The translations under genes and the position numbers were made by a program. Shown here one piece after another: positions 1 through 64,000 of a DNA stretch of 64,000 nucleotides. Location of the stretch: positions 14,126 through 78,125 of the forward strand of contig CAXTBC010000005.1 in NCBI GenBank assembly GCA_964242595.1, written 5' to 3'. Origin of the DNA: an uncultured Acetobacteraceae bacterium (GTDB lineage Bacteria; Pseudomonadota; Alphaproteobacteria; Acetobacterales; Acetobacteraceae). Position 1 is the first letter of the stretch. Each line of letters begins with the position of its first letter. Under the pieces are notes generated by a model. It did no database searches. It saw nothing but the letters and a program-made list of their open reading frames with translations, and was not told the DNA's origin.

Positions 1-1
1 C

Positions 2-112
2 GAGGCCGCCGACAGCGCGCTCTACGAGGCCAAGATCTCCGGCCGCAACCGCGTCTGCGTCGCTACCGCCCCGGCAAGCCAGCCGGACACCGCCCAGGCG
101 CTGGCGGAGTAG
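2..112 (+). CDS. Diguanylate cyclase (GGDEF domain), C-terminal fragment, 5'-truncated by window edge
   Basis: Frame from nt 2 reads EAADSALYEAKISGRNRVCV..., the AD-ALY-AK-GRN C-terminal motif of GGDEF domains; TAG at 110-112. Confidence 0.85.
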   Translation, partial: EAADSALYEAKISGRNRVCVATAPASQPDTAQALAE

Positions 113-256
113 GCGCGGGCCGCTGCCTGAACCTCCGGCCGGCTGGCGCGATTGTGCCTTCGGACAACAGGCGGGCTTGGATGAGCTTCGAAGTAAGGCC
201 AAGGGCTCTGCCGCGGGGCGCCCGTATTGCGTCGAGACTGACCGTTGCGCAGGACG

Positions 257-406
257 CAAGAACTTCTTTTTTGAAAAAAAGAAGCAAAAAACTTTTGTCC
301 CTGCGCTGTGCCGACAACCTCGATTCTTCCTGCAGCACCCGGCTGTCTCAGATGCGGGAAACAAAAGTTTTTTGGTCCTTTTCTTCAAAAAAGGACCGCT
401 TGCTTT
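257..406. repeat. Family A palindromic repeat, full (two inverted hairpin halves)
   Basis: CTTCTTTTTTGAAAAAAAGAAG-CAAAAAACTTTT ... AAAAGTTTTTT-GGTCCTTTTCTTCAAAAAAGGACC. Confidence 0.9.
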
Positions 407-485
407 GCATGGGTCAGCCCCGACGCAACCTTGAGCCCCAAGGCCTCAGTCAGACTTGGGACAGAACACCCCCTTGGCCAAGCGC

Positions 486-1901
486 ATGACCGCCCCCCAA
501 CCGTCCACCCGCCACGCCGAACTCGGCCCCGAGTTCTATGACTTGGTCAGCCCCGCATCCTTCCCGCGCCATGTCCTTCGCTACCGCAACCAGGCCTGGG
601 CGGCGCGCGTGGGCCTGGACGGGCTGGACGAGGCCGCGTGGCTGAACCTTTTCGGCCGCTTCGACCCGCTGCCCGGCAGCTTCCCGCAGCCGCTCGCCCT
701 GCGCTACCACGGCCACCAGTTCCGCTCCTACAACCCCGAGTTGGGGGACGGTCGTGGCTTCCTCTTCGCCCAGCTGCATGACCTGCAGGACGGCCGGCTG
801 CTGGATCTCGGCACCAAGGGGTCCGGCACCACGCCCTGGTCGCGCTCGGCCGATGGCCGTCTGACGCTGAAGGGCGGCGTGCGTGAGGTGCTGGCCACCG
901 CCATGCTCGAAGCCCTCGGCGTCTACACCTCCAAGTCGTTCAGCCTGGTCGAGACCGGCGAAGACTTGGTGCGCGGCGACGAGCCTTCGCCGACGCGTAG
1001 CGCCGTGCTCGTCCGCCTCAGCCACACCCACATCAGGATCGGCACGTTCCAGCGCCTGGCCTACCTGCAGGACTTGGCCTCGCTACGCCGCCTCGTGGAC
1101 CACGCCATCGCCGTGGCCATCCCGGAAGCCCGCCGGGACGACCCCGCCGAACAGACCGCCGCGTTCCTGGGTGCCGTCTGCGCCCGCACGGCGCGGCTGG
1201 GTGCGGAGTGGATGGTCGCCGGCTTCGTGCACGGCGTGCTTAACACGGACAACATCAACATCACCGGGGAAAGTTTCGACTACGGCCCGTGGCGCTTCGT
1301 GCCCACCTACGACCCTGGCTTCACGGCCGCCTATTTCGACCACGCCGGCCTGTACGCCTACGGTCGCCAGCCGGACACGCTTCTGTGGAACCTGGTGCGC
1401 CTGGCCGAGAGCCTGCTCGCCTTGACCCCACAAGCAGCGCTGGAGCAGGAACTGGCCACCTTCGTGCCGGCCTTCCGAACGGCGCTTGCCGCCGGCGTGC
1501 TGCGCCGCCTCGGCCTGGCTGCCCGCCTGCCGGAGCAGGACGCTGCCGTGTCGGAGGCGTTCTGGGCCTTCCTCGCCGAAAGCCAGGTGGGCTTCGAGCA
1601 GGCCTTCTTCGACTGGTTTGGCGGCCTGGCCAGTCAGCACCGCGCGCGTTCCGGCCCCGCCGCCGCGTCCTACGCCGGGCCGGCGTTCGAGGCCTTTTTG
1701 CAGGAGTTGCAGGGTTGCGAGGTGGCCGATTCCGCTCGCCCGGACCGCCCGTATTTCAAACGGCCAACGCCCTGCACCATGCTGATCGAGGAGGTGGAGC
1801 GCATCTGGGCGCCGATCGCCGCGGAGGACGACTGGTCGGTGTTCCACGCGAAGATGGCGGCCATCGCCGAGATGGCGGAGGCTTACCGGGGCGGCTTCTA
1901 A
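486..1901 (+). CDS. selO: Protein adenylyltransferase SelO/YdiU family
   Basis: Motifs GHQF...LGDGRG, KGSG.TPWSR.ADGRL, HGVLNTDN, FDYGP; start at ATG 486 chosen. Confidence 0.92.
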   Translation: MTAPQPSTRHAELGPEFYDLVSPASFPRHVLRYRNQAWAARVGLDGLDEAAWLNLFGRFDPLPGSFPQPLALRYHGHQFRSYNPELGDGRGFLFAQLHDLQDGRLLDLGTKGSGTTPWSRSADGRLTLKGGVREVLATAMLEALGVYTSKSFSLVETGEDLVRGDEPSPTRSAVLVRLSHTHIRIGTFQRLAYLQDLASLRRLVDHAIAVAIPEARRDDPAEQTAAFLGAVCARTARLGAEWMVAGFVHGVLNTDNINITGESFDYGPWRFVPTYDPGFTAAYFDHAGLYAYGRQPDTLLWNLVRLAESLLALTPQAALEQELATFVPAFRTALAAGVLRRLGLAARLPEQDAAVSEAFWAFLAESQVGFEQAFFDWFGGLASQHRARSGPAAASYAGPAFEAFLQELQGCEVADSARPDRPYFKRPTPCTMLIEEVERIWAPIAAEDDWSVFHAKMAAIAEMAEAYRGGF

Positions 1902-1904
1902 CGC

Positions 1905-2135
1905 CAGCATGCGGCTTTGCCCGAACCCCGCCTTGCGCAGCACGCATTTGCGTGACGGGCCTCGAGGCCCAGACTCCCGTTCATTGGTGGTGTCGTACCA
2001 GGTCCGGGGAATATATCTTCGATGCCCGCTCGAAATTGCCTCGGCTAAACAGATGGGGGTGCGGAGCCTGGACGCCTGTGACGCGAATGCGTGCTGCGCA
2101 CGACCGTGTTTGGGGCAGAGCCCCATGTTTGCCTT
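1905..2135. repeat. Family B palindromic repeat, extended (two inverted type-1 halves around a unique spacer)
   Basis: Degenerate GCATGCGGCTTTGCCCGAACCCCG...GGGCCTCGAGGCCC on the left; inverse ...TTTGGGGCAGAGCCCCATGTTTGCCTTAAG on the right; both halves carry an extra GCGCAGCACGCATT(T/C)GCGT insert. Confidence 0.8.
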
Positions 2136-2303
2136 AAGCTCAAGCCGCAACAAATCCTTCAGCCACTGGCAGCTTGCGCCCGAACTCCCGCCGCAGCAGC
2201 AGCAACCTCAGCGTCGCCTGACCGATAGAGCCGCGTGTGAGGTCGGTCATGTGAAACTCCGCCACTTTGCGCGCATCAAAGGACAGAACCGCGACAGCAC
2301 AGA

Positions 2304-2345
2304 CAAAAGCTTTTTGCTTCTTTTTCTCGAAAGAAGGCCTTCCTT
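2304..2345. repeat. Family A repeat, half copy
   Basis: AAAAGCTTTTTGCTTCTTTTTCTCGAAAGAAGGCCTTCCTT. Confidence 0.85.
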
Positions 2346-2353
2346 ATTGCCTC

Positions 2354-3616
2354 CTAATACTCCAAAGGCGGCGCAAAATCCGGCAACGCCCGCAAGATGC
2401 CTGCAATCGTGTCGGCATGCGCCGGCACCTGGTTGGCCGCACCCCGCAACGTCTCCGCGGTCGCCAGCCGCGCCTCGTTGCTCGTGCTGATCGCGTCCAC
2501 CCCGGCCCGCAGCACCGCAAAACCCGCATGCGCCTCGCCCAGCAGCGCCAGCACCTGGCCGACCTCCTCGCCTTGCTGAGACACGGCGTAGGCCAGCGCC
2601 TCGCCAAGCTCCTGCTGGCTGGCCAGCAGCGCGGACAAATCGGCCACGCGCCGTCCGGCCGCGGTGGTCTCGGTACGCAGCCCGGCCATGGCGTCCGCCA
2701 TCACGCACAGCGCCGCGTCGGCAGCGCCCGCCATCTCCGCCAATTGCACCGCCAGCGCGGCCTGCCCTTGCGGACCCGCCGCCTCAGCCGCCATGCCGCA
2801 CAGCGCCGCCTTACGCAGCGCGCGCCCTACGTGGTCGCAAACGTCGCCGAAAGCCCGCGCCCGCCCGTCCATTGCGGCCACCGCCTGCTGGGCGCCGAGC
2901 GCCGCGTCGGCCGAGCCGGCAGCGATCTCGCTCATCTGGCCTACCTGGGCGGTCACCAGCCGGACTGAGGCCGCAAGCTCGACCGCCTGGTCCGCCAGCG
3001 CGCCCATCGAACCCTCCGCCTGGCCAGCACCAATGCGGGCATCTGCGGTATCGGCCGCGAGCCGTGCCGAGGCGGCCATCAGCCCCGAAGCGGCGTCCGC
3101 CATCAGCGCACCGTCCCGCCGCAGGTTCAGCGCCAGGTTCCGCACGCCGTCCCGGCCGGCCTGCAGGGCTGCGTTGGCGGCCTCCGTCTGGCTGCGGCTG
3201 CGCGCCTGGGCGTGCTGCAGGCGGCGCAGCCGGCCCACCACGCCGCCGATCAGGCTGGCCAGGCTGCCGGCCCCGTTTTCCCAGCCGGCCCCCGGCACGC
3301 CAACGCCGTCGGCGTTACTGTGAACCAGGGCCAGCATGCGGTCGGACAGCCGGCGCCCGGAGGCGCGCTGCGCCTGGCCGAGATAGCCGGCCAGCCACAG
3401 GCCCAGCAGGCTCGGCACCAGCAGCGCAGCCGACGACAGCTTCAGCACCCATGGCCAGTCCCCTGCCTGGCCCAAGCTCGAAGCGGCCAGCCCCGCGCAC
3501 ACGGCGGCCAGCATCGCGAGTGCCGCGAACGCGCGTTCCACCACGCCTGCGCTGTCCTGCTGCCAGCCTTCATCCTGGGCCGAGCCGACAAACGCAGCTT
3601 GTACGGGCGGGAACAT
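2354..3616 (-). CDS. Degenerate methyl-accepting chemotaxis protein-like coiled-coil membrane protein
   Basis: Two N-terminal hydrophobic helices, Ala-rich heptads, MCP-like C-terminal blocks (ELAASV..VTAQV, AVSQQGEEV); canonical hairpin-tip motif not recognisable. Confidence 0.6.
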   Translation of the reverse strand: MFPPVQAAFVGSAQDEGWQQDSAGVVERAFAALAMLAAVCAGLAASSLGQAGDWPWVLKLSSAALLVPSLLGLWLAGYLGQAQRASGRRLSDRMLALVHSNADGVGVPGAGWENGAGSLASLIGGVVGRLRRLQHAQARSRSQTEAANAALQAGRDGVRNLALNLRRDGALMADAASGLMAASARLAADTADARIGAGQAEGSMGALADQAVELAASVRLVTAQVGQMSEIAAGSADAALGAQQAVAAMDGRARAFGDVCDHVGRALRKAALCGMAAEAAGPQGQAALAVQLAEMAGAADAALCVMADAMAGLRTETTAAGRRVADLSALLASQQELGEALAYAVSQQGEEVGQVLALLGEAHAGFAVLRAGVDAISTSNEARLATAETLRGAANQVPAHADTIAGILRALPDFAPPLEY

Positions 3617-3744
3617 GGGGCCTCCTCCATCTCGATCACTAGAACGTTACGCCCCCGATGTTAACAGTCCGTGACTCTCCCGAGCTGCGCATTGGTTCCG
3701 GCCGTTGGGTTGCCCTGCCTTGGCCAAACCCTCACACTGCGCGT

Positions 3745-4533
3745 ATGTGGAAGCCCTTGATCCTGACCGCCCTTCTGGCGCCCGTCCCCGCCTGCGCCGG
3801 CGGGCTGGGCACGCCCCACGGCAGCTACGCCGTGGAGTATACCGGCTACTCGCACGGCTTTGTCGTGCTCAAGCTGGCCGGAACCGTCAGCCTCTCTCCC
3901 ACCGGCTACACCGCGCACGTCACCTTCCACACCGCCGGCATGGCCGGTTGGGTGGTGCATCTCGACAACGACAGCAAGGTGACCGGCACCTTCCAGGCCG
4001 GCCAGGCCTCGCCCACTTTGTTCGAGGGCGCCGGCCACCTGCGCGGCACGCAACGCCTCACCCGCATCGCCTACCAGGCCGGCAACCCCGTCATCGAGGC
4101 GCTGACCCCGCCGGTAGAGCGCGAACGCACCCCCGTGCCCCCCGCCCAGACCACCCACACGATCGACACGCTGAGCGCCGTGGCCGCGCTGATCCGCCAG
4201 GTCGGCACGGACGGGCGATGCGAGGGCAGCGTCACCACCTTCGACGGACGGCGGCTGGCCATCCAGTCCGTGCACACTACGGGCAACGACGTGCTGCCCC
4301 AGACCGGCCGCTCCGTCTTCCACGGCCAGGCGCTGCGCTGCGACTTCGACGGCCGTCAGCTCGGCGGCTTTGTGACAGACGAGAACGAGGACGACCTGCG
4401 CAAGCCGCGCCACGGCACCGCTTGGTTGGCGGCCATGCTGCCTGGCGCGCCGCCGGTGCCGGTGCGGGTGGGTTTCGAGAACAAGCTGCTGGGGCAGGTG
4501 ACGCTTTACCTGACTTCGGCGAGCGTTCAGTAG
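3745..4533 (+). CDS. DUF3108-family exported protein
   Basis: Signal peptide MWKPLILTALLAPVPACA; IDTLSA and FDGRR motifs; beta-rich. Confidence 0.7.
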   Translation: MWKPLILTALLAPVPACAGGLGTPHGSYAVEYTGYSHGFVVLKLAGTVSLSPTGYTAHVTFHTAGMAGWVVHLDNDSKVTGTFQAGQASPTLFEGAGHLRGTQRLTRIAYQAGNPVIEALTPPVERERTPVPPAQTTHTIDTLSAVAALIRQVGTDGRCEGSVTTFDGRRLAIQSVHTTGNDVLPQTGRSVFHGQALRCDFDGRQLGGFVTDENEDDLRKPRHGTAWLAAMLPGAPPVPVRVGFENKLLGQVTLYLTSASVQ

Positions 4534-4539
4534 GCAGGC

Positions 4540-4596
4540 AGGAAGGAAGGCCTTCTTTTCTGAAGAAAAGAAGCAAAAGACTTTTGACTCCGCTGT
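4540..4596. repeat. Family A repeat, half copy
   Basis: AGGAAGGAAGGCCTTCTTTTCTGAAGAAAAGAAGCAAAAGACTTTTGACTCCGCTGT just after the DUF3108 stop. Confidence 0.9.
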
Positions 4597-4634
4597 TGCC
4601 GTCATTTGCGGCAGGCTTCTCGTAGGAGACTCTC

Positions 4635-6107
4635 ATGCTTGATCCCGCTTCGCCGCTGAAGCTTGCCGATCCTGAGCTGTTGCGGCAGGCCAACCTGATC
4701 GGCGGCGCCTGGGTTCAGGCCGACAGCGGCCGCACGATCGCCGTGCGCAACCCCGCCACCGGCGTGCTGGTGGGCGAGGTGCCCAGCATGGGCGAGGCCG
4801 AGACGCGCCGCGCCATCGCGGCGGCCTATGGGGCGCAGAAGGCCTGGCGCAAGCTGACCGCCAAGGAACGCCAGAAGCCGCTGCGCCGCCTGTTCGACCT
4901 GATGATGGAGAACCAGGAAGACCTGGCCGTCATCATGACCGCCGAGCAGGGCAAGCCGCTGGCCGAGAGCCGCAGCGAGATCGCCTACGCCGCCAGCTTC
5001 ATCGAATTCTTCGCCGAGGAGGCCAAGCGCGTCTACGGCGACACCATCCCGCAGCATTTGCCGGGCCGCCGCATCATCGTGCAGAAGGAGCCGATCGGCG
5101 TGTTCGCGGCCATCACGCCGTGGAACTTCCCCGCTGCCATGATCACCCGCAAGGCCGGCCCGGGCTGGGCGGCCGGCTGCGCCGGCGTTATCCGCCCGGC
5201 CACCCAGACCCCGTTCTCCGCCCTGGCTTTGGGTGTGCTGGCCGAGCGGGCAGGGCTGCCCCCGGGCATCTGCAACATCCTTACCGGGCCGGCCACCGCC
5301 ATTGGGGCGGAGATGACGTCCAACCCGCTGGTGCGCAAGCTCACCTTCACCGGCAGCACCGCGGTCGGCGCCAAGCTGCTCGCGCAGTGCGCGCCCACCA
5401 TCAAGAAGACCAGCATGGAGCTGGGCGGCAACGCCCCCTTCATCGTGTTCGACGACGCGGACCTCGACGAAGCGGTCAAGGGCGCCATCGCCAGCAAGTA
5501 CCGCAACACCGGGCAGACCTGCGTCTGCGCCAACCGCCTGCTGGTGCAGGACGGCATCTACGACGCCTTCGTGGCCAAGCTGACCACCGCGGTGCAGGCG
5601 CTGCGCGTGGGTAACGGCATGGAAGACGGCATCACCCAGGGCCCGCTGATCAACGCCGACGCCCTGCGGAAGGTGGAGGACCACGTGGCCGACGCGGTGC
5701 AGCGCGGCGCCCGCATCGTCACCGGCGGCCGGCGCCACGCGCTCGGCGGCAACTTCTACGAACCCACCATCCTGGCCGACGTGCCCCGCACCGCCGACAT
5801 CTTCCGCGACGAGACCTTCGGCCCCGTGGCGCCGCTGTTCCGCTTCGGCACCGAAGACGAAGCCGTGGAGATGGCCAACGACACCGAGTTCGGCCTGGCC
5901 GCCTACTTTTACACCCGCGACGTCGGCCGCGTGTTCCGCGTCGCCGAAGGTATCGAAGCGGGGATTATCGGCATCAACGAAGGCATCATCTCCACCGAGG
6001 TGGCGCCGTTCGGCGGCGTGAAATCTTCCGGGCTGGGGCGCGAAGGTTCGAAATACGGGATCGAGGATTACCTGGAGATCAAGTATCTGGCGCTGGGGGG
6101 AATATAG
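4635..6107 (+). CDS. gabD: NAD(P)-dependent succinate-semialdehyde dehydrogenase
   Basis: ITPWNFPAAMITRK, FTGST, ELGGNAPF, GQTCVCAN, ETFGP, PFGGVKSSGLGREGS. Confidence 0.93.
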   Translation: MLDPASPLKLADPELLRQANLIGGAWVQADSGRTIAVRNPATGVLVGEVPSMGEAETRRAIAAAYGAQKAWRKLTAKERQKPLRRLFDLMMENQEDLAVIMTAEQGKPLAESRSEIAYAASFIEFFAEEAKRVYGDTIPQHLPGRRIIVQKEPIGVFAAITPWNFPAAMITRKAGPGWAAGCAGVIRPATQTPFSALALGVLAERAGLPPGICNILTGPATAIGAEMTSNPLVRKLTFTGSTAVGAKLLAQCAPTIKKTSMELGGNAPFIVFDDADLDEAVKGAIASKYRNTGQTCVCANRLLVQDGIYDAFVAKLTTAVQALRVGNGMEDGITQGPLINADALRKVEDHVADAVQRGARIVTGGRRHALGGNFYEPTILADVPRTADIFRDETFGPVAPLFRFGTEDEAVEMANDTEFGLAAYFYTRDVGRVFRVAEGIEAGIIGINEGIISTEVAPFGGVKSSGLGREGSKYGIEDYLEIKYLALGGI

Positions 6108-6413
6108 AAGAAAGCAGAGCGGTTCGATTCAGAAAGATTGCCGCGCAATAAAGACTAGCCCAAGACGATTTGGCCGATCTCGCCACACGACCGAAATACA
6201 TCAGCTCGCCGACGTCTTCCGATACCGAGACAGTAGCGACGCGGGCCGTCCCCGACCTTGGTCGATAACGTCAGCACTGCAGAAGCTGCTCTTCGGATAA
6301 TTCTTAGTCGACAACGTTTTCTGCCGTCGGAAGGGACCGGCCAAGGCCGTAATTCGCTGCAAAGTCCCTCATCCGATGTCGCCTGTCCTGCGGCCTCGAC
6401 GCGCCTGAAAATG

Positions 6414-7313
6414 TCAGCCTCGTGATCCCGCCGCAGCCACGATCCGTTTCGCCGCTAGCCAATCCCCCACTGCCGCGTTCACCCGAGCCGGTGCTTCCTG
6501 CTGCACCCAATGCGACACCCCGGGCAGGCGGCGCAGGGTGAAGTCGGCCACGTGCGGCGCGTAGCCCTCCGTCAGCTCCAGCCCCAACGCCGTATCCTGC
6601 TCGCCCCACACCATCAGCGTGGGCACCTCCACGCGGGGCGCGGGCGCAGGCGTGCGCGTAGCCAGCCTGCGCAGGTTGGCGCGATAGTAGTTGAGCATGG
6701 CCGTGAGCGCGCCAGGCGCGCTGGCCGCCGAGCGGTAATGCGCCAGCACCTCCGGCGGGAAAGCCGCCTTGTCCACCGCCATGTCGGCGAACGCCTGGCC
6801 CACTGCACGGGCGCCCCGTGCGCCCAGCAGCAGTTCCGGCAGCACGGGCAGCTGGAAGAAGCCCACGTACCACGACCGTGCCATTTGGCGCGGCGAGCTG
6901 CGGATTACCCGCCGGAAGACGTCCGGGTGCGGCACGTTCATCACGATCAGCCCGTCGATGGGGCGCGTGCGCTCGATGGCGAACTGCCAGGCGATCAGCG
7001 CGCCCCAGTCATGGGCCACCAGCAACCGGCGGCGGGCGCCGAGCGCGTCGAACAGGGCGGCGGTGTCGGCTACCAGCTGCTCCATGCGGTAGGCGGCTTG
7101 GCCCGTCGGCCGCGTAGTGCCGCCATAGCCCCGCAGGTCGGGCGCCACGGCGTGCCAGCCCAGCCCAGCCAGGAACGGCAACTGGTGGCGCCAGGAATAG
7201 CGGTTCTCCGGGAAGCCGTGCAGGCACAGCGCCACGTCCGGGCCGTCGCCGGCTTCGTCGATGGCGAAATTCAGCGTGGCGGTGGGCAGCACGCGGCTGG
7301 CGATGTCGCTCAC
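6414..7313 (-). CDS. Alpha/beta hydrolase, epoxide-hydrolase-like
   Basis: HGFPEN, APDLRGYG, nucleophile AHDWG, SHW; GTG start at 7313 overlaps the upstream TGA (GTGA). Confidence 0.88.
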   Translation of the reverse strand: MSDIASRVLPTATLNFAIDEAGDGPDVALCLHGFPENRYSWRHQLPFLAGLGWHAVAPDLRGYGGTTRPTGQAAYRMEQLVADTAALFDALGARRRLLVAHDWGALIAWQFAIERTRPIDGLIVMNVPHPDVFRRVIRSSPRQMARSWYVGFFQLPVLPELLLGARGARAVGQAFADMAVDKAAFPPEVLAHYRSAASAPGALTAMLNYYRANLRRLATRTPAPAPRVEVPTLMVWGEQDTALGLELTEGYAPHVADFTLRRLPGVSHWVQQEAPARVNAAVGDWLAAKRIVAAAGSRG

Positions 7314-7831
7314 GCAGGGCGCCATGCGGTCAGCCCCAGGCACAGCGCGCCCACGATCATGCTTGCCCACACTGCCCCGGGCAGCGCCAGGCGGAGATGC
7401 AGGGCCACCCGCACCGACGGCGACGCGCCGGCTGCCGCTGCGGTGCGCCACAGCCCTGCCGGCAGCGCCGACCATGCGCTGCGCAGTGCCAGCACCGCCA
7501 CCGGCAGCACAAGGATGGTGTCGCGCGCCACCTCGCCCGTGGCGCCACGCGGCACAGGCAGCAACGGCCAGGCGGCGACGCACGCGGCGGCTGCCAGCCA
7601 AGGCACCAGCCAGGCACCCCGCGTGCCGGTGGCCGCCGGTGCCGCGGCCGGAATTAGCGCGGCCAGGGTGGCGCAGGCTGCCACCGGCAACGCGTGCCCA
7701 GCCCAGCCCACCGCACCGGCCACGCGCCATGCGGGCGAGCTGACCCCGATGGCCGCAAGCAGCGCGCCGCACAGCAGCACCGCCGGCAGGCAGGCCCACA
7801 TCCGCAGCATGCCGAACCGTGGGCCCGCCAC
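7310..7831 (-). CDS. Short/degenerate ABC permease-like membrane protein
   Basis: Hydrophobic 173 aa; EAA-like loop LWRTAAAAGASP; follows a solute-binding protein gene. Confidence 0.55.
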   Translation of the reverse strand: MAGPRFGMLRMWACLPAVLLCGALLAAIGVSSPAWRVAGAVGWAGHALPVAACATLAALIPAAAPAATGTRGAWLVPWLAAAACVAAWPLLPVPRGATGEVARDTILVLPVAVLALRSAWSALPAGLWRTAAAAGASPSVRVALHLRLALPGAVWASMIVGALCLGLTAWRPA

Positions 7832-7832
7832 G

Positions 7833-8846
7833 CTACTTGCCGGCCCAGGCGGCGAAGCGGGCCTCCAGCTTGCCGGCGTTGTCCGCCCAGAACCCCTCGT
7901 CCACCATCAGCGCGCCCTGCTGGTTGGCCGGAGTTGCGGGGTTCTGCGCGCGCAGCTCGGCCGGCAGCAGGGCCAGGCCGGCCTTGGTGACCGGCCCTAG
8001 CCCAGTGGCGCGGGCGAACTGGGCCACCCGCGCCGGGTCAGTCGCCACCATCAACGCCGCAGCAGCACTCCGGTCGTGCGGCGCGCCCGCTGGCCGCGCC
8101 CAGCTTGCCACCTCCTCCAGGCTGCCGTCCCACTGGGTGCCCGGATGTGGCTTGCCTGGCGTGGACAGCCCTGCTGCAGGTGCCGACGTGAACAGCACCT
8201 TCGCTCCGGCCAGGAGCTGCGCCGGCTGACCGGGCTGGTCCCACCACAAAACATACGGCTTCAGCTGGTCCAGCTTACGGAAGGCCCGGTCCGCGCCGTC
8301 GTTGGAGCGCAGTGTGCGGTAGACGTCGTTGGGTGCCACGCCGTCCGCCATCAGCGCGAACTCCAGGTTGCCACGCGCGCCGCGCCGCAGGCCACGCCGC
8401 CCCGGGTGCTTGGCCACGTCCCAGAAATCCGACCAGCCGGGGGTGCCGGCCAGCTTGTCCCTGTCCCACGCCAGCACGGTGGCCTGCAGGTAGGCGCCGA
8501 CACCGCAATCGCTGGCCGCCGCGGGCACGAACCGGTCACGTCCAAGTGCTGCCCAATCCACCTTGTCCAGCAGCCCGGCCTTGCACGAATCGGCCAGCGT
8601 AGCGCCGTCCAGCAGCACCAGGTCTGCCGCGTGGACGGCGGCCAGCTTGTGCCAGGCATCCGCCGACCCGTCCCATGCGGCGTCACCCAGGGTGGTCTGC
8701 GTGGCGTCCGCGTAAGGCTTGAGCAGCAGGATTCGTGCTGCCTCCTTGGCCGGGCCGGGCGGGATGGCGGCGGTGAGCGCTTGCGGCAGGTCATCAGCGG
8801 GGGCGGCTGCGGCGAGGGCCAGGAGCAGCAGGGTTGGTGCGCGCAT
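7833..8846 (-). CDS. ABC extracellular solute-binding protein (polyamine PotD/PotF-like)
   Basis: Signal peptide; P.GWSDFWDVAKHPGRRGLR, NLEFALMADGV, DRAFRKLDQLKP motifs. Confidence 0.85.
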   Translation of the reverse strand: MRAPTLLLLALAAAAPADDLPQALTAAIPPGPAKEAARILLLKPYADATQTTLGDAAWDGSADAWHKLAAVHAADLVLLDGATLADSCKAGLLDKVDWAALGRDRFVPAAASDCGVGAYLQATVLAWDRDKLAGTPGWSDFWDVAKHPGRRGLRRGARGNLEFALMADGVAPNDVYRTLRSNDGADRAFRKLDQLKPYVLWWDQPGQPAQLLAGAKVLFTSAPAAGLSTPGKPHPGTQWDGSLEEVASWARPAGAPHDRSAAAALMVATDPARVAQFARATGLGPVTKAGLALLPAELRAQNPATPANQQGALMVDEGFWADNAGKLEARFAAWAGK

Positions 8847-8864
8847 CTGGGATTTGGCCCTACG

Positions 8865-8915
8865 AGGAAGGAAGGAAGGCCTTCTTTTTTGAAAAAAAGA
8901 AGCGAAAAACTTTTG
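8865..8915. repeat. Family A repeat, half copy
   Basis: AGGAAGGAAGGAAGGCCTTCTTTTTTGAAAAAAAGAAGCGAAAAACTTTTG. Confidence 0.9.
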
Positions 8916-9006
8916 AAATTCATATCCGACTGCACGTCTTGCGCGTGCGTCTGCAATAGGCGGCTGCGCCTGTGCTCTTCGTTCTTCGAACAGGTTTTGC
9001 CCGCCT

Positions 9007-9978
9007 TCAATGCAAACGTGGCGCCCGTAAGAAGCTGCTGCGCGACGCGGAATGCACCGTCACGTGCAGCAGCTCGTCGTCCCGCCCCACGCTCATCCGC
9101 ACCCGCGCGCCTGCGGTGCCCGCGCTCCACACGCGGCGCCACAGCCCGCCCAGCTCGGTCACCTCGTCGCCGTCCACCGCCACCACGCGGTCGCCGGCGC
9201 GCAGACCCGCCTTGTCGGCCGGCCCGCCATCGGTCACGCCGCCCACCACCACGGTGTCCTCGCTCTCCATGGCGTACAGTCCCAGCCAGGGCCGCGGCGG
9301 GCGGCGCACGTGGCCGTGCTGCACAAGCTCGTCGATGATCGGGGTCAGCAGCGCGGTCGGCACCACCATGTTCATGTCCACCCGCCGTCCGCGCTCGTCG
9401 GTCTGCTGCAGGATCAGCGAGCCCACGCCGAGCAGCTTGCCGTCCGGCCCGATCAGCCCGGCGCCACCCCAGAACGGGTGGGCGGGTGCGGTGAACATCG
9501 CGTCGTCGATCAGGTATTCCCAGTAGCCGGCGAATTCCTGGCGGCCGACCACCTGCGTCTCGATGGTGCGGTGGCGGCCGCCCGAGGCGGCCAGCAAAGC
9601 CGGGGCGCCCACCTCGATGGCGTTGCTGTCGCCGATCTGCATCTCCGGCACGCCGAGCTTGCCCAGCGGCTGCACCAGGCCGAAGCCGGTCTCGAAATCC
9701 ACTGCCAGCGCGTGGCCCGGCACCGCCCAGCCGTCGTTGGTGGTCAGCCAGATGCTCTCGGCCTCCATAACCAGGTAACCCATCGTCAGCACCAGGCCGC
9801 CGCGGATGCAGATGCCGTTGCCGGCGCGCTCGGTGCCCAGCGTGCCGGCGGTGAACGCGTCGCCGGGGATGTCCGCGCGCAGGCCCACCACGCTGCGCAG
9901 CCCGGCCTCCAGGTCGAAGGCGTAGTCTGCGGCGCGCGGCTGCAGGTTGGCGGGGATGTCACGTTCGGTCTTGGCCAT
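9007..9978 (-). CDS. Trypsin-like (S1C/HtrA-related) protein with C-terminal PDZ domain; catalytic His/Ser apparently replaced
   Basis: G.G..I...GLVLTMGYLV, DFETGFGLV, HPFWGGAGL, PDZ WLGL...GGPADKAGLRAGD. Confidence 0.8.
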   Translation of the reverse strand: MAKTERDIPANLQPRAADYAFDLEAGLRSVVGLRADIPGDAFTAGTLGTERAGNGICIRGGLVLTMGYLVMEAESIWLTTNDGWAVPGHALAVDFETGFGLVQPLGKLGVPEMQIGDSNAIEVGAPALLAASGGRHRTIETQVVGRQEFAGYWEYLIDDAMFTAPAHPFWGGAGLIGPDGKLLGVGSLILQQTDERGRRVDMNMVVPTALLTPIIDELVQHGHVRRPPRPWLGLYAMESEDTVVVGGVTDGGPADKAGLRAGDRVVAVDGDEVTELGGLWRRVWSAGTAGARVRMSVGRDDELLHVTVHSASRSSFLRAPRLH

Positions 9979-10125
9979 GGACGGGAAAATGCGTCCTGCG
10001 ACGGCCCCCGGCAAGCCTGCGCGTGAGCTTTCGTGTGGTCCGCGCGCGGTGGCTTGCCAGGCACCGCGCCGCCGGCGGAAGATCGTTCCGCGGCCGGAAA
10101 AGCCGCATTAACCTGGGGTTTCGGC

Positions 10126-11280
10126 GTGAGCGCTGCCACCAACGACTGTCCCGCCGTGCCGCCGCAGGGCTACATCCCGGCGCTGGACGGCCTGCGCGCG
10201 GTGGCCATCCTGATGGTGGTGACCGCCCATGCCGGGCTGGAGCGGGTGGTGCCGGGCGCCTTTGGGGTAACGCTGTTCTTCTTCATCAGCGGCTACCTGA
10301 TTACCCGCCAGTTGCTGGCGGGCCTGGCCGCGCGCGGCCGCATCGGGCTGGCCGGCTTCTACCTGCGCCGCGTGCTGCGGCTGGCGCCGGCGGGCCTGGC
10401 CTACGTGGCACTCGCCGGGCTGGCCTACCTCGCGGCCGGAGGGTTCATCGGCGCGTCCGGCTGGCTGTCTGCGGTGTTCTACGGCGCCAATGTCTACGAT
10501 CTCTGGGCGGGCTACCGCTCCACGCTGCCCGGCGTGCGCCACCCGTTCAACATCCTGTGGTCGCTGGCCATCGAGGAGCATTTCTACTTCGTCTGGCCGC
10601 TGCTGCTGACGATGGTGTGGCGATGGCGGTTCCTGGCGGCCGGCTTGGTGGTTCTGTGCCTGGCGGTGCTGGCCTGGCGGGCTTGGCTGTTCGATCATTG
10701 TACCTGGGACTTCTCCGCCATCTGTGGCCGCCTTCAGGCCAACCCCGCCTGGCGTTACAACCGGCTGTACCAGGGCACTGACACGCGCATCGACAGCATC
10801 GCCTGGGGCGCGCTGTTGGCCGTGCTGGAACAGCGCCGGCCCGGCTGGGCGCGGGTGGCGACCTACGCCTGGACAGCCGGCGTGGTGCTGCTGGCGGCGA
10901 GCTTCGCCCTGCACGGCGAGTTCGCGCGCCAGGTTGTGCGCACGAGCGTGCAGGGCACCGCACTGCTGCTGGCGTTTCCCGCGCTGCTGTACCGGCCGAG
11001 CTTGGTGCAAAGCTGGCTGTCGCTGCCGCCGGCGCTGCTGGTGGGGCGGCTCAGCTACTCGCTTTATCTGTGGCACTGGGGGGCGTTCGCCGTGGCGGAC
11101 TGCGTGGCGGGGGCCGACCGGGTGCTGTGGTTGGGGGTGGGGCTGCCGTTGGCATTCGTGTGTGCTGGTCTGTCTTACTGGTGCGTCGAACAGCCTATGA
11201 TGGGACTACGCCGTCGGGCCGGCAGCGAAACGACTCAATGCGGAGAAGTACCGGCCCACTCAGCCGCAAGCGTGTCCTGA
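10126..11280 (+). CDS. Acyltransferase family 3 (OafA/YrhL-like) membrane protein
   Basis: YIPALDGLRAVA, FFFISGYLIT, FYLRRVLRL, WSLAIEEHFY, SYSLYLWH. Confidence 0.92.
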   Translation: MSAATNDCPAVPPQGYIPALDGLRAVAILMVVTAHAGLERVVPGAFGVTLFFFISGYLITRQLLAGLAARGRIGLAGFYLRRVLRLAPAGLAYVALAGLAYLAAGGFIGASGWLSAVFYGANVYDLWAGYRSTLPGVRHPFNILWSLAIEEHFYFVWPLLLTMVWRWRFLAAGLVVLCLAVLAWRAWLFDHCTWDFSAICGRLQANPAWRYNRLYQGTDTRIDSIAWGALLAVLEQRRPGWARVATYAWTAGVVLLAASFALHGEFARQVVRTSVQGTALLLAFPALLYRPSLVQSWLSLPPALLVGRLSYSLYLWHWGAFAVADCVAGADRVLWLGVGLPLAFVCAGLSYWCVEQPMMGLRRRAGSETTQCGEVPAHSAASVS

Positions 11281-12947
11281 CGTAGGCGAAGCCGGCGGAA
11301 ATCTAACGCTAGAAAGAGGTCTTCGAGGCTCGGTTCAGCCACTTGCTCGATCGGCAAGGTAGCGCGAGCTTCCTCGACAAACCGCGCCCGCAACGCAGGG
11401 CTTTCATTCTGGTAAGCCTCTCTCCACCAACTCAAGATCAGCGGCTTGGCCTGCGCAAGCGTCGTGCCCGTCACGATCTTTTCCCGTTTTTGACTGCGGT
11501 TGATGTTTGAGGTGGATGGAAGCAGATTCCAAAGATCACCGCATTGCCACGCTGACCAGGGTAGACAGTGATCTATGTCCAGCATGTCCGCTGACAACGA
11601 CCTACCAGACCAGACGCAAGTGACGGACTGCCCTTTAGCCAGACGCCTTTGCGCGAGATCGCGTACGAAGCCCGTATCGCGTTCCGGCTCCAACCAGCGC
11701 AGCGCGAGCAAGACCTCGTCCGCTGTTACGGACTTTCCTACCTTTTCGCCGTAATTCCTGGTCAAGCGAACCCATTCCGCAACAAGCATCGGCTCGATCC
11801 AGGCCGACATGCGTCGGAGAGCCTGCCATATCGAAAGCGGGACCCGGACTGTCCCGTACGTCCATAAGTAGTCCTGCTCCATGCACACGGCTGAACTGGT
11901 TGCGGGCATCCTGCCGTAGATTGTCTCGAACACAGGACGGTCGTCTGCAAACGTCAAGTGCCTGGCAGGCATGTCGGCGATCAAGCGGGCTGAGTCGGCA
12001 AGTGCCTTGCGCAATCCGGCTCCGAGCAGCCCGGTGAAGATGGCTCCTGGCCGTAAATCGGATGCAGCTACTTCGTTCAAGGACAAGAACGCATCGGTTA
12101 CAAAACCCATTCTGGAGCCGGGCCGTTGCGGAAGTCCACGTTGGATTAGTGGCTTGAACATCCTGATCCAGTAGAGCGCCACTAATCCAAGCGGAAGGTC
12201 CACGCCGCCCTGTGCCTCACGAGCCACATTCGCCGAAGCGTCCGCGATCCGGGCCAGGCAACGTATGAGCGCCAGCTTGTAGGTTGCTGACTTTTCCTGC
12301 CTTAGAATGACGCCACGCAGGAGCGGAAGCGCACCCGCGCCGTCATCCGGCAAATCCAATATCACGGTCTGCCACAGCACGTCCGGTCTTTCCTGCAGGT
12401 CTTCGGCATGACTGGTCGCCACGCGGAGCGCCAGACCAGTGTCCAAGCCGAGCCGCTCAATCTCGTGCAAACTGACGGGCCACATTGGCCTGTCAGCAGG
12501 TGCTGGCCCGTGACGTAGGGTGACAACCATACGACCTCCGGGCCTGAGTAACGTTGCCAGCTTGCGCATCGCGCGCGGCCGATCTTGCGGCGGAACGTGC
12601 ATCCATACGCCGCTCAGCCAGATGAGATCGAACTCCAAGCCGAGCTTGTGGACTGCCGGGAGGCTAGGAAGGTCATCGTCGATCCAGCGGATACGAGGCG
12701 AGGTGTGGCGTGCTGCGGCGTCGACGCGCATGGAAGCAGCCGGCTCTACGGCCACCACGTCCCAGTCGCGCTGAGCGAACCAGTTCGCATCGCGACCGCT
12801 TCCGGAACCAACATCCAGTAGAAGGCCAGCTTGCCCGGGAAGGAAGGGCAAGGCCACAGAGTGGACGTCTTCGAAGCCCATAGCTTCGTAGGCTGCTGCG
12901 AACTCGCGGAAGCCACGCTGATAGGGTTCAACAGTCTCCCAACTCAA
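11235..12947 (-). CDS. Class I SAM-dependent methyltransferase fused to an HNH endonuclease domain
   Basis: N-terminal LLDVGSGSGRDA SAM motif; central KSATYKLAL block; C-terminal DIDHCLPW...WNLLPSTSNINRSQK HNH/HNN motif; TTG start preceded by AGGA. Confidence 0.8.
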   Translation of the reverse strand: MSWETVEPYQRGFREFAAAYEAMGFEDVHSVALPFLPGQAGLLLDVGSGSGRDANWFAQRDWDVVAVEPAASMRVDAAARHTSPRIRWIDDDLPSLPAVHKLGLEFDLIWLSGVWMHVPPQDRPRAMRKLATLLRPGGRMVVTLRHGPAPADRPMWPVSLHEIERLGLDTGLALRVATSHAEDLQERPDVLWQTVILDLPDDGAGALPLLRGVILRQEKSATYKLALIRCLARIADASANVAREAQGGVDLPLGLVALYWIRMFKPLIQRGLPQRPGSRMGFVTDAFLSLNEVAASDLRPGAIFTGLLGAGLRKALADSARLIADMPARHLTFADDRPVFETIYGRMPATSSAVCMEQDYLWTYGTVRVPLSIWQALRRMSAWIEPMLVAEWVRLTRNYGEKVGKSVTADEVLLALRWLEPERDTGFVRDLAQRRLAKGQSVTCVWSGRSLSADMLDIDHCLPWSAWQCGDLWNLLPSTSNINRSQKREKIVTGTTLAQAKPLILSWWREAYQNESPALRARFVEEARATLPIEQVAEPSLEDLFLALDFRRLRLRQDTLAAEWAGTSPH

Positions 12948-13120
12948 CGCATCGTCCTAGCCGACCTTCAGAACTGTTATCTAGCTTGGCAGGTCCGCAA
13001 CGACCTTGCGAGATGTAAAGTAAGCTCAGCTCGAGTCTGGTTATGCTACGTTCTCCACCGGCTCAGGAGCAGACTTCATCACCACCAGACTAATACTAAC
13101 GGCCGTAAACTTTGACCTAT

Positions 13121-13255
13121 AGACAAGCATGGGGCTCTGCCCCAAACCCCGCTGGGGCCTCGAGGCCCCAGACCCCCATCTGTTTAGAGTCTAACGAACA
13201 GGTTCTAAGGACTTGTCCTTAGCGGGGTCCAGGGGCAGAGCCTTTGGCCTTCCTT
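13121..13255. repeat. Family B repeat, full (type-1 + type-2 halves)
   Basis: AAGCATGGGGCTCTGCCCCAAACCCCGCTGGGGCCTCGAGGCCCCAGACCCC ... CTAAGGACTTGTCCTTAGCGGGGTCCAGGGGCAGAGCC...GGCCTTCCTT. Confidence 0.92.
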
Positions 13256-13305
13256 CACAGGTCAACATTAAAGGCCGTTGGTATAAGCTGTCTGTAGACA
13301 GCTCG

Positions 13306-13899
13306 TTAAGGCGCCTTCGCCTCGTCCAACGCCAAATTGACCTCCAGCACGTTCACCCGCGCAGCGCCCACGAACCCGAGCGCCGGCGCCGCAACGTGCC
13401 GCGCCAGCACGGCGCGCACCGCGTCCTCGCTCATCGCGCGCGCCTTGGCCACGCGGGCCACCTGCAAGGCCGCGTTCTCCGGCGAGATGTCCGGGTCCAG
13501 GCCGGAGGCGGACGTGGTCACCATGTCGCCCGGCACGTTCGCCGTGCCCGCCTTCGCCACGTCGCCCGACACCCTGTCCAGCAGCGTCTTGGACGCCGGC
13601 GCCAAGTTGGAGGCGCCGGACTCGCTCGCGTCGTACGGCGTTGCCACCTGCTTTGAGGAGTCCTTCGGGTCTGCCCCCATCAGAGCGGACGGCCGGCCAT
13701 GGAAGTATTTGTCGGAGGTGAAGTTCTGCCCGATCAGCGCGGAGCCCACCGGCTTGCCGCCGCGCAGGATCAGGCTGCCGCCGGCCTGGATGGGAAACGC
13801 CAGGCTGCCCAGCCCCACGAAGCCCAGCGGGAACAGCAAGCCCGTCACCAGGGTAAACAATGCGATCATCACGATCGCCGGACGCAGTTGCGCAATCAT
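13306..13899 (-). CDS. kdpC: K+-transporting ATPase subunit C
   Basis: GSALIGQNF, YFHGRPSA, SGASNL, VTTSASGLDPDIS, RVNVLEVNLALD. Confidence 0.95.
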   Translation of the reverse strand: MIAQLRPAIVMIALFTLVTGLLFPLGFVGLGSLAFPIQAGGSLILRGGKPVGSALIGQNFTSDKYFHGRPSALMGADPKDSSKQVATPYDASESGASNLAPASKTLLDRVSGDVAKAGTANVPGDMVTTSASGLDPDISPENAALQVARVAKARAMSEDAVRAVLARHVAAPALGFVGAARVNVLEVNLALDEAKAP

Positions 13900-13911
13900 C
13901 TCGGCGGCTCC

Positions 13912-15942
13912 TCAGGCAAACACGTGCAGGGCGGTGAGCAGCATGTCGATCGCCTTGATGCCGACGAACGGCGCCACGATGCCGCCCAGCCCGTAGATCA
14001 GCAAGTTGCGCTGCAGCAGTGCGGCCGCCCCCACCGCGCGGAACTTCACTCCGCGCAGGGCCAGCGGCACCAGCACCACGATGATCAGCGCGTTGAAGAT
14101 GACGGCCGACATGATGGCGCTCTGCGGCGTGGAGAGGCGCATGATGTTCAGCGCGCCGAGTTGCGGATACGTCACCACGAAGATCGCCGGCAGGATGGCG
14201 AAGTATTTCGAGATGTCGTTGGCGATGCTGAACGTGGTGAGCGAGCCGCGGGTGATCAGCAGCTGCTTGCCGATCTCGACGATCTCGATCAGCTTGGTGG
14301 GGTCGCTGTCGAGGTCGACCATGTTGGCGGCCTCGCGTGCCGCCTGGGTGCCGGTCTGCATCGCCACGCCGACATCGGCCTGCGCCAGCGCCGGCGCGTC
14401 GTTGGTGCCGTCGCCGCACATCGCCACCAGCCTTCCCTCGGCCTGCGTCTTGCGGATGTAGTCCAGCTTGTCCTGCGGCGTGGCCTCGGCGAGGAAGTCG
14501 TCCACGCCGGCCTCGGTGGCGATGGCCGCCGCGGTCACGCGGTTGTCGCCGGTCACCATGATGGTGCGTATGCCCATGCGGCGCAATTCGGCGAAGCGGT
14601 CGCGTATGCCCGGCTTGACGATGTCCTTCAGCTCGACCACGCCGAGCAGCCGGCCATCCTGCAGCACCGCCAGCGGCGTGCTGCCGGCGCGGCTCACGCG
14701 CTCCACGCTTTGGGTGAACGCGGCGGGCGCGGGGCAGGTGCCAAGCTTGAGGATGCTGTCCACCGCGCCCTTGCGCCAGCTCCGTCCCCCGGCGTCCACG
14801 CCGGACACGCGGGTGTTGGCGGTGAACGGGATCACGTTGGCGTCGGCCGGCGCCTCCAGGTTGATGCCGTGCCTGTCGCGGGTGAAGGTGATGATGGAGC
14901 GGCCTTCCGGCGTGTCGTCGCCCAGGCTGGCATAGGAAGCGGCCTCGGCCAGGTCCCGCTCGCTCACGCCCGGCGCCGGGTACAGCCCGGCGGCCATGCG
15001 GTTGCCGAAGGTGATGGTGCCCGTCTTGTCCAGCAGCAGCGCGTCCACGTCGCCGGCCGCCTCCACCGCGCGCCCGCTGGTGGCCACCACGTTGAACCGG
15101 ATCAGCCTGTCCATGCCGGCGATGCCGATGGCCGAGAGCAGTCCGCCGATGGTGGTCGGGATCAGCGTCACCAGCAGGGCGGCCAGCACCGGGATCGCCA
15201 GCTTGGTGCTGGAGTAGCCGGCAAACCCCACGAGCGTGACCACGGCGATCAGGAAGATCACCGTGAGGCCCGCGAGCAGGATGTCCAGCGCGATCTCGTT
15301 GGGAGTCTTGCGGCGCTCGGCGCCCTCCACGAGCTTGATCATCCGGTCGATGAAGGTCTGCCCCGGATCGGCGGTGATGCGGATCACCAGCCAGTCGGAG
15401 ACCACCTGGGTGCCGCCGGTCACCGCCGATCGGTCGCCGCCGGCCTCTCGGATGACGGGCGCGGACTCGCCGGTGATGGCGGATTCGTTGACGCTGGCGA
15501 TGCCCTGCACGATCTCGCCGTCGGACGGGATCAGGTCGCCGGTCTCGCACAGCACCAGGTCGCCCGACTGCAGCGCGGTGGCCGGGGTGGGCGCTACCAG
15601 CGTGCGATCCCTGGGGTTGGCCATCAGCTTGGCCATCGTGTCGGTCCTCGCCCGCCGCAGGCTCTCGGCGCGCGCGCGTCCACGGCCCTCGGCGACCGCC
15701 TCGGCGAAGGTGGCGAACAGCACCGTCAGCCACAGCCACACCGCGACCGCGATGGCGAACGCGGCCGGCGTGCCGCGTATCAGCGCCTCGAGGCCGATGA
15801 AGGTGGTGAGCGCGGCGACCACTTCGGTGACGAAGATCACCGGGTTGCGCATCAGGCTCACCGGGTTGAGCTTGGCGAAGCTGTCGCCCACCGCGCGCAG
15901 GAGGATGGTGCGGTCGAACAGGGCTATCGTGTCGGCGGGCAT
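13912..15942 (-). CDS. kdpB: K+-transporting ATPase subunit B (P-type ATPase)
   Basis: [11 protein letters not shown] phosphorylation motif, [29 protein letters not shown]; ATG 15942 chosen. Confidence 0.97.
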
Positions 15943-15955
15943 GTTTTGAAATCCC

Positions 15956-16089
15956 AAGGAAGGAAGAGTTCTTTTTTGAAAAAAAGAACCAAAAAACTTT
16001 TGCGTAACGGTGGATGTTTCAGGCGGCACGCGCGCGCAAAGGGACAAAAGTTTTTTGCTTCTTTTTTCAAAAAAGAAGCGCTTGCTTTC
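15956..16089. repeat. Family A repeat, full, between kdpA and kdpB
   Basis: GTTCTTTTTTGAAAAAAAGAAC-CAAAAAACTTTT ... AAAAGTTTTTTGCTTCTTTTTTCAAAAAAGAAGCGCTTGCTTTC. Confidence 0.92.
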
Positions 16090-17799
16090 TTAGTAAGTGT
16101 GCCCCGCCCGCAGCGCGAAGTGATCCGCCATCGGCCCCAAAGCGTCGGCCGGCATGAACTGCAAGCCGCCCAGGATGATGATCACCCCGATGAGCAGCCC
16201 CACGAACAGTGGGCCCGTGGTGGGAAACGTGCCCGTGCTGGGCGGCAGCTTCGGCTTGGCGGCCAGCGAGCCGGCGATCGCCAGTACCGGCACCATGAAC
16301 GCGAAACGGCCGAAGATCATGGCGAAGGCCAGCCCGTAGTCGAGCAGCCGCGTGTCGGCCGTCAGCCCTGCCATCGCACTGCCGTTGTTCTCGGTGGCCG
16401 ACGACCAGGCGTACAGCATTTCCGAAAGGCCGTGCGGGCCGGACGCGCTGAGCGAGGACACGCCGTTCGGCAGCACCAGCGCCAGGCCGGCGCCGCCGAG
16501 GATGAACAGCGTCAGGATCAGCACGGCCAGCATCGCCAGCTTGATCTCCTTGGCCTGCACCTTCTTGCCCAGGTACTCCGGCGTGCGGCCGACCATCAGC
16601 CCGGCCACGAACACGCTGAGCAGGGCGAACACCACGATGGTGTAGAGGCCCGAGCCGACGCCGCCGGGCGTCACCTCGCCCAGCTGCATCAGGAACAGCG
16701 GCACCAGGCCGCCCAGCGGCGTGTAGCTGTCGGTGAAGCTGTCCACCGCACCGGTGGAGGTGCCGGTGGCGGACGTGTTGAACGCGCTGGACAGGGCCAC
16801 GCCGAAGCGGACGTCCTTGCCTTCCATGTTGCCCATCGCGGAACTCACGCCGGCATGGGTCAGCAGCGGGTTGCCGCCGGCTTCGGCCGCGTAGGTGCCG
16901 GCGATGGCCAGCGTCAGCAGGATGGCCATGGCGTAGAATAGCGAGCGGCCCTGCTTCTTCTCGCCCACCATGTGGCCGAGCATGATGGCCAGCGCGAACG
17001 GGATCACCAGCAGCAGCCAGTTCTCCAGCACGTTGGTCAGCGCGGACGGGTTCTCGAACGGATGGGCCGAGTTGGCGTTGAAGAAGCCGCCGCCGTTGGT
17101 GCCGAACTCCTTGATGGCTTCCTGGAACGCCACGGGCCCGAACGCGATGGTTTGCGATCCTCCCTCCAGCGGCGTGGCGGTGGCGTAGGCGCTCAGCGTT
17201 TCCGGCACGCCGGCGGCAAGCAGGATCACGCCGACCACGACGCACACGGGCAACAGCAGATATAGCGTGATCCGCGTGAGGTCGACGTAGAAGTTGCCGA
17301 GCGACGTCACCGCGCTGCCGGCGAACGCGCGCACCACGGCGACGGCGGCGGCGATGCCGGTGGCGGCACTGAGGAAGTTGTGCACCGTCAGCCCGAACAT
17401 CTGCGCACCGTAGCTGATCTGGCTTTCCGGCGTGTAGGCCTGCCAATTCGTGTTGGTAACGAAACTAGCCGCCGTGTTGAACGCCAGTCGCGGCGACATG
17501 GCGGCCACGTGCTGCGGGTTGAAGGGCAGCACGTCCTGCAGGCGCAGGATGGCGTAGAGCACCAGGAAGTGCAGCGCGTTCAGCACGATCAAGGCGAACA
17601 CGTAGTGCAGCCAGCCCATGCCGCGCCGCGGGTCCACGCCCGCCAGCGCGTAGAAGCCGCGCTCCACCGGGCCCAGCACCGGCGTGAGCCAGGTGCGGCC
17701 GCCGGAAAACAGCACCGCCATGTAACGTCCCAGCGGAAACGCGGCGGCGAACACCAGCGCCAGCACGAGCGCGATCTGCGCCCAGCCGATCAACGTCAT
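16090..17799 (-). CDS. kdpA: K+-transporting ATPase subunit A
   Basis: FNTAASFVTNTNWQ, GTNGGGFFNANSAHPFENP, GGVGSGLY, NNGSA selectivity-filter motifs. Confidence 0.97.
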   Translation of the reverse strand: MTLIGWAQIALVLALVFAAAFPLGRYMAVLFSGGRTWLTPVLGPVERGFYALAGVDPRRGMGWLHYVFALIVLNALHFLVLYAILRLQDVLPFNPQHVAAMSPRLAFNTAASFVTNTNWQAYTPESQISYGAQMFGLTVHNFLSAATGIAAAVAVVRAFAGSAVTSLGNFYVDLTRITLYLLLPVCVVVGVILLAAGVPETLSAYATATPLEGGSQTIAFGPVAFQEAIKEFGTNGGGFFNANSAHPFENPSALTNVLENWLLLVIPFALAIMLGHMVGEKKQGRSLFYAMAILLTLAIAGTYAAEAGGNPLLTHAGVSSAMGNMEGKDVRFGVALSSAFNTSATGTSTGAVDSFTDSYTPLGGLVPLFLMQLGEVTPGGVGSGLYTIVVFALLSVFVAGLMVGRTPEYLGKKVQAKEIKLAMLAVLILTLFILGGAGLALVLPNGVSSLSASGPHGLSEMLYAWSSATENNGSAMAGLTADTRLLDYGLAFAMIFGRFAFMVPVLAIAGSLAAKPKLPPSTGTFPTTGPLFVGLLIGVIIILGGLQFMPADALGPMADHFALRAGHTY

Positions 17800-17810
17800 T
17801 GCGGCGATCC

Positions 17811-17897
17811 TTAGAAATCTTCGGGGCGGACCAGCGCCCACACGAGGTAGACGAGCAGCAGGGCCGAGACGGCGCCGCCGAGCACCAAGTCGAGCAT
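17811..17897 (-). CDS. kdpF: K+-transporting ATPase subunit F (28 aa)
   Basis: Manual translation MLDLVLGGAVSALLLVYLVWALVRPEDF; YL..AL.RPE.F signature; directly upstream of kdpA. Confidence 0.93.
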   Translation of the reverse strand: MLDLVLGGAVSALLLVYLVWALVRPEDF

Positions 17898-17980
17898 CAG
17901 ATGTGCTCGCACAGCACGGCGTAGGCGCCCATCAGCAGGATGGCCCCCGTGCCCAGGACGATCACCAGGATATCAGCCAT
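17897..17980 (-). CDS. Second small hydrophobic Kdp-associated peptide (27 aa)
   Basis: MADILVIVLGTGAILLMGAYAVLCEHI; TGATG overlap with the kdpF start; single TM helix. Confidence 0.75.
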   Translation of the reverse strand: MADILVIVLGTGAILLMGAYAVLCEHI

Positions 17981-18056
17981 GGAAGGCGCCCCCTTCGCGC
18001 CGGTCAGGCTGAGTAGGGCGAAGTCGCGTAAAGATGCGATGTGGAAATCAGGCGCT

Positions 18057-18075
18057 GCGCATAACGGGCGCATAA
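18057..18075 (-). promoter_or_regulatory. Direct repeat TTATGCGC x2 with 11-bp period upstream of the kdp operon; candidate OmpR-family (KdpE) box
   Basis: GCGCATAA at 18057-18064 and 18068-18075 on the + strand. Confidence 0.45.
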
Positions 18076-18092
18076 AAACGCCGCGCTGGCGA

Positions 18093-18166
18093 TGGAGCGG
18101 GTGAAGGGAATCGAACCCTCCTAGCTAGCTTGGAAGGCTAGAGCATTACCACTATGCTACACCCGC
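18093..18166 (-). tRNA. tRNA-Gly (TCC)
   Basis: GCGGGTGTAGCATAGTGGTAATGCTCTAGCCTTCCAAGCTAGCTAGGAGGGTTCGATTCCCTTCACCCGCTCCA; anticodon TCC; encoded CCA. Confidence 0.96.
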
Positions 18167-18272
18167 GCGAGCCAGATGATATCGTCCCCGCTGGATTGCG
18201 GCAAGCCATCGGCTGCGAAGAAGGCAACGTAGCCTGGCGGATGCCAAAGCAGGCCGTTCCTGCCGTGTCTTA

Positions 18273-18439
18273 GAGCCTGTCTCGAAACGTGGCTGGACCG
18301 GTCAGCTGGGGCGCGTTTCCAAGCACCGGAGTGGAGTGATATTCTATGGCCATGAGCACCGGAGCGTCGTGCGATTAGCACGCTTTCGCATGACAAACGC
18401 GCTCCAGATGGCCGTGCTAGGCGCGTTCGAGACAGGCTC
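18273..18439. mobile_element. 167-bp MITE-like element, probable IS5-family derivative
   Basis: Perfect 14-bp terminal inverted repeats GAGCCTGTCTCGAA (18273-18286) / TTCGAGACAGGCTC (18426-18439), flanked by direct TTA (18270-72, 18440-42); no transposase ORF. Confidence 0.8.
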
Positions 18440-18493
18440 TTACGCGCCGCAAACTCCGTCACGGCCGACGACTGCAGACCGGGCGTTGCCAGG

Positions 18494-19021
18494 TTACTCC
18501 ACGATCGTCCCCGAAAACGACTGGGTCGGGTTGAGGGTGAATCTGAACGCCGCGGTCTTGAAGTTGCCAGGATAGATCTTCGCGGGGATTTTAAGGCTCC
18601 TCACCACGCCCGAAACCGTCGTTTCCAGGTTGGCTACGAATCCGCGGTCCCCTGTCGCGTAGGACGCGATGCTGATGCCGGAGTTGCCGTTGTCGTTTTT
18701 GGCGATCGTCACGCTGTCGAAAAGCCCGTCCACCTTGATGTGGTCGACGTAGATCTGCCGGATGGGGGTCGGAAGGTCGTACCCGACACCACCGGAGTAG
18801 GTGATCGTGTGGGAGCCGGAGGTGTAGGTGTCCGCGGGATAGGAGGAATCCAGAACGATCGTCATCGGCACGATATGTCCCGGCCCCGGCATGCCATCGC
18901 CCTGGGAGACGTCCACCCTGCAGTAGAAGAAGTAAGTTACCGGCGTCACCTTCGCGGCAGCGCCCGAGATCGCGACCAACACGATGGCGATGGCGGCAAA
19001 CGTCCGTTGCAGCAGGACCAT
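18494..19021 (-). CDS. Hypothetical exported beta-rich protein
   Basis: 175-aa ORF with signal peptide (...AISGAAA/K), Ser/Thr/Gly/Tyr-rich; no recognised motif. Confidence 0.65.
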   Translation of the reverse strand: MVLLQRTFAAIAIVLVAISGAAAKVTPVTYFFYCRVDVSQGDGMPGPGHIVPMTIVLDSSYPADTYTSGSHTITYSGGVGYDLPTPIRQIYVDHIKVDGLFDSVTIAKNDNGNSGISIASYATGDRGFVANLETTVSGVVRSLKIPAKIYPGNFKTAAFRFTLNPTQSFSGTIVE

Positions 19022-19300
19022 CCGCTTACGCCTTGTTACGTTGTATCGTTAAACTACCTGGGCCGATTTCCAGGGAGAACGCACGTTTCAGCGAGCCGGA
19101 CGCTCCCGGTGCAGCCAGCGTCAACCACGGCGCCCGAGACTGGCTTGCGGGCCTGCCCTCGGCGTTCGCCGCCGGCCTGCACGCGGCAGCGCCTGCCGGT
19201 GAGGGAGCGCCCATCCGGCCGGCAGTCAGGCTTGACATGACCCCCCCAACCCCGCTCAAACGCCGCTCGCGTGCGTGGCCCGGGTTCGCCCGGCCGCCAC

Positions 19301-19377
19301 AGGGGTGTAGCTCAATTGGCTAGAGCGCCGGTCTCCAAAACCGGAGGCTGGGGGTTCGAGACCCTCCACCCCTGCCA
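19301..19377 (+). tRNA. tRNA-Trp (CCA)
   Basis: AGGGGTGTAGCTCAATTGGCTAGAGCGCCGGTCTCCAAAACCGGAGGCTGGGGGTTCGAGACCCTCCACCCCTGCCA; canonical position before secE. Confidence 0.97.
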
Positions 19378-19452
19378 CGCGTACAAGTCACATCGCGTAC
19401 TGTCTTGCCTCCGCCCGCCGCTTCTCTGTCCCGTCTCCAAAAGGAACCCACC

Positions 19453-19653
19453 TTGGCGTTTGCACCGGCGAAATTCCTGGCCGACGTTCGCGCCGAAGCG
19501 GCTCGCGTCACCTGGCCCAGCCGCAAGGAGACCCTGGTCACCACCGGGCTGGTGCTGGCGATGGCGGCCATCACGGCGTTGTTCTTCTTCAGCGTCGACC
19601 TGGCGGTGGGCTGGATCGTGAAGGCGTTGTTCACCGGCCCCGGCACCGTCTGA
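19453..19653 (+). CDS. secE: Preprotein translocase subunit SecE
   Basis: KFLADVRAEAARVTWPSRKET + TM helix; TTG start; between tRNA-Trp and nusG. Confidence 0.93.
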   Translation: MAFAPAKFLADVRAEAARVTWPSRKETLVTTGLVLAMAAITALFFFSVDLAVGWIVKALFTGPGTV

Positions 19654-19671
19654 AGGTAGAAGAGCTCAACC

Positions 19672-20202
19672 ATGGCCAAGCGTTGGTATGTCGTCCACGT
19701 CTATTCCGGCTTCGAGAAGAAGATCGCCTCGGCCATCAAGGAGCAGGCCGAGCAGAAGGGCCTGGCCGACCACATCGACGAGGTGCTGGTGCCCTCCGAG
19801 GAGGTGGTCGAGGTGCGCCGCGGCCAGAAGATCAACGCCGAGCGCAAGTTCTTTCCCGGCTACGTGCTGGTGAAGATGGAACTCACCGACGACGCCTGGC
19901 ACCTCATCAAAAACACCCCGAAGGTCACCGGCTTCCTGGGCACCAAGCTGCGCCCCAGCCCGATCAGCGAGGCCGAGGCCGACCGGATCATGAAGCAGGC
20001 GCAGGATGGCGTGGACCATCCCCGCCGCAGCGTCATCTTCGAGATCGGCGAGCAGGTGCGCGTGGCCGACGGCCCGTTCACCAGCTTCAACGGCACGGTG
20101 GAGGAGATCGACGAGGAGAAGGGACGGCTCAAGGTGTCGGTCTCGATCTTCGGGCGGTCCACGCCTGTGGAGCTCGAGTACGGGCAGGTCGAGAAGGTTT
20201 AA
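19672..20202 (+). CDS. nusG: Transcription termination/antitermination factor NusG
   Basis: [26 protein letters not shown] motif [29 protein letters not shown]. Confidence 0.98.
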
Positions 20203-20327
20203 GGCAAGCAGTCCTTTTTGGAAAAAAAGGACCAAAAAACTTTTGCTCCCTGTCGGGTGGTTCAGGGCAAGCACGCGACAGCGGAGTCAAAGTTTTTTGG
20301 TTCGTTTTTCAAAAAAGAACTGCTTTC
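20203..20327. repeat. Family A repeat, full, filling the gap between convergent nusG and the amidotransferase gene
   Basis: GGCAAGCAGTCCTTTTTGGAAAAAAAGGACCAAAAAACTTTTGCTCCCTGTCGGGTG ... CGACAGCGGAGTCAAAGTTTTTTGGTTCGTTTTTCAAAAAAGAACTGCTTTC. Confidence 0.92.
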
Positions 20328-22085
20328 TTATCCTAGCGCATCCAGCACCCCGCCTTCGGCCGCCAACCCCTCCACATGCGCCCGGTGCCAAAGCGCGTAG
20401 AACAGCAGCACCCAGGCCGCCATCCCCTCCCGCTTGCCGTCGGCGGCGCGGAACAGCGCCTCCACCCGCGCCGGCTCGGCTATTTCGGCCACGCCGGCCT
20501 GGCGCGCCACCAGGCGGCCCAGCCTGGCGCCATCCTGCGCGATCCAGGCACCCACCGGCACGGTGAAGCCCTGCTTGGGCGCGAACGGCCGCGCCGCCGG
20601 CAGCGCACCCTCCAGCCAGCGCCGCAGCAGGTATTTGCCCTGGCCGCGCCGCACCTTCAGCGCGTCCGGCAGCCGGAAGGCGGCTGCGGCCACGCCGGGA
20701 TCCAGCAGCGGCGTGCGGCCCTCCACGGCGTGCGCCATCAGGCAGCGGTCCAGCTTGCCCAGCAGGTCGTGCGGCAGCCAGTCTGCCGTATCGGTCGCCT
20801 GCGCGGCCTGCAGCCGGGTGCGCCCACCGGCGCCGGCGACCGCCTCGGCCGCCGCCAGCCCGTCCCGCCACCCGGCGGGCCTGGCGCGCAGCACGTTCAG
20901 GCCGTCGAAGGTGCCGCGTCCGCGCATCACCCGACCGCCCTGCCATAGTGGTCGCATGGCGCTGCGATAGCGGCCGTAGCCGCCGAACACCTCGTCGCCG
21001 CCCTCGCCGGACAGCACCACCTTCACCTGCTGGCGGGCGTGGCGGGCCAGGAACCACGTTGGGATGATCGCGTAGTCCGCCGCCGGGTCGTCCATCGCCG
21101 CCACGATCTCCGGCAAGTGGCGCCAGGCCATCTCGCGCGTGACGTCGATCGTCGCGTGCACCGCGCCCACCGCCTTGGCCAGAGCGGCGGCCTGCGCCCG
21201 TTCGTCGGCCGCCTCGGCCACGTCGAACCCGGCGGTGAAGGCCAGTACCGGCCGCGTGGCCAGGCGCGCCATGGTGGCCAGGATGGCGGCGCTGTCGATG
21301 CCGCCGGACAGGAACAGGCCGTAGGGCACGTCGCTGCGCTGGTGCAGGTCCACGCTCTGCATCAGCGCGTGGTCAAGCCGGTCCAGCGCCGCGGCCTCGG
21401 CGATCTCCTCGGGCGGGCCGTCCGGCAGCGCGGCCACCCGGCTGCGCGCCACCAGGTGGCCGTCAGCGATGCGCAGCGTCTCGCCAGGCAGCACGCGGAA
21501 GATGCCGGGGAAGATCGTCTCCGCCCCGGTGGTGAACTGCATCTGCAGCAGCTCGCCGCGTGCTCCGGGCCGCACCGCGCGCGTGCCCAGTCCTGCGCCC
21601 AGCAGCGCCTGCGGTTCGGAGGCGAACGCGATCCCGCCCGCCACCTGCGTCCAGTATAGCGGCTTGATGCCGAACGGGTCGCGCGTCAGCGTCAGGGTGC
21701 GGCCGGCGCGGTCGTAGATGGCGATGGCGAACATGCCGCGCAGGTGCCGCGCGTAGCCGTCAGGAGCGGCGGCGTAGAGGTGCAACGGCGGTTCGCAGTC
21801 GCTGGCGGTGGCGAACGCAATGCCCGGCATCTCCGCCCACAGCTCGCGGTAGTTGTACACCTCGCCGTTGGCCACCAAGCTGGCGGGGCCCGCCTGCAGC
21901 GGCTGGGCGCCGCCTGGCAGGTCGATGATGGCGAGCCGCGCATGCACCAGCGCGGCCTGGCCCAGCACCACATGGCCGGCGCCGTCCGGTCCGCGATGCG
22001 CGATGCCGCCGGCCAGCGCCGCCAGCACGGCCGGGTCGGGCGGCGGCGCATCCTGGGCGAGGGCGATGCCGGCGATGCCGCACAT
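20328..22085 (-). CDS. asnB: Asparagine synthase (glutamine-hydrolysing)-family amidotransferase, probably glycan-modifying
   Basis: N-terminal MCGIAG (Cys2), HRGPDG, RDPFGIKPLY, LSGGIDS, LSGEGGDE, DRCLMAHAVEGRTPLLD. Confidence 0.92.
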   Translation of the reverse strand: MCGIAGIALAQDAPPPDPAVLAALAGGIAHRGPDGAGHVVLGQAALVHARLAIIDLPGGAQPLQAGPASLVANGEVYNYRELWAEMPGIAFATASDCEPPLHLYAAAPDGYARHLRGMFAIAIYDRAGRTLTLTRDPFGIKPLYWTQVAGGIAFASEPQALLGAGLGTRAVRPGARGELLQMQFTTGAETIFPGIFRVLPGETLRIADGHLVARSRVAALPDGPPEEIAEAAALDRLDHALMQSVDLHQRSDVPYGLFLSGGIDSAAILATMARLATRPVLAFTAGFDVAEAADERAQAAALAKAVGAVHATIDVTREMAWRHLPEIVAAMDDPAADYAIIPTWFLARHARQQVKVVLSGEGGDEVFGGYGRYRSAMRPLWQGGRVMRGRGTFDGLNVLRARPAGWRDGLAAAEAVAGAGGRTRLQAAQATDTADWLPHDLLGKLDRCLMAHAVEGRTPLLDPGVAAAAFRLPDALKVRRGQGKYLLRRWLEGALPAARPFAPKQGFTVPVGAWIAQDGARLGRLVARQAGVAEIAEPARVEALFRAADGKREGMAAWVLLFYALWHRAHVEGLAAEGGVLDALG

Positions 22086-23104
22086 CAGGCGCGCTCCACG
22101 GTGGCGAGGAAGTGCCGCCAGCGCGCCAGCACAGGCGCCTCGGCGTGCACCGCCTCGAAGCGCGCGCGGGCAGCCTCCACCATCGCCTCGGCCTGGCTGC
22201 GCCGCTGCAGTACGCCCTCGATGCCGGCGGCGAGCGCGATGGCGCTCTCGCCGGCCACCAGCACGCCGGTGCGCCCGCTCTCGATCAGCTCGCGCGGGCC
22301 CTCGGCCATGGCGGCCACCACCGGGCGGCCGGCGGAAAAAGCCTCCAGCACCACGTTGCCCAGCGGCTCGCTGCGGCTGGGGCAGGCCAGCAGGGTGCTC
22401 GCCGCCAGCAGGGCCGCCGTGTCCGTCCGCCAGCCCAGGAAGTGCACGCGCGCGGCAACCCCGGCATGGGCGGCCAGGCGCTGCAGCCCCACGCGCTCCG
22501 GCCCCTCTCCGGCGATCACCGCGTGCACCCCGTCCAGGCGGCTGATGGCGGCGATCAGGATGTCAAAGCCCTTGTTGCGGTGCAGCCGCCCCATGGCCAG
22601 CACCACCGGCGCGCCTGGCGGGCAGGGCAGGGCAGCCGGCGCCGCGCCGGCCAGGTCCGGCGCGAAGTTCGGCAGGTAGTGCACCCGGTCGGACGCGACG
22701 CCCTGGCTGCGGATCCAGCCCACCATGCCCTCCGTATTGCCCACCAGGTGGTCGCAGCGGGCGAACTGCAGCAGGTCGTAGTAGCCGCCGAGTCGCCCCA
22801 CCAGCACCCAGGGGCCGGCCGGGGTGTGGCGAGCGGCGCGGCCCATCCAGGCCACCGCCACCCTGGGCGCGAAGCGCCGCAGGCGCCGGCCCAGCAGCGG
22901 CCTGGTCCACAGGTCGGCCCGGCCGCCCATGCCCATCTGCACCGGCGCCAGCCCGGCGGCGCGCAGGCGCGCGGCACGTGGCGCGTCGTGGCGGATCACC
23001 GGGAGCACGGTCTCGCCCTTCGCGGCCAGGGCTGTGCATAGCCGCTCGTAGAACAGCTCGGCGCCGCCTGACGGGGCACCGGCCATGATCTGCGCGACCT
23101 TCAC
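22085..23104 (-). CDS. Glycosyltransferase family 4
   Basis: VKVAQIMAG..GGAE, GRLHRNKGFD, SRSEPLGNVVLEAF; GTG start 23104. Confidence 0.9.
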   Translation of the reverse strand: MKVAQIMAGAPSGGAELFYERLCTALAAKGETVLPVIRHDAPRAARLRAAGLAPVQMGMGGRADLWTRPLLGRRLRRFAPRVAVAWMGRAARHTPAGPWVLVGRLGGYYDLLQFARCDHLVGNTEGMVGWIRSQGVASDRVHYLPNFAPDLAGAAPAALPCPPGAPVVLAMGRLHRNKGFDILIAAISRLDGVHAVIAGEGPERVGLQRLAAHAGVAARVHFLGWRTDTAALLAASTLLACPSRSEPLGNVVLEAFSAGRPVVAAMAEGPRELIESGRTGVLVAGESAIALAAGIEGVLQRRSQAEAMVEAARARFEAVHAEAPVLARWRHFLATVERA

Positions 23105-23116
23105 GTTGGACAGCCA

Positions 23117-23270
23117 AAGGCAAGGCAAGCGGTTCTTTTTTGAAAAAAAGAACCAAAAAACTTTTGTCTGTTTTGGGCGCGCGTCGGTGAGACGTGGTGT
23201 TTCAGCCGTCCGCGACAGCGCTCACAAAAGCTTTTTGCTTCTTTTTCTCGAAAAAGAAGGCCTTGCTTTC
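23117..23270. repeat. Family A repeat, full, inside the GT9-GT4 operon
   Basis: GCAAGCGGTTCTTTTTTGAAAAAAAGAACCAAAAAACTTTT ... AAAAGCTTTTTGCTTCTTTTTCTCGAAAAAGAAGGCCTTGCTTTC. Confidence 0.92.
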
Positions 23271-24233
23271 TCATGCGTGCAACGCCGCCGGCAGCCGGCC
23301 GTCGCGCACCAGCAGGTCGAACGCCGCCCACAGCGCCGCTTCTACCGGCAGGCGGTCCATCGCCGCGCGCCCGGGCTGCCCGTCCGCCAGCACCACAGCC
23401 GTGCAGCGGCCGGCAGGCGCGTATTCGCTGGCGGGGGTGGGTCCGAACAGCCCCAAAGTCGGCGTCCCGGCCGAGGCGGCCAGGTGCATCAGCCCCGAAT
23501 CGTTGCCAACGAACAGCACGCAGCGCGCCAGGCACGCCGCCGCCTGCGGCAGCGTCAGCAGGCCCACCAGGTCCAGCGAGCCGGACAGCTCGGCTACCAC
23601 CCGGGCGGCGGCCGCGCGTTCGGCCACGCCGGGACCGCCGAACACAGCAAAGCGCGCGCCGGGCAGCCGCAGCGCCAGCCCTGCCGCCAGGGCCACGAAG
23701 CGCTCGGCCGGCCACATCTTCGCCGGCCAGTTGGCGGTGGGGCCCAGCCCGATCACCGGCCCGCCGGCCGGCAGCAGCATGTCGGCGCGCGCGCGGTCGG
23801 CCGGCGCCGTCCAGGCGACCGGCAGCGGCGCCTCGTCCAGCCCCAGCGCGCCGGCGATGTGCCCCAGCCGGTGGCCGGCACGCCGCCCGCCACGCATGAT
23901 CGCCCGCCGCCGCGCCAGCAGCGTCAGACTCAGCGCCGAGCCGCGCAGATCAACCACCAGGTCCCAGCGGCGCCGCGCCACCTGCCACCACAGCGCCGCC
24001 CAGTGCAGGTCGGCCGGGCGCTTCTCCACCACAATCACTCGGTCCAGCGCGGGGAAGCGCGCGAACAGCCCGGCGGCCACCGGTCCGCAGGCGATGGTGA
24101 AGCGCGCGTCCGGGTAGGTGCGGGCCAGATGGTCCAGCACGCCGGTGGAGAGCACGGCATCGCCCAGCCGCGTGGCGGTGACGAACAGGATGCGCCGCGG
24201 CGGCGGTCCGGCCGGAGGCAGCTTTCCGCTCAG
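23271..24233 (-). CDS. Glycosyltransferase family 9 (heptosyltransferase-like); start uncertain, possibly CTG at 24233
   Basis: RILFVTATRLGDAVLS N-terminal motif lies upstream of the first canonical start (GTG 24155); KMWPAERF, FVGNDSGLMHLAA. Confidence 0.85.
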   Translation of the reverse strand: MSGKLPPAGPPPRRILFVTATRLGDAVLSTGVLDHLARTYPDARFTIACGPVAAGLFARFPALDRVIVVEKRPADLHWAALWWQVARRRWDLVVDLRGSALSLTLLARRRAIMRGGRRAGHRLGHIAGALGLDEAPLPVAWTAPADRARADMLLPAGGPVIGLGPTANWPAKMWPAERFVALAAGLALRLPGARFAVFGGPGVAERAAAARVVAELSGSLDLVGLLTLPQAAACLARCVLFVGNDSGLMHLAASAGTPTLGLFGPTPASEYAPAGRCTAVVLADGQPGRAAMDRLPVEAALWAAFDLLVRDGRLPAALHA

Positions 24234-25204
24234 GTGAAGCGCGCCAGGCGGACGGCGGTGTGGCCGCGGCTGGGGCGCAGGCTGGGCATCACCAGCAGGC
24301 AGTCGTCATGCGGGGTGCGCACTTCGCTCGGCCCGTCCAGCGCGATCAGCGTGTTGCGGCGCGCCACCACGTCGCCGCCACGGAACGGCTGCACGAAGCT
24401 GAAACCGCCGGAGCACGCGGTTACCGTCTGGGTCACCTCGGCGAAGCGTGGACGGCGCGCCGTGAGGGCTGACGGCGCGGGCAGGGGAGCCGTCAGCCCG
24501 GTTGCCGCCAGCACGCCGGCGACCGCCGCCTGCATGGCGCCGACCGTGTCCTGCTGCCAGTGCTGCCCGGCTTCCACCAGCACCGCCACCGGCTGCCCGC
24601 CAGGGTCGACGAACCGCGCGTAGTCGATCAGCCGCCGCCCGCCTACGTGGCCGGCATCGGCCACCACGATCTCCGGCGTGCCGATCCTGGCTGCCAGCTC
24701 GCGGCCGCGGGCGGCGGGCCCGCTCAGGATCAGCGGCTCGGAGGGCCACAGCATCGAGTGCAGGTCCAGCAGCACGTCCGCCGCATCCACCAGCGGGCGG
24801 ATGGCGCGCGCGCGCGCCAGTTCGACGGAGCGGCGCGGCCCGTCCAGCACGGCGTCGTCCCACAGCCGGTTCATGTCCTCGTCGACGTAGCGCGAGGCGG
24901 TGGGCTGCGCCGGGTCGAACCGGTCGTAGGCGGCCAGGTTGGCGAAGCCCAGGGTCAGCCGGCCGCACAGCAACGCGGGAGGCGTCGTCAGCAGCCGGTC
25001 CAGCGCCACGGCGCCGGCGATCTCGTTGCCGTGGATCAGCGCGGTGAGCAGCACATGCGGGCCGGGTCCAGGCCCGTCGAACCGCCAGAAGCCCTCGACG
25101 CCAGTGTCGCCGCCGCGCCAGCGCTCCAGGGATGGCGGCGCGAAGCCGATGTCGAACGCCGGCAGCCGGTCCGTCTGCGGGGTGGTGGCCAAGTCCGCTG
25201 TCAC
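24230..25204 (-). CDS. Succinylglutamate desuccinylase/aspartoacylase (M14) family protein
   Basis: ALIHGNE zinc motif, DEDMNRLW, LLDLHS, VEAGQH; GTG start 25204. Confidence 0.85.
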   Translation of the reverse strand: MTADLATTPQTDRLPAFDIGFAPPSLERWRGGDTGVEGFWRFDGPGPGPHVLLTALIHGNEIAGAVALDRLLTTPPALLCGRLTLGFANLAAYDRFDPAQPTASRYVDEDMNRLWDDAVLDGPRRSVELARARAIRPLVDAADVLLDLHSMLWPSEPLILSGPAARGRELAARIGTPEIVVADAGHVGGRRLIDYARFVDPGGQPVAVLVEAGQHWQQDTVGAMQAAVAGVLAATGLTAPLPAPSALTARRPRFAEVTQTVTACSGGFSFVQPFRGGDVVARRNTLIALDGPSEVRTPHDDCLLVMPSLRPSRGHTAVRLARFT

Positions 25205-25313
25205 CCCACCCCCTGTCCCGCCAGTGCCGCGCCAGTCTATACCCGGCGCGCCAGCCCGCAACCGAGGCCGCCGGCAGCGCGTCGCAGGCGGCATTTTGAC
25301 AGCCACGGACCCC

Positions 25314-26531
25314 ATGCCGCTCCACCCGCTGCACAGAGCCTGGCAGACGCTGCCGCAGGGTGCCCGGCGGCGGGCGCTCGCGCGGGCCTCCGCCTGGCTG
25401 GCGCCGCGGCCGGACTGGCCGGCCCCGGCCGCGCGCGGCGGCTTGGCGGTAGCCGGCGAGGTCGGCCGTGCCTCCGGCCTGGGCGAGGGCGCCCGGCTGA
25501 TGCTGGCGGCCCTGGACCAACTCGGCGTGCCCAACTGGTCCATCGCCTGCGGCCTGCTGCCCGAGGAGGGCGCGACGGCCCCCATCGCCGGGCCGCCGCC
25601 GCCCGGCGCGCCGCTGGTGCTGCACGTGAACGCGCCGGTGCTGCCGGCCACCCTGCTGCGCCTGCCGCGCGGCCTGCTGCGCGGCAGGCGGGTAATCGGT
25701 TACTGGGCGTGGGAGCTGGCAGTAGTGCCGCCATCCTGGCGACACGCCGCGGCTTTCGTCCACGAGGTGTGGGTGCCGTCGCGCTTCACCGCCGCTTCCC
25801 TCGAGCCGCTCGCACCGGGGCGCGTGCGCGTGGTGCCGCACCCGGTGGCCGCGAGCCCGCCCGCACCTTCGTCCCTGGGCCGCGCCGATTTCGGGCTACC
25901 CGAGGGCGCCGTGATGGTGCTGGTCTCGTTTAGCCTGGCCTCCAGCTACGCGCGCAAGAACCCGGAGGCCGCCGTGGCCGCGTTCCGCCGCGCGTTCGGC
26001 GCCCGGACGGATCGGCTGCTGGTGCTCAAGGTGGCGCATGCCGGCCACGCGCCGGCGGACCTGGCCAGGCTGGCCGCGCTGGTGGACGGGGCCGCCAACA
26101 TCCGGCTGGAGACCCGCCTGCTGCCCGGCCCGGACAACCACGCCTTCACACGCAGCGCCGACATCGTGCTCAGCCTGCACCGCAGCGAGGGCTTCGGCCT
26201 GGTGCCCGCCGAGGCGATGCTGCTGGGCGTCCCCGTGGTGGCCACCGACTACTCCGGCACCACCGACTTCCTCGATGCCGAAAGCGGCATCCCGGTAGCT
26301 TACACGCTGGTGCCGGCGCGCGACCCGCGCGGCGTGTTCGAGGCGCCGGGCGCACTGTGGGCGGAAGCCGACGTGGACGCCGCGGCCGCCGCCCTGGTCC
26401 GCCTGGCGGACGACCCGGCCCTGCGCGCGCGCCTGGGCGCGGCGGGGCAGGACGCGGCACGGCGCCGGCTGGGCAGCGAGGCGCTGGCCCGGGCGGTGCG
26501 CGTGCTCGGCCTCGCTGTGGGCGGCGTGTGA
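25314..26531 (+). CDS. Glycosyltransferase family 4
   Basis: IGYWAWEL, RKNPEA, SLHRSEGFGLVPAEAMLLGVPVVATDYSG. Confidence 0.9.
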   Translation: MPLHPLHRAWQTLPQGARRRALARASAWLAPRPDWPAPAARGGLAVAGEVGRASGLGEGARLMLAALDQLGVPNWSIACGLLPEEGATAPIAGPPPPGAPLVLHVNAPVLPATLLRLPRGLLRGRRVIGYWAWELAVVPPSWRHAAAFVHEVWVPSRFTAASLEPLAPGRVRVVPHPVAASPPAPSSLGRADFGLPEGAVMVLVSFSLASSYARKNPEAAVAAFRRAFGARTDRLLVLKVAHAGHAPADLARLAALVDGAANIRLETRLLPGPDNHAFTRSADIVLSLHRSEGFGLVPAEAMLLGVPVVATDYSGTTDFLDAESGIPVAYTLVPARDPRGVFEAPGALWAEADVDAAAAALVRLADDPALRARLGAAGQDAARRRLGSEALARAVRVLGLAVGGV

Positions 26532-27598
26532 GGATACTGGTCTGGCAATGGGGCCGCTTCGGCGCCGGCCCGCGGGTGGCCACCGACTTCGCTGCCCTGT
26601 TCAACACGCTGCCTGGCACCGACGCCGCTCTGTCGCTGGCCGCGCGTGCGGAGATCCTGACCGGCCCGCACCGGCCGCGCTGCGAGCTGCCGGTGCCCAC
26701 CTACGCCAGCGTCGCCGGCTATGCCGGCCGCGTGCTGCAGGCGCCGTTCTTCGTGCCCTGGCTGGTCCGCCGCATCCGCGCCCTGCAGCCGGACGTGGCG
26801 CTGTGCGCCATGCCTGGACCGCTGGACCTGGCCATGCACGCCGCCCTGCGCCGGATGCGGGTGCCCTACGCGGTGGTGGTGCACGATGCCGACCTGCACC
26901 CTGGCGACGGCTACCCGCTGCAGATGGTCCTGCAGCGCCAGCTGCTGCGGCGCGCGGACGCACTGGTGGTGCTGTCCGACCACGTGGGAGACCGGCTGCG
27001 CGCGCTGGGGCTGACGCAGGGCCGGCCTGTGCTCAAGACCGGCCTGCCGCCGCACACGCTGGCCGAGCCGCCGCCGCCGCCGCGCGCCCATGGCGGCAAG
27101 CTGCGCCTGCTCTGCTTCGGCCGGCTGCTGCCCTACAAGGGGTTGGACCTGCTGGCCGATGCGCTGGCCATGGTGCTGCCGCGCCCCGACCTCGAGGTGC
27201 GCGTCGTGGGCACCGGGCCCGAAAGTGCCGCGCTGGCGTCTTTGCGTGGCCTGCCGGGCGTCAGCGTGGAGAACCGCTGGGTGCCGGAGGACGAGGTGGG
27301 CACGCTGATTGCCTGGTCTGACGCGATGGTACTGACCCATCGCGAGGCCAGCCAGAGCGGCGTGGCGGCCGCATCCGCGGCGGCCGGCCGCTGGACCGTC
27401 GCCACCAAGGTGGGCGGGCTGACCGAACAGTTGGCCGGCCACTCCGGGGCCCTGCTCTGCGACGTGGACGCACGCGCGGTGGCCGCCGCCTTTCTCAGGC
27501 TGCTCGACGACCCGCCGCCCTGCGGACCGGCGGTGGGCGACTGGCGGGCAGATGCCGGGCGGTTGGCCGCGGCCTTGCAGGGCGTGGTGAAGCGGTAA
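26528..27598 (+). CDS. Glycosyltransferase family 4
   Basis: GTGA overlap; FGRLLPYKGLDLL, HREASQSGV, ATKVGGLTEQ. Confidence 0.88.
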   Translation: MRILVWQWGRFGAGPRVATDFAALFNTLPGTDAALSLAARAEILTGPHRPRCELPVPTYASVAGYAGRVLQAPFFVPWLVRRIRALQPDVALCAMPGPLDLAMHAALRRMRVPYAVVVHDADLHPGDGYPLQMVLQRQLLRRADALVVLSDHVGDRLRALGLTQGRPVLKTGLPPHTLAEPPPPPRAHGGKLRLLCFGRLLPYKGLDLLADALAMVLPRPDLEVRVVGTGPESAALASLRGLPGVSVENRWVPEDEVGTLIAWSDAMVLTHREASQSGVAAASAAAGRWTVATKVGGLTEQLAGHSGALLCDVDARAVAAAFLRLLDDPPPCGPAVGDWRADAGRLAAALQGVVKR

Positions 27599-27658
27599 AG
27601 CAAGGAAAGCAGTTCTTTTCGGGGAAAGAACCAAAAAGCTTTTGCTCCCTGTCGGGTG
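27599..27658. repeat. Family A repeat, half copy
   Basis: GGAAAGCAGTTCTTTTCGGGGAAAGAACCAAAAAGCTTTTGCTCCCTGTCGGGTG. Confidence 0.88.
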
Positions 27659-27678
27659 ATGCCGGAGAGGGCCGCGCT

Positions 27679-28692
27679 TCAACCGAACACTCGCCCTCGC
27701 ACCGACACGCCCGCGCCGATCCTGGCCTGCACCGCGTCGTAGACTATCATGTCCTCGGCGATCAGCGCCTCGACCAGCGCGCGGTTTGCGGCGCCGGCCG
27801 TCTTCGGCGTGAACTGCCTGGCGGCGGGCCGTGTGCGCGACGCCGCCAGCAGCCCGAACCGCTGGCGCAGCCAGGCCGGCGTGTGCGCCTCGTCGGTCAC
27901 CTCGATGTCGGTGTGCACCATGGTTTCCAGCGCCGAGGTCGCGGTGCCGCGGCCCAGCGCGTGGCATAGCGGGTTCGGCGTGGCAGCACGCAGGTAGTGG
28001 CCGGCCAGCGCCGCGCGGTCGCCCGACGCGGCGCTGGCGCCGCCCGTTAAAGCTTCCGTGTCGGCCGTCGAGACGACTTCCGCGCCGTCCGGCACGGCCG
28101 CACCCGCCAACTGAGCGGAAACCGTCGCATAGGCGAGGTCGCGCGGGTGGCGCAGCGCGGTGAACACGTCGTCCTCGAAGCGCACGAGGTTGCGGTCGAG
28201 GTACCAGTGCAGCGGCGTCTCGCCCCACAGCGCGATGCTGTCGGCCAGCTCCACGCCGGCCGCGAACTGCTGGAGGTGCCGGAACAGGTCCGGTTTGGCT
28301 GTCGCCTTCGTCTCGCACAGCGCCTCGTGCAGCGCTGGCGCCCGGCGGGCGAGCGCGGCCGCCAGGCGTCCATCCGCCCATCCCGGCGATTGCACGAAGA
28401 TCAGCCGGCGCTTGTCGGGGAACGCCCCCAGCACGATCTCGCGCAGCCTGACCTGGAACTCGTTGCCGTTGAGCGCCTGCAGCGTGGCCGCGCGCGCGTT
28501 GAAGCCCGGCCCGTCCAGCGCGACCGCGGCTCCGGGTGGGCGCCCTAGCGTGTTGAAGTAGATCTGCCGGCGGGTGACTCCGGTGAAGTCGATCCGGTCC
28601 GTCAACGAAGCCAGGCCGGAGGGAGCAGAGTAGAGCGCGAACGCCAGCAGCATCTGCCTGACGTTGACGGGGGCGGGCACGACCTGGACCAT
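27679..28692 (-). CDS. Hypothetical protein: DUF4214-like N-terminus + degenerate sulfotransferase-like domain
   Basis: YFNTLGRPP...LQALNGNEFQ; LIFVQSPGWADG at the position of FVHIPKTAG; TALRHPRDLAYA resembles the 3'-PB motif. Confidence 0.6.
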   Translation of the reverse strand: MVQVVPAPVNVRQMLLAFALYSAPSGLASLTDRIDFTGVTRRQIYFNTLGRPPGAAVALDGPGFNARAATLQALNGNEFQVRLREIVLGAFPDKRRLIFVQSPGWADGRLAAALARRAPALHEALCETKATAKPDLFRHLQQFAAGVELADSIALWGETPLHWYLDRNLVRFEDDVFTALRHPRDLAYATVSAQLAGAAVPDGAEVVSTADTEALTGGASAASGDRAALAGHYLRAATPNPLCHALGRGTATSALETMVHTDIEVTDEAHTPAWLRQRFGLLAASRTRPAARQFTPKTAGAANRALVEALIAEDMIVYDAVQARIGAGVSVRGRVFG

Positions 28693-28861
28693 GGCTGTCT
28701 CATGCCATTGGCGCGCCCGTCCGGTAAGCGATCGGTGCTGCTACTCGTAAAAATTTCATAAAATTCCTCAGCCGGCCGGGGATGCCGCTCGACAAACCGC
28801 GTGGCCAGCTTATTCAGCCGCAGCAGGTGATTCACACCATCAGACTGGAACGTTCACTCAT

Positions 28862-28994
28862 CAGGAAGGCCAGGGGCTCTGCCCCTGGACCCCGCTAAGG
28901 ACAAGTCCTTAGAGGCTGTTCGTAGAAGATCCTTAATGGACGGGGGTCTGGGGCCTCGAGGCCCCAGCGGGGTTTGGGGCAGAGCCCCACGCTT
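28862..28994. repeat. Family B repeat, full
   Basis: CAGGAAGGCCAGGGGCTCTGCCCCTGGACCCCGCTAAGGACAAGTCCTTAG ... GGGGCCTCGAGGCCCCAGCGGGGTTTGGGGCAGAGCCCC. Confidence 0.92.
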
Positions 28995-29152
28995 ATCTGC
29001 AGGTCAAGCTTTCCGGGCGTTGGTATAAGGTGTCTGCTCGACACAATCCTTGATGGCCGGCGAGCACGTGTCCGTTGCGTTGCGTGTCAAACCACGCTGC
29101 TGACCCGCCAGGAAGGCCAGAGTTCTTTCGCCAGCCTTTGAGGGGCTTCACC

Positions 29153-30118
29153 ATGCGCCTGACCCTACGCCTCGCCGCCGCCCTCCTTGCCGCCGCCGTG
29201 ACGGCTCCGCTGCCCGCCGCCGCGGCGCAGTTCTGGCTGGCTGGACGCGACCCGGTAGACCAGAGCGTCAAAGGCGGCGGCCCCACGGACTACATGGACC
29301 TGTTCGCACCCGGCGCCGCGTGGACGCAGGCCGAGAGCCGGCTCTCGGTGTTCAAGGTCTCCGCCCAATTCATCCTGCGCTCGTCGGACGACACGTTGCG
29401 TGCCGTGGTGGGCAGCCTGCACCAGCATCACGTGGCCTTCGCGGTGGAGATGGGCGCGGTGCTGCGCTCGGCAGAGTGCGGCGGCGGCGAGGGCTTCGCG
29501 CCGCCCGGGCTGATCGACAGGGTGGCCGGCCGCCTGCAGCGCCTGGGGCTGGGGCTGGACGTGTGGGCCATGGACGAGCCCTTGTGGTTCGGCCACGTCA
29601 AGAGCTGGGGTCGTAACGAGTGCACCTACCCGGTGGACGTGGTGGCGCAACGCGTGGCAGCCAACGTGGCATCGATGCGGCAGCATTTTCCCGCCGTGCG
29701 GATCGGTGACATCGAGGTGGTGGCCGCCGAGCGCATCGACCCGCGCCAGTTGCTGGCCGACTACGCTGCTTTCACCGAAGATTTCGAGCGGCTGACCGGG
29801 CAGAAGCTGGCCTTCTTCCACTTCGACGTCGCCTGGCGAGGACAGGGCGCGCGCCTGGTGGCGCCGCTGAACCGAGAGTTACGCGGGCTCGGCGTGCGCA
29901 CCGGCATCATCTTCGGCGGCGGGCTCCAGGATCCCTCGGACGAAGCCTGGGTGGCGCACGGCCTGCAGACCATGCAGGACGTCGAGTCCGACCCCGCCAC
30001 CCGGCCGGACGACGTTATCGTGCAGTCCTGGCAGGATTTGCCCAGCCGCATGCTGCCCGAGACGCAGCCGGGCTCCTACACCTACATGTTGCGGGAAGCC
30101 GAAGCCTTGGCGCGATGA
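29153..30118 (+). CDS. Hypothetical exported protein (possible TIM-barrel glycan-active fold)
   Basis: Signal peptide MRLTLRLAAALLAAAV...AAA; alternating alpha/beta pattern, WAMDEP and FFHFD segments; ATGA overlap with the next gene. Confidence 0.7.
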   Translation: MRLTLRLAAALLAAAVTAPLPAAAAQFWLAGRDPVDQSVKGGGPTDYMDLFAPGAAWTQAESRLSVFKVSAQFILRSSDDTLRAVVGSLHQHHVAFAVEMGAVLRSAECGGGEGFAPPGLIDRVAGRLQRLGLGLDVWAMDEPLWFGHVKSWGRNECTYPVDVVAQRVAANVASMRQHFPAVRIGDIEVVAAERIDPRQLLADYAAFTEDFERLTGQKLAFFHFDVAWRGQGARLVAPLNRELRGLGVRTGIIFGGGLQDPSDEAWVAHGLQTMQDVESDPATRPDDVIVQSWQDLPSRMLPETQPGSYTYMLREAEALAR

Positions 30119-31302
30119 GCACGGCGCGGCTGCCGGTGGCTGCCAGGCCCGGCGGGCCCGCGGCCGACCGGATCCCGGTGCCCACGGTGCGGCTGAACGC
30201 CCACGCCACCTTCACCGAACTCTCGCCCGCCAGGCACGTCCTGCCAGCGCCACCGCGTTTCCAGTTCGGCACCTGCCCCGGCGAACTCTCCGCCTTCCTG
30301 TTCGCCCGCACGCGCCTGCAGGCCTGCGGCATCCACGTGGCGCACGGCCTGGTGGTCGGCGCCGGGCTGCTGCTGAGCGCCGGTGGCGAGCTCGTCGAGG
30401 CACCGTCGCTGAACTGGCAGAACCTGCACGTGGCCGAGGCGCTGGCGCGCCACGGCCGCCCGGACGCCGCCCCGCCGCGTCGTGTGGGTAGCCGCTGCGC
30501 GCTCATCATCACCCCCGGCTACGCCATCTACGGCCACTGGCTGGCCGACATGCTGCCCAGGCTGGGCCAGCTCGCGGCCGCCGGCTACGACCTCGACAGC
30601 CTGACCTACCTCATCCCCCACGACGTGCCGGCCTTCGGGCTGGAACTGCTGCGCCTGCTCGGCCTCGGCGAGGACCGCCTGCTGCGGCTCGAGCCGGGCG
30701 CGCCGGTGCAGCCCGACGAGCTGCTGCTGCCCACCTTTCCGCATAACGGCCGACAATTCATGGAGCCGATGGCCTACGCCGCCGGCGTGCTGCGCGCCAG
30801 GATCGAAGCGCGGCACGGTAGGCTGCAGACGGAGGGCACGCCCGCCAGCATCCTGGTCTCCCGCCGCCGCATCCCCGCCCGCCCGCTGGAGAACCGCGAC
30901 GCCTTCGAGGCGATGGCGGTGCAGCACGGCTTCACCGTGGTGCACCCGCAGACCCTGCCGGTGCTCGACCAGCTGCGCCTGTTCGCCGGTGCCCGCGAGA
31001 TCATCGGCGAGTACGGCTCCGCCCTGCACGCCAGCCTGTTCTCGCCGCCAGGCACCGTGGTGTGTGCGCTCCGCGGCATGCTGCGCCATCCGGCCCTGAT
31101 CCAGAGCGGCATCGGCGACGCGCTGGACCAGCCGACCGGCTACCTGTTCTGCCCTGCCGGCCAGTCCGGCAAGGCCAACAGCCTGGCCGTCGACCCCGAC
31201 GACCTGCGCGCCTGCTTGGACATTGTGTTCAGCCCGAAACGCCCCATGCTCGCGCCCCTGCCCGAACAGTCACGTTCCGCAGCACCGTCCAGGACGCCCT
31301 GA
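30115..31302 (+). CDS. Glycosyltransferase family 61 (DUF563)
   Basis: YGHWLADMLPRL, LVSRR...RPLEN, QLRLFAGAREIIGEYGSAL. Confidence 0.85.
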   Translation: MSTARLPVAARPGGPAADRIPVPTVRLNAHATFTELSPARHVLPAPPRFQFGTCPGELSAFLFARTRLQACGIHVAHGLVVGAGLLLSAGGELVEAPSLNWQNLHVAEALARHGRPDAAPPRRVGSRCALIITPGYAIYGHWLADMLPRLGQLAAAGYDLDSLTYLIPHDVPAFGLELLRLLGLGEDRLLRLEPGAPVQPDELLLPTFPHNGRQFMEPMAYAAGVLRARIEARHGRLQTEGTPASILVSRRRIPARPLENRDAFEAMAVQHGFTVVHPQTLPVLDQLRLFAGAREIIGEYGSALHASLFSPPGTVVCALRGMLRHPALIQSGIGDALDQPTGYLFCPAGQSGKANSLAVDPDDLRACLDIVFSPKRPMLAPLPEQSRSAAPSRTP

Positions 31303-31919
31303 TGCCGCTGTTCACCCGCCAGGACCGCTCGGTGCTCTACATTCACGTGCCGAAGACCGGCGGCACGTCGGTGGAGCACTTCCTGACCGCGAACGGCTTT
31401 GCGGCCGAGTACCTCGACGCCGGCGGCGCCGGGTCCCTCAATTCCTACCGGCGCTGCCCGCCGCAGCACATGCACGCCCAGCAGCTCATGGCGATCCTGC
31501 GTCCCTGGCGTTGCGGCTACGTGTTCGCCACCGTGCGCGAGCCGCTGGCCCGCATCGTCTCGGAGTACCGGATGCGCGCGCGCACCCAGGACGGCTTCCC
31601 GCGCCTGCCCGCCTGGGTGGACCAGAGCCTGAAGCGCTACGCCGAGGATCCCTACATTTTCGAGAACCACCTGCGGCCCCAGGTGGAGTTCATCATCCCC
31701 GGGTGCGACGTGTTCCGGCAGGAGGACGGCATCGGCGCCGGGCTTGTCGAACGGATCGAGGCGCGGCTGGACACCGTTCTGGAACGCCGGACCTTCGCCC
31801 ATGCCAGGCCACTGCGCCAAGTAACGGTGCCGCCGGAGGACGTGGACGCGGTGCGCGCCCGCGTGCGCGACGCGTATTGGCAGGACTACGCCGCCTTCTA
31901 CCCGGCCGCTGGCGGCTGA
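31302..31919 (+). CDS. Sulfotransferase (Sulfotransfer_2 type)
   Basis: 5'-PSB motif YIHVPKTGGTS; 3'-PB motif TVREPLARIVSEY; HLRPQ; TGATG coupling. Confidence 0.87.
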   Translation: MPLFTRQDRSVLYIHVPKTGGTSVEHFLTANGFAAEYLDAGGAGSLNSYRRCPPQHMHAQQLMAILRPWRCGYVFATVREPLARIVSEYRMRARTQDGFPRLPAWVDQSLKRYAEDPYIFENHLRPQVEFIIPGCDVFRQEDGIGAGLVERIEARLDTVLERRTFAHARPLRQVTVPPEDVDAVRARVRDAYWQDYAAFYPAAGG

Positions 31920-31943
31920 GCCGAGGGCAGGAGGGTCACGGCC

Positions 31944-32909
31944 GTGATACGCAGCATTCTTCGCCTGTTCCGACGCGACGGCAGAGTGGCGGTAGAGCCT
32001 GAGCCCGAAGCTGAGCGTGCGCCGGAACCGGAGCCGCAGGCCGAAGCGGCCGCTCCGCTTGCGGACGCCGGAGAGGCGTCCGACTACCTGCCGGATCGGT
32101 TCGCGCTGCTGGCGGTGATCAACAAGGTCGGCTCCGTGGAGCACTACTTCCACTTCGTGCTGGGCTACGTGGCCCCGCTCCTGCTGCGTGAGGCCGTGTC
32201 TCCGCCCGGGCTGACCTGCCTGGTCCGCTCTTGCGGCCCGCTGGACCGTATGTTTGCCGAACTCGGCCTGGCGGACATCCGGCAAGTTCCCAAGGCGGAC
32301 TGGCGCGACCGGCGCGAGAGCGGCCGCTACAAGGTCCATAGCATATACGGCCAGGACCGGCCGGAAGACTACGATCCTGTCGCCCTGGCCCGGCTGCGCG
32401 TGCTGATGCTGGAGCGCCTGGCCGTGATGCCGCCGGACCGTCCTGCGCAGGTGCTGCTCGTCAACCGCGGCCGCTCGCCGGACGCCTACCAGGCCACGGA
32501 GGTCGAAAACCCTACCTCGGCGAATTTGCGCCGGTCGGTGCCCAACATGGCCGAGGTCGCCGCGGCACTGACGCAGGCCGGCACCGCGTGCCGGCTGGTG
32601 GAGCTGGAGGAGACCACGTTGCGCGCGCAGGTTGTGCTGTTCGCCGCCACATCCACGCTGGTGGCCCAGCACGGTGCCGCCCTGGTGAACATGGTGTGGA
32701 TGGCGCCCGGCGGGCTGGTCGTGGAGATCCTGCCGGAGGTTGGGCGCGCAGCACGCATCTTCCCCATGCTGGCGGCGGCGTGCGGGCATCGCTACGTCAG
32801 CGTGGCGCAACGCAACCTACACGCGCCTGCCGATGTTGCGGCTGTGGTGGACGCGGTTGGACCTGCAGGCAAGCATGGGGCTCTGCCCCAAACCCCGCTG
32901 GGGCCTTGA
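31944..32909 (+). CDS. Glycosyltransferase family 61 (DUF563); last codons and stop lie in a family B repeat
   Basis: YFHFVLGY, RRSVPN, QVVLFAATSTLVAQHGAALVN, VVEILP; C-terminus [12 protein letters not shown] is repeat-encoded. Confidence 0.82.
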   Translation: MIRSILRLFRRDGRVAVEPEPEAERAPEPEPQAEAAAPLADAGEASDYLPDRFALLAVINKVGSVEHYFHFVLGYVAPLLLREAVSPPGLTCLVRSCGPLDRMFAELGLADIRQVPKADWRDRRESGRYKVHSIYGQDRPEDYDPVALARLRVLMLERLAVMPPDRPAQVLLVNRGRSPDAYQATEVENPTSANLRRSVPNMAEVAAALTQAGTACRLVELEETTLRAQVVLFAATSTLVAQHGAALVNMVWMAPGGLVVEILPEVGRAARIFPMLAAACGHRYVSVAQRNLHAPADVAAVVDAVGPAGKHGALPQTPLGP

Positions 32910-32981
32910 GGCCCCAGACCCCCCATCTGTTAGGCCTCTCTTATGAACGGCTTTTGAGGACTTGTCCTTAGCGGGGTCCAG
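32867..32981. repeat. Family B repeat, type-2 end truncated; overlaps the 3' end of the GT61 gene
   Basis: AGGCAAGCATGGGGCTCTGCCCCAAACCCCGCTGGGGCCTTGAGGCCCCAGACCCC ... GAGGACTTGTCCTTAGCGGGGTCCAG. Confidence 0.9.
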
Positions 32982-33117
32982 TTTACCAGCAGGGACTCCG
33001 CTTCGGCCGCGTTCATGCGCATGGGTCCGTCGACACAGTTTGAAAAGACCTGTTGCAACGGCTGAAACAGCCGGCACCCATACTCTCCTTGTCACCGAGT
33101 TGAACAAGGAGGTTTCC

Positions 33118-33417
33118 ATGGTCGATCTGAAGAGGTTCATCCTGGGCGGCATGGTCATCGCGGCGTTGGCCGTGCCGCTTCTGGCACCCGCGCCGGCGCA
33201 GGCCTGGTACGCGCACCCTGGCTACGGCTGGCATGGCGGCTACGGCTGGCACGGTGGCTGGGGTTGGCATGGCGGCTGGGGCCTGCGCGGCGGAGTGGTC
33301 GTCGGTGGCCCGGTGGTCGTCGGTCCGCGGGTGGCCTACGCTGCGCCATACCGCTTCATCCCCGGCCACTACACGCCCTACGGCGCTTTCGTGGCGCCGC
33401 ACTGGGGTTACTACTGA
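33118..33417 (+). CDS. Small exported Gly/Trp/His/Tyr-rich protein
   Basis: AAGGAGG RBS; signal peptide ...APAQA; G(Y/W)GWHG tandem repeats. Confidence 0.8.
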   Translation: MVDLKRFILGGMVIAALAVPLLAPAPAQAWYAHPGYGWHGGYGWHGGWGWHGGWGLRGGVVVGGPVVVGPRVAYAAPYRFIPGHYTPYGAFVAPHWGYY

Positions 33418-33472
33418 CTCGGAGGGCTTGGCAGCCGAGTCGGCTAAACAGACCCAAACCCTGCCGGCTCCG

Positions 33473-34333
33473 TCAGGCCGTCCCACCCTCGGGATTGCCG
33501 AATAGCTGGGTGAGGCTCACCTGGCCGCTGCCCGGCCGCAACGCTTGCGGCTGGGAAGCGGCGGGTGCCCACCCGGTCAGCATGGCCAGGCGCAGCCGGA
33601 CGGTACTGCGTCCGTCGCGTACGGGAAGGCCGGCCAACGCGGCCGCCATCAGGTTGCGCGGTGGTGTGCGCCTGTCGCGCATCGCCACGGCGTTGGTCTC
33701 GCCGGCGGCCCGCAGGTCGCGCGGCAGGTCGAGCGGGTCGGCGTAGAGCAGCTCGATCTCGTCGGCATCGGCCACCGGCAGGGCGAAGCCGGCGCGCTGT
33801 AGCAGCGCCGCGCAATCCCGCAAGTCAGGGAATGGGGAGATGCGCGGCGCCGCACCCCCCGTCAGCAGCGACTCCGTCTGCGTGAGCGCGGCGCGCCAAG
33901 CATCCAACGTGCCCAAAGCCGGCAGGCTGGCCAGCAGCAGCCCGTCCGGCCGCAACGCCAAGCGGAGCTGGATCAGCGCGCCCGGTAAGTCGTTCACCCA
34001 GTGCAGCGCGAGGTTGGCCACCACCAAGTCGAACGCGCCGTGGGCGAAGGGCAGGGCCTCCTCGTCGCCGGCCACCGCCGGGCCGCCGCAGAGCGCGGCC
34101 ATGCGGGGCGATAGGTCCAGGCTGACGCAGCCGATGCCGCGGGCGCGCAGCTTCGGCGCCACCACGCCCCGCCCGCCCACATCCAGCGCCTGGGTGAAGC
34201 GGTGCGTGGTGTCGTCCAGCCGATCCAGCAGCCGGTCTGCCACCTCGGCCAGGATCGGCTGCACGCGAGCGACCAGGGGGGCGGCGCGCGCCCTGTGCAG
34301 GCGTACGGCGCGGCGGTCGAAGATGTCGATCAT
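33473..34333 (-). CDS. SAM-dependent methyltransferase (BioC/NDUFAF5-like)
   Basis: IFDRRAV, GDEEALPF, LALHWVNDLPGAL, PRISPF, LLQRAGFALPVAD; divergent from comF. Confidence 0.88.
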   Translation of the reverse strand: MIDIFDRRAVRLHRARAAPLVARVQPILAEVADRLLDRLDDTTHRFTQALDVGGRGVVAPKLRARGIGCVSLDLSPRMAALCGGPAVAGDEEALPFAHGAFDLVVANLALHWVNDLPGALIQLRLALRPDGLLLASLPALGTLDAWRAALTQTESLLTGGAAPRISPFPDLRDCAALLQRAGFALPVADADEIELLYADPLDLPRDLRAAGETNAVAMRDRRTPPRNLMAAALAGLPVRDGRSTVRLRLAMLTGWAPAASQPQALRPGSGQVSLTQLFGNPEGGTA

Positions 34334-34336
34334 GAA

Positions 34337-34469
34337 GGTAGCAAGCAGTTCTTTTTCGGGAAAAAGAACCAGAAAGCTTTTGCTTCCTGTCGGGTGTTGC
34401 AGAGGTATGCGCGCCCAGTGAGTAAAAGTTTTTTGCTTCTTTTTTTCAAAAAAGAAGTCCTTCCTTGCT
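34337..34469. repeat. Family A repeat, full; occupies almost the whole divergent intergenic region
   Basis: GCAAGCAGTTCTTTTTCGGGAAAAAGAACC ... AAAAGTTTTTTGCTTCTTTTTTTCAAAAAAGAAGTCCTTCCTTGC. Confidence 0.92.
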
Positions 34470-34474
34470 CCTTG

Positions 34475-35227
34475 ATGCTCACCGCCATCCTCGACACCCT
34501 GCTCCCTCCAACCTGCGCCGCCTGCGACGAGCCGGTCACCGCGCCCGGCCAGCTTTGCGGCGCCTGTTTCGGCGGCCTCAGCTTCATCACCGCCCCGCTC
34601 TGCCATAGCTGCGGCCTGCCGGCCGCCGTGCAAGGCGCCCCAGCCTGCCCCACCTGCCACTCCGCCCCGCCGCCCTGGGGCGCCGCGCGCGCGGCGATGC
34701 TGTACGACGCAGCCTCGCAGCGCCTGGTGCTGCCGTTCAAGCACGCCGACCGCACAGAGCTGGCCACAGCCCTGGCGCTACACATGCAGCGTGCCGGGGC
34801 CGTCCTGCTGGCGCGTGCGGACCTGCTGGTGCCGGTGCCGCTGCACCGCTGGCGGCTGCTGCACCGTCGCTACAACCAGGCGGCCCTGCTGGCGCGCGCA
34901 CTCGCCCGGCGCACCGGCCGGCCGACGCTGCCCGACGCGCTGCGCCGCACCCGCGTCACCCAGTCCTTGCGCAACCTGCCCGCTGCACGGCGCGCCAGCT
35001 TGCTGATGGGTGCGGTGACGGTGCGGCCCGGCCGCGCCGCCGCCATCGCCGGCCGCCGCATCCTGCTGATCGATGACGTGCTCACGTCCGGGGCCACCGC
35101 ACGCGCCTGCACGCAGGCCCTTCTTGACGCCGGGGCTGCGAGCATCGACGTGCTGGTAGCGTGCCGTGTGGCCGACCCGCGCCACGAGACCATACCTTCA
35201 GCAGGACCAGACGATGACGACGATTGA
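34475..35227 (+). CDS. comF: ComF family protein (double zinc ribbon + phosphoribosyltransferase)
   Basis: CxxC pairs, VPVPLH..R...RRYNQA, LLIDDVLTSGAT. Confidence 0.92.
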   Translation: MLTAILDTLLPPTCAACDEPVTAPGQLCGACFGGLSFITAPLCHSCGLPAAVQGAPACPTCHSAPPPWGAARAAMLYDAASQRLVLPFKHADRTELATALALHMQRAGAVLLARADLLVPVPLHRWRLLHRRYNQAALLARALARRTGRPTLPDALRRTRVTQSLRNLPAARRASLLMGAVTVRPGRAAAIAGRRILLIDDVLTSGATARACTQALLDAGAASIDVLVACRVADPRHETIPSAGPDDDDD

Positions 35228-35468
35228 AATCTACACCCAGCCGTTCTGCCCTTACTGCGCGCGCGCGCTGAACCTGCTGACCAGGAAGGGCGTGGCCTTC
35301 AAGGAGATCGAGGCGCCGGGCGGGTCGCCGGCGCGCGAGGAAGCGCGCAACCGCTCCGGCGGCCGCACCTCGGTGCCGCAGGTTTTCATCGGCGGCGCCC
35401 ATGTTGGCGGCAGCGACGACCTGGCCGCGCTGGAGAGCGCGGGCAAGCTGGACGCCATGCTCGCCTAG
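35214..35468 (+). CDS. grxC: Glutaredoxin 3
   Basis: CPYC active site, TSVPQVFIG, GGSDDL. Confidence 0.95.
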   Translation: MTTIEIYTQPFCPYCARALNLLTRKGVAFKEIEAPGGSPAREEARNRSGGRTSVPQVFIGGAHVGGSDDLAALESAGKLDAMLA

Positions 35469-35516
35469 GCTGCACCCTGAACCTAGCCTGCCGACCGAAA
35501 GCCCGCACTCCGCACC

Positions 35517-35990
35517 ATGATCCATTACGCCCTTCGCTGCGCCGCCGGCCACGAGTTCGATGGCTGGTTCCGCGGTGCCGCCGCTTTCGAGCAGCAGTCG
35601 ACGGGCGGCCTGCTGGCGTGCCCGACATGTGCGAGCACGGCCGTGAGCCGCGGAGTGATGGCGCCGCGCGTGGCGACAGGTGCCCGGCCGCCGCAGTTGC
35701 CTCGGCCGTCGCCCGCATCCGGGCAGGACGCGCCGGTGCAGGCGGCCCGTCAGGTTTCGGAGCCCCTGCCGGACCAGGTGCGTGCCGCGTTGCAGCGTAT
35801 CCGGGCCGAGGTGGAACGGACCTGCGAGGACGTGGGATCGGGTTTCGCGCAGGCTGCCCGTGCCATGCATGACGGCACGCAAACGACGCGCCCGATCTAC
35901 GGAGAGACCACGCCAGACGAGGCGCGCAGCCTGGCCGAGGACGGGATCGAGGTCTCCCGTATCCCATGGGTGCCGCGTGCCGATGGCTAG
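35517..35990 (+). CDS. DUF1178 family protein
   Basis: MIHYALRCAAGHEFDGWF, CPTC, EDVGSGFA..AR.MH.G...RPIYGE. Confidence 0.9.
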   Translation: MIHYALRCAAGHEFDGWFRGAAAFEQQSTGGLLACPTCASTAVSRGVMAPRVATGARPPQLPRPSPASGQDAPVQAARQVSEPLPDQVRAALQRIRAEVERTCEDVGSGFAQAARAMHDGTQTTRPIYGETTPDEARSLAEDGIEVSRIPWVPRADG

Positions 35991-36423
35991 GCTGCTCGCC
36001 TTTTGGCTGGCGCTGACGGCTGGCCTGGGGCTGGCCGGGCAGGCGCACGCCCGCACGCCGGTCGGTTACTGGTTCACCGAAGACCGCGGCGGCATCGTGC
36101 AGGTGCGTCCGTGCGGCGAGATGCTGTGCGGTATCATCGTGGGCCTGCGCGACTGGCCGGCCAGCGGCCAGTTGCTCGACTGGGACGGCAAGCCGCGCTG
36201 CCACTTTTCGCTGTTGCGGCAGTTGCGCCTGCAGGATGACGGCCGCTGGCATGGCACGGTGACCAACCCGAAGGACGGCCAGACCTACAAGGCCGAGGTG
36301 TGGGTGCCCGAGGACGGCATGCTGCGACTGCGCGGCTACCTGGGCCTGCCGCTGTTCGGCTCCACCCAGCGCTGGCCGGCCGCTCCGGGCGGCGCCAAGG
36401 CGGATTGCCACTATTGGCCCTGA
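35983..36423 (+). CDS. DUF2147 family exported protein
   Basis: Signal peptide; G.W.TEDR, CGEMLCG, NPKDGQTY, LRLRGYLGLPLFG. Confidence 0.88.
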   Translation: MARLLAFWLALTAGLGLAGQAHARTPVGYWFTEDRGGIVQVRPCGEMLCGIIVGLRDWPASGQLLDWDGKPRCHFSLLRQLRLQDDGRWHGTVTNPKDGQTYKAEVWVPEDGMLRLRGYLGLPLFGSTQRWPAAPGGAKADCHYWP

Positions 36424-36435
36424 GTGTCCGTCCAA

Positions 36436-36570
36436 AGAAAGGCCAGGGCTCTGCCCCTGGACCCCGCTAAGGACAAGTCCTTAGAACCCATTCGAAAGAG
36501 GTCCTTAACGAATGGGGGTCTGGGGCCTCGAGGCCCCAGCGGGGTTTGGGGCAGAGCCCCATGCTTGCCT
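36436..36570. repeat. Family B repeat, full
   Basis: AAAGGCCAGGGCTCTGCCCCTGGACCCCGCTAAGGACAAGTCCTTAG ... GGGGCCTCGAGGCCCCAGCGGGGTTTGGGGCAGAGCCCCATGCTTGCCT. Confidence 0.92.
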
Positions 36571-36662
36571 CTGGGTCGAGGCTTCCAGCCGTCGTGGAGC
36601 ATCCCATTTCGCGCAACGCGCCCAACCTGTATCCTGCGTTGGATTAACCGCAGGAGTAGGCC

Positions 36663-37505
36663 TTGGCCGAGTTCAAGAGCACCGGAAGCTACATTGCCTC
36701 GCGCGACTTGGAGGTGGCGGTGAACGCCGCCGTGGCCCTGCAGCGCCCGCTGCTGGTGAAGGGCGAGCCCGGCACCGGCAAGACCGTGCTGGCCCACGAG
36801 GTGGCCGCCGCCCTCGGCATGCCGCTGATCGAGTGGCACGTGAAGAGCACCACGCGCGCCCAGCAGGGCCTCTACGAATACGACGCGGTGAGCCGCCTGC
36901 GCGACGGACAGCTGGGTGATGCCCGCGTGCACGACATTGCCAACTACATCGTGCGCGGCAAGTTGTGGGACGCCTTTGCCGCCGAACAGCAATCGGTGGT
37001 GCTGATCGACGAGATCGACAAGGCCGACATCGAGTTCCCCAACGACCTGCTGCTGGAACTCGACCGCATGCAGTTCTTCGTCTACGAGACGCGCGAGACG
37101 ATACGGGCGATCCGCCGTCCGGTGGTGATCATCACGTCCAACAACGAGAAGGAGCTGCCGGACGCGTTCCTGCGCCGCTGCTTCTTCCACTACATCCGCT
37201 TCCCGGACCGCGAGACGATGGAGCGCATCGTCCAGACTCACTACCCCGACATCAAGCAGGACCTGGCCCGCGAGGCGCTGACGGTGTTCTTCCGCGTGCG
37301 CGAGCTGCCCGGCCTGAAGAAGAAGCCGGCGACGAGCGAGTTGCTGGACTGGCTGAAGCTGCTGATGATCGAGGACATGCCGCCCGAGACGCTGCGCACG
37401 CGCGACAAGACGGTGGTGATCCCGCCGCTGCACGGCGCGCTGCTGAAGAACGAGCAGGACGTGCACCTGTTCGAGCGCCTGGCGTTCATGGCGCGCCGCG
37501 AGTGA
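36663..37505 (+). CDS. MoxR-family AAA+ ATPase
   Basis: Walker A GEPGTGKT, Walker B LIDEIDKAD, SNNEKELPDAFLRRC; TTG start. Confidence 0.93.
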   Translation: MAEFKSTGSYIASRDLEVAVNAAVALQRPLLVKGEPGTGKTVLAHEVAAALGMPLIEWHVKSTTRAQQGLYEYDAVSRLRDGQLGDARVHDIANYIVRGKLWDAFAAEQQSVVLIDEIDKADIEFPNDLLLELDRMQFFVYETRETIRAIRRPVVIITSNNEKELPDAFLRRCFFHYIRFPDRETMERIVQTHYPDIKQDLAREALTVFFRVRELPGLKKKPATSELLDWLKLLMIEDMPPETLRTRDKTVVIPPLHGALLKNEQDVHLFERLAFMARRE

Positions 37506-37560
37506 TGGTTGCGGCGCGCCGCAGGTGACGGACGGGCGTCCCGGATTGCAGGAGGGCTAC

Positions 37561-37926
37561 ATGGCAGACGGCGACACGGCGGAGATCTTGTTGGCGGGAT
37601 TGCGTACCGACATGATGTCCGTGCGGGCTGAAATGACGACGCTCCGCGCCGGCATGGGTGCAGGTTTCGCAGCCGTGCGGACCGAGATCGCCGCCGTGGA
37701 GACGAAGATCGCCGCATTGCAGAAGGACGTTACCGCCGGACGCGCGGACCTGTACACCATGCGCGGCGAGCTGATGGCCCGCATGGACCGGCTGCAGAAC
37801 CACCTCGATGGGGTGCGTGACGACCTGACGGTGAACTATGGCGCCGGCGAACATGTAGAGTGCTTCATCCGCAGTGCGCTGGAGCATCGCACCAAGGTGT
37901 TCGCTGTCGAATACGAGGCCGCCTGA
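37561..37926 (+). CDS. Hypothetical heptad-repeat (coiled-coil) protein between MoxR and VWA genes
   Basis: GGAGGG RBS; VRAEMTTLRAGM..VRTEIAAVETKI heptads; TGATG coupling to the VWA gene. Confidence 0.65.
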   Translation: MADGDTAEILLAGLRTDMMSVRAEMTTLRAGMGAGFAAVRTEIAAVETKIAALQKDVTAGRADLYTMRGELMARMDRLQNHLDGVRDDLTVNYGAGEHVECFIRSALEHRTKVFAVEYEAA

Positions 37927-39104
37927 TGTTCGCAACCTTCGTCCAGCAGCTCCGCACGGCAGGCCTCCCCGTCTCCATCACCGAGTACCTCTCGCTGATG
38001 GGTGCAATGAAAGCCAACGTCGCCGCCTACAACATCGAGGACTTCTACTTTCTCGCGCGCGCCACGCTGGTGAAGGACGAACGCCACCTGGACCGCTTCG
38101 ACCGCGTGTTCGCCACCGTGTTCGAGGGCCTCGAACACCCGCCGGGCGACCCGGCCACCGACATTTCCGACGAGTGGCTTCGCCGCATCGCCGAGAAGAA
38201 CCTCAGCCCCGAGGAGATGGCCGAGATCGAAGCGATGGGTGGGTTCGAGAAGTTGATGGACACTCTGCGCCAGCGCCTGGAGGAACAGAAGGAACGACAC
38301 CAGGGCGGCAACAAGTGGATCGGCACCGGCGGCACGTCGCCGTTCGGCGCCTACGGCTACAACCCCGAAGGCGTGCGCATCGGCCAGAAGGAGTCCCGCC
38401 ACCGCCGCGCAGTGAAGGTATGGGACAAGCGCGAGTTCCGCGACCTGGACGGCGACACCGAACTCGGCACGCGCAACATGAAGATTGCCCTGCGCCGGCT
38501 GCGCCGCTTCGCCCGCCAGGGTGCCGCCACCGAACTGGACCTGCCCGGCACCATCCACGCCACGGCCAGCAACGCCGGCAGCCTCGACCTGAAGATGGTA
38601 CCCGAGCGGCACAACGCGGTGAAGATCCTGCTGCTGCTCGACATCGGCGGCTCGATGGACGATTTCGTCCGCACCTCGCAGGAATTGTTCTCGGCCGTGC
38701 GCTCGGAGTTCAAGCACCTCGAGCATTTCTACTTCCACAACTGCGTCTACGAGCGCGTGTGGCGCGAGAACCGCCGGCGCGACGAGACGTCGCTGTCCAC
38801 GTGGGACCTGCTGCGCACCTACGGGCCGGACTACAAGCTGATCTTCGTGGGCGACGCGACGATGAGCCCCTACGAAGTGATCCAGCCGGGCGGTAGCGTG
38901 GAACACTGGAACGAGGAAGCCGGCCGCGTATGGATCGAGCGCCTGACAGGGCATTTCCGCAGCACGGCCTGGCTTAATCCGGCGTCGGAGGAGTATTGGC
39001 GGTTCACGCACTCCACGGTGATCCTGCGCGACCTGGTGGCGCAACGGATGTTTCCGTTGACGCTGACGGGGTTGGACGACATGACGCGCGAACTTTCGAG
39101 GTAG
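37926..39104 (+). CDS. VWA-domain protein (MoxR partner)
   Basis: MIDAS-like LLDIGGSM, VKDERHLDRFD, HQGGNKWIGTGGTSPFG, FVGDATMSPYE. Confidence 0.9.
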   Translation: MFATFVQQLRTAGLPVSITEYLSLMGAMKANVAAYNIEDFYFLARATLVKDERHLDRFDRVFATVFEGLEHPPGDPATDISDEWLRRIAEKNLSPEEMAEIEAMGGFEKLMDTLRQRLEEQKERHQGGNKWIGTGGTSPFGAYGYNPEGVRIGQKESRHRRAVKVWDKREFRDLDGDTELGTRNMKIALRRLRRFARQGAATELDLPGTIHATASNAGSLDLKMVPERHNAVKILLLLDIGGSMDDFVRTSQELFSAVRSEFKHLEHFYFHNCVYERVWRENRRRDETSLSTWDLLRTYGPDYKLIFVGDATMSPYEVIQPGGSVEHWNEEAGRVWIERLTGHFRSTAWLNPASEEYWRFTHSTVILRDLVAQRMFPLTLTGLDDMTRELSR

Positions 39105-39238
39105 GCAAGGCAAGGCCTTCTTTTCTGAAGAAAAGAAGCAAAAGACTCTGACTCCGCTGTCGTGCCTCCATCCAGCCGGCACCCGACAGGAAGTAAAAGT
39201 TTTTTGGTACTTTTCTTTCAAAAAAGAACTGCTTTCTT
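39105..39238. repeat. Family A repeat, full
   Basis: GCAAGGCAAGGCCTTCTTTTCTGAAGAAAAGAAGC ... CACCCGACAGGAAGTAAAAGTTTTTTGGTACTTTTCTTTCAAAAAAGAACTGCTTTC. Confidence 0.92.
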
Positions 39239-39261
39239 TTCGTTCAGGCTAGGGAACTCCT

Positions 39262-39924
39262 ATGATCACCGTCCACCATCTCAACAACTCTCGTTCGCAG
39301 CGTATTCTTTGGCTGCTCGAGGAGCTCGGCCAGCCCTACGAAATCAAACATTACCAGCGCAACGCGAAAACCATGCTTGCGCCACCCGAGCTGCATGCCG
39401 TCCACCCGCTCGGTAAGTCACCCGTCATCACCGACGGTGTACACACCATCGCGGAGACCGGCGCTATCGTCGACTACCTCATCAACACCTACGGCGACGG
39501 CCGCCTAATCCCGCCGGCCAGGAGCGAGGAGCGCCTGCGCTACACCTACTGGCTCCACTTCGCCGAGGGCAGCGCCATGCCGCCCCTGGTGATGACGCTG
39601 GTGTTCGGCGCGCTCCCATCGCGTGTGCCCTTTTTCATCCGGCCCGTCGCCAAGCTGATCAGCGGCAACGTGCAGAAGAGCTTCTTGCGCCCGAACATCG
39701 AGGCGCAACTGAAGCTGATGGAAGCCGAGCTCGGCAAGAGCGCCTGGTTCGCCGGCGACGAGCTTACCGGCGCCGACGTGATGATGAGTTTTCCCGTGGA
39801 GGCAGCAAAGAGCCGTGGCGGGTTGGGCGCCAGTCCGAAGCTGAAGAAGTGGCTTGCCACCATCCACGCGCGCCCGGCGTATCAGGCGGCACTGAAGAAG
39901 GGCGGCACGTACGCCTATGCCTGA
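39262..39924 (+). CDS. Glutathione S-transferase
   Basis: HHLNNSRSQRILWLLEEL, HPLGKSPVI, ETGAIVDYL, TGADVMMSF. Confidence 0.93.
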   Translation: MITVHHLNNSRSQRILWLLEELGQPYEIKHYQRNAKTMLAPPELHAVHPLGKSPVITDGVHTIAETGAIVDYLINTYGDGRLIPPARSEERLRYTYWLHFAEGSAMPPLVMTLVFGALPSRVPFFIRPVAKLISGNVQKSFLRPNIEAQLKLMEAELGKSAWFAGDELTGADVMMSFPVEAAKSRGGLGASPKLKKWLATIHARPAYQAALKKGGTYAYA

Positions 39925-40393
39925 AGACGTTGCGTCGGAGCGCTCGCCGCAGGCTCGAAGGCGCTTCATGCAGACGTTCGCAGCGGCAATTTCACCTGTG
40001 CGTCGTCGTCTCTGGCTGATGCAGGAGGTTGCCCGGACTACCCCACGTGTAGCGGGTGCGGCTGCAAGGGTGGACCGGGATACAGAAAGCCGGACGGACA
40101 TTGTGTCGGTTTTCGGGAGTTCGAGCGTGAGTGCTTATCGAAGACGGCAGGAGTCTGCACGTTGGAGGGTGGTCGCCAAACACGGGTGCGAACGCAGAAT
40201 GAGCGCTGTCGGGAGGTCACTCCCACACGCGAAAAAAAACGCCGGACAGCTAGGGCCTAGTCAGGAAGCAATACCGCCACGATCACCATGACCAACCACG
40301 CGTTGCCCTCGGGTGTAACTCTGCCAAGTTCGGCAACGATTACCGCTCTCATGTGAAGCGCGCGATGTCCGACGAACTCCCAGGCCGGTTGTC

Positions 40394-40861
40394 TCACCTG
40401 CTGCGAATAGCCGCCAACAAACGCCCCAGCGCGTCCCCCAGCTGCCCCTCAACCCCGTCCACCGGCTCCGCCGCCACGACCGTCCGCGGCACGGCCACCC
40501 GAGGTCCCCCCACCACGTCTTGTACGAACCGCAGCCGCTCCACCAGGCGCCGTCCCGCATGTGTGTTGATCCGTTCGATCAGCATGCCGGCCGCGTGCTG
40601 CAGCTCCATCGCCATCGGCCCGGAACAGGCAATCGTCAGCGTCGTCCCGCTCAGCCGTCGCGCTTCGGTCTCCAAAGCTAGCCGAGGCCCCACGATGGCC
40701 GCCCACTCGCTCATCAGCAGCGCGCCCGCCGGGGATTTCTTCCTGTAGGCCGCCCGTGTCAGCCCGGGCACCAGCTCGGCTAGCCCGCGCGCCACGTAGG
40801 CTCGCCGCTCAAGCGGCGCCAGGGCCGCATCCGGATTGTCAGCCGCCCTATCTTTCGCCAT
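40394..40861 (-). CDS. DUF721/DciA family protein
   Basis: WAAIVGPRLA, TLTIAC, MELQH...LIERINTHAG; divergent from mutY. Confidence 0.85.
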   Translation of the reverse strand: MAKDRAADNPDAALAPLERRAYVARGLAELVPGLTRAAYRKKSPAGALLMSEWAAIVGPRLALETEARRLSGTTLTIACSGPMAMELQHAAGMLIERINTHAGRRLVERLRFVQDVVGGPRVAVPRTVVAAEPVDGVEGQLGDALGRLLAAIRSR

Positions 40862-40874
40862 GCAAGCTCCAGCC

Positions 40875-41927
40875 ATGCCGCAAGACGCCCAAGCAGCGCT
40901 CCTTACCTGGTACGACCGCCACCGCCGCACCATGCCCTGGCGCGCCCGGCCTGGCGAGCTTGCCGACCCGTACCGCGTCTGGCTCAGCGAGATCATGCTC
41001 CAGCAGACCACGGTCGCCGCCGTGATCGGTTATTTTAACCGCTTCACCGCGCTGTTCCCCACGATCCACCACCTTGCGCGCGCCCCCGCCGAGGCCGTGA
41101 TGTCCGCCTGGGCCGGCCTCGGCTACTACGCCCGCGCCCGCAACCTGCACGCCTGCGCCAAGGCGGTGGCGGTCAAGGACGGCCGGTTCCCTGACACCGT
41201 GGACGCGCTGGAAGCCCTCCCCGGCATCGGCCCCTACACGGCGCGCGCCGTTGCGGCCATCGCCTTCGGCGTTCCCGTCGTGCCGGTGGACGGCAACGTG
41301 GAGCGTGTCATGGCCCGGCTCTACGCCATCACCCGGCCGATCCCCGCCGCCAAACCCGCTTTGGCCGCTGCCGCCGCTGCCTTCGGCAACCATCCCGCCG
41401 CCCAAGCCCGCGCGTCCGACTTCGCACAGGCGCTGTTCGATTTGGGTGCGACCATCTGCACGCCGCGCGCGCCGGCCTGCGTGCTCTGTCCGCTGGCGTC
41501 GGGCTGTGCCGGCCGCGCCGCCGGCGCCCCGGAAGCGCTGCCCGCCCGCACGCCCAAGGCCGCGCGGCCGCACCGCCACGGCGCCCTCTTCTGGCTCACC
41601 AACCCGCAAGGAGAGGTGCTGCTCCGCCGGCGCCCGCCCACCGGCCTGCTCGGCGGCATGACGGAACTGCCCGGCACCGCGTGGACCGCCGTGCCGCTCA
41701 GCCCCGAGGCCGCCCGCGTCGCCGCCCCGATGCCGGCCGCCTGGCGCCACGCGGGCGCGCTGCGTCACGTCTTCACCCATTTCGAGCTGCACCTCGAGGT
41801 CTACGCCGCCGCGGTGCCCACCATCCAGGCCGCCGGCTTCCTGCACCCGATCGATGCGCTGCACGAGGAGGCGCTGCCAAGCCTGATGCGCAAGGGCGTG
41901 GCCGTGGCGCAGGGAGGCGCCGGATGA
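40875..41927 (+). CDS. mutY: A/G-specific adenine glycosylase
   Basis: WYDRHRRTMPWR, VWLSEIMLQQT, WAGLGYYARARNLH, LPGIGPYTA, VDGNVERV, C..R.P.C..CP..C Fe-S cluster. Confidence 0.96.
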   Translation: MPQDAQAALLTWYDRHRRTMPWRARPGELADPYRVWLSEIMLQQTTVAAVIGYFNRFTALFPTIHHLARAPAEAVMSAWAGLGYYARARNLHACAKAVAVKDGRFPDTVDALEALPGIGPYTARAVAAIAFGVPVVPVDGNVERVMARLYAITRPIPAAKPALAAAAAAFGNHPAAQARASDFAQALFDLGATICTPRAPACVLCPLASGCAGRAAGAPEALPARTPKAARPHRHGALFWLTNPQGEVLLRRRPPTGLLGGMTELPGTAWTAVPLSPEAARVAAPMPAAWRHAGALRHVFTHFELHLEVYAAAVPTIQAAGFLHPIDALHEEALPSLMRKGVAVAQGGAG

Positions 41928-42013
41928 TCCGCCTGTACGCCGTGGTGGCCCTGGGCGGCATCGCCGGTTTCGCGCCGGCAAGCGTGGCGGCAACGTGTCG
42001 CTCGCTGGCATAG
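41924..42013 (+). CDS. Possible small hydrophobic peptide or truncated exported-protein remnant (29 aa)
   Basis: AGGGAGG RBS, ATGA overlap with the mutY stop; MIRLYAVVALGGIAGFAPASVAATCRSLA. Confidence 0.35.
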   Translation: MIRLYAVVALGGIAGFAPASVAATCRSLA

Positions 42014-42240
42014 CCAGGCTGCCCGCTACGACGGCCGGCCGTGGTAGCGCTCATCACCATGGGGTGTGCGAGGCTTCATCGCGGTTCCGCCTTGAGCCCG
42101 CAGGCATTCGGTTCGCTGCGCAGCGGTCGCGCCGTCCAGATACTGGCAACGCCGGCATCTGCGCGGTGTTCTGCATTGCAGCCAACTCGTGAGGCTACGC
42201 GTTGGCCGAGCGTCCGGCCGCAGCGCGCGACGGCACAGCC

Positions 42241-42287
42241 GGAAGTCTTTTGTTTCTTTCTTCGGAAAGAAAGGCCTCCTTGCTTTT
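42241..42287. repeat. Family A repeat, degenerate half copy
   Basis: AAGTCTTTTGTTTCTTTCTTCGGAAAGAAAGGCCTCCTTGCTTT. Confidence 0.75.
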
Positions 42288-42304
42288 CAGAAGGAATCCA
42301 GACC

Positions 42305-43093
42305 GTGGACCACACCGTGCCGCAGAACTGGCAGACCTACACGCCACAGGACCATGACATCTGGCGCATGCTCTACAGCCGCCAGACGCAACTCCTTCCG
42401 GGCCGCGCCTGCGCGCCTTTCCTGCAAGGACTGGAGAAGCTGGACCTGGCAGCCGGCATTCCCGATTTTGCAGTCCTCTCGGCGCGCCTGCACGCGCTCA
42501 CCGGCTGGCAGGTGGTGGCCGTCCCCGGCCTGGTGCCGGACGACGTGTTCTACACCCACCTCGCCAACCGCCGCTTCCCCGCCAGCCGCTTCATCCGCGG
42601 CGCCCACCAGCTGGACTACCTCGAAGAGCCGGACGTGTTCCACGACGTGTTCGGCCACGTCCCCATGCTGACGGACCCCATCTTCGCCGACTACATGCAG
42701 GCCTACGGGAAAGGCGGCCTGCGCGCGCAGAACCTTGGCCGCCTGCACAACCTCGCCCGGCTCTATTGGTACACGGTGGAGTTCGGCCTGCTGCAAACGC
42801 CGGAGGGCCTGCGCATCTACGGCGCCGGCATCGTCAGCTCCGCCGCCGAGAGCGTGTATGCGCTGGAGGACCATCGCCCTCGGCGGCTGGCGTTCGACCT
42901 GCAGCGCGTGATGCGCACGCCCTACAAGATCGACGACGTGCAGGCCCTGTACTTCGTCATCCCGTCGTTGCAAGCGTTGCTGGACGCGACGGCCGGGACG
43001 GATTTCGACCCGGTATATGACGAGCTTGCCCGCTCCGAGGACATCCCGATCGAGGCGCTGCTGACGAACGATGTGCTGGCAACAGGGATGTGA
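42305..43093 (+). CDS. phhA: Phenylalanine 4-monooxygenase
   Basis: EEPDVFHDVFGHVP, RLYWYTVEFGL, YGAGIVSS; GTG start after AAGGA. Confidence 0.95.
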   Translation: MDHTVPQNWQTYTPQDHDIWRMLYSRQTQLLPGRACAPFLQGLEKLDLAAGIPDFAVLSARLHALTGWQVVAVPGLVPDDVFYTHLANRRFPASRFIRGAHQLDYLEEPDVFHDVFGHVPMLTDPIFADYMQAYGKGGLRAQNLGRLHNLARLYWYTVEFGLLQTPEGLRIYGAGIVSSAAESVYALEDHRPRRLAFDLQRVMRTPYKIDDVQALYFVIPSLQALLDATAGTDFDPVYDELARSEDIPIEALLTNDVLATGM

Positions 43094-43112
43094 CGTGAGT
43101 GGCCTTGGTATA

Positions 43113-43248
43113 GGGAAGGCCAGGGGCTCTGCCCCTGGACTCCGCTAAGGACAAGTCCCTAGAACCTGTTCGTTAGGGACTTTAAACGGGTGGGGGTCTG
43201 GGGCCTCCAGGCCCCAGCGGGGTTTGGGGCAGAGCCCCATGCTTTGCC
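43113..43248. repeat. Family B repeat, full
   Basis: GGGAAGGCCAGGGGCTCTGCCCCTGGACTCCGCTAAGGACAAGTCCCTAG ... GGGGCCTCCAGGCCCCAGCGGGGTTTGGGGCAGAGCCCCATGCTT. Confidence 0.92.
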
Positions 43249-43299
43249 CGGCCGCCTCCGCCCTTCCGCCCGCCCCCAACTCTGCCCTATAGCCACACG

Positions 43300-43893
43300 A
43301 TGCCCGCCCGCACCGCCACTCTTACCAGGACCACCGCAGAGACCGACATTACCCTGTCGCTCGACCTGGACGGTACCGGCCGGTCCACCATCAGCACCGG
43401 CGTCGGCTTCTTCGACCACATGCTCACCGCGCTCGCCCGCCACGCCGGCCTCGACCTCACCGTCGAAGCCCGCGGCGACCTGCACATCGACTCCCACCAC
43501 ACCGTGGAAGACGTGGGCATCGTCCTCGGCCAGGCGCTGCGCCAGGCGCTGGGCGACAAGCGCGGCATCACCCGCTTCGGCCAGGCGCTGGTGCCGATGG
43601 ACGAGGCGCTGGCCGAAGCCGCCATCGACGTCTCCGGCCGCGCCTACCTCGCCTGGTCCGTGCCGTTCGCCCGCCCCATGCTCGGGACCATGGACACCCA
43701 ACTCGTCGAGGAGTTCTTCCGCGCGCTGGCCGGCAACGCGCTGGTCACGCTTCACGTCACCCTCAAATCCGGAAGCAACGCCCACCATGTGGCAGAAGCA
43801 TGCTTCAAGGCCGCCGCGCGCGCGTTGCGCATGGCGGTGTCCATCGATCCCCGCCTGCATAACGTCATCCCCTCAACGAAGGGCGCTCTGTGA
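43300..43893 (+). CDS. hisB: Imidazoleglycerol-phosphate dehydratase
   Basis: [37 protein letters not shown]. Confidence 0.97.
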
Positions 43894-44243
43894 AGCTGTT
43901 CACCACTCACACCCGCCCCGGCGAGCCGCCCTTGCTGGTGCGCGAGGGCTTCTCCGGCGCCGCGTTCTGGTTCGGCGCACTCTACCTTGCTGCCCACCGC
44001 GCCTGGACCGCGGCCGCGCTCACCATGGCCGCCTTCCTGCTGACGCTGGCGCTGGTCCGGCTTACGCACAACCTCGCCCCGCTCGCGGGTTTCGCGGTGC
44101 TGCAAGGCCTGATCTGCCCCGACCTGCGGCGATGGAGCCTGGACCAGCGCGGTTTCGCTCGCGGGCCAGTGGTGGCGGCACCTGACCAGGACCAGGGGTT
44201 GGCGCGCCTGCTGGACAGGCGGCCGGATCTGTTGGGTGCTTGA
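43890..44243 (+). CDS. DUF2628-like membrane protein
   Basis: [18 protein letters not shown]; GTGA overlap with hisB. Confidence 0.75.
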
Positions 44244-44377
44244 AGGAAGCAAGCAGTTCTTTTTTGAAAAAAAGAACCAAAAAACTTTTGCTCACTGGCC
44301 GCGACGGTTGAAACAGGCGCGCCTGACAATCAAAAGTTTTTTGCTTCTTTTTTTCAAAAAAGAAGGCCTTCCTTCCT
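44244..44377. repeat. Family A repeat, full, inside the his operon
   Basis: GCAAGCAGTTCTTTTTTGAAAAAAAGAACC ... AAAAGTTTTTTGCTTCTTTTTTTCAAAAAAGAAGGCCTTCCTTCCT, ending just before the hisH ATG. Confidence 0.93.
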
Positions 44378-44378
44378 G

Positions 44379-45020
44379 ATGCTTGTCTGCGTCATCGATT
44401 CCGGCACAGGCAACCTCGCCTCCGCCGCCCGCGCCCTCGCGCGCGCAGCCGAACGAGCCGGCATCACGGCCACCGTCACCGTCACCGCCGACCCCGCCCA
44501 GGTCATGGCCTCTGACCGCATCGTTCTGCCGGGGCAGGGGGCGTTCGCCACCTGCGCCGGCGGCCTGGCCGCTATACCGGGCATGATGCGGGCGATCGAG
44601 GAGCGCACAGGGCAGGGTGCACCTTTCCTTGGCATCTGCGTCGGCATGCAGCTGATGGCCGAGCGCGGGCTGGAACACGCAACCACGCCCGGCTTCGGCT
44701 GGATCGCGGGCGAGATCGCCCCGCTGCACGCCCCCGGCCTGCGGCTCCCGCACATGGGCTGGAACGCGCTGGAGTTCGCCGGCAGCCCGCACCCGCTGCT
44801 GGACGGCATCGCGCCCGGAGCGCACGCTTATTTCGTTCACAGCTACGGGCTGCGGGGCTACGCTGCCACCGACGTCGTCGCCACCACGGAGTACGGGGCG
44901 CCGGTGCCGGCCCTGGTCGCCCGCCGCAACCTGGCCGGCACGCAGTTCCACGTGGAGAAAAGTCAGGAGGTCGGCTTGCGCATCCTCGCCAATTTCCTCG
45001 CCTGGTCGCCTGCGCCATGA
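44379..45020 (+). CDS. hisH: Imidazole glycerol phosphate synthase subunit HisH
   Basis: [36 protein letters not shown]. Confidence 0.96.
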
Positions 45021-45598
45021 CGGCCGTCCCCGCCATCGCCGGGGCACAGATACCCGCGCTGCTGGTCGAACACGTCACGGAGCTGCACGAGGACGACATG
45101 CAGGCATTGTGCGAGGCCACCAACGCCGCCATCCTGGACGGGGGCGGCTTCGGCTGGGTGAGCCCGCCCGGCCAGCAGGCGCTCGAACGCTACTTCCGCG
45201 GCGTGATGCTGGTGCCCGAGCGCGAGCTGTTCGTGGGCCGCGGGGACGGCATCATCACCGGCAGCGCCCAGCTCGTCCGCCAGCCCCGCAACAACGAGGC
45301 GCAGGCCTTCGCCGCCGCCATCATGCACGCCTTCGTGGCGCCCTTCGCCCGCGGCCAGGGCCTGGCGCGCCTGATGACGCTCAAGATCGAGGACCGCGCC
45401 CGCACGCTGAACTACCGGGTGATGAACCTGGACGTGCGCGAGACGCAGACCGCCGCCATCGCGCTCTACGAGTCGCTCGGCTACACCTGCTGGGGCGTCC
45501 ACCCGGAATACGCCCGCGTGAAAGGCCAGACCCTGCGCGGCTACTTCTACACCAAGACGCTGCGCAAGGCCCCCGGCACCGAGCCGCCCGCCGCATGA
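45017..45598 (+). CDS. GNAT family N-acetyltransferase
   Basis: [31 protein letters not shown]. Confidence 0.88.
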
Positions 45599-46329
45599 TC
45601 CTCTATCCCGCCATCGACCTGAAGGACGGCGCCTGCGTGCGCCTGCGGCGCGGCGAGCTGGAAGAGGCGACCGTGTACGAGACCGACCCCGCCCGCCAGG
45701 CCCGCGCCTTCGCGCAGGACGGCGCCGCCTGGCTGCACGTGGTCGACCTCAACGGTGCGTTCGCCGGCCGGCCGGTCAACGAGGCGGCGGTCACCGCCAT
45801 CCTGGGCGCCGCCACCATCCCGGTGCAGCTCGGCGGCGGCATACGCGACATGGCCGGCATCGAGCGCTGGCTCTCCGCCGGCGTGGCACGGGTCATCCTC
45901 GGCTCGGCCGCGGTGAAGAACCCCATCCTGGTCCACCAGGCCTGCCGCAGCTTCCCCGGCCGCGTCGCCGTGGGCATCGACGCGCGGGACGGCTACGTCG
46001 CCACCGAGGGCTGGGCCGACACGTCAACCCTGCGCGCGCCGGACCTGGCGCGCCGCTTCGAGGACGTAGGCGTGGCGGCCATCATCTACACCGACATTGC
46101 GCGTGACGGCATGCTTGCCGGCATCAACATTGAACAGACTGTCGAGCTGGCTGCCGGCCTGGCCACGCCGGTGATCGCCAGCGGCGGCCTTGGTTCGGCC
46201 GGGGATCTGCGCGCCTTGCACGCCCAGGCGGGCCACCTGGCGGGGGTGATCGTGGGGCGCGCGCTATACGACGGGCGGATCGGCTTGCGGGAGGCGCTGG
46301 AGATACTGGCGCCGACGCAAGGGAAGTAA
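45595..46329 (+). CDS. hisA: ProFAR isomerase HisA
   Basis: [49 protein letters not shown]. Confidence 0.97.
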
Positions 46330-46387
46330 GGCAAGCAGTTCTTTTTCGAGAAAAAGAACCAAAAAGCTTTGGCTCCCTGTCGGGTGG
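46330..46387. repeat. Family A repeat, half copy
   Basis: GGCAAGCAGTTCTTTTTCGAGAAAAAGAACCAAAAAGCTTTGGCTCCCTGTCGGGTGG directly after the hisA TAA. Confidence 0.9.
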
Positions 46388-46475
46388 TGCGGAGCGGTGC
46401 GCTTTCGATTATGGCCGCCTCTGGTGCTGTGCCGTATAAGGCTGCCTGTCTGTAACCCTTAGGCCGGAGCACCAC

Positions 46476-47039
46476 TTGGGCGAGACCCTGGAGACCCACG
46501 AACACGCCGAGCAGGCCGCGCATGGCGGGCGGCGCCACACCGCGTTGATGATCGCCGTGCTGGCCGCGGCGCTCGCCTTCTGCGAGCAGGGCGCCCAGCA
46601 CGCCGACACCCGCATGTCGGAGAGCGCGGTGGCCGCTAGCGACGTGTGGGCCGAGTACCAGGCCAAGTCGACTCGCGCCAACGAGTCGCGCGACCTGGCG
46701 CAGATCGCCGGCCTGCTGCCGGCGGGGGCCACCGGCGACGCCGCTGCCATCCAGGCGAAGTTCGCGGCCGACATCACGCGTTTCGAGACGGACCCGAAGA
46801 CCGGCAAGCAGGCGCTCGCCGCCCGGGCCAAGGGGCTGGAGCAGGCGCGGGATGCCGCTCACGAACGGCTGGAAGCGTTCGACAACGCCGCCGCCGCCCT
46901 GCAGCTTGGCATTGTGCTCACCACCGCCTCCGTCATCACCGGCTCGGTGATGCTGGTGTGGCTGGGCGGGCTGTTGGGGCTGGTTGGCGGCGTGCTGGCC
47001 GTGCTCGGCATGGTAGCGCCGGCGATCGCCGCCATCTAG
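46476..47039 (+). CDS. DUF4337-like membrane protein
   Basis: ALMIAVLAA.LA, D.WAEYQAKS.R, LQLGIVLTTASVITG. Confidence 0.78.
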   Translation: MGETLETHEHAEQAAHGGRRHTALMIAVLAAALAFCEQGAQHADTRMSESAVAASDVWAEYQAKSTRANESRDLAQIAGLLPAGATGDAAAIQAKFAADITRFETDPKTGKQALAARAKGLEQARDAAHERLEAFDNAAAALQLGIVLTTASVITGSVMLVWLGGLLGLVGGVLAVLGMVAPAIAAI

Positions 47040-47169
47040 GCTTCGGTACGAAGCAGCAAGTTGTGCGGTAGCGTATAGATACACCTTGTGCTGGCAGTAT
47101 CCGAGGCCAGATGCGCCTCATAGTTGAGACAACCGCCCGTCCGGGCGGCCGCACGGAAGCCGCGTCAGC

Positions 47170-47982
47170 ATGATCCTGCAAAGCCTTTATGATGGTTGCT
47201 TCCAGCTCTACTTCGACGAGCTCCTGAGCCGGACACCGCTTTGGTTGTTCGTGCATGTGCCCAAGACAGCCGGCAGCTCGCTCAACGGGGAGCTGCAGCC
47301 CATCCTCAAGCCCGGCCACCATGTCTTTGTCGATTACACCCAGCTGGACCGGCGTTCTTTCGCCGATCTGCTGGACGAAGCCGTCGACAAGTTCATCACG
47401 CTCGCCCAGGTCCGGCGCTACCGCTACTGCACCGGCCACCTCGCGGCCCGGCACGTCGCGCGCATCGGCGCAGAGCTGCAGGACGTATGCCCGGTGACCT
47501 TGTTGCGTGACCCGGTCGCGAGGTTCGTGTCGGACTACCGCTACCAGTGTTCCGATATGCATCCCGGCCACGAGCAGTTCGTCGCGGACCATCCCGGCAT
47601 CGAAAGCTACCTCGACCTGCCGGGTGAGTGGAACAAGATAGCCGGCCACCTGGTGCCGGACCATTTGCGAGGGGATACACAGGCCTGTGTCGACCACGTC
47701 GCCGCCAGCTACGCTTTCGTCGGAATCCAGGAAGCTTACGCCCTGAGCCTGCGCCTTCTCACCACCCTGGTCGGTGCGCCCCGTCGCCCGGCGGTGTTCA
47801 GGCGCGTCAACACACCGGCGCCGGGATCGGAAATCCACCTGCCGCCTACGCTTGTCGAGAAGATACGCCTGCGCAACGCGCTTGACGTGGAGATCTACGA
47901 GGCGCTGAACGCACGCTTCCAGGCCGTTGCTCCTGCGCTGACGGCGTATCTGGACGAGGTGAACCCGCTGCCTCCCGAGTAG
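47170..47982 (+). CDS. Sulfotransferase (Sulfotransfer_2 type)
   Basis: FVHVPKTAGSSL, TLLRDPVARFVSDY, YAFVGIQE. Confidence 0.88.
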   Translation: MILQSLYDGCFQLYFDELLSRTPLWLFVHVPKTAGSSLNGELQPILKPGHHVFVDYTQLDRRSFADLLDEAVDKFITLAQVRRYRYCTGHLAARHVARIGAELQDVCPVTLLRDPVARFVSDYRYQCSDMHPGHEQFVADHPGIESYLDLPGEWNKIAGHLVPDHLRGDTQACVDHVAASYAFVGIQEAYALSLRLLTTLVGAPRRPAVFRRVNTPAPGSEIHLPPTLVEKIRLRNALDVEIYEALNARFQAVAPALTAYLDEVNPLPPE

Positions 47983-48117
47983 GACGCTGTTGACCTGTGA
48001 GTAAGAGTGCCTTTCGAAACCCGCCCTGGCGGCCATCTGACGCGCGTGTTCTGCGCTCCGGTGCTCAGAACACATGCCAGCTGACTCGCCATGCCGAATT
48101 TTGAAAGGCACTCCAAG

Positions 48118-48179
48118 GTCAGGGGCTCTGGGGCTCTAAGGCCCCAGCGGGTTTGGGGCAGAGCCCCATCCTTGCTTCC
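48118..48179. repeat. Family B repeat, half copy
   Basis: TGGGGCTCTAAGGCCCCAGCGGGTTTGGGGCAGAGCCCCATCCTTGCTT. Confidence 0.85.
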
Positions 48180-48200
48180 TAAAGGTCAGAACGTCGACCG

Positions 48201-49019
48201 TCACGCCCGCTTGGCCACCGCAGGCTGCGGCAACCGGCGCATGTATTGGATCAGGTCGTCGCGTATCGTGCGCCAGCGGAGCAGGAACGCCTGGAAAACG
48301 CCGAGGTCGACCGCGTTGAGCGTCCTGAGCCTGGCTTCCAGTTCAGGAGTCATGTCCACCTGGTCGTTGTCGGTGCTGTTGACCCGCACGCGGGCTTCCG
48401 GCGTCCGGGTCTCTCCCATCAGCGTGGTCAGCACGCGTAGGCTCAGCGGGTACATCTCCTGCAGCCCCAGGAAGGCGTAGGCGTTGGTGATGTAATCCAC
48501 GCAGCCGGCAACGTCGCCGGACATCACCAGCTCGCGGGGCGCCAGGTTGAGCGTGATCTTGTTGTGCACGTGCGGCCGCGCGACGTAGGTCTCGAAATCC
48601 GGCGTCTTGGCGATGAACTGCGCCTGGGCCGTGTTCATTGCCGAGCGCTGGTAGCGGTAGTCCGAAACCAGGCGCGCCATCGGGTTGCGCAGCATGGTGA
48701 AGCAGCGTACGTCCGGGATGCCGTCGCGGACCATCTCCACCTGCCTGGCGTTGATGTGTCCGGTGCAGAAACGGAACGGTCGTTCCTTGTAGCTGGCCAC
48801 GAACGTCTGCACGGCCGCATCGAACCTGGCCTGGTAGGTCCGCGTCGTGTCGGTATGGTCGATGTCGATGTTGAACGAGGGCTGCAGGATGCTTTCGGCT
48901 TCTGCCGTCATCGAGCTGCCGGCCGTTTTGGGCACATGCACGAACAGCCACAACGGCGCTCCGGCGCCTACCTCGCCGAGATACCTGTCGAAATCCTTGG
49001 CGAACAGCGCAGAAAGCAA
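48201..49019 (-). CDS. Sulfotransferase (Sulfotransfer_2 type), paralog of 47170-47982
   Basis: LWLFVHVPKTAGSSM, TMLRNPMARLVSDY, YAFLGLQE; TTG start. Confidence 0.88.
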   Translation of the reverse strand: MLSALFAKDFDRYLGEVGAGAPLWLFVHVPKTAGSSMTAEAESILQPSFNIDIDHTDTTRTYQARFDAAVQTFVASYKERPFRFCTGHINARQVEMVRDGIPDVRCFTMLRNPMARLVSDYRYQRSAMNTAQAQFIAKTPDFETYVARPHVHNKITLNLAPRELVMSGDVAGCVDYITNAYAFLGLQEMYPLSLRVLTTLMGETRTPEARVRVNSTDNDQVDMTPELEARLRTLNAVDLGVFQAFLLRWRTIRDDLIQYMRRLPQPAVAKRA

Positions 49020-49117
49020 GGTGGCCTCACGGAATCATCTGGCCTGATCGTGCCTGCCTGGCCGGACAGATGCAAACCGGCCCGCCTGCGGGAGCAAGGC
49101 AGCCTCGCTTGATCGGT

Positions 49118-50302
49118 TCAACCCAGGGCGTAGCCGAACGAGGTCAGGAACTTCCCCCACTCCGCCGCGCAGCGCGCCTGCAAGGCGGCGGGCAGGTCGG
49201 ACCGCCAGCGTCCGACGGAGGCCTCAGGCGAGCTGCTCGTCGCGTGCTGGGCGAACATCCGGTTGCCTGCCTCGGCCGCTACCGGGGCGATCTCGGCCTG
49301 CAGGAACTCTCCCAGCCTGCGGTAGGTGTCCCCGTCGCCGGCGACCATGTCCTCGTAGCGGATGATGCAGACCTCCGGCCCGGCCTCGGTCTTGATGGCG
49401 GTGAGCTGCTGGCAGCTGTGGCTCAGGTGGCCGAACGACTTGTCCGGGCTGCTCTCGAAATAGGCGATCTGCGAGCAAAGCACGTCACGCGGGTCGCGCA
49501 CGATCACCACCTCGCGCATCGCCGGAAAGGCGCGGCGCACGAACAGCCGGGTTGGCCGGTGCAGGTTGTTGTTCTTCTCCGCGAAGTAGCGCGCCGCCGG
49601 CTTGGCCTTGTCGGCCGCCAGCCTGCGGTAGTACTCGCGTACGATCCCGGCGAACGCGCCGCTCACCTGCTCCGGCATCCAGCTCCTCGAGAACTGGCGC
49701 AGCGCCTCCTGCTGACGGAAGGCGTGCGCGTATTGCGGCGCGCCGAACGGGTTGAAGCCGATGTGAAAGCCGTCGCCCTCCAGGCGGTCCGGATGGGTGG
49801 AGCGCTCGGCGTCGGCCGGCGCGGTCAGCACCGCGTAGGCCGCGGCGTAGTACGACAGCATCCGCACCTCGTAGGGCACCAGCTCGGCTACCACGACCTG
49901 CGGCGAGGCGGCCAGGCAGCTCATCAGGTAGGTGGTGCCCGACCGCCCCGGCGCGGTCACCAGGATGGGGCTGGGGACCTCGTCCGGCCGGGCCGCCAAC
50001 GCGTCGGCCGCCAGCACGCGCTCGCCGCCCGGCAGCGTGGTGCCGTCTGAAAAGCAGACCTGGATGTGGTGGGCATCGTCCGACGAGAGCGGGTCCGGGT
50101 AGGTGAACATGAAGCCGTGGGCCCCATCCCCGAACCGGCCCAGCGCGGCCAGGTCGCGCCGCGGCCGTGCGGCCGTCACGCGCCCCACCTCGTGGCCGTC
50201 GACCTCGATGAGCAGTTCCAGCCGGCTGTCCGGCCCGGCATCGTCGGCGGCCCAGCCGGAGACCGATACCCTGTTGACAGCGTCCACGTGACCGCCGCGC
50301 AT
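49118..50302 (-). CDS. Sulfotransferase (Sulfotransfer_3-like) with N-terminal Ig-like module
   Basis: N-terminal VSGWAAD...RPRRDLA..G.GAHGFMF; catalytic ILVTAPGRSGTT, VRDPRDV, IRYEDMV, SVGRWR. Confidence 0.85.
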   Translation of the reverse strand: MRGGHVDAVNRVSVSGWAADDAGPDSRLELLIEVDGHEVGRVTAARPRRDLAALGRFGDGAHGFMFTYPDPLSSDDAHHIQVCFSDGTTLPGGERVLAADALAARPDEVPSPILVTAPGRSGTTYLMSCLAASPQVVVAELVPYEVRMLSYYAAAYAVLTAPADAERSTHPDRLEGDGFHIGFNPFGAPQYAHAFRQQEALRQFSRSWMPEQVSGAFAGIVREYYRRLAADKAKPAARYFAEKNNNLHRPTRLFVRRAFPAMREVVIVRDPRDVLCSQIAYFESSPDKSFGHLSHSCQQLTAIKTEAGPEVCIIRYEDMVAGDGDTYRRLGEFLQAEIAPVAAEAGNRMFAQHATSSSPEASVGRWRSDLPAALQARCAAEWGKFLTSFGYALG

Positions 50303-50524
50303 CGATGCCTGTCTATCCCGAACTGATCGCGGCGCCTTGTGCGCGGCGGCCCAACCGGCGTCAACCGGACGAACCGGCGAGCAGGATGCCGGCGCCGGGT
50401 GCGCAGGTCGCGGACCGAGACGCCACCCCGCTGGGGATCGTGACGGCCGGCAACGTGTTGCACACAAATCGCTGCCACCCTTAAAAGTCTGCCGGCCTTT
50501 CCGGCCGAACGGGGACCGACGATC

Positions 50525-53500
50525 TTGGTGGAGAAACGCGCAGGGGGCGGCTTCCGCCCTGGCGAGGACGCGATCCAGCCGGCCATCCCCGCCGGGGTGG
50601 TGTTCACCAAGGCGGCCGAAGCGGGCGGCACGGACCGTGACGTTCTGATGGGCTACCAGATGTTCCTGGGGCGAGACCCCGAGAGTTCCTTCGTCATCGC
50701 CGACGCCAAGACAAGCCCGGTCGGCGCCTTCCTGCGCGCGCTGATGGGCTCGGGCGAGTTCCAGAGCGCGGTGCTCGACAAGCTGGCCGCCGGCCGCAAG
50801 ATGCCGCACGAGGCGGTCTCGGCCGCACCCAGCGGCGAGCAGATGGCCTGGCTGTTCAACCTGGTGCACGTGCCCGGCCGCCCCGGCGCGGTGCTGCGCG
50901 CGGCCACGAGTTGGGCGGAGTGGATGCGCACCCTGGTGGCCATCCCCGGCCTGCCGACGGCGCCGCCGCGCGCCGAGCCGGGCAGCGGGCCACAGGCGCA
51001 GGACGCCGGCGAGGGCTTCGTGCTGGTCACCATCGAGCAGCCCAAGCCCGGCGAGCGGCTGCGCCCCGGCGCTCTGGTGCACGGCAGTGGCTGGGCGATT
51101 GCGCCGGCGGACGTGGCCGAAGTGGCGGTCCACCTGGACGGCAGGCTGCTGACCCACGCGCGCTACGGCCTGCCGCGGCCGGACGTGGCCCGCAGCTTCC
51201 CGCATTACCGCCACGTGGACCATTGCGGCTTCACCTTCGCCGCCGAGGTGCCCGAGGATGCCGCGCTGGCCAGCCTGCTGACGGTGAGCGTGCGTAGCGC
51301 CGACGGCCAGACCGGCAGCAAGGGCGTGCGCCTGCAGGGCCAGGACGCCGCGCCGCCGCGGCCGGGCAGTGCCGGCGCTGCCGAGACGGCATGGCCCATC
51401 CGGCTCGCGGTGGAGGAAGCCGTAGTCGACGAGGCCAGGATGCTCCGGGTGCGCGGCTGGGCGGTCAGCGCCGAGCCGATGCAGGCGGTCTCCGTCGCGG
51501 TAGGCCAGGCCGTGCTGGGCGATGCCCGCCACGGGCTGCCGCGGCCCGACATTGCCGGCGGCCAGCCAGGCTACGCCAACGCCGGCCAGTCCGGTTTCGC
51601 CCTGGTCTGCCAGTTGCCGGCGGGGGTGCCGGCCGGTCCGGGTTTCGTCCGTGTGCAGGCGGCCGACTGCGCCGGCCACACCCGCCAGACCATCGTGCCG
51701 GTGGACGTGCCGCAGGACCCGACGCAGCACGTGCCGAAATCCTCGCCGATGCTAGGAGTGCCGCCAGCTGCCGCCGCTGCCCCTCGTCGGGCGCAGGCCA
51801 CGGCGGCGGACGGCGCGGCGCCGGGCGGCATCGCCTGCGCCTGCGAACGCGCAACGCTGCAAGCCGACGGCGCGCTGCGGGTGGACGGCTGGGCGCTGGC
51901 GCCGCACGGCATCACCGGCCTGCGCGTGGAGCTGGACGGCATATCCCTGGGCCAGGCAGCGCTCGGCCGGCCCAGCCCGTCGCTGGCCGCCGCCCGGCCG
52001 GACGTGAAGCTTGCCGGCCAGGCAGGCTTCACCTTCAGCCACATCTTGCCCCGCAGGCCGGCGCCCGGCGTCCACCACCTCAGCCTGCACGTGACCGCCG
52101 AGGGCGGGCTGGCCCGCGTGGTCGAGACGGCGCTGGTGGCCGACGCCGCCGCACCCGCGCCGGCCGCCGCCATGCAGGAGCCTGCCCCGGCGGCACCGCC
52201 CAGGCCGGCCACAGGTCCGGTTGCGCGCCCCGCGCCACCCGGCATGCGGCTGGAAGTGGACCGCCCGGCGATCTTCGAGGGGGCGGCGCGCGGGCCGGTG
52301 CGCGGCGCGCTCACCATCGCCGGCTGGTCGGCCGCACGCGGCGGCATCGCCCAGGTGGACGTCTTCTGCGACGAGCGGCTGCTCGGCCACGCCCATCTGG
52401 GCATGCGGCGGGAGGACATCGGCGCCGCCTTTCCGGACTACAAGGGCGCGCTGCTCGCCGGTTACGCGTTGGTGCTGCCGCCCGGCACCCTGCCCGAAGG
52501 CAACCATGAGGTCAGGGTGGTTGCCACCCCGGCCCGCGAGGACCCGGCGGCACCGCCGGCCGGCACGCTGGAACGCCGCTTCAGGCTGCAGGTGGAGCGC
52601 TACGACGCGCTGCCGCCCGACGGCAGCATCCGCCTGGCGCTGCCGCCCTCCGAGGCCGAGTTCGGCCTCACCTTGCTAGCCCGGCTGGGGTGCCACCCGC
52701 AGTTCACCGTGGTGCTGGCCGACGCCGCCGCCGGAGACGCGGGGCTGGCCGCACTGGCGGCCACGCTGCGCAGCTTATCCAGCCAGGCTTACGGCGAGTG
52801 GTCGGTGCAGGCCAGGCTGCCCGACGCCGCCAGCCTGGAGGCCGCCCGCGCGCTGCCCGAAGTCGCCGACCCGGCCGGCCGGGTCCGGCTCGCCCGCCAG
52901 GACCAGCCCGCCGCCGGCACGGCCGCTCTACCGACGCTCGTCGACGCGGACCCGGCCGCCCCGGCCTTCACCCTGCTGCTACGCGCGGGCGACCTGCTGG
53001 GCGCCGACGCGCTGCTGGAGCTCGCCTGCGCGCTCGCCGCCGACCGCCATGCCGATTTCATCTACGCCGACGAGCTGCGCGCCGACCCCGGCCAGGGCCG
53101 CCGCCAGCCGTTCTTTAAGCCGGACTGGTCGCCGGACCTGCTGCTGGCGATGAACTATGTCGGCCGCCCCTGGTGCGCCGCCGCGGGTCTGCTGGAGCGC
53201 GCCGGCCTCGACCTTGCCACGCTGGCGGCAGGATCGGACTACGCCGCCGTGCTGGCGCTGAGCGAGCACGCCGCCCGCATCGTCCATGTGCCGCGCGTAC
53301 TGTGCGACAGGCAGGCCGCCGACGACACGCCGGCGCAGGAGCAGGCCGCTCTCGCCCAGGCTCTGGCCCGGCGAGGCGATGCCGGGGCTGCCGAGCCTGC
53401 CGCCACCCCGGGCACCTGGCGGGTCCGCCGCCCGATCGCCCGCCGCACGCCCCCCGCCATCCGCCGCCCGCGCAACACGGTGGCCGGCCGCGTCTCCATC

Positions 53501-55408
53501 ATCATCCCCACCTGCGCCGCCGGCGGCCTGGTGCGGAGCGCCATCAAATCCATCCGCGCCACCAGCGCCCCGGCCTTGGCCGGCGGGCGGGAGGTGGAGA
53601 TCGTGATCCTGGACAACACGCCGGTGCGCGAAACCCGCACCCGTGCCTGGCTGCGCAGCCAGGCCGACGTGGTGATCGACATGCCGGGCGCGTTCAACTG
53701 GTCGCGCTTCAACAACCTGGGCGCACGCGCCGCTACCGGCGAGTTCCTGCTGTTCCTTAACGACGACGTGGAGACCAGGCAGCCCGACTGGCTGGAGGCG
53801 ATGCTGGAGCACGCGCAGCGTCCGGAGGTGGGCGTGGTGGGCGCGCGCCTGCTCTATCCGGACGGCACCGTACAGCATGGCGGGCAGTACCTGGCCGACA
53901 GCCATGCCCGCCACGCCTTCCGCTTCGCGGCCGCGTCCATGCCCGGCCCGTTCGGCCTGGCGGGGGTGGCGCGCGAGGTGGTCTCGGTGACCGGCGCCTG
54001 CCAGATGGTGCGCGCCCGCACCTTTGCCCAGCTCGGCGGCTTCGACGAGGCGCACAGCGTGGTCAACAACGACCTCGATTTCTGCCTGCGTGCTTGGCAG
54101 GCCGGGCTGCGCGTGGTGTTCACCCCGCATGCCAGCCTTACCCACCACGAGCTGGCCAGCCGCGCCGCCCTGCAGGACAGCTACGACGAGGCCCGCTTCG
54201 CCACTGCCTGGCGCAACCGCTTCCTGGCCGGCGACCCTTACCGCAGCCCGCGTTTGGCGCAGGACGCCGACCATTACGGCGCCGACCCCGAACCGACCGT
54301 GCTGGTGCATGCCGGCCGCCGCGGCCCGGCGCCGGAAACCGTGCGCCGCATCCTGGCCGTCAAGCTGGACCACATCGGCGACTTCCTGACCGCGCTGCCG
54401 GCCCTGCGCAGCCTGCGCCGGCGCTTCCCCGCCGCCCGGATCGACCTGCTGGCCCCGGCCGCCTCGGCCGAACTCGCCGCCGGCGAGCCCGCCATCGACG
54501 AGACCATCGTGTTCGACTTCTTCCACGCGCGCTCCGGGCTGGGCCAGAAGGGGGTGGGCGAGGCCGAGTTCGAGGCGCTGCGGGCCAGGCTTGCGCCGGC
54601 TCGCTACGACATGGCGATCGATCTGCGCATGCAGCCCGAGACCCGCGCGGTGCTGCCCTACACGGGCGCGGCCTTCCTGGTCGGCTACGACCACGCGAAC
54701 CGCTTCGCGTTCCTCGACGTGGCGCTGGAGTGGGAGGGCGACGAGCGGCTGGCGCTCAAGCGCGCCCACGTCTCCGAACGGCTGGTCGAGCTGGTTTCCG
54801 CCGCCGAGGACGCCTGCCGCGCCGAGCCGGTGCCGCCCGCGCCGTCCCGCCTGCAGCCGCGGGACGTGCCGGCCTTGGCCGCCCTGCCGGCAGCTTTCCT
54901 CGCGTGTCGGCTCGTCTGCATCCATCCCGGGGTGGGCAACGTGGTGCGGCAATGGCCGGCGTCGAGCTACGCGGCGCTGGTCGACCTGCTGGCCGGGGCC
55001 GGGCTGCACGCCGTGCTGGTCGGTGCGCCCGAGGAGGCGCCGGTGGCCGAGGAGGTGCTGCGCCAGGTCGCGGCCAAGGGAGCGGCCGAGTCCCTGGTGG
55101 GCCGCGTCAAGCTGGCGCAGCTCGCCCAGGTAATGCGCGCCTGCGCGCTGTTCGTAGGCAACAACAGTGGGCCGCAGCATCTGGCGGCCGCGCAGGGCAC
55201 GCCCACGATCGGCATCCATTCCGGCGTGGTGGACGCCACCGAGTGGGCGCCGCTGGGCACCCAGGCCGTGGCCATGCGCCGCAGGATGATCTGCGCCCCG
55301 TGCTACCTTGAGTTCGCCTCCGACTGCCCGCGTGACATGGCCTGCCTGACGGGGCTGCGGCCGCGTGACGTGTTTGCGGCTTGCCTGCGGATGCTGGGTC
55401 AAGAGTAA
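50525..55408 (+). CDS. 1627-aa multidomain glycosyltransferase: DUF4214-like + 4 Ig-like modules + GT2 + GT2 + GT9
   Basis: YQMFLGRDPE..EFQ; four GW(A/S)...GF/GY modules; FIYADE..PFFKPDWSPD; VSIIIPT, FLNDDVE, VTGAC, DLDFCLR; ILAVKLDHIGD, FVGNNSGPQHLAAA. Confidence 0.88.
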   Translation: MVEKRAGGGFRPGEDAIQPAIPAGVVFTKAAEAGGTDRDVLMGYQMFLGRDPESSFVIADAKTSPVGAFLRALMGSGEFQSAVLDKLAAGRKMPHEAVSAAPSGEQMAWLFNLVHVPGRPGAVLRAATSWAEWMRTLVAIPGLPTAPPRAEPGSGPQAQDAGEGFVLVTIEQPKPGERLRPGALVHGSGWAIAPADVAEVAVHLDGRLLTHARYGLPRPDVARSFPHYRHVDHCGFTFAAEVPEDAALASLLTVSVRSADGQTGSKGVRLQGQDAAPPRPGSAGAAETAWPIRLAVEEAVVDEARMLRVRGWAVSAEPMQAVSVAVGQAVLGDARHGLPRPDIAGGQPGYANAGQSGFALVCQLPAGVPAGPGFVRVQAADCAGHTRQTIVPVDVPQDPTQHVPKSSPMLGVPPAAAAAPRRAQATAADGAAPGGIACACERATLQADGALRVDGWALAPHGITGLRVELDGISLGQAALGRPSPSLAAARPDVKLAGQAGFTFSHILPRRPAPGVHHLSLHVTAEGGLARVVETALVADAAAPAPAAAMQEPAPAAPPRPATGPVARPAPPGMRLEVDRPAIFEGAARGPVRGALTIAGWSAARGGIAQVDVFCDERLLGHAHLGMRREDIGAAFPDYKGALLAGYALVLPPGTLPEGNHEVRVVATPAREDPAAPPAGTLERRFRLQVERYDALPPDGSIRLALPPSEAEFGLTLLARLGCHPQFTVVLADAAAGDAGLAALAATLRSLSSQAYGEWSVQARLPDAASLEAARALPEVADPAGRVRLARQDQPAAGTAALPTLVDADPAAPAFTLLLRAGDLLGADALLELACALAADRHADFIYADELRADPGQGRRQPFFKPDWSPDLLLAMNYVGRPWCAAAGLLERAGLDLATLAAGSDYAAVLALSEHAARIVHVPRVLCDRQAADDTPAQEQAALAQALARRGDAGAAEPAATPGTWRVRRPIARRTPPAIRRPRNTVAGRVSIIIPTCAAGGLVRSAIKSIRATSAPALAGGREVEIVILDNTPVRETRTRAWLRSQADVVIDMPGAFNWSRFNNLGARAATGEFLLFLNDDVETRQPDWLEAMLEHAQRPEVGVVGARLLYPDGTVQHGGQYLADSHARHAFRFAAASMPGPFGLAGVAREVVSVTGACQMVRARTFAQLGGFDEAHSVVNNDLDFCLRAWQAGLRVVFTPHASLTHHELASRAALQDSYDEARFATAWRNRFLAGDPYRSPRLAQDADHYGADPEPTVLVHAGRRGPAPETVRRILAVKLDHIGDFLTALPALRSLRRRFPAARIDLLAPAASAELAAGEPAIDETIVFDFFHARSGLGQKGVGEAEFEALRARLAPARYDMAIDLRMQPETRAVLPYTGAAFLVGYDHANRFAFLDVALEWEGDERLALKRAHVSERLVELVSAAEDACRAEPVPPAPSRLQPRDVPALAALPAAFLACRLVCIHPGVGNVVRQWPASSYAALVDLLAGAGLHAVLVGAPEEAPVAEEVLRQVAAKGAAESLVGRVKLAQLAQVMRACALFVGNNSGPQHLAAAQGTPTIGIHSGVVDATEWAPLGTQAVAMRRRMICAPCYLEFASDCPRDMACLTGLRPRDVFAACLRMLGQE

Positions 55409-55537
55409 GGCAAGGAAGGCCTTCTTTTTCGAGAAAAAGAAGCAAAAAGCTTTTGTCCGTTTGACGCGGCTCTCTCCGGGCGCATCCGACAGGGTGCAAA
55501 GCTTCTGGTTCTTTTTCTTGGAAAAGAACTGCTTGCC
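55409..55537. repeat. Family A repeat, full
   Basis: GGCAAGGAAGGCCTTCTTTTTCGAGAAAAAGAAGC ... GCTTCTGGTTCTTTTTCTTGGAAAAGAACTGCTTGCC. Confidence 0.92.
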
Positions 55538-55627
55538 AAGCCCTTATAGGTTCGGCGTTAGACCAAAGTTAAAAAGGGTCGGTTATTCTCGTTTTCAGGA
55601 AAAACCGTCGTAGCACGCTGTTATTGT

Positions 55628-55650
55628 TGCACAATCATCACGATTGTGCA
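55628..55650. promoter_or_regulatory. Perfect 9-bp inverted repeat TGCACAATC-N5-GATTGTGCA in an AT-rich promoter region; candidate operator
   Basis: Read directly from 55628-55650, about 120 bp upstream of the 55768 start. Confidence 0.45.
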
Positions 55651-55767
55651 TTGCAAAATTTCTGGCCATTGTTGCTCTGCAGGTGGTAGCTTGCGTCACA
55701 AGGTGGTTACCGCCGTGCCGTCGTCCTACGGCCGACAAGCATTGTCGGTTGCTTCGCAGGTGGAGAC

Positions 55768-64000: not shown

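Follow-up and report, generated by a model that had tools for sequence, protein, structure and literature searches.

The window (the whole stretch of 64,000 nucleotides that was analysed, from an uncultured Acetobacteraceae bacterium) carries, downstream of the potassium-pump operon kdpABC, one inserted gene of foreign origin. The gene encodes a protein in which a predicted methyltransferase (MTase) domain is followed by a middle region, a putative HNH nuclease and a helical extension. It lies between kdpC and a convergent acyltransferase gene. The coordinates of these features, of the inserted segment and of a neighbouring repeat are collected in Table 1.

Table 1. Features of the fusion-gene locus (window coordinates; aa, residues of the fusion protein).
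Feature	Position	Strand	Details and basis
Acyltransferase gene, native flank	10033..11280	+	72% identical to the orthologue in congener G011; Pfam Acyl_transf_3 on the sister copy
Window-specific inserted segment, compared with congener G011	11227..13322		About 2.1 kb, replacing about 72 bp; blastn
Overlap of convergent acyltransferase gene with fusion-gene 3' end	11235..11280		46 bp; ORF coordinates
MTase/middle region/HNH fusion gene	11235..12947	-	570 aa, TTG start; ORF list and translation
C-terminal helical extension (aa 491-570)	11238..11477	-	AlphaFold2 helices at 494-558
Predicted HNH_4 (Cas9-type) beta-beta-alpha-Me core (aa 444-490)	11478..11618	-	D459, H460, N474, N483, K487; Pfam PF13395
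Middle region (aa 199-440)	11628..12353	-	AlphaFold2 model; kept in fused and stand-alone branches
Predicted class I SAM-dependent MTase domain, small-molecule type (aa 1-198)	12354..12947	-	Pfam, AlphaFold2, Foldseek
SAM-binding motif I, LDVGSGSGRDA (aa 44-54)	12786..12818	-	Alignment conservation
Shine-Dalgarno AGGA	12955..12958	-	7 nt upstream of the TTG start (12945-12947); direct sequence reading
Dispersed GC-rich intergenic repeat ('family B')	13090..13255		At least 10 copies within the window
kdpC, native flank, last gene of kdpABC	13306..13899	-	52-82% identity (mostly 71-82%)

A preliminary description, made from the letters of this DNA and a list of its ORFs, had reported the 570-residue frame and divided its product into an N-terminal MTase, a central block and a C-terminal HNH domain. 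The ORF list and the translation agree with both points, and all the motifs quoted at the time are present: LDVGSGSGRDA, KSATYKLAL (residues 219-227) and DIDH...WNLL...NRSQK (residues 457-487). The TTG start is retained at the same position in a 90%-identical sister copy (contig L116) and homologues are full length, aligning over all 570 residues with 62-90% identity. The public gene call at the locus (P0003) has 431 residues and begins at M140, so that the MTase domain is missing from it. A promoter/terminator consensus scan gave no match. Comparison with the sister copy gives a dN/dS of about 0.08, indicating strong purifying selection, and the three parts of the protein give similar values (0.086, 0.083 and 0.063).

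Insertion can be followed directly by comparison with congener G011. Using blastn, window positions 10170-11226 correspond to positions 3609-2556 of its contig L026 and window positions 13323-14500 to positions 2483-1305; the gap of about 25 bp between kdpC and the acyltransferase gene in this contig is the empty site. For this reason the gene is a later insertion, as had been proposed. kdpC itself is present in all 12 congeners checked. The gene was also said to be less GC-rich than its neighbours, and this is clearly the case: its GC content is 0.58-0.63 compared with about 0.70 in the surroundings, and its GC3 is 0.66 compared with 0.88±0.04 for the window genes (n=46). The overlap with the acyltransferase gene, also reported before and agreeing with the ORF coordinates, is identical in the sister contig. 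It exists because the acyltransferase frame now extends into the inserted DNA, homology to G011 stopping at 11226. The family B repeat upstream of the gene had been cited as a further sign of insertion. The repeat is real, but it provides no evidence of insertion: it is missing between kdpC and the fusion gene in the sister contig and is thus not part of the insertion event. It is a later addition, outside the gene unit. The sister lineage retains the gene at the same site with flank-like dS, which implies that it is not actively moving there.

The N-terminal domain matches the Pfam models Methyltransf_25, 11, 12 and 23 over residues 44-142 (E 1e-14, above cutoffs), and TPMT also scores. Its AlphaFold2 model (pLDDT about 90) aligns in Foldseek with 3e23, 3h2b, TPMT and TehB at TMt values of 0.68-0.75. 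An alignment of 62 sequences shows no variation at L44, G47, G49, G51 or R52 and at least 90% conservation at D45; in the 35 closer homologues every one of these residues is invariant. E68, the acidic residue after strand 2, is invariant in the homologue alignments. Judged by fold, motif I and this acidic residue, the domain is predicted to be a class I SAM-dependent MTase of the Methyltransf_25/11 type.

The stretch after strand 4 reads LSGVWMHVPPQD, which is the usual Methyltransf_11-type pattern. As already remarked from the letters (no DPPY/NPPY or PC motif), motif IV of DNA MTases, (D/N/S)PP(Y/F/W) or PCQ, was not found in the 570-residue protein. None of the DNA-methylase models in Pfam, NCBIfam and PADLOC matched, and the Pfam and NCBIfam matches are to small-molecule families only. 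The best 50 PDB fold matches include cg3271, RPA2492, TPMT, TehB, UbiG and halide methyltransferases, and no DNA methyltransferase; they bear out the proposal that the domain is of the small-molecule rather than the DNA type. With motif IV missing, the domain appears to lie outside the DNA-MTase class on which an assignment to type IIG/IIC would be based. The invariance of the SAM-binding residues cannot distinguish sensing from catalysis. Conserved motifs outside the SAM pocket suggest that the domain may have a real substrate.

In the AlphaFold2 model the middle region starts with a helix-helix-beta-hairpin-helix unit, which carries a K219...Y223-K224 motif, and continues with an alpha/beta part and a long helix (the C-terminal model has a pLDDT of 89). 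Searches of PDB and BFVD for similar folds, and of Pfam for matching families, returned nothing for these approximately 240 residues. A PDB sequence-profile search using the C-terminal module found nothing, and its comparison with BFVD returned generic HNH matches only. The nuclease core scores 24.2 bits on PF13395 (HNH_4; cutoff 22) over residues 444-490. Across 62 fused and 13 stand-alone sequences there is no variation at D459, H460, N474 or N483, and K487 is also invariant in both families. Foldseek matches of the core are Cas9 HNH domains, although weak (probability no higher than 0.99, E at least 0.036). The profile score above cutoff together with the intact D-H...N...N set predicts membership of HNH_4. 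In the C-terminal extension R522/F523 are invariant across the superfamily.

The C-terminal 370 residues are homologous, over the full module, to a family of stand-alone proteins of about 380 residues annotated as 'HNH endonuclease domain-containing protein'. These share invariant residues with the fusion at 19-24% identity; they have no MTase and, like the fusion, no described function. The 530 matches to the stand-alone family include Deinococcus, Hymenobacter, Chloroflexi, cyanobacteria (Nostoc) and actinobacteria, and the nuclease-module family as a whole exceeds 2,000 sequences and forms about 1,200 clusters when grouped at 50% identity. Alphaproteobacteria, together with a few other groups, have the MTase fusion. 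All five contexts examined for the stand-alone nuclease are defence or mobile islands, with GmrSD, DUF1156-DUF3780-DUF499, PLDc_2, REase-ARP, DUF262, NucS, integrases and transposases as neighbours. No MTase gene adjoins the nuclease in these five contexts. The nearest candidate is a DUF1156 gene, for a predicted DNA methylase, in Deinococcus wulumuqiensis; it lies on the other strand at a distance of about 3.7 kb. PADLOC returned either no match for the stand-alone nuclease or a weak one to PDC-M01B. From this family comparison, the C-terminal 370 residues appear to be an ancient autonomous nuclease unit, consisting of a conserved basic helical N-part and a Cas9-type HNH whose D-H...N...N set is intact.

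The MTase subfamily also occurs with other partners. Its paralogues are 37-43% identical, and the substrate-side motifs are common to both paralogues aligned. In E. coli phage phi458 a cassette of a membrane protein and a paralogous MTase adjoins the integrase gene. On two differently organised Rhizobium plasmids a fused membrane-MTase paralogue lies beside DGQHR/DndB and dnd genes; the Streptomyces and Azospirillum paralogues have no dnd linkage. One subfamily of predicted small-molecule type thus has alternative partners, either the HNH unit or a membrane module. The occurrence of the membrane module elsewhere is one indirect argument favouring a role of the MTase as a control module over DNA self-methylation.

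Distribution of the fusion gene within the genus is patchy. Of 24 genomes, 6 have full-length copies, at non-syntenic loci, and about 15 lack the gene; a second clean presence/absence case, at a different locus, is provided by genomes G006 and G004. The 56 loci compared represent 43 distinct contexts, and some copies are plasmid-borne. No full-length fusion was found among 50,697 phage records. Clustering of 1,172 neighbour genes revealed no conserved partner: the most frequent neighbour family is common to at most 12 of 80 loci, and the gene therefore stands alone, in agreement with the preliminary description. In one subclade only, it is paired with a putative modification-dependent HNH_2 gene. 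The HNH half of this partner matches NF045808, the NCBIfam model 'phosphorothioated DNA-binding restriction endonuclease', at E 5.5e-22, in a match that scores below the cutoff and does not cover the reader half. No dnd or DGQHR gene was found within 10 kb of the fused family at any of the 80 loci. The sole congener with dndC carries a frameshifted copy of the fusion gene (a single case).

The neighbourhoods of the fused copies are of several types. Some copies adjoin McrBC, toxin-antitoxin genes, IS elements or HNH genes. Many Acetobacteraceae copies sit among ordinary genes, and many have host-like GC3. Some are next to recA; others lie by an ABC transporter gene with overlapping stop and start codons, an arrangement that is syntenic in five Falsiroseomonas species. 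These settings resemble those of a long-term resident more than of a fast-turnover defence gene. In per-family tallies that set near genes (up to 3 genes from the fusion gene) against far ones (at a distance of 6 genes or more), and not against random genes, PADLOC matches are similar in both sets.

We tentatively prefer, at somewhat less than even confidence, to regard the gene as a self-contained conflict gene that was acquired horizontally and serves defence or addiction, in which a nuclease is held under the control of a SAM-binding domain within a single polypeptide. The MTase domain would be the control module, binding SAM and a ligand or substrate that it might also methylate, and would probably not be a self-marking DNA methylase. 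It would license or restrain the HNH through the middle domain, and the HNH would then cleave DNA, with invading DNA as its target or, if it acts abortively, DNA of any origin. Several observations favour such a conflict gene: foreign origin and mobility (empty site, GC3, second indel, patchy non-syntenic copies and plasmids), a functional state (dN/dS, invariant SAM and HNH catalytic residues), an autonomous nuclease unit linked to conflict, a non-DNA-type MTase with alternative partner modules, and the presence of some copies in defence-rich DNA. Against it are the absence of a PADLOC system match, the host-like GC3 of many Acetobacteraceae copies, the ordinary-gene contexts of some copies, the near and far PADLOC tallies, which are alike in the uncontrolled comparison, SAM-binding residues whose invariance fits catalysis as well as sensing, and the conserved motifs outside the SAM pocket, which hint at a real substrate. 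The defence role first suggested for the gene is therefore supported in part, by the islands of the stand-alone nuclease and by the fused copies near McrBC, toxin-antitoxin and IS genes, and runs counter to the many Acetobacteraceae copies among ordinary genes; the case for it is circumstantial, drawn from genomic context.

A more specific proposal, which we consider speculative and give only a small chance, is that the MTase fold serves as a new type of infection sensor whose effectors can be exchanged. Such a sensor would read the SAM pool (as when phage SAM-degrading enzymes deplete it), or a phage-made or phage-modified small molecule, and activate the Cas9-type HNH through the previously unseen fold of about 240 residues; in prophages and beside dnd clusters a membrane effector would take the place of the HNH.

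Among the other explanations, a one-polypeptide restriction-modification enzyme, in which the middle domain reads the sites where the MTase marks host DNA and the HNH cleaves DNA that lacks the mark, is rather unlikely. The union of MTase and nuclease in a single chain, with all parts under equal constraint, is what such an enzyme would show. Restriction-modification genes are known as isolated gain/loss units, and the fusion gene behaves as one between conserved flanks at two loci; complementary restriction functions are also known to be paired in defence islands, and one subclade pairs the gene with the putative modification-dependent HNH_2 enzyme. However, the absence of (D/N/S)PP(Y/F/W) and PCQ motifs, profile matches confined to small-molecule families, the lack of any DNA methyltransferase in the best 50 fold matches and the stand-alone nuclease with no adjoining MTase gene in five contexts all argue against DNA marking, and a membrane protein as partner of the MTase paralogues would make no sense for a DNA-marking enzyme. 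Strong purifying selection, the host-like GC3 of many Acetobacteraceae copies, stable synteny by the ABC transporter in Falsiroseomonas, copies by recA, several metabolic contexts and the lack of a defence-library match would instead suit a housekeeping enzyme that plays no part in conflict and is accessory to the metabolism of nucleic acids or small molecules, such as a nuclease of repair or processing coupled to a methylation step. We think this unlikely given that about 15 of 24 congeners do without the gene and that the loci differ where it is present, as well as the plasmid copies, the copies beside McrBC, toxin-antitoxin and IS genes, the clean recent insertion in the window and the defence or mobile islands around the stand-alone nuclease in five of five contexts.

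The HNH is a classic homing-endonuclease fold, and the gene could be a selfish one whose nuclease cuts empty alleles or related sites, repair then spreading the gene with the MTase as passenger or self-protection. Single-gene insertions that carry no integrase or transposase and end about 8 bp past the stop codon, a second clean indel and contexts that are distinct at most loci are in line with homing. Free-standing homing HNH enzymes are, however, much smaller than the 570-residue protein; an unsystematic look noticed no conserved terminal sequences or target-site duplications, the phage records hold no full-length copy and the sister lineage keeps the site with flank-like dS. Homing is improbable on this evidence. 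An enzyme acting on DNA with backbone sulfur, whose TPMT/TehB-like domain methylates or senses sulfur, is very improbable. It would account for the TPMT score and the resemblance to TehB, both S/Se/Te-type methyltransferases, for the paralogues beside DGQHR_dnd_1/DndB and dnd genes on the two Rhizobium plasmids, for the NF045808 match of the subclade partner and for the frameshifted copy in the one dndC-bearing congener. It is contradicted by the failure of Pfam PF26340, Foldseek and hhalign to detect a sulfur-binding domain, by the absence of dnd and DGQHR genes within 10 kb of all 80 loci, by the partner's NF045808 match, which scores below the cutoff and misses the reader half, and by the Streptomyces and Azospirillum paralogues with no dnd link.

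The fused members listed in databases carry the sole label 'SAM-dependent methyltransferase', and a literature search for the MTase-HNH architecture found no paper describing the family. It is a large family with no name, probably a one-gene defence system or selfish nuclease rather than an ordinary restriction-modification enzyme. The fusion combines three parts not known to act together: a predicted non-DNA MTase fold, a domain that is modelled with confidence and has no structural relative in the databases searched, and a Cas9-type HNH. A defence role would make it a compact system of one gene, with a control principle tied to SAM; if a restriction-modification enzyme, it would contain a non-canonical MTase fold able to mark DNA. 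Either outcome would permit the re-annotation of thousands of genes.

Comparison with PADLOC-DB v2 gave a single match for the fusion, mad2 (E 5.7e-14), which covers the MTase fold alone. This match is generic because the mad HMMs were derived from broad HHpred/PDB alignments. No system-specific match to a described anti-phage system was obtained, in agreement with the initial view of the gene as a candidate one-gene system. The MADS defence system is an eight-gene operon that includes the Mad2 methyltransferase (bioRxiv 10.1101/2023.03.30.534895). The fusion shares the MTase fold of Mad2, but the other MADS components are missing at its locus. Membership of MADS was rejected: the HMM is generic, there is no mad1-mad8 operon and the flanking genes are kdpC and the acyltransferase gene.

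The ScoMcrA/SprMcrA-type IV enzymes combine a sulfur-binding domain (PF26340) with HNH_2 and are described by NF045808 (PMC6224610, PMC10853773). Like the fusion, they have a DNA-reader-like helical domain N-terminal to the HNH; in both, a basic residue heads a hydrophobic helix and an aromatic-Pro motif follows about 42-47 residues on. In one subclade the fusion has as its operon partner a protein related to their HNH half. They have no MTase, and genuine members carry PF13391 (HNH_2), whereas the fusion matches HNH_4 only. Kinship of the middle region with the sulfur-binding domain, considered on the basis of the motif resemblance, was ruled out by Pfam, Foldseek and hhalign. The fusion protein matched neither PF26340 at E up to 1 nor NF045808, no ScoMcrA-type structure is among the Foldseek PDB matches listed for the C-terminal model, and hhalign gave a probability of 0.3% against 108 genuine sulfur-binding-domain members.

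The HNH of Cas9 and IscB (PF13395) shares the DxDH...N...N...K pattern with the fusion, whose closest matches by fold are HNH domains of Cas9. CxxC zinc-site pairs occur in many HNH families; none was seen in the fusion HNH. The fusion differs from Cas9/IscB in having no RuvC domain, RNA guide or CRISPR context, and the scores of its fold matches are weak.

Type IIG/IIC enzymes, of which MmeI, BpuSI and Eco57I are single-chain examples, provide a further comparison. The fusion likewise appears to unite MTase and nuclease within a single polypeptide, a helical region separating the two, and is a solitary gain/loss unit. Its MTase is, however, of the predicted small-molecule type with no motif IV, no recognisable target-recognition domain was identified in the protein, and its nuclease is a Cas9-type HNH and not PD-(D/E)XK. 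The order of the domains also differs: in the fusion the MTase comes first and the nuclease last.

The gene at 11235-12947 (minus strand) is a genuine ORF of 570 aa, with a TTG start and an AGGA Shine-Dalgarno sequence 7 nt 5' of it. The same TTG is used as the start in the 90%-identical copy of a sister lineage (contig L116), and full-length homologues align over 98-100% of the 570 aa. The public gene call (P0003, 11235-12530, 431 aa) begins at an internal ATG (M140) and has lost the methyltransferase domain; the record would therefore display an HNH protein only. In Pfam, aa 44-142 match models of class I methyltransferases (E 1e-14) and aa 444-490 match HNH_4 over its cutoff. No NCBIfam model matches the 570-aa protein over cutoffs (there is only a weak likeness to CpaM, UbiG, BioC and TehB), and the PDB sequences matched are small-molecule methyltransferases only.

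The full protein was modelled with AlphaFold2, using 62 sequences, at good confidence (pLDDT 88, pTM 0.82); the model has three parts (see table). Each of its 50 best PDB fold matches is a small-molecule or RNA methyltransferase (cg3271, RPA2492, TPMT, TehB, UbiG and halide methyltransferases), with no DNA methyltransferase among them. Together with the Pfam and PDB sequence matches, this bears out the preliminary description, in which the methyltransferase domain looked unlike one of the DNA type. Modelled on their own (pLDDT 89), aa 199-570 match HNH domains only, nearly all from Cas9; these matches are weak (E at least 0.036), the highest probability being 0.99 for the isolated GeoCas9 HNH. 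A fold search of BFVD gave only generic phage HNH proteins, and a profile search of PDB sequences with the C-terminal module gave no match. The middle region is therefore without a recognisable relative.

Parts of the modelled protein and positions of the intergenic repeats in the window
Feature	Position	Description
Methyltransferase	aa 1-198	AlphaFold2 model
Middle region (~240 aa)	aa 206-269; 371-402	AlphaFold2 model; helix-helix-beta-hairpin-helix unit (206-269), then alpha/beta part and long helix (371-402)
Beta-beta-alpha HNH core	aa 456-486	AlphaFold2 model; followed by three helices
GC-rich (family B) repeat	13090-13255, 28863-29029, 32857-32981, 36434-36592, 43114-43270, 59231-59303, 61848-61927, 62032-62098	~65-165 nt; core GGGGTCTGGGGCCTCGAGGCCCCAGCGGGGTTTGGGGCAGAGCCCCATGCTTG; both orientations
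A/T-rich repeat	247-298, 4536-4587, 8865-8916, 15952-16090, 20195-20333, 23116-23271, 34332-34469, 39101-39241, 44240-44377, 46321-46402, 55405-55534	Hairpin-forming; core AAAAGTTTTTTGCTTCTTTTTTTCAAAAAAGAAG

In the 62-sequence alignment, G47, G49, G51 and R52 of motif I do not vary, nor does E68, and D45 has a conservation of at least 90%; all six are invariant in 35 closer homologues. The nuclease site (D459, H460, N474, N483 and K487) is invariant in both alignments. Comparison with the sister copy gives a dN of 0.05 and a dS of 0.66. The resulting dN/dS of 0.08 is below that of the flanking genes (0.12-0.27), whose dS is comparable, and the values for the individual parts are 0.086 (methyltransferase), 0.083 (middle) and 0.063 (HNH and C-terminus). 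Judged from conservation and substitution rates, all three parts are constrained and functional.

The lower GC content remarked on previously is clear (0.58-0.63 against ~0.70 in the flanks; GC3 0.66 against 0.88±0.04 for 46 window genes), and a later insertion, also proposed, is confirmed by comparison with the closest congener without the gene (G011). There, kdpC and the convergent acyltransferase lie ~25 bp apart. DNA homology with this genome is lost at 11226/11227 and regained at 13322/13323, so that the gene lies inside a ~2.1-kb window-specific segment (11227-13322). The left edge of the segment is 8 bp beyond the stop codon of the gene, and the 46-bp overlap exists because the acyltransferase frame now enters foreign DNA. 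The sister lineage (P0002) has the same site and overlap but is missing the upstream repeat. The family B repeat, which had been read as consistent with insertion, does exist upstream; it came later, however, and is uninformative on the insertion of the gene. It is dispersed, the window having at least 10 copies, and was recently mobile since this copy is missing at the same L116 site.

Other features of the region were also observed. The A/T-rich repeat has at least 11 intergenic copies in a genome that is otherwise 70% GC; these are often paired, in inverted orientation, where genes end. A perfect hairpin at 13283-13301 (AGCTGTCT-ACA-GACAGCT), just 3' of the kdpC stop and within the window-specific segment, is missing from the sister contig; it is a possible terminator, though one not picked up by the consensus scan. 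The sister copy (L116 1056-2768) has a GC3 of 0.83 against 0.66 in the window, despite 90% protein identity: at third positions, 126 sites are AT in the window and GC in L116, and 32 are the opposite. The flanking genes have no such asymmetry. Either the two lineages have moved towards the composition of the host at very unequal speeds or there has been a replacement of one allele.

Six of 24 congeners carry a full-length copy (59-69% identity), one each has a diverged, a partial or a frameshifted copy, and ~15 have none. KdpC is present in 12/12 congeners checked (52-82% identity, mostly 71-82%); in those carrying the gene, it is located away from kdpC. A second clean case of presence and absence is provided by two other congeners: in G006 the gene lies in a 2.2-kb gap flanked by two genes, and in G004 this pair is separated by 550 bp. 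Overall, protein matches number more than 2,066. A relative was found in at least 177 species representatives; most belong to Acetobacteraceae, Sphingomonadaceae, Methylobacterium, Microvirga and Brevundimonas, and a few are MAGs of gamma- and betaproteobacteria. Copies are plasmid-borne in Azospirillum, Sphingobium, Roseomonas, Sinorhizobium and Pseudoalteromonas.

We compared the neighbours of fused copies at 80 loci, using genes from a purpose-made caller (1,172 products clustered). No neighbour family is shared by more than 12 of the 80, and of the 56 loci whose flanks are complete, 43 have distinct contexts. This agrees with the fusion being stand-alone, as originally described. A subclade at 44-50% identity is exceptional: six loci there have a ~305-aa gene directly upstream on the same strand (overlapping the fusion by 3 bp in three of them) and about four more have a diverged HNH_2 gene close by. 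In the ~305-aa partner, aa 196-250 match Pfam HNH_2, and the N-terminal domain is without family assignment. Its C-terminal half resembles NCBIfam NF045808 ('phosphorothioated DNA-binding restriction endonuclease') at E 5.5e-22, below cutoff and with the reader half not covered. Two 306-aa proteins of one alphaproteobacterial genome (G168:C7:22834-23217 and G168:C3:613-996; L128 and L129) likewise match only the HNH half of this model. Their sequences and that of the partner point to an HNH_2 enzyme family with a different, putative reader domain at the N-terminus.

Both modules also lead separate lives. The C-terminal 370 aa form their own family of ~380-aa proteins (530 matches) in Deinococcus, Hymenobacter, Chloroflexi, cyanobacteria and actinobacteria, which align with the fused form end to end. 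K219, K224, L227, R229, W260, P266, G301, W374, W392, R423, R429 and the HNH site are invariant in both forms. All five contexts examined for the stand-alone nuclease contain defence genes or mobile DNA. On Deinococcus radiophilus pRadio3, an 84-aa ORF just 5' of it (L030 5726-5980) matches the 'sunset domain' NF051437 (E 2.8e-18); ORFs of 65-79 aa without family match precede it in Nostoc and in a MAG.

The N-terminal domain is a member of one particular ~195-aa methyltransferase subfamily with paralogues 37-43% identical, two of which, when aligned, have W[IL]DDxLPxL, L[ST][GA]VWxH and [ST]LRxGP...R in common with it. The subfamily occurs as a solo methyltransferase (Azospirillum), as Orf3 next to a membrane protein (Orf2) by the integrase of E. 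coli phage phi458, and, on two Rhizobium plasmids that differ in organisation (L032 5551-6570; L124 6581-7582), as a fusion with a homologous membrane segment, beside DGQHR_dnd_1/DndB and dnd genes. In phi458, Orf2 and Orf3 form an overlapping two-gene cassette (L122 2336-3519), the membrane protein having the motif LNQLMWQIP. The membrane segments match pairwise at E 3e-11 and 1e-10, and the membrane protein-methyltransferase pair is itself an undescribed module.

Certain fused copies adjoin McrC, DUF3578, VapBC, IS21, HNH genes, PemK, TacA/TacT, an integrase or MobA. PADLOC, run without a random control, found defence-type matches near and far alike: HNH (five), ThsB (two), ShosA, PsyrA, PD-T4-1 and LmuB among 150 near neighbours, and a CBASS cyclase and effector, a type I methyltransferase and RecD among 150 far neighbours. 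Other fused copies adjoin ordinary genes. That the protein is an accessory housekeeping enzyme, patchily present among the congeners, seems quite improbable to us. A single-chain restriction-modification enzyme would likewise carry a methyltransferase and a nuclease on one polypeptide; with a methyltransferase domain of the non-DNA type, we consider it unlikely. A selfish homing-type gene, to which one might turn given an HNH nuclease and two clean insertions, is very doubtful; no full fusion was found in phage records.

There is little to recommend an enzyme linked to phosphorothioate. None of the 80 loci has a dnd or DGQHR gene within 10 kb, and dndC was not found in this genome. Among the congeners, dndC is over cutoff in G013 only, a single case in which the fusion copy is frameshifted; G013 presumably phosphorothioates its own DNA. 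Its copy is diverged (41-45% identity) and split between two frames; the G013 regions concerned are G013:C39:1278-2808 and G013:C54:2592-3893. The middle region does have a motif order like that of a genuine sulfur-binding domain, a family whose defining residues have been described (PMC6224610) and which has been equated with a winged helix (PMC10853773). This kinship was rejected: there is no PF26340 match and no fold match, and hhalign of a 160-sequence module profile against 108 genuine members gave a probability of 0.3%. Kinship with MADS was also rejected. The mad2 model of PADLOC matches the 570-aa protein, but the mad HMMs, which derive from HHpred alignments to the PDB with a probability cutoff of 50% (bioRxiv 10.1101/2023.03.30.534895), are broad by construction, and there is no operon here.

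The reading to which we incline, tentatively, is a self-contained conflict nuclease with the SAM-binding domain as its control module. We infer a defence role, in which the SAM-binding domain would gate the nuclease. Apart from the generic mad2 match, PADLOC returned no defence-library match, and no description of the methyltransferase-HNH architecture was found in the literature searched. By analogy, the alternative partners of the subfamily suggest that the methyltransferase may be a control module with swappable effectors, either the membrane module or the nuclease. One enzymatic or sensing module joined to alternative effectors is a pattern familiar from defence systems generally.
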